From: Macrostomum lignano
Taxonomy: Eukaryota
Assembly (NCBI GenBank): GCA_002269645.1
Contig: NIVC01004094.1
Span: 1-60,889 of the forward strand
Direction of reading: 5' to 3'
DNA length: 60,889 bases
Part shown: piece by piece, positions 1-60,889 of the stretch
How positions within the stretch are numbered: position 1 is the stretch's first letter
How the letters are laid out: each line of letters starts with the position of its first letter
Made by a program: the position numbers and the translations under genes
Notes under the pieces: generated by a model
Database searches by the model: none
What the model saw: only the letters and a program-made list of their open reading frames with translations
What the model was told of the DNA's origin: nothing

Positions 1-316
1 TGAAGTTGAAGTCCTCGGACAGCTGACGCAGGTGGCAGCCGAAGCGACCTGTCCAGGGGGTGGAATCGAATTTTTGGCGTGCAATTTGCTTCTACTGCCA
101 CTGTTAGTAGGCTTATGCGAATATGTTTAAGGAGCTGTTTTACACTGACACCAATCACCAATATCTACAAAGATATTCACGTGGCCCTTGCGCAAACATT
201 CGCCCGAGCATTCACGGTGTGAGTTCCCGTGTTCGACTCAGCACACACGGCCATATTGCATGGCACTTGTCGAGCATTCACGCTAGCCAGTGTGTACACC
301 GCTTGATAGAAAATAA

Positions 317-850
317 GGTCAGTGGATTCAGTGGGTCAGTGGCAGAGTCAGTGGGTAAGTTGCCTCAGTAGGCCAGTGGGTCAGTGGTCAGTGGTTTCAT
401 GGGTCAGTGGTTTCAGTGGTCAGTGGTGTCAGTGGTTTCAGTGGGTCAGTGGTGTCAGTGGGTCAATGGTGTCAGTGGTAAGTGGTGTCAGTAGGTCAGT
501 GGTCAGTATGTCCGTGGTGTCAGTGGGTCCCTGGTGTCAGTCCCTGGTGATGAGTGCTGTCCCTGGGAGTGATGTCCCTGGTGTCAGTGGGTCTGTAACG
601 TCAGTTGGCCAGTGGTGTCAGTGGGTCAGTGGTGTCAGTGGTGTTAGTGGATCAATGAGCCAGTGGTGTCAGTAGGCCAGTGGGTCAGTAGGCCAATGGT
701 ATCAGTAGGTCAGTGGTGTCAGTAGGTCAGTGGTGTCGCAGACCAGTGGGTCAGTGCGTCAGTGGGGTCAGTAGACCAGTGGGTCAGTCGAGTCAGTGGG
801 GTCAGTAGACCAGTGGTCAGTCGAGTCAGTGGGGTCAAGTGGCCAGCATC
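317..850. repeat. Degenerate CAGTGG(T/G)-based minisatellite
   Basis: Reiterated cagtgg/gtcagtgg motifs; the overlapping ORFs are low-complexity artefacts. Confidence 0.85.
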
Positions 851-1597
851 CAGCAGCCGGTAGGTCAGGTGGTCGCGCGCACCGGCCGATGAGGAACGGC
901 CGCTGGTCCAGGGTTGCCTGCAGCGTCGCTTTGTGTGTGTGTTGGCGGACGGCTGGGGGCTCGAACTTGCGACCATGTTGGCTTATCCTAGATAGATAGA
1001 TCAGATTAGTAAGTAGAAGTCAATGTCGAAAAATAGGCCCCGAACCGAGCCCTGACGTTCTGATATTATCGAGGAATTTTTTAGATTAGGATTTATTATC
1101 GAGGAGAGCTTTTCTCCGCCTATGTTGACGAACAGTTTCGGAAACGAGTCTGAAGTGTCTTCCAGGTCTTCCGTGTTCCCTGAACAGCTATTTACGAGTA
1201 GCTTCGAACTCATGGGTATGCGAGAGCAACTCAAGCTTGAACATTCATGCTGACCGATCATCAAGTCTGTAGAGTTGCACCTGATTTACAGCATAATTTG
1301 CAATTTTCACAGAACATCCGAAATTATGTACACATAAAATCCGCCTGAATTTTTTAAATCTAAATTCTTTTCAGTTCAAGAGTGGCAGCTCCCAAACCCA
1401 ACAACTCATCCAAATCAGAAGCAAATTTGTCCATTTTCTGGACCAAATTCCCAACAGTATTTCTCCGCAGGTGATTGCTCAGCTGGGTCCCCTCATCTGC
1501 TTGCTTAAATCAGCTCTGAGACCTGACAAGTGTGACAGAGTTTGAGTCTGAAAATTTATTGTGACGTATCTTTTTGGCTCAAAACATGCAGCAGATT

Positions 1598-2000
1598 TAA
1601 CCGCAGAGATAAACACGGGCTTAAAATATCTAAAATTTCTGAAAACACAGCTCTTCACCACACAGATAAACACGGGCTTAAAATATCAGGCATTTCTAAA
1701 AAATAGCGATTAACCACACAGATAAACACGGGCTTAAAATATCAGGCATTTCTAAAAAATAGCGATTAACCACAGAGATAAACACGGGCTTAAAATATCA
1801 AACATTTCTAAAAAACAACGCTTAACCACAGAGATAAACACGGGCTTAAAATATCAAACATTTCTAAAAACAACGCTTAACCACAGAGATAAACACGGGC
1901 TTAAAATATCAAACATTTCTAAAAAACAACGCTTAACCACAGAGATAAAGGCTTAGAATATAAAAAATCTCTGAAAACACAGCGCTTAACCACAGAGTTA
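1598..2000. repeat. ~56-bp tandem repeat, ~7 copies
   Basis: gataaa(cacgggc) recurs at 1608, 1665, 1721, 1777, 1833, 1888 and 1944. Confidence 0.9.
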
Positions 2001-2039
2001 ACTAAAGCAAACAAGGCTCCCTGCAGCAGGTTATGCAGT

Positions 2040-2412
2040 CCCCGATTCTCATGTGCTCGATTCTCAAGTCCCCAATTCTCATGTGCCCGATTTGCATGTA
2101 CCCGATTCTCATGTGCCCGATTCTCAAGTCACCAATTCTCATGTGCCCGATTCTCAAGTCGCCAATTCTCATGTGCCGATTCTGATGTGCCTGATTCTCA
2201 TGTGCCCGATTCGCATGTGCCCGATTCTCATGTGCCCGATTCTCAAGTCGCCAATTCTCATGTGCCCGATTCTGATGTGCCTGATTCTCATGTGCCCGAT
2301 TCGCATGTGCCCGATTCTCATGTGCCCGATTCTGATGTGCCTGATTCTCATGTGCCTGATTCGCATGTGCCCGATTCTCAAGTCCCCAATTCTCATGTGC
2401 CCGATTCTCATG
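2040..2412. repeat. 15-bp minisatellite (cccgattctcatgtg)
   Basis: Direct tandem repeats immediately downstream of the WSC gene stop codon. Confidence 0.9.
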
Positions 2413-2421
2413 TCCGGAGCC

Positions 2422-3123
2422 TCAGATGCCAACGAGGAATTCCCCAGCCACGGTCTCCAGCTCGTGCGGCAGAACGGCGAATTTCAGCAGGTGGCAGGCG
2501 TCCAGTGAAACAGCACGGCCTGGCAGTTGACAACGCATTGAACCAGACAGTCAGCCAGGCTCCTGACGGGCTGCACGGTGCGGTACATCGGCCCGGCAGA
2601 GGTCAGGTTCAGGTAGACCGGTCAGCAGAGTTGAAACGCTTGGCAACTGAAAGAAAGATAAGCGAGAAAAATCCTGGAAAGGCTTTAGCCACTAGAGAAG
2701 ACACTCAGCTGGGTTGCACTTGCCTGGGTGAGAGCGGGCCAGACGGTACACGGAATTTCGATGAGCGCCTCCGCAGATTTGCGAGGCGTTGCCACGGCAG
2801 TTCATGTTGCAGTCGCTACCGGTGCAGAGCCATACCTGCCGTACAAGTTGCTGCAGAAGCATGTTTCTGCATACTGAGTTCCAAAGTAGTGAAAGTTGCC
2901 GTAGCTGCAGACTTTGTCGCACAGCCCCAGAGTCATCGAGCTGGATGGCACAAGCAAACCCTGCACTGAGTAGGGCCCGATGGTGGAGTGTCCTGCCAGG
3001 CCGTCAAGGTCCCTGGGGTCACTGTCTGCAAAGCAGCCCATGAAAGTGAACTCAGTGGTGGCCAGCGAGTAGCCGAAGGCGATGCAGCAACAGAGAAGCG
3101 GCAGAATTGATGAGGCCTGCATT
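2422..3123 (-). CDS. Secreted WSC-domain protein with C-terminal PAN/apple-like cysteine module; 2 exons, several apparent frameshifts
   Basis: Signal peptide MQASSILPLLCCCIAFG; WSC pattern FMGCFADS...CDKVC...YFGTQYAETCFC...C NMNCRGNASQICGG..RNSVY across a frameshift near 2815; AG|GCAAGT donor and ctttctttcag acceptor (~2650); tail RSLADCLVQC..NCQAV...CHLLKF...FLVGI*. Confidence 0.75.
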
Positions 3124-3708
3124 GTCAGCGCTTTGAAATGTTTTTCTATTGAGAGAGGCTTCTGCCTCCGCAAGCTGCTTTATGCATTTTGCCAAACCAT
3201 AGTTTGAGGACGTGGGCGTTGCGACAGCTACATGGAGGGGATGCGACACGCGCGGGCTCATCGTGTACGAGACAGATGGCATAACTGGGCCCAAGGACTC
3301 ATGCCTGCAAGTTCTCACTGAAACAATAAAGCATATTGCAGCCCTGATAAGCCCATATCCAATTGTGTCCACTAACGTGTGCAGTCCGTTTCAGTTGAAG
3401 AGCCTGGGTGAGATGGGTGAGCTGTTTTGCCTAGTAACGGAAGCAGTTGAAAATAATTTTTCCTCTGGGGATGAAAACCTTGTTAAGCTACGCAACTCAG
3501 CCCCGCCGTAGCCGAAAACTAAAAGCCAGCGAGCGGTTCCCGTCATCCTAGAAATAATAGCGAAGTTTCCTAGAGCTGCAGTTTTCAGGTCGCAAGTTGC
3601 ATTTCCAAATGCGCCCAGCACATTTGGTCGCAGAGTAGATATAAGCGTTCGGAAATGAGTTCACAGACAATCTCATAGAGCAAATGAAACAGATTCAGTT
3701 AGAAAATA

Positions 3709-3713
3709 CAGAC

Positions 3714-3752
<39 letters not shown>

Positions 3753-3817
3753 CACAAACAGACAGACAGACAGACAGACAGGCAGACAGACAGATAGACA
3801 GACAGACAGACAGACAC

Positions 3818-3852
<35 letters not shown>

Positions 3853-3853
3853 C

Positions 3854-3884
<31 letters not shown>

Positions 3885-3945
3885 CACAAACAGACAGACA
3901 GACAGACAGGCAGACAGACAGATAGACAGACAGACAGACAGACAC

Positions 3946-4017
<72 letters not shown>
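3709..4017. repeat. (AGAC)n microsatellite
   Basis: Near-perfect tetranucleotide array. Confidence 0.97.
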
Positions 4018-4301
4018 CTAATGTGACAGGCAAAATAATGATACTGCATGGTCCCTAATGATGAAAAGGAGCTGCTGTAATTCATGGTAAAGAGATGCTG
4101 GTCGCTCATGATGAAGGGGAGATGCTGATCACAGCCCCAAAACAAATGAAAAAAGCAAGGCACAAAAAACTTGTCTGTCGGATTTTACAAAATCAAAGTT
4201 CCTTTCTAAAATGCAGTTGACAGATTTTTTTTGCAGCACCGCGACTGTAGGAAATATAAATTGTATTTGAAATGAAATACATGACAAATTGCCGGAGTCC
4301 A

Positions 4302-7454
<3,153 letters not shown>

Positions 7455-10400
7455 GGGACTGGCGACAGGAGCTGCTGCTTAAAGGCGGTCTCTGCGCTGC
7501 TGGCTGTGGGGAGCAGGTTTTTTAATTTTATTTTGAATATCTCTAAGCTGATGCATCTGCATCTATTTACACACACAACTAATAATTTGACCTAACAATT
7601 GACTAAACAAAATTAAAAAGCACAAAATAAAAATTGTTAACTAAGACTTTAGTAACTATCGTTAACTGATAATTTCACTTTAGGTTTATTACAAGCAAAA
7701 TAAATTAACTTAATAACTTAATTATTAACTTAACTGATTATAATACATAGTAATGACAGCAAATTTAACAATAATTTTTAGTTCAATAAAGACCCTATCT
7801 ATACAATACTTACAATACTGTTTTTGGCTCTCTTCTAGTAATTGCTGGGTTCTAAATTGAACACTAATAAAAATTCGCTTCTCTTATAGCACTATTTTAG
7901 AAATATTTTCCAATACTTGCTAGGTCAATGTTATGCAACATAACTAATGAATAGAATGACAAGGACCACTAGGAACACTTTGTTATATAGGATGTAACAC
8001 TCTTGATTCATATGAAAATAGTTGAAGGCTGATTTTTATTCTTGTATACATTAGTGAGATAGACGAAATGCATGATTTTCAACATCATGTGCTATTTGCA
8101 GAGGCCTATGGCTATTAATTTCCAAAATTTTGCAGTATGTAACCAAAAACACTTAGCTAAATTATATTATTTTGTGGTTTAGTCATATTTTTTGGTTATT
8201 TACCATTTTTTTACATTACTTATGACTAGTAGGCCAGCTAGGTAGGCCTATGACTAAGGACATATGTTTATCAACTGGTAGTAAATACTTCACAGGTCTA
8301 GACTTATTTGATTTCTAGCTAGGCTAGTCATAACCCTAACTGCCTTAACTAACTTCTTTTTTATTGATCACATACCTGCAAAGTATGGCCTAGGCCTATT
8401 TATTGAAACTTTATTATAAATTTGAAACTCAAAAAAATTTAGGGTTTTTGATCCCAAGCCAAGGTTTTGGGACACAGGCAATCAATGACAATGACCCTAG
8501 GCCTAGAGTAATAATTAGGGTCTAAAATAAAACTTTATTTGTTTTGAGAAGTTTTTAAATAAAACTAATGATACCTTATCCTTATTGCTAAGGATTTAGC
8601 AATCTTATTAAGTAAGACTGTTTTTAGTCAATTTTTGGGTTATCTTATTATTTCTCTTAGTATTTAGCAATTGTTTCCTAGGTTTATGCTTTAGCTATAT
8701 GATAAAGATGTTATATTATCTTGAATTTCAAAATTGCAACTTCAAGTTGGACCTTGGATACAATTTAGTATCTTAGTACTAGGCTTAGCAAAAAACCTTG
8801 GCTAAGGCATCCTTAAGCTATAGTATCCTTATTGTACAATATCTTTTTTTGATTGAATTTTGAACTTGGACCTTGGATACAATTTCATATTGCATCCTAG
8901 ACATAGACCTAGTGTAGTGCCAGCAAAAAACCTAGGTTTTTATATTGTTTTTTTGTTTCCCAATGATTTTTATACTCCACATGGTACTATTACTGCACTA
9001 GCAGTTATATAGTCAAGAACACATTCAGATTATATACACCAAGGGTTGGAAAACTTTTACCTCAAAGGCTTAATAGAGAATCTAGCTCTGATGATAGGCT
9101 AGAAAAGGATAAAAGAAGAAAAAGAAGTGAGATAAGAAAAAGGAAGTGAAAGAATAATTGGAAAGATAGTTGGGATAAAATTAAAGATAGAAGAAAAAAG
9201 GAAAAGGATAAAAAAAAGTAAAAGGAGGAAGGAGAGGATAAAAGAATCCTTATGTCCCTGTGGTACAAATTTTCTAGGGAATTGACATCTCTAGATTTAG
9301 GCCCTACTTGATAGCAGTCATATATATTTTTAACTTTTTAATAATCACTTTTTGATATCTTAAAAATGTTTATCAGCAAACTATTTTAACAAATTAAGTT
9401 AAAATTTTATAATAAAGGTGGAGTAGTTTAGTAGTACTTGTCTAAAATTATTAGGGCCTATTATACAATATTTTTATTATATGTAGGGAATGATAAAGCT
9501 CAAGTCAGTATTATTCATAGGCCTACAGTTCATTTTTTCATTTTTAACTTTATTTCATTGCAGACCAGTTGTTAGGCCAATGAAGTTTTGTTTGCCAAGA
9601 TATACAAGCAACTATACTACTGGTAATATCTGGCTAGGATGGAATTTAATTACAACTTGAGGCCCAGGTGCACACTTCTGTTCATGCTCCTGTGATGCTC
9701 TTGGATATCTAGAAGTAAGATGCCCAGGTGAGGTCCTGCAGCTTTCACAGGTGACTGAGATGACAGACCAGCTAATTCTAATACATCCTAAACTTGATTT
9801 TGATGTTTAGAGTGATAGGATTTGTCAGCATATACATGTAACATTTGTACACATGATCCCAACACTGCTTATGAATCATTCTTTTACTATGCTAAATTTG
9901 TTAAAAGAATTTTGATGCATTTGCTTGTTTGTTATTTATTATTTCATTTTGTTTGCTCAGTACTGTTATATCACTTTGCAACACTGCTGGACCAACAATA
10001 AAATTTCCTCAATATAGTTTATCATACCTCGTCAATTTTGTGCCAGACAGACTGCTATTTATAATTTGAGCTAAAAGCAAATAAACTTGACAAGTCTGCT
10101 TGTTTGCTAAATTCTACTGCCACTCGCAAGCCACTTCAATTTACAAGATTATAGAGAATAGAAGAATGTTAAAACAGGGTCTGCTTTGTGATGTTTTGCT
10201 TTTTCTTCTCACTCATTTTTTCTGACTAGCCATCTTGTAAGAAAGATTTTAAAGGATATAGTAGACCAAAGTATGCGGGTTCTGTATATGATCTCCAGAC
10301 TCCAATATATTTTCAGAAACGTCACTAATGAAACTAAGAGCGTATTCACAAAAAATGCGCTCAAGATTTTCGGCTACTTTATTAATTTTGCTTCCTAAAC

Positions 10401-12277
10401 TTGAAGATTTGAATCGCTACCATACGCCTAAAAATAGGGTGTCTCCATTGTACAGGATTTTCTTGCATCTACAAATAGTGGGAAGCTAAACTAACTGACT
10501 TACTTGGTAGGGGACAAAAATCCGAACAATCTGTCGAAAAAATTAACCTTCTACATGCAACCGATTCGGAGATACAGACATTTTAATAATCGGCCTTCAA
10601 CTATTTTTGCACGATTTGCAAGTGTTGCGTCCTTCAAGTCTAGTAGTCCTTGTAAAATGATCGATAGGTTGTATTTTTATGCGTACATATTATCTCCCTG
10701 AAGCAGAATATGGGGTACAAAATAGCTAATTGCGATTTATAAAGACAAAAATAGTAAAGCTCACTGCATTACTTTGCATAGCTAACGCCAACCAACTTAC
10801 GTAATTCATGCCCTGGAGCGGCCTGTGCAGGCCGTTCTTAGAGACTGACTGATGATTCATAATTTGCAATATTGTAATGTCACAACTGTTGGAATCTGTA
10901 AATAAAAACTCTTACGTTTTATAAAAATATATAATTTATGAGTTCAATCGATATTTTTAAAAAACGCTGCTGTTTTTTTACAAAAATTAATTGTATTTTG
11001 TTAAAACAAGCAGAAAAAATTTTTTTAATGCCGCGTAGCATTGTGTGTACGTTTAATAATTGCGTCGCGATTTTCTACAATTTAATTTTTATGACATACA
11101 CGAAAGTACGTGCCTATAGTCAGGATGTCTATACACTCCAACAGATATTGACTTTCCTTTTATTGCAAATCTATCCAAACTATCCTTGAGCTTCTTACAC
11201 AAGTTCTTGCCAGGAAAGTGTCGGATTTACATGTACACTATTGAAATTGATACGCTACACATGTAAATTAGCATGACACACTACATATCTAAGCGGTTGT
11301 AATTTGCTACTTAGGTATCGGTTCAGAGTATAAACTCAATGATGAACATGCATGAACCTCACTGCAATTACGAGTATTTAAGTTTATATCTCTAAGATTT
11401 TTAATACTGCATATTTGACGTCTAGCTACCCTAGAACGGCCCGGCCGCTAAATAAGATTTTGCATCATGATGGTAGTACACCACAAGAGTATAAAGGACC
11501 GTGTCGTACAGTTGAAAATAAAAGTACTCGCACTTGACTGCAAGTACTTGTGAACCTTTTCATACACTTCATTTTCGTAGAACTACTGAGAGATGATCGA
11601 GCGGTAACTGCATTTTGTTGTATCGCTATTGGTAGGTATCGAGAAATCGCGCAATCATACAACAATTAGAATTGATTGCAGAGGATATAAGTCTAAGGTT
11701 CGGACTTATTTTTCAAAAAATCAAATTATCTAAGTAATGACGAAGACATTAAAAAAATTACATGGACCTTTAATATTATTCTCAAAGGCCGGAGTCCATT
11801 ATTATTATTTTACTAAATACGCGGCCTAACATATGAAGGCCGGCCTATAAAACTATTTTGAAGTTTTTGCACAAAAAATAAAAAATTATGATAACAATTA
11901 GGCTGATAAAAGTGTCTAGTCAGAATTTCATCAGCTACCTTTTAAATGACAGGATTTTTCAAGTTGCCCATGGTCAGCATTATACCGTTTTTTAGTTGAG
12001 AAAAAAGCGAACTACATGTAAATTATATCGAATTACCAATAAATTTGTTATACTTTAATGAGTATATTTTCGATAAGTACATGTATTTGCACGCAGTGCA
12101 ATAAATTTTTTTTAAAGTTATAGCAACGAGTTATATGTTTTAACAATTATTTAGGACATTTGACTGGCTTCTTCAGCCAGTCCGCTCGTACATGCACATA
12201 TGGGTGCAAAATACCAGATTTGAGAAAAGCTTAGCAAGCAAGCGAAAAAACACAGGAAAAAATACGTCGTAAATATA

Positions 12278-12986
12278 CTAGACAATCGCCGAGCTGCTGG
12301 AAACGCTAAAGGCAGACTGGCGCAAGAACTGCTGCCGCCTGAACGAGGGCTGCCTCTGGCGCTGCTGGTCCACGCAATCGTTTTGATCCACTGCGACTCT
12401 GGCAACTGCATCATTTCCAGTCTCGCTTTTCGGCCTAATCCCTATTTCCACATCTCTTCCGGTTGCGGTCGCAGTTCTAGTTTCGACAAATATTCCACTT
12501 CCGGTCACGGTTCCGCTTTCGAGCCCGCTTCCGGTTCCAAACATGCTCGCTGTTTGAAAGCCGGTTCCAGTTGCGGCAGTGCTGGATGTGACGGCAGCGC
12601 TGTTAACCACGCACAGAGGCTGCACCGGAAGTTGACGCCACAGTCCCGTTATGGGCGGCGCCGCGCCTAGACCGGGCACATTCGGACAGCCAAAGCCGAA
12701 ATTCGGAACTCCCGGCAGCAGCAGGCGGCCCGGCATGACAAACTGGCGCTCCCGATGGCGGCGCCATTTCGCTTGGCGCGCAGCTGCCAGGCCGCTGAGC
12801 TTGAACTGGCGGCAGCAGGCCACGGCGAGGGCGAGGCTGGCCAGCGCCGCCGCCAGGCCGCCGCCCAGTGCCAGCGTCAGCCGCTCCTCCTGCGGTCCCA
12901 AGCCGGCGCCGCTGGTGAAATGGCGCGGGCCGGGGTGCTGCACGGTGAGCACGCTGCCGAACTGGCGTTCAGTGCCGAGTTGCGAG
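12278..12986 (-). CDS. Probable terminal exon of a single-pass membrane protein
   Basis: GC-rich open frame after a ctccag acceptor; hydrophobic LTLALGGGLAAALASLALAVACC followed by basic residues and a low-complexity tail; no family recognised. Confidence 0.45.
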
Positions 12987-13982
12987 CTGGAGAAGATTCG
13001 GATTGCGTGTGAGTTATGAGAAGACAAACCTTTACTGGAAATTAAATGTACGCATGAATGAATTTTGGGAAATAGGGGATTTCTGTGGAGATGAGGATTA
13101 TAGCGACTTCTGCCCCCCTTCAGTTGAACTTGTTTACTCTCTCGTGCGATTCAGTCCAGCCTTTTCTCTCTCACCCTCTGTTCACTCTGATTGGTCCTCA
13201 CCTCGTCCCTCTTTAGCCTCTCGTTCTCACCCACCCCTCTTTTATTATCTGCATTCAATACCCCTAAGCTAATGTCCAGTTGTGAGTCCGAAGCTATAGT
13301 TAATTAGCTGGTAATTAAAGAAGACTCATTATAAGAAGAGGTCAGTTGTAAGCTTAGAATCAAAAGAAATCTCGAAGCAAGGACCACTAGAAGTTACCGT
13401 TGTATCTTCTAGTGGTCCTTGTCTCGAAGGATGGAAGAAAAGATAGAGAAGGTAAAATCTGGGTCACGCACCTTCCGCTGTCTCCAAAGAGCGAGTCCAC
13501 TGGCGGCATTGAGAGAGCAGGAAATCAGGATATCTCTTCAGCTTTCTTCAGACAAAATGTTGTCACCCGAGTTTCGCCAAGCCATGCGCTCAATTTATAC
13601 GAACCTCGGGCACCGTGCAATCCGACACGTGAGACGGTCGCGAACTTGCAGCCGCAGTGCTACCCCTGAGAATTAGTCAGCTAATTTGTTCATGCACGGC
13701 TGAAGCCAGCGATGACTCATCCGCGGTTTTTTGGTGGGCTTCGCTGACTCGAGGGCATCCGCGCGTAGGCTCGGTTCGACAGAGTCGCTACAACTGCGAA
13801 CTGCACGCAGAGGTATCGAGTTTCACTTAAGCGGCCCAGCGAAATTTTTAGAATGACTTTTTGCAGATTTGTTCTGCGGCTAGAAACTATGGTAGAAAAA
13901 CTGCCGTGACGTGCACCATCAAGTATCTCTTCACTGAAAATTTACTGATAAGGAAACCTGGGACAAGTGTGAGATGTACAGA

Positions 13983-16900
13983 AACACTGCATGCACACAC
14001 TGATGCACTGCATGCACACACTGATGCACTGCATGCACACACTGATGCACTGCATGCACACACTGAGACACTGCATGCACACACTGATGCACTGCATGCA
14101 CACACTGATGCACTGCATGCACACACTGATGCACTGCATGCACACACTGATGCACTGCATGCACACACTGATGCACTGCATGCACACACTGATGCACTGC
14201 ATGCACACACTGATGCACTGCATGCACACACTGATGCACTGCATGCACACACTGAGACACTGCATGCACACACTGAGACACTGCATGCACACACTGAGAC
14301 ACTGCATGCACACACTGATGCACTGCATGCACACACTGAGACACTGCATGCACACACTGATGCACTGCATGCACACACTGATGCACTGCATGCACACACT
14401 GATGCACTGCATGCACACACTGAGACACTGCATGCACACACTGAGACACTGCATGCACACACTGAGAGACTGCATGCACACACTGAGACACTGCATGCAC
14501 ACACTGATGCACTGCATGCACACACTGAGACACTGCATGCACACACTGAGACACTGCATGCACACACTGAGACACTGCATGCACACACTGATGCACTGCA
14601 TGCACACACTGATGCACTGCATGCACACACTGATGCACTGCATGCACACACTGAGACACTGCATGCACACACTGAGACACTGCATGCACACACTGAGACA
14701 CTGCATGCACACACTGATGCACTGCATGCACTGCATGCACACACTGATGCACTGCATGCACACACTGAGACACTGCATGCACACACTGAGACACTGCATG
14801 CACACACTGAGACACTGCATGCACACACTGAGACACTGCATGCACACACTGATGCACTGCATGCACACACTGATGCACTGCATGCACACACTGATGCACT
14901 GCATGCACACACTGAGACACTGCATGCACACACTGAGACACTGCATGCACACACTGAGACACTGCATGCACACACTGATGCACTGCATGCACACACTGAT
15001 GCACTGCATGCACACACTGATGCACTGCATGCACACACTGAGACACTGCATGCACACACTGAGACACTGCATGCACACACTGAGAGACTGCATGCACACA
15101 CTGAGACACTGCATGCACACACTGAGACACTGCATGCACACACTGAGACACTGCATGCACACACTGAGACACTGCATGCACACACTGAGACACTGCATGC
15201 ACACACTGAGACACTGCATGCACACACTGATGCACTGCATGCACACACTGATGCACTGCATGCACACACTGATGCACTGCATGCACACACTGATGCACTG
15301 CATGCACACACTGAGACACTGCATGCACACACTGAGACACTGCATGCACACACTGAGACACTGCATGCACACACTGATGCACTGCATGCACACACTGATG
15401 CACTGCATGCACACACTGATGCACTGCATGCACACACTGAGACACTGCATGCACACACTGAGACACTGCATGCACACACTGAGACACTGCATGCACACAC
15501 TGAGACACTGCATGCACACACTGATGCACTGCATGCACACACTGATGCACTGCATGCACACACTGATGCACTGCATGCACACACTGATGCACTGCATGCA
15601 CACACTGAGACACTGCATGCACACACTGAGACACTGCATGCACACACTGAGACACTGCATGCACACACTGATGCACTGCATGCACACACTGAGACACTGC
15701 ATGCACACACTGATACATTGCATGCACACACCGATACACTGCATGCACACACTGATGCACTGCATGCACACACTGAGACACTGCATGCACACACTGATGC
15801 ACTGCATGCACACACTGATGCACTGCATGCACACACTAAGACACTGCATGCACACACTGAGACACTGCATGCACACACTGAGACACTGCATGCACACACT
15901 GAGACACTGCATGCACACACTGAGACACTGCATGCACACACTGATGCACTGCATGCACACACTGATGCACTGCATGCACACACTGATGCACTGCATGCAC
16001 ACACTGAGACACTGCATGCACACACTGAGACACTGCATGCACACACTGAGACACTGCATGCACACACTGATGCACTGCATGCACACACTGATGCACTGCA
16101 TGCACACACTGATGCACTGCATGCACACACTGAGACACTGCATGCACACACTGAGACACTGCATGCACACACTGAGAGACTGCATGCACACACTGAGACA
16201 CTGCATGCACACACTGAGACACTGCATGCACACACTGAGACACTGCATGCACACACTGAGACACTGCATGCACACACTGAGACACTGCATGCACACACTG
16301 ATGCACTGCATGCACACACTGATGCACTGCATGCACACACTGATGCACTGCATGCACACACTGATGCACTGCATGCACACACTGAGACACTGCATGCACA
16401 CACTGAGACACTGCATGCACACACTGAGACACTGCATGCACACACTGATGCACTGCATGCACACACTGATGCACTGCATGCACACACTGATGCACTGCAT
16501 GCACACACTGAGACACTGCATGCACACACTGAGACACTGCATGCACACACTGAGACACTGCATGCACACACTGAGACACTGCATGCACACACTGATGCAC
16601 TGCATGCACACACTGATGCACTGCATGCACACACTGAGACACTGCATGCACACACTGAGACACTGCATGCACACACTGAGACACTGCATGCACACACTGA
16701 TGCACTGCATGCACACACTGAGACACTGCATGCACACACTGATGCACTGCATGCACACACTGAGACACTGCATGCACACACTGATACATTGCATGCACAC
16801 ACCGATACACTGCATGCACACACTGATGCACTGCATGCACACACTGAGACACTGCATGCACACACTGATGCACTGCATGCACACACTGATGCACTGCATG

Positions 16901-17530
16901 CACACACTAAGACACTGCATGCACACACTGAGACACTGCATGCACACACTGAGACACTGCATGCACACACTGAGACACTGCATGCACACACTGATGCACT
17001 GCATGCACACACTGATGCACTGCATGCACACACTGATGCACTGCATGCACACACTGAGACACTGCATGCACACACTGAGACACTGCATGCACACACTGAG
17101 ACACTGCATGCACACACTGAGACACTGCATGCACACACTGATGCACTGCATGCACACACTGATGCACTGCATGCACACACTGAGACACTGCATGCACACA
17201 CTGAGACACTGCATGCACACACTGAGACACTGCATGCACACACTGATGCACTACATGCACACACTGAGACACTGCATGCACACACTGATGCACTGCATGC
17301 ACACACTGAGACACTGCATGCACACACTGATACATTGCATGCACACACCGATACACTGCATGCACACACTGATGCACTGCATGCACACACTGAGACACTG
17401 CATGCACACACTGAGACACTGCATGCACACACTGAGACACTGCATGCACACACTGAGACACTGCATGCACACACTGAGACACTGCATGCACACACTGAGA
17501 CACTGCATGCACACACTGAGACACTGCATG
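13983..17530. repeat. 21-bp minisatellite, ~169 units, two main variants (tgagacac / tgatgcac)
   Basis: Unit cactgcatgcacacactga(ga/tg); accounts for all the >1000-aa ORFs here. Confidence 0.98.
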
Positions 17531-17788
17531 CTTAGATAATTCAGAGTCTTGTTGGTTGCAACTAAAAGACTTACTGCTGAAATTCCAAACCGGATTTGCT
17601 AAAATTGTATCGATTGAGGCTGCCAGAGACTCGATATTCGCGTATCCAAACGGCTGTTCGATAAAAACCGCAAACCGCCTCCAGCGAGTCATTGGTGTTG
17701 CAAATCATTGAATTCTCTCACCAACACTGTTTCATACAGCAATATGATCTGGCACATTTTGCTCCTAGAAGTATTGCAATTCTGTCAG

Positions 17789-18735
17789 GAAAATTCGATC
17801 AAACAAGCGCCGCCAGCGTTGCGACCCCAGCCTGTCTGAACTTCACCACCTGCCAGCGCCCGTATGTGGTTGTGCTCGATGCGGGCAGCACAGGCACCAA
17901 GGCATTGGTGTACCAGCTCGACAGAGGCCTGGTGAGCAGTTCTCACAACAGAGGCCCGGCGAGCAGGAGGCCTATTAGGCCTAATACTCAAAGACACCGA
18001 GTTTCAAGTCGTAAATGATCCCCGATACAGCATCGTTGCCGTGGTGGCGGATCCATTTACTCGTAAGTGGCTGTCGCTCTTCCCACCATGCGCTTTTCGG
18101 CCGGAAGTTTGAGAAGTTTCAACAAGTCGACTGTCTTTGCGAGCAGCACAATCGGATTCAAGTCCGCGGCATGCCTCGACTACTGCAGGAACGGCAGTCT
18201 GCAATCTGAGTACCATGCAATCGCCCTGCCTGAACCCGAGATTCAAGAGCGCGTATTTCTTCAACTCGCCCAGCATCAACGTCACCGGTGATCCGGCGAT
18301 CCCGGTTTCCCAGCGCTGGTACGAGTGCCAGGCCAGGGTCAGAGAGTTCCTCCGCTCGGTTGGTCCGATTCAGCGACCCGTGTCCATCGCGTCCGAGAGA
18401 GGTTACGTGGCGGGGGAGGCATCTACTACCCTTTGAGGTCGCTTAATGAGCTCGGTCACCTCAGCAACACGATCCCAGGCCCTGTGACCCTTTCCGAGCT
18501 GACAGCGGTGGCAAAGAAATCCTGCATCGATCCCCCCGTGGAATGCAGATTCAAGCCGTACCTTTGCCTGGACAGCGCGTACATCGCAACCCTGCTGACG
18601 GAGAGCTACTTATTCTCAGACGATCAGAAATTCTTCATAGCCGACTCAATTGACGACTGGCCAGCGGGACTGGCCATGGCGTTCGCGACCAGACCCGATG
18701 AAGTTGGCGCCATACAAGTTGGCCATGAGCTTTGA
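17789..18735 (+). pseudogene. GDA1/CD39 (ENTPD5/6-like) NTPDase, frameshifted and lacking the central region
   Basis: ACR1 VVVLDAGSTGT; later SPCLNP, YECQARV, GGIYY, YLCLDSAYIATLL...WPAGLA resemble the ENTPD5/6 C-terminal half; ACR2-4 not found. Confidence 0.7.
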
Positions 18736-18934
18736 GGAGTCGTGAAGCAATTCAAACCAAGAGAAAGTGAACTCGTGAAAGTCAGATTGATGAACTCCCC
18801 GAGTTGAAAAATAAAAACGAGCGATGCATAAAGTGTGCCGATCGAGGCACTCCCGCCTGCCGTGACTTGATAGAACCGTATCATCCAATGCTTGTGGCTT
18901 CAGTGCAGCTGATAGTTATGATAACAACTGATTG

Positions 18935-19165
18935 CATCTGAAGGCTTCTCAGTCAAAGGACTGGGGGGGGGGGTCGCCACACACCCTCAATTACCCCCGC
19001 TAATCCTGGCACCCCATTTTACAGCTGGGGTGAACTGAAGCAATGCAGAGTTGTCTTTCTAAAGGACACAAACTTTTCCGAGTAGGTTTGGAATCGAACC
19101 CCCCCCCCAACCTTTCAGACGCTCAACTGGGATTGGACACCAACGGCACTAATTGCCGAATTGCA
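18935..19165 (-). mobile_element. tRNA-derived SINE with CORE/MIR-like central domain
   Basis: ccccattttacagctggggtgaactgaagca...aaggacaca...ggaatcgaaccc resembles the reverse-strand MIR/CORE consensus; B-box GGTTCGATTCC on the minus strand (~19090-19100). Boundaries approximate. Confidence 0.55.
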
Positions 19166-19558
19166 GAGCACCTGTTGCTAAAATAAGCAAAATGACCTAA
19201 AGTGACTCTAAAAATCGTCTAAAAATCATTAGTAATCACGGTTCAATATCGTTAAAAAGGCCATTGGAGCTGTTAATGAACAGTTAAATTCTGATTCGTG
19301 CCGGCCGGGCCTATAAAATCTTGTAATACCAATAAAATCACACAGTACTGAGCACAAAGCCTTCGGTTTACAAAAAATGTTTTTCTTTGTGACAGTAAAA
19401 TTTTCCGAATAATTTAAACATTCCATTAATGAACTATAGCCATCAAGCTAAGGACAAGACATGGAATAGCCTACGTTTACCAATTTGTCTTAATTACGAG
19501 TATGTTCAAGCCATATATGCATGCTTAGTTGTCAAACATCGGTTCATGAGCCAGTCGG

Positions 19559-22500
19559 TCAGAACACCACGATGGTGACCAGCCAGGTCAGGAAGATGAT
19601 CAGCATGCCGGCCAGGTAGACTCCGAAGAGCAGCCGCAGCAGCCGGAACTTGGCCGTCTCGATGCTGTCCTTCTCCTCCGAACTGTCGGCATCCTGCGCC
19701 TCTGCGGAAGCGGAGGGGGGCGCGGGTTTTGCGAGGCGGGTTCGAGGACCATCTTCTGGACTTCCAGTGATGCACATAAAGTTCGTGCGCGATAGATTTG
19801 AGTCTTGAGATTTTTGAGAAGATGTTTCATTAGACCGGTCAATTATGACAAAGGAAGGTTCTTCGGAAGTCGTTTTATATTTAAAAAGGAAGTTTTTGCA
19901 GATTGGATTGCATAAGAAGTCTAGATTAAAACTTATATAATGTCTTTTGTATAAAAGAATTCTGTACGAGAGACAGGAAGAACCGATGTGTTGCTTCAAT
20001 TTACCTCGTTTGCCCACGAGCTCCCAATCTCGGCAACCCACGAGCTCCCAATCTCGGCAACCCACGAGCTCCCAATCTCGGCAACCCACGAGCTCCCAAT
20101 CTCGGCAACCCACGAGCTCCCAATCTCGGCAACCCACGAGCTCCCAATCTCGGCAACCCACGAGCTCCCAATCTCGGCAACCCACGAGCTCCCAATCTTG
20201 ACAACCCGGCAACCCACAATCCCCCCCGAGTCTTCCCAACCCGGATGTGCAGCAAGAGTCTCACTGCTTCCAAAGCGAGCCAGCACGATGGGCACTACAA
20301 TCTGGAACACCAGGTGGAAGCCCAGCCAGGTGAAGGCGTACACCAGATGAGAAATCCGATAGGACTGCGGCAGCGACGACAGGAACCCGATGGTGATGAT
20401 GGTGGTGTCTGGAATTTGAACAAATTTCGAAGCGATGTGTGAGACAGTTGTATAACTAAATTGGGCCACGAATTTGCTTGAGTACTACTACTCTTAGGAA
20501 CAGTTGTTAAGTAGTGCAAACTTGGCAAAATGATTAATCTTCTGGCAACTATAAAAAAACACGGAAAAGTAAAGCCAATAGTATGGCACTGTGCTGCTGA
20601 ACATAACAATACCTGCACTCCTGTTACCCACCTGCCAGCGACAGGGCGGTGTAGGCTACGATCTGGTGGGCGATTTTGAACCAAGGCCGCTTGGGCGAGT
20701 CTTTGTCCGGCCGCAGCGCGCCCATGAGGATCTGCACCACCGTCAGGCACACGATGGTCAGTCCCATAGCGCCGTGGCTCTGAGTGTTGCTGTACATCTG
20801 GGAATTAAAAAAGAACAAAGAACTCAGACATTGTTGCTTGCTTTTTGGACCCCCAGAGAAGTGAAACTCACGGAGCGCCACTTCCAGTCGAACTCGGCAA
20901 ATATGAGCAGCACGCCAATCAGGGAGGCGCAGAAGCCCGTCACCATGAAGCCTCGGTGAAGCTGCAGATTTCAAATGATTTTATTAATGAGCTGCTTTGC
21001 CACACTCACCCCTCAGTCCCTACCCCTCATCCCCAGCCCCTCATCCCCTGCCCCTCTTGCCCTGCCCCTCTTGCCCTGCCCTTCTTGCCCTGCCCCTCTT
21101 CCCCTACCCCTCATCTCCTGCCCCTCTTGCCCTGCCCCTCTTCCCCTACCCCTCATCTCCTGCCCCTCTTGCCCTGCCCCTCTTCCCCTACCCCTCATCT
21201 CCTGCCCCTCTTGCCCTGCCCCTCTTCCCCTACCCCTCATCTCCTGCCCCTCTTGCCCTGCCCCTCTTCCCCTACCCCTCATCTCCTGCCCCTCTTTCCC
21301 TGCCCCACTTCCTCTGCCACCCACATGGAACCAAAGCTGCACGTTGCCGTAGCTCTTCATGAAGAGGCAGCGGTAGAATAGCGCCAGATTGGCACCCAGA
21401 GGCATCAGGAACTGCCAGGCCGTCAGCATGAGGCTGCCGTGAGCTCGCCGCAGGCCGCTAATGCGATGCGCCGAGTAGCCATCGCGAGACTGCAGGTTAA
21501 CCTGGCTGGTGGAGATCGCCGGCATCTCCGTGTGCTGCTGGACGCTGCTGCTGTCTGAATGCAATTTTTGTCAAAGCCGGGGCGATGAATCATTTGGAGA
21601 AATGATGCAGTACAGTACAGATAGATGTGCATTTCAGATGCCACTGTGTGGCTGTGGTCAAGTGCGGCTGTGGTCAGGTGAGGCTGTGATCAGGTGTGGC
21701 TGTGGTCAGGTGTGGCTGTGGTCAGGTGTGGCTGTGATCAGGTGTGGCTGTGGTCAGGTGTGGGATTGTGATCAGGTGTGGCTGGGATCAGGTGTGGCTG
21801 TGGTCAGGTATGGGATTGTGATCGGTGTGGCTGTGGTCAGGTATGGGATTGTGATCAAGTGTGGCTGTGATCAGGTGTGGCTGTGGTCAGGTGTGGCTGT
21901 GGTCAGGTGTGGCTGTGGTCAGGTGTGGCTGTGATCAGGTGTGGCTGTGATCAGGTGTGGCTGTGGTCAGGTGTGGCTGTGGTCAGGTGCGGCTGTGGTC
22001 AGGTATGGGATTGTGATCAAGTGTGGCTGTGATCAGGTGTGGCTGTGGTCAGGTATGGGATTGTGATCAAGTGTGGCTGTGATCAGGTGTGGCTGTGGTC
22101 AGGTGTGGCTGTGGTCAGGTGTGGCTGTGGTCAGGTGTGGCTGTGGTCAGGTGTGGCTGTGGTCAGGTATGGGATTGTGATCGGTGTGGCTGTGGTCAGG
22201 TGTGGCTGTGGTCAGGTATGGGATTGTGATCAAGTGTGGCTGTGATCAGGTGTGGCTGTGGTCAGGTGTGGCTGTGGTCAGGTGTGGCTGTGGTCAGGTG
22301 TGGCTGTGGTCAGGTGTGGCTGTGGTCAGGTGTGGCTGTGGTCAGGTGTGGCTGTGGTCAGGTGTGGCTGTGGTCAGGTGTGGCTGTGGTCAGGTGTGGC
22401 TGTGGTCAGGTATCGGATTGTGATCGGTGTGGCTGTGGTCAGGTGTGGCTGTGGTCAGGTGTGGCTGTGATCAGGTGTGGCTGTGGTCAGGTGTGGCTGT

Positions 22501-25391
22501 GGTCAGGTGTGGCTGTGGTCAGGTGTGGCTGTGATCAGGTGTGGCTGTGGTCAGGTGTGGCTGTGGTCAGGTGTGGCTGTGGTCAGGTGTGGCTGTGTTC
22601 AGGTGTGGCTGTGGTCAGGTGTGGCTGTGGTCAGGTGTGGCTGTGATCAGATGTGGCTGTGGTCATGCAATTTACCAGGACATTAGACACTATGGCGCAC
22701 CTCTGTAGGTATTTCCGTAAGCTACGAAGACATATCTCGGAGTTCGAAGATCAAAGCTGCGAAGCACAGGAGGCTCCGAACTCTGCCTGGGATTCAGATA
22801 GGTGCGGATGTTCACTGTCCAGGGCAGCGTGAAGTCGCACCGGATGCGTCCGGTGTCCAGCAGCTCAATGTACTTATTCTGCATCGGCGTCTGTTGGCGG
22901 GAGGGGGCACAAAATGCAAAAGAAAGTCTCAGGAAGAGCCGGCTGGCGGGGTGCTCACCCAGCGGTGTCTCTCGTTGAGCCGGCGGTACTTGGGGTTGTA
23001 GCCCAGCTGCATGCTGTAGCCGCCCTGACCGCCTGTGCAGGTCAGGGTCAGGTCGTCTCCCTGCGCAAGGAGTTGCGGGTTCGGGAATATAGTTAGCCTA
23101 GATTCAGATTTAGAAGGCTTCTGGACAGGTTGACTGGGCCATAGGAAACTGGGGTCATGTTAGCCAGGGTCAATTTATTCTGGGTCAGGGTAGCCTGGGT
23201 CATGGTAGCCTGGGTCATTGAAGCCTGGGTCATGGAAGGCTGGGTCATGGAAGGCTGGGTCATGGAAGGCTGGGTCATGGAAGGCTGGGTCATGGAAGGC
23301 TTGGTCATGGAAGCCTGGGTCATGGAAGCCTGGGTCATGGTAGCCTGGGTCATGGTGGCCTGGGTCATGGTAGCCTGGGTCATGGTAGCCTGGGTCATGG
23401 TAGCCTGGGTCATGGTAGCCTGGGTCATGGTAGCCTTAGTCATGGTAGCCTGGGTCATGGTAGCCTGGGTCATGGTAGCCTGGGTCATGGTAGCCTTAGT
23501 CATGGTAGCCTGGGTCATGGTAGCCTGGGTCATGGTAGCCTGGGTGATGGTAGCCAGCATGGTTCAGAAAAGCCTCACCATCTTGTCATCGTCCGACAGT
23601 CCCAAAGACACGAAGTTCCCCACCGCATGCACCAACAGCCGCAGGCGGTTCTCGGCCTCCAGGTAGAGGAACTTCACCAGAATCTCGCAGTTCGCGGTAT
23701 CGCACAAGGCCGGAGACCGCACGCAGCCGAATTCAGTGCCGCAGGCACCTTCTAGGGGGTTGGGCGACTCTCCAATCGTCAGTGGCGGGAAGGGCGGGTC
23801 TTCGCTTGACAGGACGGCGGTCAGCACACTGGAGGTGACGTTGGACCAGAAGGTGCTGAAGGATTGCACCACCGGCGTTCTGCGTTTGATAGATTTTTCG
23901 GTTTGGACCATTGGTTATTATTCATGTTGCAGTAAACTAGCACAGATTACAGTAAACTGGCACAGATTACAGTAAACTAGCACAGATTACAGTAAACTGG
24001 CACAGATTACAGTAAACTGGCACAGATTACAGTAAACTAGCACAGATTACAGTAAACTGGCACAGATTACAGTAAACTAGCACAGATTACAGTAAACTAG
24101 CACAGATTACAGTAAACTGGCACAGATTACAGTAAACTAGCACAGATTACAGTAAACTGGCACAGATTACAGTAAACTGGCACAGATTACAGTAAACTGG
24201 CACAGATTACAGTAAACTAGCACAGATTACAGTAAACTAGCACAGATTACAGTAAACTGGCACAGATTACAGTAAACTGGCACAGATTACAGTAAACTAG
24301 CACAGATTACAGTAAACTAGCACAGATTACAGTAAAGTAGCACAGATTACGACACACGCTCACACAGGCTGTACAGCGGCTTTGATTTCTAATCGTCATA
24401 CATGTACATGTGCACTCTCTGTGCCTTGGGGGTTGGTCTCATGGCTCCAAGACCAAGACCAATTTTCGCGCACAAGCCCAAGTTACTGTGGCTGTGCGCG
24501 GAGTCAAACCAGGGGCTGTCAAACAAGAATCAGACATGTTTTCACAACTGAGCTGCTCTGCCCCTTGCTGCCAGTTTCCATTCCAGACATCTGCACCGTG
24601 AATCAGCCAAGGACACTTACGTGAACACCACGTCTCCCACGGAGCGAGGTGGCGCGGTCCAGCGGGCCGTGATCTCCGACTGCGGAAGGCCGCTGTGGGT
24701 GAGGCAGTTCTGCGGGGTCGGGACGTAGGGGGCTTCGGCTTAAAAATGTTTGTCACCAAGTCGGCCAGTCGATCAACTCAATCGGGAACTCACCGGTAGG
24801 CTGGCGTTCTGGCTGTACCAAAAGCCGCCGACGGCGCCGGTGGGCACCTCGAAGCCGCCGACCAGCTCCTCCGTGTCGTCGCTGACTCGGCGAGCCGCTA
24901 GCGCGAAGCCAAGAAACGACTGACCGCTCGTGCCGCGGAGAGTCACTGGTTGCAGTTTTGAATGGCAGTTTATTACACCTGTTAATTTCCCATCGCAGCC
25001 CAGGTGAGTCCTACGTGTATCTCATCCAGGTGGCTGAGATCTCACCCACGTGACTCCTATCTCACCCACGTGACTCCTATCTCACCCAGGTGACTCCTAA
25101 ATGTATCTCACCCAGGTGACTCCTATCTCACCCAGGTGACTCTTATCCCACCTAGGTGCCTTTTATCTCACACCTGGGTAGCTGCTCACCTTGAACAGTC
25201 TGGCCGGGCGAGTAGCGGTCTGGGCTGAAGGTCAACTCGTAGGGCGGAGCTGAGGTCTGCGGCTGGAAGCCGTGCATCGGCACCAGGTTGCTGCACCTGT
25301 GGTTCGGCGCGCCGTCAGGAAATGCAGCCGACAGGTGAACGCCTGACAGCAGGACTACGGCGCTGAGTAGCATCTGCAGTTCCGGGCTCAT
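19559..25391 (-). CDS. FRRS1: Ferric-chelate reductase 1-like / SDR2 (reeler + DOMON + cytochrome b561), ~11 exons
   Basis: Signal peptide then FPDGAP..C..LVPMHG (reeler), SFLGFAL, THSG..ITARWTAP; DOMON FVSLGLSDDDKM|GDD..C, IRCDF; b561 RAHGSLMLTAW, WFH|LHR, HGAMGL..VQILMGALRP...WFKIAHQIV; last exon ends in a TM helix at 19559; GT-AG junctions traced. Confidence 0.9.
20012..20215. repeat. 24-bp intronic minisatellite
   Basis: cccacgagctcccaatctcggcaa, ~8 copies. Confidence 0.95.
21005..21320. repeat. 42-bp pyrimidine-rich intronic minisatellite
   Basis: ccctgcccctcttcccctacccctcatctcctgcccctcttg repeats. Confidence 0.9.
21646..22665. repeat. 16-bp intronic minisatellite (ggtgtggctgtggtca)
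   Basis: Direct tandem array with variant units. Confidence 0.95.
23175..23555. repeat. 15-bp intronic minisatellite (tgggtcatggtagcc)
   Basis: Direct tandem array. Confidence 0.95.
23930..24350. repeat. 20-bp intronic minisatellite (cagtaaact[a/g]gcacagatta)
   Basis: Direct tandem array, ~21 copies. Confidence 0.95.
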
Positions 25392-26054
25392 CGGCAGCCG
25401 CGAGTTTGACATTCTTGACAAAAAATTATTGACTTCAAATTACAAAACTTATAATGCACTGCGTAAGCGTTCAAAATGCTGCACTTTCCCGCTTCGTGGC
25501 GGCATTGGATGGGATGGGAAAGCCACGCCCTGTAGCCTCAGGCCCCACCCTGTGGCCGCTGTCTGACAGCAGTGCGCAGCGGCTGAACGGAAGGGGGAGA
25601 AAATCTCTCCCCATGGGAAAGAGTTGAACAGATGGAATTTAGGAGACGCTGAGAAGGCACTGCCCTTTTCCAATCCTGCTCTGAGCTCGGCAATTCATGT
25701 AGAGGCATGCGACTGCAGGTGAGATGTACGAGTGTACATGTAATTATATGCACATGTAGCCCAAAGTAGAAGGCGGAGGATGAACCAGAAGATATCCTCT
25801 CACACTCTGTGCTTCATTACCTTTGCTTGCACAAGAGAAATATGACAAATGTAAGGAAGGAGGGTCGAAAGCCAAGGCGATTCTCTGGGTTTTGACTCAT
25901 TTGAGTGACATTCCTGGGCTTGGAGGGCGATTCTCTGAAGTATGAGGGCGATAAAATATTGTTAGATGCTGATTCCATTGATATAGAGACCTATTCTCAA
26001 CAGTTAAAGGCATTTACTTGATTTACTGAGAAGGCGTACGGCGATTCTTTTTGG

Positions 26055-27300
26055 TTGGATGCCGATTCTCTGAGGTTGGGAGGCGATTCTCTGAGGTTGG
26101 GAGGTGATTCTCTGAGGTTGGGAGGCGATTCTCTGAGGTTGGGAGGCGATTCCCTCTGGCTGGGAGGCGATTCCCTCTGGCTGGGAGGCGATTCCCTCTG
26201 GCTGGGAGGCGATTCCCTGAGGTTGGGAGGCGATTCCCTCTGGCTGGGAGGCGATTCCCGGAGCTGGGAGGCGATTCCCTGAGGTTGGGAGGCGATTCCC
26301 TGAGGTTAGGAGACGATTTTCTGAGGTTAGGAGGCGATTCCCTATGGCTGGGAGGCGATTCCCTGAGGTTAGGAGGCGATTCCCTATGGCTGGGAGGCGA
26401 TTCCCTGAGGTTGGGAGGCGATTCCCTGAGGTTGGGAGGCGAATTCCGAGGTTGGGAGGCGAATTCCCTGAGGTTAGGAGGCGAATTCCTTGAGGTTGGG
26501 AGGCGATTCCCTCTGGCTGGAAGGCGATTCCCGGAGCTGGGAGGCGATTCTCTGAGGTTGGGAGGCGATTCCCTGAGGTTGGGAGGCGAATTCCGAGGTT
26601 GGGAGGCGAATTCCCTGAGGTTGGGAGGCGAATTCCCTGAGGTTGGGAGGCGATTCCCTCTGGCTGGAAGGCGATTCCCGGAGCTGGGAGGCGATTCTCT
26701 GAGGTTGGGAGGCGATTCCCTGAGGTTGGGAGGCGAATTCCCTGAGGTTGGGAGGCGATTCCCTCTGGCTGGAAGGCGATTCCCGGAGCTGGGAGGCGAT
26801 TCTCTGAGGTTGGGAGGCGATTCCCTGAGGTTGGGAGGCGAATTCCGAGGTTGGGAGGCGAATTCCCTGAGGTTGGGAGGCGAATTCCCTGAGGTTAGGA
26901 GGCGATTCCCTATGGCTGGGAGGCGATTCTCTGAGGTTGGGAGGCGATTCCCTGAGGTTGGGAGGCGAATTCCGAGGTTGGGAGGCGAATTCCCTGAGGT
27001 TGGGAGGCGAATTCCCTGAGGTTGGGAGGCGATTCCCTCTGGCTGGAAGGCGATTCCCGGAGCTGGGAGGCGATTCTCTGAGGTTGGGAGGCGATTCCCT
27101 GAGGTTGGGAGGCGAATTCCCTGAGGTTGGGAGGCGAATTCCCTGAGGTTGGGAGGCGATTCCCGTAGCTGGGAGGCGATTCCCGGAGTTGTGAGGCGAT
27201 TCCCTGAGGTTGGAAGGTGATTCTCTGAGGTTGGGAGGCGATTCCCTGAGGTTGGAAGGTGATTCTCTGAGGTTGGGAGGCGATTCCCTGAGGTTGGGAG
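26055..27300. repeat. ~21-bp minisatellite (ggaggcgattccctgaggttg) with higher-order blocks
   Basis: Tandem array; overlapping ORFs are repeat artefacts. Confidence 0.93.
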
Positions 27301-27774
27301 GTGAGCTGAAGTCGATACTGTGCCCTTTACCTTGTAGAACTGTAGTGAATTCCGGTGCCACCAGTAGACAGCTGAGTTCAGTGGCTTCAACAGCGACTCA
27401 AATTTCAGCACTCAATCTGAGCTCCAAGGCTGAGAGTTCAGCTTTATGCGGCTAAAATTGAGATAAGAAATCTACTAGCTGTTTAAAGTATGGAAAAGGC
27501 AGCGAGCCAAGGCGAGTTATCGGTTGCCCTTGGAGACCAGCAGGTTAAGCCATTTTATTTATAGCTGACAGCACCGCGAAGGAAAAGTACAAGTCATTAA
27601 TCTACACTCGGGCTGCGTATAAAAAATGATTACTGAAGTGAGTTTGCTACGTTATGAATTTGCACCACTTGTCACTGCTGTTGAGGACAGGGCACCCTCT
27701 GTCAGTCGGCCTCTCGCTTCTGTTTCTGTCATTCTAGTTTTTTAGTCAGTCAGTTATTTTACTAATTAGGAGCA

Positions 27775-28575
27775 CACGTGAGTCAGAGTAAAAACCTGCG
27801 AGTCTGAGAGCAGGAGCGAATCTGAGTCAGCAGGAGCACACCTGTGAGTCAGAGACCAGGAACACATCTGTGAGTAAGAGACCAGGAGCACACCTATGAG
27901 TCTGAGCTAGTAGGAGCAAATATGAGTCAGAGCAGGAGCACACCTGTGAGTCAGAGACCAGGAGCACATTTGTGAGTCAGAGACGAGGAGCACACCTGTG
28001 AGTCAGAGACCAGGAGCACACCTGTGAGTCAGAGACCAGGAGCACACCTGTGAGTCAGAGACCAGGAGCACACCTGTGAGTCAGAGACCAGGAGCACATT
28101 TGTGAGTCAGAGAGCAGAGCACCAAGTCAGAGACCAGGAGCACATCTGAGTCAGAGAGCAGAACACTCAAGTCAGAGACCAGGAGCACACCTGTGAGTCA
28201 GAGACCAGGAGCACACCTGTGAGTCAGAGACCAGGAGCACACCTGTGAGTCAGAGACCAGGAGCACATTTGTGAGTCAGAGACCAGGAGCACATTTGTGA
28301 GTCAGAGACCAGGAGCACATTTGTGAGTCAGAGACCAGGAGCACACCTGTGAGTCAGAGACCAGGAGCACATTTGTGAGTCAGAGACCAGGAGCACACCT
28401 GTGAGTCAGAGACCAGGAGCACACCTGTGAGTCAGAGACCAGGAGCACACCTGTGAGTCAGAGACCAGGAGCACACCTGTGAGTCAGAGACCAGGAGCAC
28501 ATTTGTGAGTCAGAGACCAGGAGCACACCTGTGAGTAAGAGACCAGGAGTAAATCTGATTCAGAGCAGGAGCGCA
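27775..28575. repeat. 26-bp minisatellite (gtgagtcagagaccaggagcacacct)
   Basis: 26-bp period measured at 27991/28017. Confidence 0.93.
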
Positions 28576-29359
28576 CCGATGAGTCTAAACGAAAAAAGCT
28601 GATTGAGAAGCCATACATGAGGTCAATTCTCTTCTCTTAATTTTGTGCTGTAGAGAATGAATCTCTGCAAGCTCTCAAAGATTTATTCAATTCCGAAATT
28701 CGAGCCACTAAATGTTTTAACTGCTGCAAATTAGATTCTCTTCGAGGTGAGATAACAGACATGGAATATTAAAACAGCCTATCAGTGAAAAAGAGATAAG
28801 CGACAGCGAGCATTGTCAAATTAAATTTAATTGGCATAAAATAACTGATTATTTCAAGGACTACAGGTTAATTGACATTATTAATTTATTTATTAAATTT
28901 CACTTTATCGTTTTCGGTGAGAAAATAAGATCAAAAGGTGCCGGCCGCAGTGCTTTGACGACGCAGCGCGCACGCGATAATTGGGACAGGTGAGAGAAAA
29001 CGAACGCCGAGCCCTTTTATTCTAGTCATAAAATGCAATTTGGGTTAATTAGCGCACAGGTGAGACAGATAATAAAATGCTGAAAGGAGTATGTACACCT
29101 GGGGATAGACAGAACTGATACGAGGGGGGGGGGTTGCACAGCGGCGTGAGGCGGGTGTGGGAAATGCAAACCAAACCGCTAACAAATCTTCTACATCATA
29201 ATAACTAAAAGAAGAGAAAATAACAGATTAGAAGTTAGGAAAAAAATTACAATTATGCTTTACACTTGCCATATGCTTTTCTTATACTGTAGGTGATACC
29301 TGATTGGGCTAATGAGCAGAGGGGTAAGAGGAGACCTAGGGTTCCGAAGATGCAGGTGC

Positions 29360-29760
29360 ACACAGGGGGGCAGGGGGACAGGAGCAGAGGGGCAGGGTAG
29401 GGGCAGAGGGGGCAGAGGGGGCAGGGTAGGGGCAGAGGGGGCAGAGGGGGCAGGGTAGGGGCAGAGGGGGCAGAGGGGCTGGGTAGGGGCAGAGGGGGCA
29501 GAGGGGGCAGGGTAGGGGCAGAGGTGGCAGAGGGGGCTGGGTAGGGGCAGAGAGGGCAGGGTAGGGGCAGAGGGGCTGGGTAGGGGCAGAGGGGGCAGAG
29601 GGGGCAGGGTAGGGGCAGAGGGGCAGGGTAGGGGCAGAGAGGGCAGGGTAGGGGCAGAGGGGGCAGAGGGGGCAGGGTAGGGGCAGAGGGGGCAGGGAGG
29701 GGCAGAGGGCAGGGGAGGTGCAGAGGGAGCAGGGGAAGAGCAGAGAGGCAAAGTGGCGGG
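29360..29760. repeat. G-rich purine repeat (ggggcagag / gggtagggg) downstream of ING
   Basis: Low-complexity tandem G-tracts. Confidence 0.85.
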
Positions 29761-29858
29761 CAGAGGGTCAGCAGGTAACAGAATAACAGAAAATACAAAC
29801 CAGAATTCAAAAAGTCTAACGAGTTCCCCGAAGCCGCCAGCGCAGTCATTCGGCCAGC

Positions 29859-31536
29859 TCAGGACTTCTTGTGCTTGCGAGCGTCCTGGCACTTGGGGCA
29901 GAACCACTTGCCCTTGGGCTTGGTGCTCAGGCCCACGCAGTTGAAGTGAAACCACTCGATCGGGCAGTCGACATTGTCGCAGCCGATCATGTCGCCGTAG
30001 GACACCTGGTGGCAGATGCAGTAGGTCGGCTCGTTCGGGTCCACCGGCATGTCCAGCACCTCCGCCGGGTTGTTCGTCAGCGTCAGGGTCAGCGCCGCCG
30101 TGATCGGCAGGCCGGACGGCGGCAGTTGCGACGCTGCATCGTCGGCCGTGGAGGCCGCCGTTCCCGCCTCCAGCTTGATGGACTTGCGCCCGGACGCCGC
30201 GTCAGCGCCGTTGTCCGCGTCGGCGCGCTGGCGCCGTTTCCGACCGCGTCGGGCGCCGCTTGGCTCGCCAGCGCCGTCGTCTCCACCGTCGACCGCGTCG
30301 GCGCCTCCGCCGCCGCCAGAAGCACCGACACCGGCGGCGCCACCGCCTTTAGCGGCGCGGTTGGCGCGCTCCTTGAGCTCGGCCTCAAAGCGGGCCAGGT
30401 CAGTGTCCAGCCGGCGGATGTGTCGGTCCACCATCTCGTATGTCTGCATGGCCAGCTGCACCTGCCAGACGGTCACCAATTGAAACAGGCTTAATGTGAG
30501 CTTCCTTCTGATGGCTCTCTGATACCAGGATGAACAGAGCTCAGACTCACGCATCACGCTTCAGGGTAAAAAGGTTTTGTTTACAAGCCTGTGAGATCAC
30601 AACTGCTGCATGCTGCACTAATCGAAGGGTAACACACCTGACTCTAAGGTTACACACCTGACTCTAAGGTAAACACATCTGACACCAATGTAACACACCT
30701 GACTCCAAGGTAACACATCTGACACCAATGTAACACACCTGACTCCAAGGTAACACATCTGACACCAATGTAACACACCTGACTCCAAGGTAACAAACCT
30801 GACTCTAAGGTAACACACCTGACTCTAAGGTAACACACCTGACTCCAAGGTAACACACCTGACTCTAAGGTAAACACACCTGACTCTAAGGTAAACACAC
30901 CTGACTCCAAGGTAACAAACCTGACTCCAAGGTAACACACCTGACTCCAAGGTAACACACCTGACTCTAAGGTAAACACACCTGACTCTAAGGTAAACAC
31001 ACCTGACTCCAAGGTAACAAACCTGACTCCAAGGTAAACACACCTGACTCTAAGGTAACACACCTGACTCTAAGGTAAACACACCTGACTCTAAGGTAAA
31101 CACACCTGACTCTAAGGAAAACACACCTGAATCCAGGGTAACACACCTGACTCTAAAATAACACACCTGACTCTAAGGTAAACACACCTGAATCTAAGGT
31201 AAACACACCTGACTCTAAGATAACACAACTGACTCTAAGGAAACACACCTGACTCCAAGGTAGCATACTATAATAGCCTCCTCCACTCACTTTCTCATCA
31301 GCAAGCACCCGCCCTCGGGAGAAGAACGCGCCAATCTCTTTGCACTTGTCAGCTCGCTCGGCCTTGCCCATAGACCGCGCTTCGGTCAGGTACTTGGCGG
31401 TGGCCTCCTCGGCCTCGCCCAGAATTGACTGCACCTTCTGATCGTGGTCGCGAATCAGATTGAAATTCCGTTCCAGGTCAGCCGGCAAGCTTTCCAAGCT
31501 GTCCAGATAGTGCTCCAGGTACATCGCGGATGCCAT
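29859..31536 (-). CDS. ING4/ING5: Inhibitor of growth protein 4/5 (PHD finger); exons 31536-31291 and 30461-29859
   Basis: [23 protein letters not shown]; EK|[25 protein letters not shown]; [52 protein letters not shown]. Confidence 0.96.
30625..31260. repeat. 20-21-bp minisatellite in the ING intron (gtaacacacctgactctaag)
   Basis: Tandem array. Confidence 0.93.
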
Positions 31537-31649
31537 CTTGGCTGATAGCGCATGCGATAATTTGCAGGTATTAAATTCTAAATAAATCAATAAATAATAA
31601 TTAATACAGAACGTAATATTAAAGCTAATCAGTATGACTGAATAAGGCA

Positions 31650-31850
31650 TTGATCCTAATCCCATTAGGCATCAGTCCTATTCCCATTAGGCATCAATCC
31701 TATTCCCATTAGGCATCAATCCTATTCCCATTAGGCATCAATCCTATTCCCATTAGGCATCAATCCTATTCCCATTAGGCATCAATCCTATTCCAATCAG
31801 GCATCGATCCTAACCCCATTAGGCATCAATCTTACTCCTATTAGGCATGG
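31650..31850. repeat. 22-bp minisatellite (ttcccattaggcatcaatccta)
   Basis: Tandem array between ING and DPM3. Confidence 0.9.
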
Positions 31851-32307
31851 AGCCTACCAGAGGAAAGCAGAGAAGCCAGGAAGACACATAGCAAAGAGAA
31901 AATGTATTTAATAATTTTGACAGCTTGCAAAATTGACAGTAGAAATTCACAGCCATTATCCAAGAAACAGTAATGTATCAATATTGTCTAAAACTACAAA
32001 ATCAGCCAGTCGAGGTCGAAAGCACCGAAGCCAGCGGAGGGACAGAAGGGCATAAATAGAGAGGATTATTGGCAATAAAAATGCAGGTTTCCAATGGACG
32101 GGGCAGGACTGGAAGGCACCGCAAAGTGATTTATTAAAGGCTGACTTTATTAAAATAAAACAAACATGTTTATAAAGAGTTCGTGAAAAAGCTTTGAAAG
32201 TTTCAAAACAAAAGCCAGAATTTCTAAGCTGCTTTAAAGCTTGGTTGAATATTATTTTGTAAAGTTAAAACGGCCCTTTTCAGGGCACCCATAACCATAT
32301 ATGGAAG

Positions 32308-32607
32308 TCAGGAAGCGGCTGTAAACGTGAAGCCGCGCTTAGCCAGATCCGCCTTGGCCGTCTCGATCTCCTTCACCAATTCGGCGTGCGCCTGCGGACA
32401 GTCGACAAAGGTGAGCACGCGGTAGACAACAGTGATTAGGGAGGCCAGGCCCAGCGCCAGGGCGCAGTACACGGGCAGGAAGGCGGCCGCGTGGCGCCAG
32501 ACGAGCCCAGGGTTAGCGGGCGCCACGGCGCCAGACAGCATCAGCAGCCAGGCGGTTAGGAGGGCCAGGCCGGCGAGCAGCCATTGATGCAGCTTAGTGA
32601 GAGCCAT
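32308..32607 (-). CDS. DPM3: Dolichol-phosphate mannosyltransferase subunit 3
   Basis: MTKL.QWL..., two TM helices, V.YRV.TF.DCP.A..EL..EI..AKADL.KRGF.F signature. Confidence 0.92.
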   Translation of the reverse strand: MALTKLHQWLLAGLALLTAWLLMLSGAVAPANPGLVWRHAAAFLPVYCALALGLASLITVVYRVLTFVDCPQAHAELVKEIETAKADLAKRGFTFTAAS

Positions 32608-32890
32608 GATAGGCCAGCTGCGGGATATTCATTGAAATCGATCAATCAAGACTTTATAGTTATTGACATTTTGACGTGTCGAGTTAGTTACGAGCGTATA
32701 AAAATATGAATCGAGTTATCTTTTGCCGATAGGGCACAGGTTCGTTCACACTGCCATTAAATTGGACAATTTTTTGGACAAATACAAACATACATGCGCA
32801 ACCTCCAAAAATCGGTCAGCCGTGCGACTTAGTTTTAACAAAAATGCGACTTACATGTAAAAAACCTTAAAGCAAAATTAACGCAACTTT

Positions 32891-32954
32891 GGGTAAACGG
32901 CAGGAATAACTATGACTGTCTTATTAACCCAAAATGCCTCGTCAGCTACTTAGT
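32891..32954 (+). pseudogene. 64-bp degenerate 28S rDNA fragment (H69-H71, R2/I-PpoI target region)
   Basis: gggtaaacggcaggaataactatgactgtctta-ttaaccca-aaatgcctcgtcagctacttagt aligns without gaps to the conserved GGGTAAACGGCGGGAGTAACTATGACTCTCTTA-AGGTAGCC-AAATGCCTCGTCATCTAATTAGT; 51/56 identity outside the central 8 nt. Confidence 0.75.
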
Positions 32955-33644
32955 ACTATTACTTTAGATTTTTCGGGTGGGCTTTTTTGCGACTTCCTAG
33001 GTTGGCCGCCAGATCGGTTGGCCGGATCTGCCGACTCTTGCACATGTATGAATACAAATACTCAGTACCCGTTTCTAACCGAGTTTTAACGAGCATTAGA
33101 CGAGTAGTCATTCGCAATCAACCATTCGCAACTGACCCGTCAAGTTTGATGTCGATGGGATTGAAGTTTTTTTAAACTTTTTTAAAGTAATATTCACGAT
33201 TTTATTTCCTAGGAAAGGCAGAAAATCAACTTTTATGAAGTGATTTTTCCCGCGAAATTGAATGATTTTAAAAAAGCTGCACAGCGCAGCATGCTTTTTG
33301 ATCTGGCACTCAGAATTCTTCCCCTTTTTCAGATGCTCGGTACTTGATAACTCGCTCAGCTCTGGTCCCGAGTTCCCGACTTTTCTTCGAGTCGGACACG
33401 AGCCCAGACTTTTGCCGGGATTCTCGGCAGAACTTTTTCGTGCCTCGGACCGGAACAGGCTTAGCAGTCCGAATATTAAAATAAATGACGGACATTGCGA
33501 CAACGATGTTGAGAAACACATGGTATATAAGTTAGCGACTGTCAACACAAAAAGCAGAAGAGCGACAGAAAATCGATCGATAAATTATTTTATTTCAATA
33601 AGTCGAAAACAGACAAAAAAGTTATTCAGACACGGCTGAGATCG

Positions 33645-34496
33645 TCAGCCCAGCAGCTTGGCCAGCAGGTCGGCCCGCTCGGCGCCAACCCGAGCCAGGC
33701 AGGCGGGCAGACAGAGCAGCTGGAAGGCCAGCACCGCCTGCAGGCAGATGGCCGCGTAGGCCAGCCGAGCTCCGGCCGTGTCGGCCGAGTAGGCGAGTCC
33801 TCCGCTGCCTCCGGAGGTTGTCGTTGCCGCCGTCAGTTCGCCGACCAGAACGTGCAGGCAGGCGACAAAGGCAACTGTGGCCAGCAGGGCGATGCTGGCG
33901 CAGGCGAACGCGGCGAATAGAAGGCGACGCTGGACGGCGAATTGGCGAGCGGCGAAAGCGGCCAGAGCCAGGAGGGCGAGGCAGGCGGCCAGGCAGACGG
34001 GGGTGGCGGCCTGGCACAGCAGCATGGCGGGCCGGAAGCGGCACAGGGTCGGCAGGGCCGCGCAGTCGGGGGGCTCGGAGGCGCAGCGCAGGCCGCCGCT
34101 GCTGTTGCCGGGCACAGCCAGGTCGCAGTGATGGCCGAGGCTCAGCAGGCGGGTGACGGCGACAGCGGGAGGCTGATGGCGGCTGCGCGGTCGCGAAGAT
34201 GTCGACGACGCCGTCGCGCCTCCAGTGGCGACCTCGCGCACCAGATCGGAGACGAGAGGCGCGCACACGGCCAGGCAGACGGCGAAGCAGGCCAGGATGC
34301 CCACGGACAGGTGAACCGGGCGGAGCCGCTTCAGTCGCCAAGCGGGACCCCCGCCGCAGGCGGCTGCGGCCAGCAGGGGCGGCAGCGACTGGCGGCGGCT
34401 CTCGGGGGAGATAGCGGCGTCGCGGCCTTCAGCGTCGGCAAGAAGCGGCAGTTTTGAATTGTCATCGTCGGCACGGTACCCGGGCGAGCAGCTCAT
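33645..34496 (-). CDS. Intronless four-TM protein, claudin/PMP22-superfamily-like
   Basis: Four hydrophobic segments; the first loop has SLGHHC...C cysteines; short Tyr-containing loop before TM4. Family call is tentative. Confidence 0.6.
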   Translation of the reverse strand: MSCSPGYRADDDNSKLPLLADAEGRDAAISPESRRQSLPPLLAAAACGGGPAWRLKRLRPVHLSVGILACFAVCLAVCAPLVSDLVREVATGGATASSTSSRPRSRHQPPAVAVTRLLSLGHHCDLAVPGNSSGGLRCASEPPDCAALPTLCRFRPAMLLCQAATPVCLAACLALLALAAFAARQFAVQRRLLFAAFACASIALLATVAFVACLHVLVGELTAATTTSGGSGGLAYSADTAGARLAYAAICLQAVLAFQLLCLPACLARVGAERADLLAKLLG

Positions 34497-36377
34497 GGCG
34501 CGCACAAATTTGAGCAGTGTATTGGATTGGCTTGAGCAGATAGGGCCGGGATTCACAATTTCTTAGATTTTGTCTTCAGTTTATATATAATTTTTTGTTA
34601 CAAGGCCTTAGGCTGTAAGACTGTGGGGTGGTGGGGCAGGCGGACAAGAGCGGGGGTTGCAATGTACACTCGCGCACGGAACAGAGGGGGCGGGTGACTG
34701 GCGGTTGTACACAGTGGGGGGAGGCTAACGAACACTTAAAAAGGGTAGTCTGTAATTAAAAGGCTAATGTAAGTAAACAAGTCTATGAAATCACGTGACT
34801 GGTCCTGACTTACGTACAAAGCAATCAATCTTAAACTTGTCGTCATCATCATTAGAAAGCTATAGGCCAGTTCAGGTGCGTTCCGTCAAATCCAAGATCA
34901 CCTACTGAAGAGTAGCAAGAAATGAATGTGAAGCGTATCATTTCCTAAAGTTAGCGAAAAAATCGAACATATAACATGTTATGGGTGGGACGGTCCTGGC
35001 TCTTGTAAACACTACTATTGACTATAGTCATCAGAAACTAATTTTTGCACTAGAACATAGTTTGGTGTTGTTATTTTATGATTCAGTTGTACTGGCCATT
35101 GATAGCAAAAAGAATAGCCTTTAAACCAGTTGTCACAAATCAGTCCTGACCAGTTATGAGTTTGAATATTTTATTAGACAATATATTGAATCTGTGCTTC
35201 CATTTTTGATAAAGTTGAAAAGCACTTTCACTGTGACTATGAACACTAGTTAGTTATTGCATTTCTAATCAAAACATGTTCATTGGTGAGAAGACCAGAG
35301 TTCTATGCAGAGAACTGCACAGTAAAAGTCAAAAGGCTTTGCTATATTTGGGCAAGGCAGTTTTACATGGAATCAACTATATATCTCCAGTCCAGGTGCA
35401 GCATCTGGACCTAGCAAAGTTGAGAAAATACTACCAGAATTCTCCACAAGGATGGCCCAGTCTTAGCAATTCTCCCACAACGAAGTTACCATGATTGACA
35501 GGGAATGGAGACAACTGGTATTGGAGATTTCTACTAAAAAATAAAAATTCTAGAACACTACTTGGTCTGCTATCTTACACTTCTGGCTCATTTTTGAAGT
35601 GTAAGGATATCCAACAAGGAACTGCAGTTTCTTGCTATGTTATGCATTGCCGCTACTACTCTCACAGTGCCTTGTGGAAATGCCAAAGTCAAATGCATAT
35701 TTTCTAGTTTGGCAGACCTGCTCACTTGAAAGTGCAACTTGCTGGATTCATCTACCTTTGTGTTTGTCTACTCTTCCATGGCTTCCTTAAGTCATTAGAA
35801 GAAATGTAAAATATTCACTGACCACTAATTTCATTTGAAAATATTGAATATTGCACTCCTTATAGTAAAACAAAGTGATTGCATTTAAAATCAAAGCCAC
35901 TGAGCACTACATTAACACTATAGCCAGGAAGAAGACATGTATATTAGAAATTTCTGGGGTATGCTTAAGAAATTTGGCATACATATTAATGCAGTGATTT
36001 TGGGCTTTTGGTATATGTTTGATACTTTGGTGAGTGACATACTTAAAAATTAAAAAAAAGTATGCTATTAATAATAATCAAAATAGTTGTCCGAGATATA
36101 AGATTGTAAAATTTTATAACTAATTGATGCAAAACTGATTTCTGTGTTTTTTACAAGTTAAGGGTTTGACTTCTAACAAAAATATACAAATTTTATTGTC
36201 TTTTTTAAAATACATGGAATACTATATAAAAAAAGTATTTTTTTTAGTTTTTAACTTTGTTTAATTGAAAAAATCCAATTACTAGTCCAATTTCGAAATT
36301 GATGATTTAAAGTGTTGCATAAAATAGTATAAATATATCATAAAATAAAGATTGTATAAAATATATCATTATATAAA

Positions 36378-36943
36378 AGTAGTAGTATGTTATAAGGGGC
36401 TGCGCCACACTTAATTGCTCGGGCGCATTGCGCGCCAGCTCGCTGGATGACTCAGCCCCTTATAACATACTACTACTACCAGGAGGTCATGGATTCAAGT
36501 GGGTGTGTGATATGTAAATATACATATATCTGTGAGTGAGGGTGTTGAGGGTGAGGGCATGTGGGGGGCATTGGCCTGTGGAATATTTCACCGAACACAG
36601 ATTTTCCGGAATTTTTATACTTTTAAAAAGGGGGGGTGCCCTCGCCCTCATGCCCTCACTCATTTTGAAAATCACTAAAAATAAGTGAAAAATGACTAAA
36701 AACAGGTGAAAATGGTCTGAAAACAGCGATTTTTTGTGATTTTCTAATTTTTTTAAAAAGTGCAATTTTCACGATTCCAGCTCTAAAACCATGAGAAAAG
36801 TTGGATTCACGGGTCAATTTAATGCAATTTCAGGTATATACAATATGAAAGTGTCATCTAATTTGACGATAGTAAATTTTATATATATAAAATGGCCTTC
36901 AGTAAACCATTATTTCTAGGAAATGCTTTAGATATTCAGTCAG
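36378..36943 (+). repeat. Left terminal inverted repeat
   Basis: Reverse complement of 54078-54642, differing by ~3 substitutions and one 1-bp indel. Confidence 0.97.
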
Positions 36944-36985
36944 GTATAGACATAATTGACAATTAGGCATAATCGCCATATAAAA

Positions 36986-37726
36986 ATGAATGATAAAAAT
37001 GAACACATCTATCCTGTGGTTGAGCTGCATGAAGCAGATTTGAGGGAGCGGGACTATTTCAATCAGAGAAAGGGTGAAATCAAAGGCAGTATTGAATGCA
37101 TTACGAAAGATCTTACAATTTATAGCAAAAAGGTAAAAAAGTACAAACGACAAAGTAGCAGGATAAATTGGATCAACATTGTGACAGGAAATGTAAGTCT
37201 CTTGGCTGCTACAGGAATTGGCATAGCAACATCGATACTGACATTGAATCCCTTAGTTATTGGAGTAGTAATCGGGGCAATGAGTGGTTTTGAAGCTGTA
37301 AAATCCACGTCGTTGTTTGCAACTGTGAAAATGCATTGCCAAAAGCAGAAGGCAAAATACATTGTTCTCAGAGATCTGGCAAATCAATACAGAGAGAGAT
37401 TGTATATTTACTCCCAAAAAGCAGTTGATGATTATAGATTAACTCTTGAAGAGGTTCAAGCAGCTGCTGCAATTTATTCAGAATACAGAGAGAAAAGAGA
37501 CCAATTGTTAGACACCTGTGTTGCGCCTGAAGAAGTTAACCATTCGGAAGTCGTTGATAAAATCCTCAAAGAGAGTAGACTTGGTCAATCAGCGAAGGAA
37601 AAAATTAAAAAGGAACTGCTGGAGAAAGATCTGAGAGAAAAATTGGGTCTAGCTGATAAGCCAAAAGAGTACTCGGCAACACTCAATCTTCAATCAAATG
37701 CTCCAAGTGCACCCCCCTATGCTTGA
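36986..37726 (+). CDS. Polinton two-TM/hydrophobic-hairpin protein ending in PSAPPY
   Basis: Hydrophobic hairpin NIVTGNVSLLAATGIGIATSILTLNPLVIGVVIG; start at TAAAAATG; C-terminus NAPSAPPYA*. Confidence 0.8.
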   Translation: MNDKNEHIYPVVELHEADLRERDYFNQRKGEIKGSIECITKDLTIYSKKVKKYKRQSSRINWINIVTGNVSLLAATGIGIATSILTLNPLVIGVVIGAMSGFEAVKSTSLFATVKMHCQKQKAKYIVLRDLANQYRERLYIYSQKAVDDYRLTLEEVQAAAAIYSEYREKRDQLLDTCVAPEEVNHSEVVDKILKESRLGQSAKEKIKKELLEKDLREKLGLADKPKEYSATLNLQSNAPSAPPYA

Positions 37727-37751
37727 GTCTGTTTAATTTTTTTTCTTAAAA

Positions 37752-40700
37752 ATGGAAAGGAAAATACCAGCGGCCTCTTATGAATTCGATCTCGACTCCG
37801 TTGAAGAAATTCGCGGTTTAATCTCCCCAATTCTTTCCGAATATTTGATGGCTAGAGATTCAATAAAATACAGAATTTCCTTTGTCGCAGAATTTTATAA
37901 AGGAACTACCGACAGTTGGATTGAGTTCCAATATCATTCAAAGTATCGAACTTTGTTAAATCTTCTCCAAGTGGAAACTAGTATAGAAAGTACAATTCAG
38001 GATGTTCTGGATGAATTCGATGGATGGAAGGATAGTTTTAATGAAAGGGGATCAGGATATTATTTTGTTAAGTTAGTAAAGATTGTGTTGAAAGTTGTTG
38101 GCATTAATCAGTTGAAAGGAGGAACTTATATTCTAATTCCAATTAAATCAAACGCATTAGTAAATGTTAAGAACACTAAAGACAATAGGTGCTTTCTCTG
38201 GTCTATTTTAGCAAAGCTCCATCCTGTGAAGGAACATAGATATAGAGTTGGTAAGTATACACAGTATATAAATGAAATAAACTTAGGAGACGTTAAATTT
38301 CCAGTGGACATTCGAGATATCTCTGAGATTGAAAAGTTGAACAGTCTTCATATAAATGTGTTTGGATTGAGGGATATAAATACTAAAGAGTCAATATATT
38401 CTATTCGTCTGACAGAAGATTACGACAACCCCAATGTTATTGATTTACTACTTGTTGAAAATCATTATTGCTTAATAACAGACTTGTGTTTATTCCTCAC
38501 GTCCCAAAATTACAACAGGGTTTTTCTTTGTCGAAAGTGTCTTCAAGTCAAATACTCCCAGGATGCACTGGATAATCATAAAGCAATCTGTAATGACTTC
38601 AAAGTGTCAATTGAAGTTCCAAAGATTGATAAGAGGATATTAAAGTTTAAAAACTACCACATGAGTGTAAGAAAACCATTTGTGTTTTATGCAATATTAG
38701 ATTATGTAACGATGGATGATAAATCACTAGAGCTATCACAATGGACACTTTTTACTAGTTCCGACTATGAGGACATTATAAAATCAAATATTATTTTAAA
38801 TACTACAGTGGAATCATTCGTTGAAACCGTAATAAAAAAGTTTGAGCATATAAAAAATGAAATGGATAGATATAAACATCCAAGATTAAGTGATGTCGAA
38901 GAGACTGATTACAAAGCGGCAGAACAATGTTTTCTCTGCTCAAGGCCATTTGTAGATAGTAAAAAAATTCGAGAGCATAATCACTACAATGGTAAATATC
39001 GCGGCGCAGCATGTCAATCATGTAATACCAAGGAGGGCAAGGCGAATCAAACGTACCGTTGTTTCTCCTGAATGAATCTGGAAAAGATCTAAACTATTTG
39101 ATAGTTCCATTAACACGAATAAAGAATACAGCTTATAAATTGGATTTCATTTCTAAAACATCGGAAGACCATGTTGCAATTAAGTGGGGGAATTATACCA
39201 GTGGTGTTGTGTTTTTAGATGGATCTAGGTTTTTGGAACCACCATTTACACTCTCTGAAGAAGAAATAAAATATTTGCCACCCAGTGATACAACAGCAGT
39301 AATTAGAAAGATTTACTCATTTGTCAACGCTTTTGAGAAGTTTCGATCAACATTTTTGAAATATTTCAAGATAGATCCTGCGTATTGCTTTTCCCTTTCT
39401 GGATTATCGTGGGCATGTGGGTTGAAATATACTAATGTGGAATTGGAATTACTTGGTGATAAAGAAATGATATCCATGGTAGAAAGTGGTATTCGCGGCG
39501 GTTTCTCTGGAGTTCTTGGAGATCGATATAAAAAAATGAATAACAAGTATTTAGAAAGTTATGACAGCAATTCTGAATCGTCGTACATGCTATACTTGGA
39601 CAAGAATAATTTATATGGTGAAGCAATGATGAAAAATCTACCTGTGGGAGATTTCAAGTTTGAAAATGATCTAGAGTATCACAAGAATATTCCTAATGGC
39701 AGGGGTTGTTTTCTTGAAGTTGACCTTCAATATACAGAGGAATGTAAGAAAGCTACAAGTAAATATCCACTGGCTCCTGAGAAACGGACAACTAGGTTTG
39801 AGGATTTATCTGATATACAGAAGCAATATCTTGAAGTCGAAAAGAAAAAGTTTGTTCAATCCAAGTTGATGTTGACATTTTACAACAAGGAGAAATATGT
39901 TTTACATCACAGACTACTTGAGTTTTATGAGAAGATGGGCATGCGAGTTACGAGAGTTTATAGAATTCTTTCATTCAAAGAGTCAAACTGGTTGAGTAAA
40001 TACATCGAATTTAATACCAGGCGGAGAATGGAAGCAAAAACTAAATTTGAGAAAGACCTGTGGAAACTACTGAACAATTCATTCTACGGTAAAACAATCG
40101 AAAATGTAAAGAATAGGTCGAACCCTCATCTTGTAGCTGAAGAAAAAACTGCAAGGCGTTATTTTTCCAAACCAAATTTCAAAGATTTCATTATGTTTAG
40201 TGAGGATGCAGTTGGTGTCCAAATGTACAAAAAGACAATTGCGTGTGACAAGCCAATTTATTTAGGGATGGCCATTCTGGATTATGCAAAAATGCTAATG
40301 TACGATTGCTATTACAATGTTATTGAGAAGAATTGGAACAGCTGTCAATTGCACTATTCTGATTGTGATTCGTTGATATTCTCAGTGATTACTCAGGATG
40401 TTTATGAGGATCTTGAAAAAATTAAAGAACACTTAGACACATCGGATTATCCAACAGAGCATCCACTATACTCCGAGACGAACAAGAAAGTTATTGGAAA
40501 GTTGAAAGATGAAATGAATGGCTCAATAATTTCCGAAGCTGTATTCCTGCGGTCAAAGGAGTATGCTTTCACTACAGTTTCAGGGGAGTGTGTTACGATC
40601 AAGGGGGTTGATAAAAGCAGTACAAATATAAAGTTTGAAACATTTAAAAACATACTATTGACAGATTACAAAGATATTCAAAGAGGTAGAGTAAGTATGA

Positions 40701-40819
40701 CTGTATCTGAAAAAAATAAAATATATATTCGTGAGATTATGAAACAAACAATGAGTCCGTTAGATGATAAAAGATATTATTTGGATCCTATCAGATCTAT
40801 TCCTCATCAGCCAATGTAA
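37752..40819 (+). CDS. polB: Protein-primed family B DNA polymerase with C2H2 and endonuclease-VII-like inserts; one frameshift near 39050
   Basis: Motif A YLDKNNLYGEAM, motif B KLLNNSFYGKT, motif C YSDCDS; CFLC...EHNHYNGKYRGAACQSCN; adding one base joins the two ORFs into ~1022 aa. Confidence 0.95.
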
Positions 40820-43305
40820 TCTCATTGATAACATCTTCGTTTATTTTTTTCGTGCACTGTAGCAACACATTTCTAGTTTCTTGCTGTTTACCATCTATCC
40901 TACGCCTATATCTATCCTTATAATACTTACAATAGTCATTGTGATTCTTGAAGAAATCTGTTATGTATTGTTGTTGGAATTCACGTTTCTCACGTTGGGC
41001 TAGAGTCCTATAGTATTCACTCTCTGTTGCGGCAGTGTAAATTTCTCTAATAAGCAAAAATGTTTTTTCCTCAGTTTCTAAAAATTCATAATTCTCTTCA
41101 AAGAAGTGAGCAAACCAATTACAATTCTGTATGAATTCATTAGTGTTTTCAATTACGCTTTTCGATCGATATATTTCACCCTTTGTTTGCTTGAAAATTT
41201 CTAGTAGGTGTTTCATCTCAGCAAACTTATATTTATTCTTAAACTCCTCGGTCTTAAGATATGAATCGGCTTTATAAATGTGTTTCGCATGATCAATGAT
41301 GTCGGTATCTGTTGTATATTTACATGGGTAATTAATATTTATAATTCGTCTTTTTTCTGCATCTCCAATATTTTGTCTAAAGTCAGGCTTGTTGTTGCAT
41401 TCGACTATTAGGGTTGCGTGTAAAACGACATTACACTGACTTGAATATAAATTTCTAGCTTGGATAACCCCACCACCAGTTAGTAATTTTATTGATGCAT
41501 TGTTCAAGACACCACTTACTTCTTGACTGATAACCAACCTCTTTTTATTAATTTGTGCTAGGGCTGGTTGTGGCCTGTCTATTCTTATTGGTGAATTCAA
41601 AACATCAGGACTCAGTGGTGCTGCATAATCAGATCCTAGAGTTCTAAGAAGTAGGTTGTCCTCAACCCCCTTGCCATTTCCACCAGCGCCATCAAACATT
41701 ATAAAGTTTTCAACATTCTTACCCATTAGAGCTGTGGCTATAACGGATTCCCAACTTTTTCTATTTTCTGGATCGGGATGAATTTGGTTATGCAGATTAA
41801 CAATGAAGCCATAGTCGTAATCACTCACTCCAAGTACATCCGAGTAATTATATCCCACCGATTTAGTAACGTAATCGTCATATCTATACTCGCGAAACTC
41901 ACCTGTAAGGAGGTCGTATACTCCATCGTTAAACCCTAGCAAATTCCATTTCATGTCGAATTCAATTTCATTGTTAGTAAACCTCTCTTTGAACAAAGTA
42001 GTTACCTGTTTGAGTTTGTTGGCTCCTTGTATTGAATTTATATTCTTTATTGTACTCTGTAGTTTCTTTTCAAGTGCTTTTAACTTCTCTTTATCATCAG
42101 CCGCCTTCTTAATTGCAATTTCGAGTCTAGTCTTTCGGTGGTTTAACTCACTGCTGACAAGGTGTGATATTTTAAGAAATATGTCATTTATACTACTTAG
42201 TTCTCTCCACTTATCATCATCAAAATAGTAAATACCATCGCTATTGTAAATTATATTATTCTTCTTATATTCATAAACAAAGTTGGTTATATTAACGTCA
42301 GTGAAATTATCATCAAGAACTCAATCCTACCATAATAATCATATTTGCTTTTCCATTCCTTATATTTGTTATAGTTTTCTTCACTTGCCCATTTCTTTAG
42401 TGTACCGATAGTAAGTCTGTCCTGTGCATCAGCAGAGCTGGTACTGGTGCTATTCCACACCTTTTTACATGATTCGGAATCGAACTTATCATAATTTACT
42501 TTTGACCAATCAGTGAATACTTTGTACATTTCATCACCACTGTCTATGTCGCGGAGTATAAGTGCTACCTTGTACCAAGAATCATAGTCTTGGTTTTTGT
42601 GTTGTATTATACTTAACAACTTTGAAGCTCCTTCACAAGTGGGTGGTGGAACGGTGCTTTTTAGTGCCTGTTTATCGGGTTCTTGGTTTTCTTTTTTATC
42701 CTGTGGCTTTATTAATCTATTTATCTCATCAAGAATTACATCTCGCATGTCTATTAAACATTTGGACTTTGTACGTTTGTATTCCTAATTTCACCATCGA
42801 CATAATAGAAACCTGGTGGAGCAAATACTAAGGCGGGAATATCAAAACCCACACTTTGTTGAATCGTTACTTTCAATCCATCTACTTTGTTAAAGTAAAA
42901 GTGGTGTCCCTTGTTTGTCTGAACAACCCAATCACAATGAGTCATACACAGTTCATTCAACTCAGGGCATAGGTCAGCATTATCAATATCGATTACGGTT
43001 ATATTTGAGTTTCTAGTATCTATCCAAATCATGTTGTCTACATCTGGTCGAAATGGTGGTGAGGTTGAATTCCTATCTGCTTTGGTTGGCATTCCTGATG
43101 GTATTTTTTTCTTTGTTTTACTATTCCATGTTACACTGCAACTTCCGAATCTAAAATTAAGTTCTTCATAGAGATTAATTAGTTTATCGTACGATTTTGT
43201 TTGTTTTAAATTTGTCAATCTTGGTGGTGGGACATCATGGTTTTGAAGCGGATCCTGTACGATCACAGGAGAGAAACTTGAATCGTTTTGATTTTTTCTT
43301 TCCAT
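40797..43305 (-). CDS. Prim-Pol + PriCT-2 + D5-like SF3 helicase, split by at least 3 frameshifts
   Basis: VIDID..VQTNKGHHFYF (primase-polymerase); YDSWYKVALILR...FTDWS..KVWNS..LTIGTLKKWA (PriCT-2); LLGFNDGVYDL (D5_N); Walker A FDGAGGNGKG; KKRLVISQE; IKLLTGG. Confidence 0.88.
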
Positions 43306-43321
43306 TTTATTTAAAATAAAT

Positions 43322-43663
43322 TTAACAATATAATTCATCAGTTTCAATGTACTTCTCAAGGGTTATGGGGAGTTTGAAAATGTTCAACTTAAGCATGACG
43401 AAAAATTCATCATTCCTTATGTGCTGTCTCGAAATCAATGCCCATTTATCAACATGTGCAAGATATACTCTGAATGAATACAAATATGGGGGGCATTTAC
43501 AATCGCTGTGTTTTAATATTTCTGCTTTATATTCATCGTAAGCTTTATCAATTTCTTCAATTAGTCGAGCCTTTCGAGTTGGTGTTTTTATTTGAGAGAA
43601 ATTTATAATAGAATCATAATACTTTTGTGGCAGTGCATTTCGTACATTTGGGTTAGCTTCCAT
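43322..43663 (-). CDS. Hypothetical 113-aa Polinton protein
   Basis: Clean ORF with AAAAATG start context, co-oriented with its neighbours; no family recognised. Confidence 0.55.
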   Translation of the reverse strand: MEANPNVRNALPQKYYDSIINFSQIKTPTRKARLIEEIDKAYDEYKAEILKHSDCKCPPYLYSFRVYLAHVDKWALISRQHIRNDEFFVMLKLNIFKLPITLEKYIETDELYC

Positions 43664-43679
43664 TTTTCTATGAAAAATT

Positions 43680-43978
43680 TAACATTTTTGCTTTCTTTTG
43701 GGCAAATTTCTATAGATAATCCAACTTTAGCATTTTCTGTGTATCATTATACTTTGTCTTCTTAAATTTTCGCTACTTTTGCGCCTACTTCATTGGCAGC
43801 TTTTTTATTATTGACTGCCTTTGCGATTCCGGCAGCACCTGCCTGTCTTATGAGAGGTAGATTGTCTTTTAGTAAGTTGGAATGGTGCTTCTAGTATCAA
43901 AATACCTTCTCCATTGTACTCTAGGGGCTCACCTATTGTATACTCTCTTAGCTTGCGTGGATCTGTAACGGGGCACAT
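43680..43978 (-). CDS. Small frameshifted ORF with NGEG|IFD motif (putative second membrane-lytic/core protein)
   Basis: MCPVTDPRKLREYTIGEPLEYNGEG then, after a frame change, LLKDNLPLIRQAGAAGIAKAVNNKKAANEVGAKVAK; resembles the ORF at 51944. Confidence 0.45.
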
Positions 43979-44142
43979 TTTTGTCTATTTTTAGAAACAG
44001 AAAAATAAACACAGGAACAGAAAAAGACTTTCAGACACCAAAGGCCAAACTCCATTGGGCTAAATGTGGCCTGCTCAAAGCGATGATATATTTGTTTAAA
44101 TTATTACCTTAATAAATGTTTGATATCAAGTCATGTTGATAA

Positions 44143-44412
44143 TTATGGCGCATTAGATGGTTCTATATCAGCGCGGCATGTTGGGCACCTAACCATGTTG
44201 CCCTCTTGAATTCCGGTGCGATAACATATTTCACAAACCACAGCTCGACAACATGCCATGGTAACGTTTGGTGGCCGTGGTTCGTGTTGGCAGATTGGAC
44301 AAAGCCCTTGATTATTCCCCGGCTGAGCTGGATGGTTCTGTACTTGAGTCGGGTTATCCTCTGGTTGAATATCAGCTAGTTGGTGCTCCATATCTTGGCG
44401 ATAAGCAACCAA
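44143..44412 (-). CDS. RING-finger-like protein (5' end uncertain)
   Basis: CPIC-x12-CC-x4-CEIC-x12-CPTC. Confidence 0.7.
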   Translation of the reverse strand: MVAYRQDMEHQLADIQPEDNPTQVQNHPAQPGNNQGLCPICQHEPRPPNVTMACCRAVVCEICYRTGIQEGNMVRCPTCRADIEPSNAP

Positions 44413-44527
44413 GCGCCTCTCTGCTTCTTGAACGCGACGTTTTTGAAGATAGTAGTTCTAGGAAAGGGTTTGGTGCGCTCGTATATGATTTTTGTAAACT
44501 TAAAACCTTATAATGTAAAAACACTTT

Positions 44528-44719
44528 TTAACTAACCTTTAGCTGATTAAAGAAGCGCTCTTCATTAGCCAAATTTTGTGGGTTATACTCCAAAAAGATG
44601 TTGATGGCAATATCTCTAAACATTGAGTTCCTATGGTGTTGTCGCAAATTTCGCTCACGAATTCTAAGAGTTGCTCTAGCGGCAGTAAGCCTCTCGTGCA
44701 AATTCGAGAAAGAAGGCAT
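44528..44719 (-). CDS. Hypothetical 63-aa protein, possibly the 5' part of the RING gene
   Basis: Short helical/basic ORF immediately upstream of, and co-oriented with, the RING ORF. Confidence 0.35.
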   Translation of the reverse strand: MPSFSNLHERLTAARATLRIRERNLRQHHRNSMFRDIAINIFLEYNPQNLANEERFFNQLKVS

Positions 44720-44934
44720 TGTAGGAATGATATTTTGTAAGAAGGTAAAGTTAGTAGAGAAAAATTACTAGACCTTGCCGCTCGTGGCCATTCATTTATA
44801 TATTTTTATGACAAAACGTCAGACCCCGCATTCCATTCAGACCAAAACACGAGACCAATTTTTATCTTTTTATTTTTCGAAATTTTCTTCTCGCGTTTTG
44901 GTCTCGCGTTTTGGTCTGAATGGAATGCATGACT

Positions 44935-45417
44935 CAGTGTAGCAAGAGTATAAGATAAAAAATATAAAACCCCGAATTCCTGTGTTAGTCATCGAGTGAA
45001 GTTTGCCTACTTGCTTTGCTATCTTGGTCGGACAATAGCCGACCATATTGTTGCGGTGCGAGCTTGCTTCTGTGTAGCAAGAGTAGATGAAAAATATAAA
45101 ACCCCGAATTCCTGTGTTAGTCATCGAGTGAAGTTTGCCTACTTGCTTTACTATCTTGGTCGGACAATAGCCGACCATATTGTTGCGGTGCGAGCTTGCT
45201 TCTGTGTAGCAAGAGTATAAGATAAAAAATATACAACCCCGAATTCCTGCGTTACTCATTGAGTAAAGTTTGCCTACTTGCTTTGCTACGGTGGTTGGAC
45301 AATAGCCGACCATATTATTGCTCTGCGAGATTGCTTCTGTGTGTAGCAAAAGTAGATGAAAAATATACAACCCCGAATTCCTGCGTTAGTCACTGAGTGA
45401 AGTTTGCCTACTTGCCA
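44935..45417. repeat. 132-135-bp structured tandem repeat, ~3.6 copies, inside the Polinton
   Basis: cccgaattcc at 44971, 45103, 45238 and 45372; internal stems ggtcgg/ccgacc and cttgct/agcaag. Confidence 0.92.
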
Positions 45418-45510
45418 GCTTCCTAAGATAGTAATTTTTTGTTTATTGACCCCGTTGGGAGTTTTTGTACTTATGTTGTGTTTTTATGGTGACTATGGTA
45501 TTATGTCTAA

Positions 45511-46919
45511 TTATGTGACAATTATGTCTAAAATCGGATAAAGTTGAAAGCCTGAAACAATAAGAACAGTTGATCCTTCAGTGGCTGAATTAATATGCAC
45601 TCTATAACCGGAGAATTTTTCGGTGGAAGCTACTTCAAAATATTTCATCACTCCAGGAACTAAACCAGCATTTTCGGTAGAAAAAATATTCCTAAAGTCT
45701 CTCTTGTTATTGCTCCCTTTCAGAATAAAACTTTTTGGTTGATTTTTTATAATTTCACTACCTACTGCTTTGGTTCCTTTCAATCCGAATTTCCAAATTT
45801 GAATAGATTCAGGAAGTTGTACTTCAATGTAAGAATTGGGTTCATTCCTCGATGCCCATTCTGAATTAGATACTATATAACCCCAATTATCTGACGTTTC
45901 AAATGCTCCTGATGACGCTACATTGAAACCCCTTTCTCTATAGTTTTGACGTGTTGCTAGTGAGGGAATATATCCTGTATAAGATTTGAAACCTAGTCCC
46001 CGCCTTAGTCGCAGCTCCACTGATTCAAGTGCATTGTCTACGTATAGCTTTGGTACAGCTTGAAGTCTATCTATAGGCCACACTAAATCATTAACCACTG
46101 TTTGTCTCTCAAGTAATTCAACTTTTGTAAGCTTTACGGAACCAGAAAAATTAAGAGAATAATGGAAATAATATGAGGGTTTGGGTATTTTTTTCCTAAG
46201 ATGTGCATTGCCCCTTCGTAGTTCAATGGGTGCACTTTGTTCAACAGGTGTCCAGTTTGTTCCATTTAGGCTCACACTAACAGACCAACCAGGCCACACC
46301 TCTCCTTCCAACTTTATCTCTACAACTTTCCTAGCTCTTTTCAAAAATTGAAATCGTATCCACTTGTCTGAGTCATCTGCACTGCTCCATTCTGAAGCCG
46401 GGTTTGAATCTGCAACATGATATGCTGCTGAAGAGTTATGAGAAGCGGTCACTTTCATGTCAGGATGGGAAGCGTTTGAAGTCAGTAATGAAAGAATATT
46501 GACTAATTTCGAACTCTCTGTACCTCCCGCAGTACCTTGCCTTCTGCTAACAAAGTGTCAATCTCAGTTTTAGAATACATCTTAGTGTCAATCTCAGTTT
46601 TAGAATACATCTTAGTGTCAATCTCAGTTTTAGAATACATCTTAGTGTCAGTTTCGGTTTTTGTGCAGACATTGTTTACGCGCCCATGAGCATCGTCAAT
46701 TAATTGTAGCATGGTGATATTCATTGCGTCACTATCTTCCTTTGAATAAGAGTCTGAAACATCTCTCTTTGCTAACAATAAATTATCTATTTCCTCTCTC
46801 TTATATCCTTCATTTTCATTGATGTATCGATCATCAGCTAACGCTATTGTTATTCCAGGTGCTATATCATTTGAATTTGACGAGTAACCAAATTGATTAG
46901 CAGTATTCTTGTAACTCAT
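45511..46919 (-). CDS. Fiber/receptor-binding-like protein: YSKTEID repeats plus two F5/8-type-C (discoidin)-like domains; one frameshift near 46505
   Basis: 30-bp repeats encoding YSKTEIDTKM; SEWSS...KWIRFQF and SEWAS...SYIEVQLP...PKSFILKGSNN...FSGYRVHI; adding one base fuses 46503-46919 and 45511-46458 into ~469 aa. Confidence 0.7.
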
Positions 46920-47347
46920 TTTAATTGCTGCAAAATTTCATTATAGCTATCTCCTTTATCGATTCGATGTAAAAAGTACAGCGACATTTGACCACAAAAT
47001 TTCTTATCTAAAGTTTGAATTTGTTCTTCCATGTCTCCACATATTCTATTCTTTGTGTGATTAAACTTTTCCATAATTTCCAGTGTGGGCGGTAGTGCAT
47101 AGGAATCAAAAAAATAAACCTTATCATGAGCTGAAAAGATAGCTGAATGATGTATACCCCGTTCTTTCGAAGTGTGAATATTTGTCATAAAGTAACCATA
47201 CTGTGGTAAATCAACAATTTCATCTCTCATGGCATAGCGAAATGGTTTTAACTTGAGATATTTTGCCCAATTTATCAGATCAATATTAGTCGTAGTGTCA
47301 GTCCCAAACTTTTGTTTAAATGCATTCCATGTCTCAGCTTCGCTCAT
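46916..47347 (-). CDS. Adenain-like cysteine maturation protease
   Basis: GIHHSAI (His), YFFDSY (Asp), QIQ...FCG (Gln, Cys). Confidence 0.9.
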   Translation of the reverse strand: MSEAETWNAFKQKFGTDTTTNIDLINWAKYLKLKPFRYAMRDEIVDLPQYGYFMTNIHTSKERGIHHSAIFSAHDKVYFFDSYALPPTLEIMEKFNHTKNRICGDMEEQIQTLDKKFCGQMSLYFLHRIDKGDSYNEILQQLK

Positions 47348-47356
47348 TTTTAACAC

Positions 47357-48148
47357 TCATATTTGTCGTACGTGTAGATTTATAAATATTTCCTCGCCAT
47401 CAAAGTCGTATAGAACACCAGACTCATCTTCGATGACAAAGTCGAATGTGCTCAACATGTTTGTAGTTAGTGGTAGGTACACAGGATTTGCAGGCTCTTG
47501 AATAATTTTACTTCCCATTGGGACAGAGAACGATGGAATTGAAAGAAGTATTTGCTTATCAATTAAATGATTTCCATTGGCTGGATCAGTGATAAAACCC
47601 CCTTTGATATTGAGACAACGAACCATGATCGCACTTCTAGCTCCGTCTATCCGAGCTGGATTTGGAGCTCTCTCAAATGGTTTCAAATACACTTCCGAAT
47701 TGAATCCCAACAGTCTTCTAAAGTTATTGGAATGTGCATCCCTGAAATCAACTTGATACTCTGTGGCTAACCGTAACTCAACCCTACGCGTGTCTAGGCT
47801 TGCACTGAAAACAATAGCCCCCTCTTTCCAATCATTTGCAGCTGTTAGCAATCTTTGAATCTCGCTTGACAGACTTTTAACTTCCCAAGATCCTGCTTGA
47901 ATCTTTATTTTCTTCCATGTTCTACCACTATCCCTCGAGTATCGCAACTCATTATTGCCTCCTTCAATATTGTTAATAGCATCAAAGACTGCAAACTTTT
48001 TTATACCAGCTTCGTATTCTCGATCTTCATACAAATTTATCGGAGTGCCTAGAGTTTGTCGAAATGGGTTTTTAATTGAAAAGAAGTCAAATGTGCGTTG
48101 AAACTTTTTACTCAAGAGGATGTTGACTTTTTCTATTTCTTTTTCCAT
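47357..48148 (-). CDS. Minor capsid (penton) protein
   Basis: 263 aa, beta-rich; NNELRYS..G..WKKIKI..GSWE, FRRLLGF, ILLSIP, PVYLPL, GEEIFINLHVR; typical position in the capsid module. Confidence 0.85.
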   Translation of the reverse strand: MEKEIEKVNILLSKKFQRTFDFFSIKNPFRQTLGTPINLYEDREYEAGIKKFAVFDAINNIEGGNNELRYSRDSGRTWKKIKIQAGSWEVKSLSSEIQRLLTAANDWKEGAIVFSASLDTRRVELRLATEYQVDFRDAHSNNFRRLLGFNSEVYLKPFERAPNPARIDGARSAIMVRCLNIKGGFITDPANGNHLIDKQILLSIPSFSVPMGSKIIQEPANPVYLPLTTNMLSTFDFVIEDESGVLYDFDGEEIFINLHVRQI

Positions 48149-48150
48149 TT

Positions 48151-48882
48151 TTAAGCAAGTAATTCTACTAGCTCTTTATCAACATTGTTATGTCCCTCTG
48201 CTTTTGCGGCTAGTAATGTCAACACTCTTTCACTGAGTCCAGATCCCGGTTTTACTCGATATCCTGGTGGATTATCTTTCAATATCCTTACTGCTTGCTT
48301 ATAATTCCCACTTGATTTGGCCGCTGGATTTTTACAGTGTTCAATGAGGTTAACATAATCCTGCAATGTTTGCATCTTGAATTGCTTCAGCTCTTCACCA
48401 TTTTCAGTTACTTTAGGCATTTTGAACAACTCTTCAAGATCTTCAGAAAATGGCATTCGGAATTCGTTGACAATGATGTCCCGACCTTGTTCATGGAATT
48501 CAACCTCTATTACAGATGATCCAAATATATATCCAGCATCAGTTTTTTGAATCCGTATACTAGGCGCTGGTCTTTGAGTTATTGGAATCTTTCCAATTTC
48601 TTCAATTATTTTGTCAAATACTTCCAGAGGTTCAAATCGTCCTTTTGGTGTACTTAATTGCGGAACTGGAACTTTTTGATTCTGAAGTTTATCAACAAGG
48701 TTGGCATTGAAATCAATAAATTCATCAAGCTTTTCTGTGACAGGTTTTTGAGCTAATGGAGCCACTCTTGCATATAAACTCTCTTCTCCAATTTTCAAAT
48801 AGCGTTGAGCATCATTTCTGGATTTGTACGTTTCTCGCTGCTTTGCTAAATTAATGAGTTCTCTTATATATTCATTAGTCAT
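48151..48882 (-). CDS. Conserved Polinton core protein (PZ-like)
   Basis: KPVTEKL near the N-terminus; C-terminal GSG|LSERVLTLLAAKAEGHNN..E motif typical of Mavericks. Confidence 0.65.
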   Translation of the reverse strand: MTNEYIRELINLAKQRETYKSRNDAQRYLKIGEESLYARVAPLAQKPVTEKLDEFIDFNANLVDKLQNQKVPVPQLSTPKGRFEPLEVFDKIIEEIGKIPITQRPAPSIRIQKTDAGYIFGSSVIEVEFHEQGRDIIVNEFRMPFSEDLEELFKMPKVTENGEELKQFKMQTLQDYVNLIEHCKNPAAKSSGNYKQAVRILKDNPPGYRVKPGSGLSERVLTLLAAKAEGHNNVDKELVELLA

Positions 48883-48884
48883 TT

Positions 48885-49658
48885 TTACAATGGGATTTTA
48901 GTTAGAACATCCTTATACAAATCTTGCTCATCCTCATCAGCTCTTGTATTTATATAGATATAGCCATACTTCTTTTTCCAAGCCTCTCTACATTTAGCCT
49001 TGAATATAGCGGGTTCATAATTCGTTTCTATATTTCTAGCAATGTGATTTAAGTTTGTATCTTTTTGTTTAAAGATTATGTAACATGTCGTATTCTCCCT
49101 GACAGTATTGCGATCTAGTTTGGTAAAATTTTGAGCTAGATAAAAACCACAACAGTTTCCATGCCTGCCTCTCTGAAACAGACTTTCCTGAAATGTTTGA
49201 TTAGCCTCTCCCAAAACATCGTCCAATATCACACATGTCTTTAGTCCATTATGAAAAATTTCTTCATTTGGAGTATGGGAAAGAGTGACAGGAATTTTCT
49301 CTATTACTTCTGAATTTTCTGATGTGCTTTGCACTCGACCAGGGTTGGCTGCCTCTCGACAAATATGTCTAATATCTTCAGGAGATGCATCCTCACTCAC
49401 CTGGTAGACATGATAGAGTGAGTTGATAAGAGAAGGTGGGAGACCATTTTCAAAGCCATATTTTAGAAACTGATACTCTGGATCCATTTGAGATGCTCTG
49501 GGAACATATAAAACTAACTCATTAAAGTCAACTAGTTTTTCAGGACTTGTAAGAATATGGAATAGTAAATATGTTTTACCCGTATTTGTAGCGCCGATAA
49601 TACAACATAAAAGAGGATTAGGGAAAATAGGATCATGCTGAAATTTTACTTTGGGCAT
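48885..49658 (-). CDS. A32/FtsK-HerA-like DNA packaging ATPase
   Basis: Walker A IIGATNTGKT, Walker B CVILDD, RGRH, YLAQ, VREN. Confidence 0.95.
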   Translation of the reverse strand: MPKVKFQHDPIFPNPLLCCIIGATNTGKTYLLFHILTSPEKLVDFNELVLYVPRASQMDPEYQFLKYGFENGLPPSLINSLYHVYQVSEDASPEDIRHICREAANPGRVQSTSENSEVIEKIPVTLSHTPNEEIFHNGLKTCVILDDVLGEANQTFQESLFQRGRHGNCCGFYLAQNFTKLDRNTVRENTTCYIIFKQKDTNLNHIARNIETNYEPAIFKAKCREAWKKKYGYIYINTRADEDEQDLYKDVLTKIPL

Positions 49659-49679
49659 TTAAAAAAAGAAAAAATGACC

Positions 49680-51044
49680 TTATTCGACGCGGGTCATTTG
49701 ATATTCACTGGTAACTTTTATTACATTCTTTGTTTGTTCAAGAATTAGTGCAAAAGCAGTCAGCTCAACATTTGTTGACTTCTTGATAAATAATTGAATA
49801 TTCACTCCACTCTTGACCAGAAACTCATCTTGAGCTGTTAGATCAAAGCAAAAGATTGGATAGATGGTTAGAAAGTCTTGTTTATTGAATGGAGGAGTTA
49901 CACCGAAACGGCTGCAGATGTCTTCGTACATTTCATACGCTCTGTGAATGTCTTGAGCTACTGGATCAATTTCAACATAATCATTCGGATACATCACCTG
50001 ATTTAATCTGACTTGAAGCTGGGTTATTTTCACTGCATTTGCTCCAGTTTTGTAAGACACATACTTGTGATCATTAACTATATATGATGGGTTGTTTACG
50101 TCATATTTGAAAGCTACAAAGATTGCAAGTGGCATATTGGAGATGTTGGCTATGTTCCATGTATATGGACTTCCTTGAATGAGTTGTGGTGGAACCGTTA
50201 CCCTCTCTGGAAATGATACTGTAATGTCCTTGTTGAGTGATTTTAGAAAAGCTGCTTCAGCACTGGGTGACAAAGTAATAGCAGGGATCCAAATCTCAAA
50301 GCTATTAATAGTTAACTTAGCTTCCGTCCCGGCAGCTCCAAAGAAAATTTCAGCATCGTTAGTCTTTCTTGTCCATGTGAATTTATATTTAATTCCTTTG
50401 CTAATCTTCTGCCAATCAAGGAACCCAATGAGAGGTGTTAATGATAGTTTGATTGTTCCACCTCTGTTTGGAGCATTAGTGACATTGTTATAATTTTCAA
50501 GCCTCCTAATGTATCCAGTATTCGAATCCTTCTTATTGAGTCTATTTTTCATAGCGATTGCTGCAGTTCTCACAGCTTCAGCATCTGCGTTGTTTGCTAG
50601 AGGTATATCAGAAACAGTCCCAGCATCTCCAGTGTCTGGAATCCATCCGTATGCTTCTCCAACTTCATTCATTAATTTTGAGTACATTACGGACTTTAAG
50701 ATTGTGTCATACTCTCCAGGATCATTATAGACTTTCTTTGTTCCTCCAATGTCAACTATGAGTTGAGAGAAAAGTCTCATAGGCCAATTATGTTCTAGAG
50801 TAATGTTCGTATTCAAGTCGGTGTTATCTCGTTGTGTTATTGAGTATTTTATACAACCGAATGCCTCTGACATGAGAATGTATGACTCTGTTGAATTGAC
50901 TTCATGAACTATTTGACCTCCTGCAACATTGAGATTATTAGTGCTACCTGGAGTTGGAGAAATCTTAATATAGTCTTCTTTCTTTTTGAAAAAGCTAAAA
51001 GTTTTGTCCTCATATATGCTCAGTATATCCTTTTTGTTCTCCAT
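49680..51044 (-). CDS. Double jelly-roll major capsid protein (hexon/PY)
   Basis: Intact 454-aa ORF; LFSQLIVDIGG, PLIGFLD, IWIPAITL, PLAIFVAF, QVRLNQVMYP, YPIFCFDLT. Confidence 0.88.
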   Translation of the reverse strand: MENKKDILSIYEDKTFSFFKKKEDYIKISPTPGSTNNLNVAGGQIVHEVNSTESYILMSEAFGCIKYSITQRDNTDLNTNITLEHNWPMRLFSQLIVDIGGTKKVYNDPGEYDTILKSVMYSKLMNEVGEAYGWIPDTGDAGTVSDIPLANNADAEAVRTAAIAMKNRLNKKDSNTGYIRRLENYNNVTNAPNRGGTIKLSLTPLIGFLDWQKISKGIKYKFTWTRKTNDAEIFFGAAGTEAKLTINSFEIWIPAITLSPSAEAAFLKSLNKDITVSFPERVTVPPQLIQGSPYTWNIANISNMPLAIFVAFKYDVNNPSYIVNDHKYVSYKTGANAVKITQLQVRLNQVMYPNDYVEIDPVAQDIHRAYEMYEDICSRFGVTPPFNKQDFLTIYPIFCFDLTAQDEFLVKSGVNIQLFIKKSTNVELTAFALILEQTKNVIKVTSEYQMTRVE

Positions 51045-51128
51045 TTTTATAAGAGAAATTTCAACTAAGCTTCATGAGGTCTAAGAATTATCCCATTACC
51101 CTGTTTCTCCTTTTCAACTTTAAAGTCT

Positions 51129-51515
51129 TTAGCAGCCACTTGACTGCTTCGCTGGGACTTGTTCGACTCTTTTAGCCGCATCAACTAATACTCCACTCCC
51201 TTGAGCCTTTTTCAACTCTTCTAGTTTTTGCCGTTCAATGCTTTCTATTGTCTTATTATGTTTAGCATTGTTGGCTGTATTAACACTTTTTGCAATCATT
51301 GTACCAACTCCTGAGGCTGCTCCGATACCACCCAAAATTGCTGGTAGTAAGCCTAATAGAGGAATTATTCCACCTTCATGTTCTTTCTGTTTCTCTTGCA
51401 ATTCTCGAATCTTCTCTTTAGAAAGATATTGCTTTTGCTTATTTACAGTAACATATCTTGGTTTTCCCTCTCGAACATATCGATTGAGTCTTGCTTCAGT
51501 GTTTTTCTCGCTCAT
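51129..51515 (-). CDS. Small structural protein with GG|IIPLLGLLPAILGG hydrophobic segment (membrane-penetration candidate)
   Basis: TAAAAATG start; hydrophobic segment directly after a GG motif, as seen in Maverick small core proteins. Confidence 0.7.
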   Translation of the reverse strand: MSEKNTEARLNRYVREGKPRYVTVNKQKQYLSKEKIRELQEKQKEHEGGIIPLLGLLPAILGGIGAASGVGTMIAKSVNTANNAKHNKTIESIERQKLEELKKAQGSGVLVDAAKRVEQVPAKQSSGC

Positions 51516-51538
51516 TTTTAAGGTCAGAATTTCTTCAA

Positions 51539-51944
51539 CCATTGCCTTGTCTCAAAGACACTTGAGACTGTTCTGCTGTTCCTAGAGCCTTTTTAACAAT
51601 ATCTTGAATAGCCTTATTTGATTGAGAAGCTATCTGTTGCTCTTCTTCCATTCTTTCTTTGCTTCTTTATCTCTACGTTTCTTTTTAATATATTCCAGTT
51701 CCTCACCTGCTTTAGACATGTCACTGTATGATTTCTTCGCATCGAATATGTTCTTCGCTGTGGTAGCTGTTTTACCTATTGCATCAGCTCCACTCACAAT
51801 TTTACTTCCATGATTTGATAAAAAGTTTGTGACACCACTGATCATATCACCAATTCCTTCACCCTCTTTATCAGCTAGTAGTTGTGAATCAGACGTTTCA
51901 ATCTGACCTTTCGCCCGTTTGCAGTTTGTTCGATAGGCGCTCAT
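51539..51944 (-). CDS. Small structural protein with GEG|IGDMISGVTNFL amphipathic helix; frameshift near 51645
   Basis: TAAAAATG start; amphipathic helix after GEG; the shifted frame ends ...RQGNG*. Confidence 0.65.
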
Positions 51945-54129
51945 TTTTAGTTGAAAAATTTGCTGGTAGAAGCTGGGATTTGTAAAATGATCCAATGATT
52001 TCTTCTCCATTCTCATCCTCAATAATGTAGGTTATGGGATTGGAGTAAACTATTTTCTTTATCCTAAACACTTCTGAAATTTTCCAATATCCTCTTCGAC
52101 CCTTTTCAAAGTGCTCCTTATATCTATAGATATGAACTTTGTCACCTACTTTGAAGTTTGGTTTCTCATTTGAATACTCGAAAGTTGGCTTTGGTACTCG
52201 CTCAGGATGTTTAGATGCTTCTGAAGGAGTTATCAGAATCTCAGAATGGATTGTGTTGTTGTATTTTTCAACAATAGCTGGCAATGTGTGGAGCCACTTC
52301 TGATTACCCTGTAGATCAAATTCAAACCAGAGTTTATTTGTGAGAGTACGATTGAACCTCTCAATCATTGCATTCTTGGACTCGCCATAAATTGAAAACA
52401 TCTTTTATATATTCACCCTTTCATCCTTCTTTCTAATGTTGTCTTTTGAAAACGAATATAGCTTGTACATATGCTGATTATAAAACTCCTTGCCTTCATC
52501 TACACAAAGTCTCTCTGATCGTCTTCCTGATTCCTTAAATACTTTTTGGAAAGCTTCTGCAACTTCCGCTCCCGTCTTTGTTTTCAAAGGAACTGCCCAG
52601 GCGTAACGTGTAAAACCATCTATGATAGTAGAGCATATTTGTAACCTCTTTCGGGGTAGGATAATGATATCTGCATGCCAAATTGTGTCTTTTGCATAGT
52701 GAATCATTTTTCTAAATACTCTTGGCTTTCGATATTCTTTATGCAATTTTACTGCATCTTCATAGCTAAGACCCTTACCATAAATTGTTAGACAGTCAAT
52801 ACAATTGTTGGGGTTGTGAGTATGAATGCCTAATCCAAACCGAACTTTAGCCTTGATAATACGCTTTACTAGATTTCGAATGAGTCTCTCTTTCACAGAC
52901 AAGTCACTGGTTGGAATAGCATCTAAATCAGCTATCATTTTTTCATCAGCTATATGCTTCTTTGCTAGAGCTTCCTCTGGATTTGAAGAAGTGTTTTCAG
53001 CATCTCTATAGTTTTTGTCATGATAGTAAGCAGTCCAATCGATTGGGTTAATTGGTAGACTGTCATACCGAGGCCGGTCTGTAATTGGATTGAGTCTCTT
53101 GTCTAAATTTGTACCCGGCAGTTGTTCCTCAATCTTTCGAAAGAGGCTGGACTTTATCTTAAGGCTTCATCAGGATTGACCAGATCCTTCAGCCCCACCC
53201 CCATTAAGTCTCTGAACCTTCTCCATATCCTTGTCAACTTCGTTCGGACTTAGGAGCTTGGCTGCGGATTTCCACCATGTCCTCAAGCTTGTTACCATCG
53301 AACCATAGGTTCGCGGACGAAGTCCGATTGGGAACAGGAATTACCTGTGTTCCTTCAGAAGATTTCTCAACTGAAGTGGTACTTGAGGCTGTTATTGACG
53401 TACTAGAATCGGACGGAGTTCCCGCAATTTGAAGGTGTCGCCAATCACTAAGCACTTGTTTAATGTTGGTTATAATGTTTTTGTATTGATCACCATAAAG
53501 AAATTTCAATGCAAATTCTCCTGTTATAAGGGTGATTCCATTGTCTAGTAAAATATTCTTAGGTTCCTTTGTAGTTTATTGATGCATACATAATACAACT
53601 GATAGGTGGGATAAGAATTTTTATAGTCTAATAGTTTCTGATAATTCCTTTCACGACTTGATGAATTGTCCGTGTTATCAGAAGATTTAAGCTCTAATGC
53701 AATCTTTCGCTCAACGTGAACCAGGTCAATCTTTTTTACCTTCTCGAATCCAAAATAATTTTCTGCTAATATTTCATATAGTCTGCCTAGTCTCATTTGA
53801 ATAACTTTAATCTTGTGTGAAATTATTAACTCTTCTTGGAAAAGATCATGAAGAATTTGATCATGCCCAACCTTATCATCAATTGGTTTCAGAAGAATTT
53901 CTCGAATTGTTTGCTCCATTTTTACTATAGAAACTTTAACAAGTGCTTATTTGATGACTAGCAAGGACATTGACTTCCTCACTCAGGCCACTACGTAACC
54001 TGCAAAAGAATACCCTGGAATATGAAGTTCTCCTGGGTATTTTCCAGTGGCGAAGATGGGTGGTAGTTTTGTTATAGCTGACTGAATATCTAAAGCATTT
54101 CCTAGAAATAATGGTTTACTGAAGGCCAT
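51898..54129 (-). CDS. int: Parvovirus-type PLA2 domain fused to a retroviral-like DDE integrase; exon 1 54129-53998, exon 2 from 53118; in-frame stop at 52405-52407
   Basis: The spliced junction gives ELHIPGYSFAG|PGTNLDKRL...PINPIDWTAYYHDKNY (PLA2 HD dyad); then WHAD, YAWAVPLKTK, CVDEGKEFYN, IERFNRTL, FKVGDKV, GSFY; exon 2 is in frame with the ORF at 52938. Confidence 0.9.
53119..53997 (-). ncRNA. Group I self-splicing intron (IC1-like), 879 nt
   Basis: Follows exon U and ends in G; P AAATTGCGGGAA (53419-53430), Q AATCCGCAGC (53261-53270), R TCAGAGACTT (53206-53215), S AAGATAAAGTCC (53149-53160); P1 with U.G, plus P2, P2.1, P3, P4, P5a/b/c with A-rich bulge, P6, P7, P8, P9 and P9.0 identified by eye. 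Confidence 0.95.
53234..53919 (-). CDS. Intron-encoded PD-(D/E)xK nuclease, restriction-enzyme-like; putative homing endonuclease (one-base frameshift near 53575)
   Basis: LGRLYE...KIDLV...IALELKS..NTDNSSS...YQKL; restoring one A joins TKEPKNILLDNGITLITGEFALKFLYGDQY; has its own TAAAAATG start. Confidence 0.75.
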
Positions 54130-54642
54130 TTTATATATATAAAATTTACTATCGTTGAATTGGATGACACTTTCATATTGTATATACCTGAAATTGCATT
54201 AAATTGACCCGTGAATCCAACTTTTCTCATGGTTTTAGAGCTGGAATCGTGAAAATTGCACTTTTTAAAAAAATTAGAAAATCACAAAAAATCGCTGTTT
54301 TCAGACCATTTTCACCTGTTTTTAGTCATTTTTCACTTATTTTTAGTGATTTTCAAAATGAGTGAGGGCATGAGGGCGAGGGCACCCCCCCTTTTTAAAA
54401 GTATAAAAATTCCGGAAAATCTGTGTTCGGTGAAATATTCCACAGGCCAATGCCCCCCACATGCCCTCACCCTCAACACCCTCACTCACAGATATATGTA
54501 TATTTACATATCACACACCACTTGAATCCATGACCTCCTGGTAGTAGTAGTATGTTATAAGGGGCTGAGTCATCCAGCGAGCTGGCGCGCAATGCGCCCG
54601 AGCAATTAAGTGTGGCGCAGCCCCTTATAACATACTACTACT
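54078..54642 (-). repeat. Right terminal inverted repeat
   Basis: Reverse complement of the left TIR; contains the first 17 codons of the PLA2-integrase gene. Confidence 0.97.
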
Positions 54643-55858
54643 TATAAAAAATGTAGGTAGTTTTTTTCTAAGAGTGAGATATATACAAAAAATTGCACAA
54701 AAATTATACACAACTTTCTATTCCAAAATTGCTATGCAAATATTCTATCTTAGTATATAATAATATAGCATATAGGGCATATAGATAACACTTAATAACA
54801 GGTCTATAATCCACTTAACAAAATACTGTTTTAACAAAACACAGTATTTTGTTAAACTAATATGATTAATAAATAAAAGCAAAAGAATCAATAACTAAAC
54901 AAATTAAAAAAAGGATACTAACATATATATTTATGGCAGTGCTTATTATTACCTTTGTCATAATGCCAATGGTTACATGTTATCGATATAGTATTAAGCC
55001 AACAATGCCCTGCTTATTTGACTTATGCACAACTGCTAGCCAACCCTGCCCATCTAGCCACTGTAAATTGTGAAGAATATAAATATAATACTAATTAGCT
55101 AAATTTTATATGTTATGAAACATTTTGCCTTAATAAGATAATCATAGTTATTCCTGCTATTTATCCAAAATTTGCTTTAGCTTTAGGGTTGCTTTAGGGT
55201 TTTTTTTCATAAGTTGCATTTTTTTTAAAAAGTAAGTTGCATGGCTAGTATAAATCAGGGGGGTTACATATGTTTGATTTGAATAATAGCTAAATTATAA
55301 ATATATCATAGGCCTATTCTTAGCATATGCCATACTAATAAACAATATTATCCATGTGGTACCATGTCAAAAATGCTTTGCTTATTTACATAGCAGCTAA
55401 ATTATAATATTTGGTATTAACTTGGAAAATTACATTATATTAAAATAGGCTAAACTAAAAAGGTAATAGTCCAATTCAGTAACAGCCACTTTGGTAACAA
55501 ATGATGTCCAATTCAGTAATAGCCATTTTGGTAAAAGCCATTTAGGTTAAAATTAGTGGAAATACAATATATATTGATTGATATACTCAAAAAAGATTTT
55601 GCAAACAAACTTTAAAGAAAGAACAACAAAAAAAGTAATTAAGATACATTCTCACAAACTTTGAGATTTGGATTGATAATGAAAACTAGGCCTAAGCATA
55701 TTTTAGTCTACATGTATTTTTTTTTTATTTCCAGTTGTGGCAGATGCATATATATAAGCTAAGATATCCTGTTGACCAAATATTGTGTATATTAGAATCT
55801 CTGAGTTAGCAACTTCATTTACCAAATCTACTTTTTTCTTCATTTATAATTAGAAATA

Positions 55859-56558
55859 CTTATCCCCACAGTCCCATGTCAATAATTCCAATTTTATCCA
55901 CACAAATCCGTGTCAATAATTTCCAGCTTATCTCTATGGCAGCTCATTGGGATAGAGAACCTTAAAATGAATCTGTATAAAAATCTGTTCATTTGTTTGT
56001 TTTCACTTTTCTACAAATCTTCCAAATAAACTAGCCTACTGAATACTGAATAGTATTGAGTACTTTGTTAAAACTTTTTTGTCATTAAAAGGGTTAATTT
56101 TAAATATTTGCTTAGCTGCCAGCTTTGCTTAGAATGACTAAACAACCTTAAGATTGAGGCAAATGAGACTTGCAAAATTCAAATTTCAAAATGTAATACT
56201 TGTAATAATGATAATTATAATTTAATGTCAGTACACAAAACTAAACAACTGCACAATCTTAGCTGTGGGGAAAAGCTGAAAATTCTTGACACATCTGTGT
56301 GGATAAAATTAGAATTATTGACATGGCCTATAGACTTGAATAGTGGCAGCTATTTCAATAAGCTGCAGTGAGAATAAGCTGTAGAAGTTAAATATCAACA
56401 TGGATCCACGTGGATAAAATTGGAATTATTGATATAGCCTATAGACTTGAATGGTGGCAGCTGTTTCAATAAGCTGCCATGCAGGGGATAAGCTAAAAAT
56501 TATCGACATGGATCTGTGGATAAAATTGGTATTTTTGGCATAGGACCGTGGGGATAAG
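55859..56558. mobile_element. MITE-like element with ~85-bp imperfect inverted ends
   Basis: cttatccccacagtcccatgtcaataattccaattttatcc... is the approximate reverse complement of ...ggataaaattggtatttttggcataggaccgtggggataag; internal tandem copies of the same motif. Confidence 0.5.
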
Positions 56559-58512
56559 CACTTCCTTTATAATTACTTACTTCAAATTTCAATTTTCAAC
56601 AATTGCTTAATGTTCTTTGCTGCCTTTAATTTTTTTTACAAAGTTAATGCACAAATTTAACCAAATTAGAATATGCTCAAAGAGAAGTAAATCTAAACAT
56701 TCATAGGCCTATAGCTTATTACAAATATGTCTAAGAATTATTAATCATATAATATTATAACTTATATCATTGAAAATATCTAACTAGACTAGAAGGGTAA
56801 AGATAAGCCCTCTGCTTATTAATCAAAATAGGTCCTTATGAAACCCAATAAAAATAAAAATACAAAGTGTAAATAATATAACATTATATGTGTAATGAAA
56901 TATGCATTTATATTTGTATTGCTAGTATTTTTTAAGAATTTATACTAATGTAACATATTCTAGGAATGTAATATACCAACTATTTACTTACTGTAATTTT
57001 TATTATATTATTTGTTTTGAATAGTGTTTTGTATGCAAATATAAGGTAAAACCAGTTTAAACCAGTTAGGCATGCATTGTACAATTGGTCTCTCAGGTGG
57101 CTACAAATAGGCCTAACCTTTAGACACTTCATCATAGACATAGACGTCACACTACTTGCCATAGACATAGACTTATATTAGAATATTACATTATTTAAGT
57201 TCACTAAGAGTGTAGTTAATATTGCAACTATTATTACTATAATTACAATTAGCCTAATCCCAATACTAATTTTATCCAATATATAATAGTTATAGTGAGT
57301 TAGTGAGCCAGTGTATGCCACCTAATGCTAATCTAACTAGATCATTAATATTATAATATTTACAGTCAACCTATATTAACCTACACAAATATTAAACCTG
57401 ATTGCCCTGGCAGCGTCTTTGTTTCAATTTCTTTTACTCAACTCCAGTATAGAGAATTTGAATAGCAACCACAAGAAGTTAATATATTACATAAATATTG
57501 TTATTTAGCTTTAGCTATTATGCAAATAAGCAGGGCACTATTGGCATGACATCATGTGGATAATATTATCAGGATTAGCATGGGATGTAGGAATAAACAC
57601 TGATATTATTCTTGCATTTGCAAGGAGCCAAGATGTTAGGCTTAGTTAAACTTAGTATCTTTCATATTTGGTAATATTATTCAGCTTAAACATAATGTAT
57701 AAATATTTCTACTTGAATTTGAACCTTGCAGTGTGTGAGTATGTAGATTAGAGTACATTTTCAATTTATTTCCTATCTTTCTTAGCTAGCACTAACCTAA
57801 CACTTAATTTTTCAGCATACCAAAATATACTATTACCAAAGTGGCTATTACCTAAGTGGACTTTTACTGGGACATCCAAATCTTTTGATGAACCTGGAAA
57901 AAATTGCAAACGACTATGCAATATTTAGACATGAATACTGAGCCAGAGCCACCCCCTCTTCTGCCTCACCCACACTGTCTGCCTCATTATTTTGTGGGCC
58001 ACACGTTTTTGCTAGGACAGTTTTTTTACTTTTTATTGTTTTAGCCGTAGCTTAAAATTACACAGAGTTCTGTTGAAAAAAATCTGATAGGAACAAAATG
58101 GTTGCATTTATTTTGTGTTTAATAATTAGTAAGTAACAAAAAATGAAGCCTAAGGCCAAAGGAAACATAATTTTAAAATTTTGACTTGAATTCTTTCTTC
58201 TTGGAAAAATATTATTTTGCAATTTTTTGAATTAGCAGGAATTTCATTAACGATGCATAACGAATTACTTTTAAAGGCTCTTTCCTATTGGTACTCTATA
58301 TTAGTGCAACATTTGTGGTTCGTATTATTCGATTTATTTAAAGTAATGAAAGATGGCAGTGTAAACAAGTATTAAGGCGCTACCGAAGACTTTTCTAAAA
58401 TTATCTAGTTGGTTGAATACAACTGAAAAAGTTTTCGACGCGAAAGTAAGTGCTTGTGAACAAAAGTATGCACTACTACCAATATGATCATAGTGTTAGT
58501 GGTAATTGTAAT

Positions 58513-60889
58513 ACAACAACAACAACAAATACGCTGTCAAGATGGCAAAAGTCAGCGTCACAGGGCGCGCTTCATGGCTTGGGCGCGAACAAAGGCCGCG
58601 CCACCGGCAGTGTCCGGGGCGCCGGCGTCAGCCAGCAGACAGTCGACATAACGCCGAGTTCGCGCTTGAACTCGCGGTAGGGTGCCTGCAGCGTGAGCAG
58701 CAGCACCTCCTGCACCGGCTGTGGGCAGTACGACTCGGCGCGGATGAGATGGCCTGCGAGCTGGAGTCGCCGACGGCGCAGTAGATCACTTGGACGTGGC
58801 AGGCCAGCGCGGCGATAGAGTGCCGCGTTGGTGACTCGCTCGACGCCGATGTTGAAGGCGGCGCGCAGCAGGCCAGCGTGCGCCGCATCGACTTGCTGTT
58901 TGAGTGAGTCCGTCAGCGTCCAGGTCTCGGCGTTGTACAGCAGGACGGTCTCGATTACCGCCTGGAACAGCGCCGCCCTCTGGCGGTCCGGTAGGGCCTC
59001 GAACTGCAGGACTCCCTCACAGAACGAAAGGCAGCCCAGGCAAGCCCGCGGCGGCGTCGCAGGTCCTCGCGAGCGTCTGGAACCAGACCGCCGAGGTAGA
59101 CGAACTGCTGACATCGCGGGAGTTCGGTCGCCTGCCCGTCAGCGCCTCGGCAGAATATTGCAGCCTCGGCACGCAGAGCACAACGGTCTTCTGTGTGTTG
59201 ACCACCAGGCCGACACTCGCCGCAACGGCAGCTAGCCTGTCCAGCTCGTTGGGCGCCCTCGACGGTCGAGGACAGCAGGGCGAGGTCGTCGGCGTAGCCA
59301 AGCACGCTGAGCCTCTTCTCCGGTTGACGTCGACCTACGCGTCGCCGCAGCAGAAAACCGTCGTCGTCGGTAGGAAGAGCAGTCCGCAGCACCCAGTCAA
59401 GCACCAGGACGACAGGAACGGCGCCAGCGTATCTCCCTGAAGTACTCCGGAGGATGTCTCAAAGGAGTCCGATAGGCCGTCCGGTGTTGTCACAGCAGCT
59501 GTCGTATCACGGTACATCGCCATGATGGCGGAGATCAGCTGCTCGGCACGTTGTACGCGCGGAGCACCATTGGAAGCACGGCTCTGACAACCGAGTCGAA
59601 TGCCTTCTTGAAATCAATAAAGATTAGAATCAGGATCGACTGGCGAATCCGCGCCTCCTCGATGACTCGGCGAAGAGCCAGGATCTGCGCCACTGTGCCG
59701 CGATGGGGCCGCGAACCCGTTCTGCTCTGGGCGCAGGTACGGATCCAGCACGGCTGCAACCGCGAAAGCAGCATCCGGTTGAACAGCTTCGCTGCACAGG
59801 ACTGAAGGCAGATGTGCCCGTGGTGCCCGGCCTAGTGGTGCCCGGCTTCTTTGGAACAGCAACGATGTGCGCCGTGGTCCATTCGTTGGGCGCCGCCTCA
59901 CCGAAGAGCACGCGGTTCATCACTCTGGCGACCTCAGCGGCCACACAGAGGATGCGCAGCGCCTCGATGGGCACCTCGTCCGGACCCAGCGCTTTCCCGC
60001 CCGGGTGACTGCTGGGCGAGCTTGACAACGTCGGCTGCGTTGACTGGGCCTACGCTGAAACTCTCCTCTGCCGGCAACGGCGTCTCCGGCGGCAGCGTCA
60101 GACTGTCTGGCAGCGGGGTGCGCGGCCGTTGACGATGGCGGCGAAAGAACTCGCGCAGCTCGTTCCTGCGCTTCATCCGGAGTGTCACCAGCCAGGTTCA
60201 GCGGATTGCGCCGCTTTCGCCCCGTCAGAGCGTTGATGGCGGACCAGGCCACGGCGCCCTCTGGCATCGGGCCCAGCGGCAGAGACAGCCTGAATGGCGT
60301 CATCGACAGCCGCTTGTTGGCGCTGCAGGTAGACAGCCGCCAGAGCTGCCTCTGCCTCGCGGGTTGGTCACCTGCTCAAGCGGAGCCTCTCCAGATCTTC
60401 CCTCGCTGCCTGAATCGCAGGGTCGTCCTGCCAGACCGGCTGCCCACGTTGAGCGGTTGCATCATCGGGACTGCTTGCTCCGAGGCGGTTCTGACTGCAG
60501 CGCACACTTCCGCATACTCGGCACTTCCACGCTTGTCGCCCAGCGCGGTGTTAAAGGCGCTAGCAAAGCAACGCTGCGTATCGGTGGCTCTGAGCGCGGT
60601 AGTAGGCGCGGTGGCCGCTTCGGCGGACGGGTAGAGCGGATCGCGAAGGTTGAGGTCGCAGATGAGGAGCCGGTGATCGGACCGCAGAGCCAGCGGCTTG
60701 ATGGTGCGGCAGTTGACGGCGCGACGACGCTCACGGAAACGCACGAGCACGTGGTCGAGCTGTGCTTTTCTCCGGGTTGCGTTCCTGCCACGCGCGTTCC
60801 GTCGCCTCCGCTTGCAGCCCACGAAGGTTGCGAGACCGCTCAGTGGCTTGCGGAAGCGGGTGTGTGCCAACACCATGTCCTGCCTCTCC
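58513..60889 (-). mobile_element. RTE-like non-LTR retrotransposon (APE end + RT), frameshifted, cut by the window end
   Basis: QLDHVL...RSDHRLL (endonuclease); FIDFKKAFDSV, GVLQGDTLAP, LGYADDLALL, FVYLG (RT); VIETVLLYNAETWTLT; (TTG)n 3' tail at 58513-58528. Confidence 0.9.

Follow-up and report, generated by a model that had tools for sequence, protein, structure and literature searches.

A Polinton of the flatworm Macrostomum lignano with a putative group I intron in its PLA2-integrase gene and an exonuclease remnant in its polymerase

The closest described relatives of the element reported here are the animal Polintons and adintoviruses (Starrett et al., PMC8502044), with which it has in common terminal inverted repeats (TIRs), a 6-bp target-site duplication (TSD), an OTU-pPolB polymerase, an rve integrase, an FtsK ATPase, an adenain, a hexon, a penton and a PLA2 gene. 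The M. lignano element differs from them in its PLA2-integrase fusion, which is split by a group I intron, in the loss of the exonuclease and in an extra AEP-D5 gene. In a pPolB survey (10.1101/2023.08.22.554363), the exonuclease motifs are given as conserved in all taxon groups. The virophage mavirus (PMC11161782) resembles the flatworm element in being an endogenous provirus with an rve integrase, an SF3 helicase and a pPolB that holds a mere exonuclease remnant. Group I introns in Polinton-type viruses are so far described only in protist Polinton-like viruses (PLVs), whose hosts are a cryptophyte, a rhizarian and a chlorophyte; in the first of these hosts the introns measure 309-376 bp and lie in a short gene before the major capsid protein (MCP) gene (PMC12220804). 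Nuclear group I introns are described as occurring in the rRNA genes of microbial eukaryotes alone, and those with homing endonuclease genes code for enzymes of the His-Cys type (PMC8395846). A database of 42,459 group I introns has animal entries from placozoans, corals and sponges alone, most of them mitochondrial (PMC11835236).

The window, i.e. the whole stretch of DNA analysed, comprises 60,889 nucleotides of M. lignano contig NIVC01004094.1, and the Polinton spans positions 36378..54642 of it (18,265 bp). An earlier note on this DNA had announced a perfect 6-bp TSD and near-identical TIRs, and both are there. TATAAA is present on the left (36372..36377) and on the right (54643..54648); the chance of a shared hexamer in such AT-rich flanks is ~0.1%, or ~0.4% for TATAAA itself. 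The left TIR, with its AGTAGT end (36378..36948, 571 bp), and the right TIR (54073..54642) are 99.1% identical over 571 alignment columns, with 4 substitutions and 1 single-base gap, and none of these substitutions falls in the outer 480 bp. One TIR site is a TG/CA pair, which suggests CpG decay in both repeats. Each TIR contains a 100-bp terminal palindrome (36378..36477, mirrored at 54543-54642) with a DNA fold of -32.3 kcal/mol (z -8.4). Both ends of the element read AGTAGTAGT, and AG...CT ends on long TIRs are those expected of Polinton/Maverick elements. The other hallmarks of this group, pPolB, a D,D,E integrase, and a DJR capsid with a packaging ATPase, accompany the TIRs and the 6-bp TSD. 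Ends, TSD, TIR identity and domains thus support the recent insertion and the Polinton identity that had been proposed, and we regard the identity as practically certain. A Polinton is an already known kind of element; the intron and the loss of proofreading are what is unusual for animals. The earlier note, which refers to a separate list of unusual parts, names neither of these two. As to the adintovirus class, the pPolB has no match to PF03175, a domain carried by 12 of the 120 listed homologs, and it may lean towards Beta/group 1; the element also carries PLA2, described as a marker of Alpha adintoviruses. A GTDB scan returned 34 pattern matches, 3 of them Polinton loci, all distant. The Polintons L002 and L003 have homologs of the protease, ATPase, penton, MCP, PLA2, integrase and pPolB at 23-41% identity, but they have no match to the group I intron, D5 or nuclease, and their PLA2 and integrase lie in separate frames.

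The virion genes are all on the reverse strand. The MCP (49680..51044) matches the Pfam DJR-like_dom (PF21738) above cut-off (E 2e-13), and its profile had no match in the PDB at E<=1. The A32/FtsK packaging ATPase (48885..49658) matches Pox_A32 (PF04665) above the Pfam cut-off and keeps Walker A, Walker B and RGRH. The ORF at 47357..48148 is presumably the penton (minor capsid protein): it is 28% identical (E 1e-20) to syntenic ORFs of L002 and L003, and the Atlas links it at 0.98 to Preplasmiviricota clusters. We likewise assume that the ORF at 46916..47347, 31% identical to its syntenic counterparts in the same two loci, is an adenain/Ulp1-type maturation protease; its His, Asp, Gln and Cys are kept, and are invariant in those counterparts. 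Neither penton nor protease was named by the profile libraries (Pfam, NCBIfam) or by a PDB sequence search. All four genes are intact, as had been claimed: each is one open frame, and relatives match it in a single frame. At the observed break density, however, four unbroken virion genes would be met by chance with a probability of 6-22%, so that their openness alone is no sign of selection in the present copy.

Smaller genes surround this module on the same strand. An open 243-aa protein (48151..48882), placed by position and without family match, is probably a core protein. Two small proteins of the core type, which carry GxG sites, are encoded at 51129..51944; the ORF from 51515 has an L002 homolog (E 6e-11), and the first gene, from 51944, is probably broken near 51.66 kb. 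The fiber-like gene (45511..46919) consists of 30-bp repeats followed by two discoidin (F5/8 type C) domains (Pfam E 2.5e-10; PHROGs tail protein), and lies in two frames with a break near 46.5 kb, across which we infer the join. A RING-finger gene (44143..44719; Pfam zf-C3HC4_3 E 7e-5, below cut-off) is probably spliced, to judge by an in-frame GT-AG intron at 44458-44536. Two small ORFs without family matches are found at 43322..43978, one open (43663-43322) and one, from 43978, probably broken. The spacer at 44828..45415 is non-coding and contains a hairpin of 101 nt as well as a 132-bp repeat present in 3.6 copies; hairpins of the element matched Rfam miRNA families far below their cut-offs. 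On the forward strand, ORF A (36986..37726) is open and encodes a helical, two-TM, SLATT-like protein (SLATT_1 below cut-off: Pfam E 0.028, NCBIfam E 2e-4), linked in the Atlas at 0.90-0.92 to unnamed clusters. Its single-sequence fold has a pLDDT of 48, and a Foldseek search with the model gave 0 matches at E<=0.001. The label GasderminX was dropped for ORF A, its only signal being the SLATT-like one, below cut-off.

Is this virion gene set used? The MCP is identical at 453 of 454 residues to an M. lignano protein at NCBI (P0001), whose locus prefix belongs, we assume, to the RNA-seq-built M. lignano gene set. This near-identical annotated protein is indirect evidence that the capsid of some copy may be transcribed. 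The GenBank gene set of M. lignano was derived from RNA-seq (PMC5730564); the capsid gene identifier had no match in the supplementary expression tables examined. The element could alternatively be a self-synthesizing transposon that spreads only within cells, keeping virion genes whose particles go unused. We find this unlikely. Maverick virions are reported to be unobserved (PMC8097293), but the virion set is full and its catalytic residues kept, the fiber-like and PLA2 genes are of the entry type, the MCP is conserved at 33-63% identity across 11 relatives, and the presence or absence of the intron among relatives implies exchange between lineages. That the Polinton family makes particles seems to us an evenly balanced proposition.

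The pPolB gene (37752..40819, forward strand) comprises a terminal-protein/vOTU region, an EndoVII insertion, an exonuclease remnant and a polymerase core, in two frames with a break near 39.03-39.07 kb. It has 1019 homologs, the best at 53% identity. The PolA and PolB motifs, both PolC aspartates and the vOTU Cys and His are kept, with DCD in PolC in place of the DTD seen in 73 of 74 homologs. The exonuclease, in contrast, does not show the intact ExoI-III motifs of a typical Polinton pPolB: the ExoI Asp is replaced, the ExoIII Y (present in 70/70 homologs) and D (70/71) are both deleted, and the ExoII-to-PolA span is 171 against a median of 253.5 in 54 homologs. The exonuclease block is 33% identical to close relatives that share 77% among themselves, whereas the polymerase core is at 52% as compared with 62%. 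ExoIII is also missing from the alignment in two other tips of the clade. With several separate invariant sites changed and the block far more diverged than the core, a recent lesion of the present copy was rejected as the cause; comparison of the sequences makes it very probable that proofreading was lost long ago. In the pPolB tree, which does not include mavirus, the enzyme nests among animal-type Polinton enzymes, which keep the exonuclease, and its branch is the longest of its clade (0.98 vs 0.38-0.83). This grouping and the animal host separate the element from mavirus, and because of the grouping the likeness to mavirus looks convergent.

On the opposite strand, a single gene in three frames (40797..43305; breaks near 42.77 and 42.32 kb) encodes an AEP Prim-Pol, PriCT-2 and a D5 (SF3) helicase (Pfam, PHROGs); protein P0134 spans all three pieces in order, and the AEP part has its DxD and His motifs. 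It is quite improbable that replication relies mainly on this AEP-D5 protein, perhaps with initiation at the terminal palindromes, and that pPolB is on its way out. Such a role would agree with the AEP motifs, the 100-bp terminal hairpin, the frequency of AEP-SF3 replicases in PLVs, and the lost proofreading, long branch and odd PolC of pPolB; yet PolA, PolB, the two PolC aspartates and the Cys and His of the vOTU persist in pPolB, whose core remains 52% identical to relatives. Also quite unlikely is a helper-dependent life like that of mavirus, in which the element would be silent in the chromosome and be transcribed and replicated only during co-infection by a large DNA virus. The replicon layout (exonuclease remnant, SF3 helicase, rve integrase) is indeed that of mavirus, group I introns are known in protist PLVs, and an AAAATG context is found at 14 of the 17 listed starts, which were partly picked by that motif. 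However, AAAATG is also a common start context in invertebrates, pPolB sits with animal-type Polinton enzymes in a tree without mavirus, the apparent spliceosomal intron of the RING gene requires a nucleus, and the sibling capsid gene was annotated from ordinary laboratory RNA-seq.

The PLA2-integrase gene (reverse strand) has its start codon inside the right TIR. Exon 1 (53998..54129) is 89% identical to residues 1-44 of P0285; exon 2 (51898..53118) carries an rve domain above the Pfam cut-off and keeps the D, D, E and PLA2 HD residues. Between them lies an 879-nt, phase 0 group I intron (53119..53997), whose boundaries were set from uninterrupted relatives. Rfam RF00028 matches 53128-53511, the covariance core P3-P9, with 88.9 bits against a cut-off of 50 (E 6.5e-22). 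P1 has U.G at the 5' splice site, the last nucleotide is G and the exons join in frame; both sides of P7 deviate from the Rfam consensus and yet pair, P5 has a long extension, and the core motifs look IC1-like. Among 6 relatives that span the site, 4 are uninterrupted and 2 begin with a translated intron end, so the intron is apparently present in these two, as read from protein ends only. Taken together, these features make it almost certain that the intron is real. Like the PLV introns (PMC12220804), it is an RF00028 intron that interrupts a protein-coding gene in an integrated element of the Polinton type; it differs in its length, its position in PLA2-integrase, its nuclease gene and its bilaterian host. 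With nuclear rDNA introns (PMC8395846) it shares the nuclear location and a sense-strand nuclease gene in the 5' peripheral region, but it sits in an mRNA gene and its nuclease is an Eco47II-like PD-(D/E)XK enzyme. This nuclease (53234..53919, reverse strand; Pfam RE_Eco47II 28.9 bits vs 25.9, E 1e-6) lies in two frames with a break near 53.56 kb, and a single-sequence fold of the nuclease piece was uninformative (pLDDT 55). Being encoded within an intron that is apparently present in some relatives and absent from others, it is a candidate homing endonuclease. Once the intron was found, the reading of a free-standing Eco47II-like ORF beside a truncated PLA2 was dropped.

The earlier note had called the provirus complete. 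This holds for the gene inventory but not for the reading frames, which are broken once in pPolB, the intron nuclease and the fiber-like gene and twice in the primase-helicase and PLA2-integrase; if the two small genes that are probably broken are counted too, the 15.6 kb of coding DNA contains between seven and nine broken spots. The two spots in integrase exon 2 (near 52.64 and 52.41 kb) are short and scrambled, each one codon short relative to relatives, with a stop in the second. Most lesions were said to be single-base gaps, and all 5 simple breaks do step -1; no lone point-mutation stop was seen, and one single-base gap falls within a TIR. That host genes have such gaps too was borne out by one clear case, a -1 step in exon 3 of CK1-gamma, a break that an alternative splice acceptor could mask; a gap in NTPDase was unconfirmed and two ING exons have no break. 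The uniform -1 step in the element and CK1 favours sequence error, without proof, and from the sequence we judge it likely that the breaks are mostly errors and not decay. Homopolymer context was uninformative as a test of this, 277 of 608 30-nt windows holding a run of at least 4. If the breaks are real, the copy is recent yet defunct, and transcription would continue for the capsid region at most, from a sibling element. We give this a lesser but appreciable chance. The number of broken spots and the CpG-type TG/CA difference between the TIRs speak for it, and slippage errors could come from the non-proofreading polymerase itself; M. lignano proteins are absent from the 120 pPolB homologs and the 16 integrase matches listed, so that these lists offer no hint of a sibling annotated with the two genes intact. 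On the other hand, the simple breaks all step one way without lone point stops, the outer TIRs are free of substitutions, and a conserved host kinase has the same step. The suggestion that the present copy is reactivatable is doubtful: as written, its polymerase, helicase and integrase genes are all broken.

We therefore prefer, as reasonably probable, a recently integrated adintovirus-type Polinton provirus whose family is probably still active in M. lignano, together with the following mechanism. A linear genome would be inserted by the rve integrase, giving the 6-bp duplication, and replicated by protein-primed synthesis with a pPolB without proofreading; the AEP-D5 protein would unwind the template and perhaps reprime, as proposed for mavirus. 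The particle would be built and filled by capsid, penton and ATPase; the protease would act at GxG sites to cleave both the core proteins and the PLA2-integrase polyprotein; cell attachment may fall to the discoidin fiber, and PLA2 may aid membrane entry. PLA2-integrase would be produced only once the group I intron has self-spliced out, and the intron nuclease could carry the intron into intron-free copies by homing. More tentatively, we put forward the possibility of a Polinton family active in a flatworm kept in the laboratory. Its integrase mRNA would depend on the self-splicing of a homing group I intron in an animal nucleus, the intron would be spread by a restriction-enzyme-type nuclease of an undescribed family, and the element would copy itself by means of a proofreading-free polymerase and a primase-helicase, converging on mavirus.

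If true, a bilaterian would have a group I intron that is removed from an mRNA encoded in the nucleus, and a Polinton-borne intron at an integrase-essential site would be a natural test of why animal nuclear genes are without group I introns. The intron nuclease may represent a new type of homing endonuclease, and the pPolB would be the second polymerase, after that of mavirus, to have lost proofreading while accompanied by an SF3 helicase. The family looks young, the annotation of a sibling capsid draws on RNA-seq, and the host is a cultured, transgenic model animal; the question of animal Polinton particles thereby becomes testable, and M. lignano would, if this reading is true, offer a tractable system for catching them.

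The element (36378-54642, 18,265 bp) is a real, young Polinton, a class already known, including in flatworms, where the accessible text of 10.1101/2025.04.19.649669 notes Polinton-type insertions. Both ends carry the same terminal sequence, AGTAGTAGT, and TATAAA lies immediately outside each of them; the chance of a common hexamer in these flanks is about 0.1%, and about 0.4% for TATAAA itself. Over 571 aligned columns the TIRs are 99.1% identical, with one single-base gap and four substitutions, all in the inner 90 bp and none in the outer 480 bp. The 6-bp TSD and near-identical TIRs claimed in the earlier note are thereby confirmed. The CpG ratio is 0.65 in the element versus 0.15 and 0.11 in the flanks, and no further copies were found within the 60,889-nt window. 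The outer start of each TIR (36378-36477, 54543-54642) is a 100-bp palindrome (z -8.4), whose inner arm forms a second element end, facing inward. At one site (36864-36865 versus 54156-54157) one TIR has TG and the other CA, the pattern of CpG deamination on opposite strands, a hint that the provirus or its donor was methylated. The left TIR (36892-36948) holds a second copy of the opening codons of PLA2, start codon included, which gives a short ORF just ahead of ORF A, an open gene at 36986-37726 (+); a single TIR-borne promoter may drive both element ends.

The genes beside the element are animal-type and intron-bearing, and the flanks include CK1, ING, a WSC domain, an NTPDase motif and a LINE. 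The CK1-gamma gene (4300-7350, minus strand) has tandem copies of its exon 1 donor region, the NTPDase-like gene (17850-18735) is spread over several frames with a Pfam match to the first motif only, and the ING (PHD finger) gene (29859-31671) has two exons and no visible breaks. A 21-bp unit makes up a 3.7-kb tandem array at 13835-17540, and other arrays lie at about 21-23 kb and 26-27.4 kb. Positions 55121-55246 are similar to 32818-32936, the right flank holds nested short inverted repeats, possibly a MITE (55850-56570), and a GC-rich LINE (58570-60889), its reverse transcriptase scattered over many frames, extends beyond the window end.

Among the virion genes, the MCP (Pfam DJR, E 2e-13) and the packaging ATPase (Pfam Pox_A32) were both recognized above curated cut-offs. 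No library searched gives a name to the penton or the protease; we take the ORF at 47357..48148 to be the penton and that at 46916..47347 to be an adenain/Ulp1-type protease. In two other Polintons the ORFs at the syntenic positions match them, at 28% for the penton and 31% for the protease; the penton scores 0.98 against Preplasmiviricota clusters, and the protease retains His, Asp, Gln and Cys. The three Polinton loci used for comparison (L001, L002, L003) are contigs that GTDB places within bacterial and archaeal MAGs, which they probably entered as eukaryotic contamination; near the end of one (L003:397-482) there is a weak CPEB3/HDV-like ribozyme match (28.9 bits, below the cut-off of 35). 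The rest of the virion set consists of a fiber-like gene, which encodes two discoidin domains, and of three small proteins that are probably core components. Homologs match the MCP, penton, ATPase and protease in one frame each (4/4), and these ORFs are open, as the earlier note said; at the observed break density, chance alone would leave all four virion genes unbroken in 6-22% of cases.

The description of a complete provirus fits the set of genes present but not all of their reading frames: pPolB, the primase-helicase, the integrase, the nuclease of the intron and the fiber-like gene are broken. The primase-helicase is split over three frames; pPolB, the fiber-like gene and the nuclease encoded in the intron occupy two each. 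P0134, a primase-helicase homolog, runs collinearly through the three pieces; the PriCT-2 piece is reached by 28 of 150 matches and the Prim-Pol piece by 3 of 150. All five frame steps in these four genes are -1, two being delimited by overlapping ORFs alone, without homologs, and two small genes probably also step -1. At two places the integrase is scrambled over a short stretch, one codon short of its relatives in both, and the second place has a stop; lone point-mutation stops were not seen. Because the losses are one-directional, nonsense changes are absent and the outer TIRs lack substitutions, long-read error appears a likely better fit than decay, although homopolymer context is uninformative (277/608 windows) and no M. 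lignano protein occurs among the 120 pPolB or the 16 integrase matches listed. The earlier note described most lesions as single-base gaps, a kind also seen in host genes; the uniform -1 steps agree with the first point and CK1-gamma exon 3, whose start is displaced by one base relative to the frame, with the second, but the NTPDase case is unconfirmed, and an alternative acceptor may instead explain the exon 3 step.

Twelve proteins came up in the search with the MCP, headed by BOX15_Mlig029656g2 of Macrostomum lignano (NCBI name), which differs from the window MCP at 1 of 454 residues and whose locus prefix is presumably part of the RNA-seq-derived M. lignano GenBank gene set. With so similar a protein presumably in that set, transcription of a near-identical capsid gene is probable, and so is a sibling of the window copy. 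The set is described as the product of filtering an RNA-seq assembly, and transcripts with a similarity of 95% or more as sharing a name prefix (PMC5730564, available part). The sibling could come from the duplicated chromosomes of the M. lignano line and not from transposition; its identifier was not found in the published supplementary tables searched.

We aligned pPolB, its two pieces as separate rows, with 74 of 120 listed homologs (at least 600 aa; 46 dropped). The ExoI Asp (19/21) is replaced; in ExoII the Asn and Asp remain but a near-invariant Tyr and His are lost; and the ExoIII Tyr (70/70) and Asp (70/71) both fall inside a deletion, the ExoII-PolA span being 171 versus 194-359 in 54 homologs. 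The leftover exonuclease block is at 33% to 12 close relatives, themselves mutually at 77% (minimum 61%); the polymerase core is at 52%, versus 62% among relatives. Because several otherwise constant sites are altered and the block is far more diverged than the core when set against the relatives' own identities, the loss is one of long relaxation; a fresh lesion was rejected on these grounds. In a FastTree tree rooted at its midpoint (74 rows, after removal of 3 short homologs) the polymerase lies within a 21-tip clade (0.969), on its longest branch; ExoIII is kept in 17 of the other 20 tips, has Asn in 1 and is gapped in 2. PolA, PolB, both PolC aspartates (PolC is DCD) and the vOTU Cys/His are retained, and the helicase Walker A ends in GKG, an ending shared by 96 of 150 homologs. 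Exonuclease motifs are reported to be conserved across Polinton pPolBs (10.1101/2023.08.22.554363, in part), and mavirus to combine an SF3 helicase with a remnant of the exonuclease (PMC11161782, in part). The element shares with mavirus this remnant beside a helicase, a mavirus-like replicon. The spacer at 44828-45415 contains a 101-nt hairpin adjoining 3.6 copies of a 132-bp repeat, and a weak HIRAN match in one frame, below cut-off (E 2e-4); the spacer may serve as an origin or a terminator, or be a gene that has decayed.

The PLA2-integrase is interrupted by a group I intron (Rfam RF00028, 53128-53511, minus strand; 88.9 bits, cut-off 50, E 6.5e-22). Residues 1-44 of its relative P0285 map to 54129-53998 (89%) and residues 45-359 to 53118-52135 (72%); the two matches abut exactly in P0285, which sets the insert at 879 nt and phase 0. 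The terminal U of the 5' exon pairs with G within an 8-bp P1, the last base of the insert is G, and pairing is present in P3, P4, P7, P8 and P9, including one P7 pair with both partners unlike the Rfam consensus. Of 16 integrase matches, 10 end short of the site and 6 cross it, 4 uninterrupted; the other two (P0283, P0284) probably carry the same intron, because they start with a translation of its last bases. No such intron was found in L001-L003. An ORF between P1 and the core matches Pfam RE_Eco47II above cut-off and has the start context of the element's other genes; its second piece (53234-53437) continues for 68 codons without a stop across the ribozyme core. The position of this nuclease and the intron's presence or absence among relatives argue for homing. 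A probable 79-nt spliceosomal intron lies in the RING gene (44458-44536), so the element perhaps holds both intron types.

In their available parts, published sources confine animal group I introns to placozoans, corals and sponges (PMC11835236, whose search covered NCBI nt and so possibly missed draft assemblies), nuclear ones to rDNA (PMC8395846), and RF00028 in PLVs to a few protists (PMC12220804). Likewise in part, adintoviruses and PLA2X are defined in PMC8502044, expressed Polinton genes and some helicase-bearing Polintons are described in corals (PMC11131425), and PLV primase-helicases, HEGs and SLATT genes are treated in PMC11296320 and 10.64898/2026.10.13.758929. The literature searched, exclusive of subscription journals, Repbase and bioRxiv supplements, yielded in its accessible text neither an animal Polinton with a group I intron nor a report of this family. 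Because polymerase, helicase and integrase are all broken in the sequence as given, the reactivation that the earlier note proposed may be possible for this copy but is less likely than not. An active element would replicate by protein priming, assisted by the helicase, cut its polyprotein at GxG sites and enter cells as virions; the intron would be spliced out of the PLA2-integrase and spread through homing. Judged from sequence, what is new relative to known Polintons is the putative homing-type group I intron in the PLA2-integrase, together with the mavirus-like replicon.

Follow-up and report, generated by a model that had tools for sequence, protein, structure and literature searches.

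A Polinton group I intron with an Eco47II-family nuclease ORF interrupts a GGNCC site, the predicted target of the enzyme

A group I intron that splits a phospholipase–integrase gene of a Polinton, and that holds a nuclease ORF in one of its loops, raises the question of which DNA such an enzyme would cut and how the element carrying it could tolerate it. The first-pass annotation of the window (the whole stretch of 60,889 nucleotides analysed here) proposed a candidate new family of homing endonucleases. We followed up this proposal by comparing the locus with its copies in the same 764-Mb eukaryotic assembly and with relatives from viral and metagenomic contigs. The coordinates are collected in Table 1.

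The surrounding Polinton has terminal inverted repeats, a 6-bp duplication, an rve integrase, a capsid and an ATPase, that is, all the features by which such elements are defined. Pfam identifies in it a PLA2-rve integrase, a D5 primase-helicase, an A32 ATPase and a double-jelly-roll capsid protein; other ORFs, without a Pfam polymerase match, we take to be pPolB-like from motifs known to us. The nuclease and its intron lie at one end of the element. PLA2-like genes have been described in animal-tropic adintoviruses (PMC8502044, available sections), and by this analogy the host may be an animal. The second exon and other genes of the window copy contain several frame breaks that are missing from the contigs of sequencing runs and from sister copies, which points to decay of this copy or to indels introduced in its assembly. 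An N-terminal ORF of the polymerase region (37752-39071) ends with an Endonuclease VII-like domain (PF02945, E 1.2e-7), and four copies of a repeat of about 134 nt at 44927-45415 are preceded by a 31-bp inverted repeat (44828-44928).

Table 1. Coordinates of the Polinton, its interrupted gene, the intron and the nuclease ORF in the window
Feature	Position	Strand	Details
Complete Polinton, adintovirus-like	36378..54642	.	~570-bp terminal inverted repeats, 6-bp TATAAA duplication, 18.3 kb
Exon 1, PLA2-integrase gene	53998..54129	-	44 codons, end ...YSFAG
Exon 2, remaining PLA2 domain and rve integrase	51898..53118	-	More than one frame in window copy
Group I intron, 879 nt	53119..53997	-	Between Gly and Pro codons (GGT|CCG), splitting GGNCC
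P1 helix, exon end and internal guide sequence	53984..54002	-	U.G at 5' splice site, z -3.46
P2.1 12-bp extension, 5' strand	53938..53949	-	Read from sequence
P2.1 12-bp extension, 3' strand	53449..53460	-	Read from sequence
Ribozyme core	53119..53448	-	P3 53437-53431/53202-53196; P4 53426-53421/53268-53263
Ribozyme core, further parts	53119..53448	-	P7 53212-53206/53154-53149; P8; P9; terminal G at 53119
Nuclease ORF, first frame, 124 aa	53545..53919	-	Contains E49, D65, E76, K78; frameshift in frame overlap
Nuclease ORF, second frame	53234..53575	-	Domain end and read-through into ribozyme core

The intron matches the Rfam model RF00028 at 53511-53128 on the reverse strand with 88.9 bits (gathering score 50), and it has the U.G pair in P1, the P3–P9 core and the terminal G of a group I intron. 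Its ends were set by comparison with intron-less alleles and by P1. They place the insertion at the conserved Gly|Pro of a phospholipase loop, YSFAG|PGT. In an alignment of 14 related core sequences 98.9% of the cells are paired, and 10 of the 39 pairs show changes on both sides; none of 500 shuffles reached this level, which is not to be read as a probability because the sequences are mutually related, and slid controls pair at 38–52%. Splicing of the 879-nt intron is predicted from its structure. Contigs from four of the 24 listed runs, none of them on record as RNA and of uncertain RNA status, gave no spliced joint; in three of the four, the joints across the intron site carry the letters of the intron-less allele and therefore do not demonstrate splicing. 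Related double-hairpin insertions of 30–33 nt were observed at 53335-53301 of the window and in L016, L023, L027, L364, L368, L375 and L386. They occupy several different sites in intron loops and gene ends of two Polinton families (A, that of the window, and B, see below) and resemble tiny mobile elements.

The ORF had been placed between the two strands of P2.1 as a single reading frame of about 228 aa after correction (53234..53919). Its start does lie in the peripheral loop L2.1, and the strands of P2.1 are exact 12-nt reverse complements, but the last 70 or so codons run through the 3' strand into the ribozyme core. ORF-less relatives have a short hairpin at this position. The nuclease domain itself comprises about 160 aa, and the read-through tail is missing from free-standing relatives (161–177 aa). 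A single open frame of 211–233 aa is present in 15 of the 28 full-length genomic copies with both exons, but the window copy is one of the 13 that lack it and has two frames. Both runs that cover the break have the unbroken form, so it may be an assembly error or decay specific to this copy. In unspliced RNA the frame of exon 1 would terminate five codons inside the intron, 63 nt upstream of the nuclease start. The latter has the context AAAATG found at most other genes of the Polinton, which makes translation by reinitiation or from a separate transcript plausible.

The predicted protein contains the motifs E49, D65, E76-L-K78 and NTDNSSS that had been noticed earlier; E76 and K78 are invariant, and E49 and D65 are retained in at least 90% of 29 sequences. 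The suspected kinship with Eco47II is borne out by the Pfam family RE_Eco47II (PF09553; cut-off 25.9 bits, scores of 29.4 bits, with E 7.4e-7, and 30.6 bits), which is also matched by 104 of 111 aligned relatives. A fold model of a naturally open copy, rather than the window copy, has a pLDDT of 96.6, and the elements H28-55, E66-68, E73-80, H86-102 and E107-114 form the alpha-beta-beta-beta-alpha-beta core of PD-(D/E)xK nucleases. Its top structural match is EcoO109I (Z 9.4, rmsd 3.8, 159 residues aligned), the sole chain out of 48,161 at Z of at least 8; the next has Z 7.5. The Foldseek match (E 3.2e-4) and the neighbours in a structure atlas, which are clusters of restriction-enzyme-like proteins, are in line with the fold assumed in the first-pass annotation. 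The profile match and the modelled structure together show the ORF product to be a nuclease of the Eco47II family, although its likeness to the bacterial members is weak (29–31 bits in Pfam, 14% identity to EcoO109I). A search of PDB sequences with the 111-sequence profile yielded no matches at E 10, and a viral fold library searched with the model yielded nothing informative. The family of the known intron nuclease I-Ssp6803I (PF11645) was matched by none of the 111 members at E 0.01, and I-Ssp6803I itself (PDB 2ost) is not among the fold matches listed. The nuclease is under purifying selection, with dN/dS of 0.11–0.38 in every pair whose dS could be computed and exceeded 0.05; the ratios of two near-identical pairs are 0.94 and 1.28. 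The intron with its nuclease is a real and conserved feature.

Homologues of Eco47II are described, in words that mark uncertainty, as cutting GGNCC (PMC10305163, partial text), and EcoO109I is described as cutting RG^GNCCY (PMC3089450, partial text). The Polinton (18,287 bp) contains no GGNCC at all, where dinucleotide frequencies predict 21.7 sites and a maximal Markov model 14.8. Among 256 gapped words it shows the strongest depletion (the next is at 0.76). Both middle-base classes, GG[AT]CC and GG[GC]CC, are absent, with about 7.5 expected for each. The zero was reached in none of 2000 synonymous shuffles (mean 7.0) and none of 2000 shuffles of codon order (mean 16.3). Since Gly-Pro is always encoded as GGNCC, the purge removes this dipeptide: the 4854 aa of the Polinton proteins contain none (8.5 expected), against 11 Pro-Gly. 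Host flanks are undepleted (80 and 14 sites, 97 and 13 expected). Erosion by deamination of methylated cytosine was rejected as the cause, because its products are not in excess in the Polinton (GGNTC 66 against 81 expected, GGNCT 64 against 76); GGNGC is in excess (71 against 43). The point of insertion, GGT|CC, is itself a GGNCC. Given a Polinton free of this word, the predicted target is a 5-bp site, and GGNCC is the most likely specificity as far as it can be read from DNA composition. The long target that had been implied for the enzyme is thus probably wrong. Cutting at short sites had been counted against a homing role, but the short site predicted here is the insertion site itself.

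Intron-less alleles, on which the homing proposal depended, do exist. Among 20 stretches of family A chosen as likely intron-less, 18 have GGC|CC at the junction, and one stretch of family B and locus L363 also have a GGNCC there; at the intron junctions the site is broken. The intron-less PLA2 target predicted in the first-pass annotation was therefore right in position only, since the 18 alleles read GGC|CCA and their flanks differ from those given. Away from the junction, GGNCC is missing from 15 of 19 intron-less stretches, occurs once in two and four times in another two. It is absent from 19 of 21 intron-bearing stretches, and both exceptions have one site and truncated ORFs. Two intron-less copies (L395 and L396) have Gly-Gln instead of Gly-Pro at the site and thus no GGNCC there; they may be escape alleles or decayed.

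The comparison of flanks suggested earlier, as a check for co-conversion, revealed mosaic copies with breakpoints near the site, among family A copies that are not independent of each other. One element body (99.0–100% identical over 49700-52399) occurs with two intron variants that are 93% alike, or with no intron. Exon 1 of one intron-bearing copy is 99.2% like that of an intron-less allele, and identity to intron-less copies falls to about 79% just upstream of the insertion site. Sequence exchange is therefore concentrated around this site. Many near-identical intron-less copies with GGNCC at the junction persist, so homing has not swept through the family, and the exchange could equally reflect intron loss.

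A second family of Polintons in the genome, family B, is 25–28% identical to family A in the capsid, about 59% in the integrase and 63–69% in the nuclease. Its nuclease is a free-standing gene directly upstream of the PLA2 gene, and its intron, which is ORF-less and 299–337 nt long, is inserted at GGT|CC as in family A (its ends were mapped for 17 of the 28 stretches; 4 of 14 stretches score above the Rfam cut-off). No GGNCC is present in the shared DNA of 27 of 28 family B stretches; an intron-less stretch has the junction site alone. Eight nuclease-less stretches were examined, and such copies retain both the intron and the purge. Family C has an uninterrupted Gly-Pro and 16 GGNCC sites where 7.2 are expected (once a repeat is left out, 7 where 5.2 are expected), and no nuclease was found on its contig. 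An adintovirus-like viral contig used as a control is undepleted as well (7 sites, 5.9–8.5 expected).

Outside the genome, on the metagenome contig L122, a nuclease of 55% identity is encoded within an intron of this kind, which interrupts a PLA2 gene at the same GGT|CC. The context of the closest database relatives was judged from their read-through tails: 13 of the 29 longer than 150 aa have a tail that translates a group I core. Distant relatives (26–43% identity), many of which are on giant-virus contigs, have a C5 methyltransferase as their neighbour at 134 of the 141 loci from viruses and metagenomes. Of the seven methylase-less loci, L122 is one, and the other six are cut short within 253 bases. 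Methylases were called by Pfam in 15 of 15 loci tested and then by a profile built from those 15. The same profile found none in the window with its complete Polinton, nor in any of 68 partial Polinton stretches, and the Polinton nuclease therefore lacks the nearby cognate methyltransferase that defines a restriction-modification system. One giant-virus pair of nuclease and methylase links to annotated bacterial Eco47II-plus-methylase systems. GGNCC is mildly and non-specifically depleted in the methylase-paired loci (0.65 of expected, with three other words lower). A search of 19 methylase-type loci for group I introns was negative, as was one for the nuclease in L363 and in 121 loci of viral origin that have a related intron motif. 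A FastTree phylogeny of 74 nucleases, which has a long outgroup branch and from which one near-duplicate and fragments shorter than 140 aa were left out, separates the proteins of Polinton and intron type from the methylase-paired ones and makes families A and B sisters (0.90). The tree does not settle whether the free-standing or the intron-embedded nuclease came first.

We consider it rather likely that the ORF encodes an enzyme of the Eco47II/EcoO109I kind which has lost its methyltransferase, would still cut GGNCC and would act in both homing and exclusion. The ancestor would be a type II restriction endonuclease whose methyltransferase partner was lost while the 5-bp site was kept. Self could be told from non-self without methylation if the Polinton stays free of GGNCC, and hence of Gly-Pro. 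The Gly-Pro of the phospholipase loop presumably cannot be lost; its GGNCC is interrupted by the group I intron, and only the spliced RNA would contain the site. In a sister element without the intron, the insertion point would then be the one site exposed, and a cut there would be repaired from a copy that has the intron (homing). The enzyme would also destroy unrelated elements in which the site is frequent (exclusion). Since GGNCC abounds in host DNA, the enzyme has to be kept silent or sequestered, or else it is lethal. The host genome could be spared if integrated copies are silenced, or by a compartmentalised or lytic phase. With GGNCC removed from the carrier and the essential site hidden, a 5-bp cutter would act as a single-site enzyme. 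We give slightly better than even odds to the broader reading that the intron stands in place of the methyltransferase in a methylase-free restriction system, with a cutter derived from a giant-virus restriction-modification pair turned into a single-site homing and exclusion enzyme, which would make it a new family of homing endonucleases.

Several other explanations were weighed. The enzyme could be a classical homing endonuclease like I-Ssp6803I, with a long site around a GGNCC core, the purge being due to relaxed off-target cutting or a remnant of an ancestral short site. The position in the intron and the intron-less alleles match standard homing, the codons flanking the site are partly conserved among families A, B and L122, and an enzyme with a long site would leave host DNA intact. 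We nevertheless find this unlikely, as the depletion is complete in both middle-base classes and kept in two divergent families, and the bare 160-aa domain is matched end to end by EcoO109I and has no extra DNA-binding module.

A use chiefly as a weapon, in which a GGNCC cutter destroys the DNA of the host or of competitors in a lytic phase with homing as a side effect, would agree with the free-standing gene of family B, whose slot is shared with another nuclease-like ORF, with the persistence of intron-less alleles, and with restriction systems of chloroviruses and marseilleviruses that are described as acting on host DNA or competitors (PMC7253447, partial text). It seems quite unlikely to us, given that family A, L122 and, as judged by tails, the 13 close relatives have the gene within an intron that is inserted at the enzyme's own target, and given where the sequence exchange is concentrated. 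We attach a very low probability to a purge and intron that defend against an outside enzyme, for example the restriction-modification system of a co-infecting giant virus, with the nuclease as a captured passenger. Related restriction-modification pairs are indeed common on giant-virus contigs, and the purge is found in nuclease-less family B copies, together with the intron, and in most intron-less A copies; but family C of the same genome is unpurged, and the nuclease is under purifying selection with intact catalytic residues and occurs in introns across many independent samples.

The preferred reading, a methylase-free GGNCC cutter, sets the Polinton nuclease beside several known systems. 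With Eco47II (PF09553) systems and EcoO109I (PDB 1wtd/1wte) it shares the Pfam match, the PD-(D/E)xK fold and the catalytic residues; it differs in having no methyltransferase, in having its gene in or beside a group I intron of a eukaryotic Polinton, and in being protected, apparently, by the absence of the site together with the intron. I-Ssp6803I (PF11645) and I-Bth0305I (EDxHD/Vsr-like) are likewise restriction-fold nucleases in group I introns that disrupt the target, but they have long targets (17 bp for I-Ssp6803I) and bacterial or phage hosts, in contrast to the predicted 5 bp. PacI is a solitary restriction enzyme without a methylase, an HNH enzyme with an 8-bp site and no intron, whose carrier genome is free of the site. 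A purge of a 5-bp word at the cost of a dipeptide is a much heavier constraint.

In the classification of PD-(D/E)xK proteins, I-Ssp6803I (group 68), Vsr/I-Bth0305I (58) and Eco47II (14) are separate groups (PMC3424549, partial text). Six families of homing endonucleases, with typical sites above 14 bp, are listed in the available part of PMC3984707. Long target sites are named as their hallmark in that of PMC3943268, which gives about 60 bp for I-Bth0305I. The Polinton enzyme would work like a homing endonuclease yet probably fails this hallmark, and it would equally be a restriction enzyme without the defining methylase. Collaborative homing, in which a free-standing endonuclease and an ORF-less intron act at one site, has been described in phages (PMC3984707, partial text). 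Family B matches this arrangement and family A the composite intron that the model predicts; here both states occur in one eukaryotic genome, with enzymes 63–69% identical. RF00028 introns of 309–376 nt are reported from protein genes of protist polinton-like viruses, with no endonuclease identified in the available text (PMC12220804). They too lie in protein genes of Polinton relatives, but in another gene and in protist groups only, and the supplementary tables of that source may add more. The full-text literature searched, mostly without subscription journals, showed no account of an intron nuclease like Eco47II, nor of Polintons that avoid GGNCC: GGNCC does not occur in the available text on giant-virus restriction systems (PMC7253447), the available parts of PMC10748475 and PMC11835236 have intron and virus matches in the reference lists only, and that of PMC7248222 has none.

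These comparisons suggest an alternative route to a unique cut, in which a short site is kept and removed from the carrier genome. If so, the path from a restriction-modification pair to free-standing and intron-encoded nucleases would be traceable, with intermediates in one genome, and the collaborative-homing model would become testable outside phages. Polintons would then be in competition with each other at the level of DNA, and would produce a nuclease that the host genome could not tolerate, which would bear on a lytic or compartmentalised viral phase of these elements.

The introns of family B differ from that of the window in several details. The terminal G is universal in group I introns; A replaces it in 14 of the 17 mapped family B introns (L364-L391). 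In these the binding site in P7 retains its G-C pair, next to which three other pairs of P7 are changed on both sides. L370 contains at 5319-5634 a second type of intron with a different P4/P7 core, shared peripheral parts and the same 5' splice site. Similar 3' ends are present in L366, L369, L371, L379, L381 and L390, and the 3' exon of this type apparently encodes Gly-Ala-Gly-Leu-Thr rather than Gly-Pro-Gly-Thr. In L386, L388, L389 and L390 the slot of the free-standing nuclease upstream of the PLA2 gene holds an ORF of 189–205 aa with CxxC pairs and a DHFIP...N motif, presumably HNH-like; the one that was tested has no Pfam match. Beyond the Polinton, the GC-rich end of the window (58572-60889) contains broken reverse-transcriptase-like sequence, which we take, from its motifs, to be probably a non-LTR retrotransposon.
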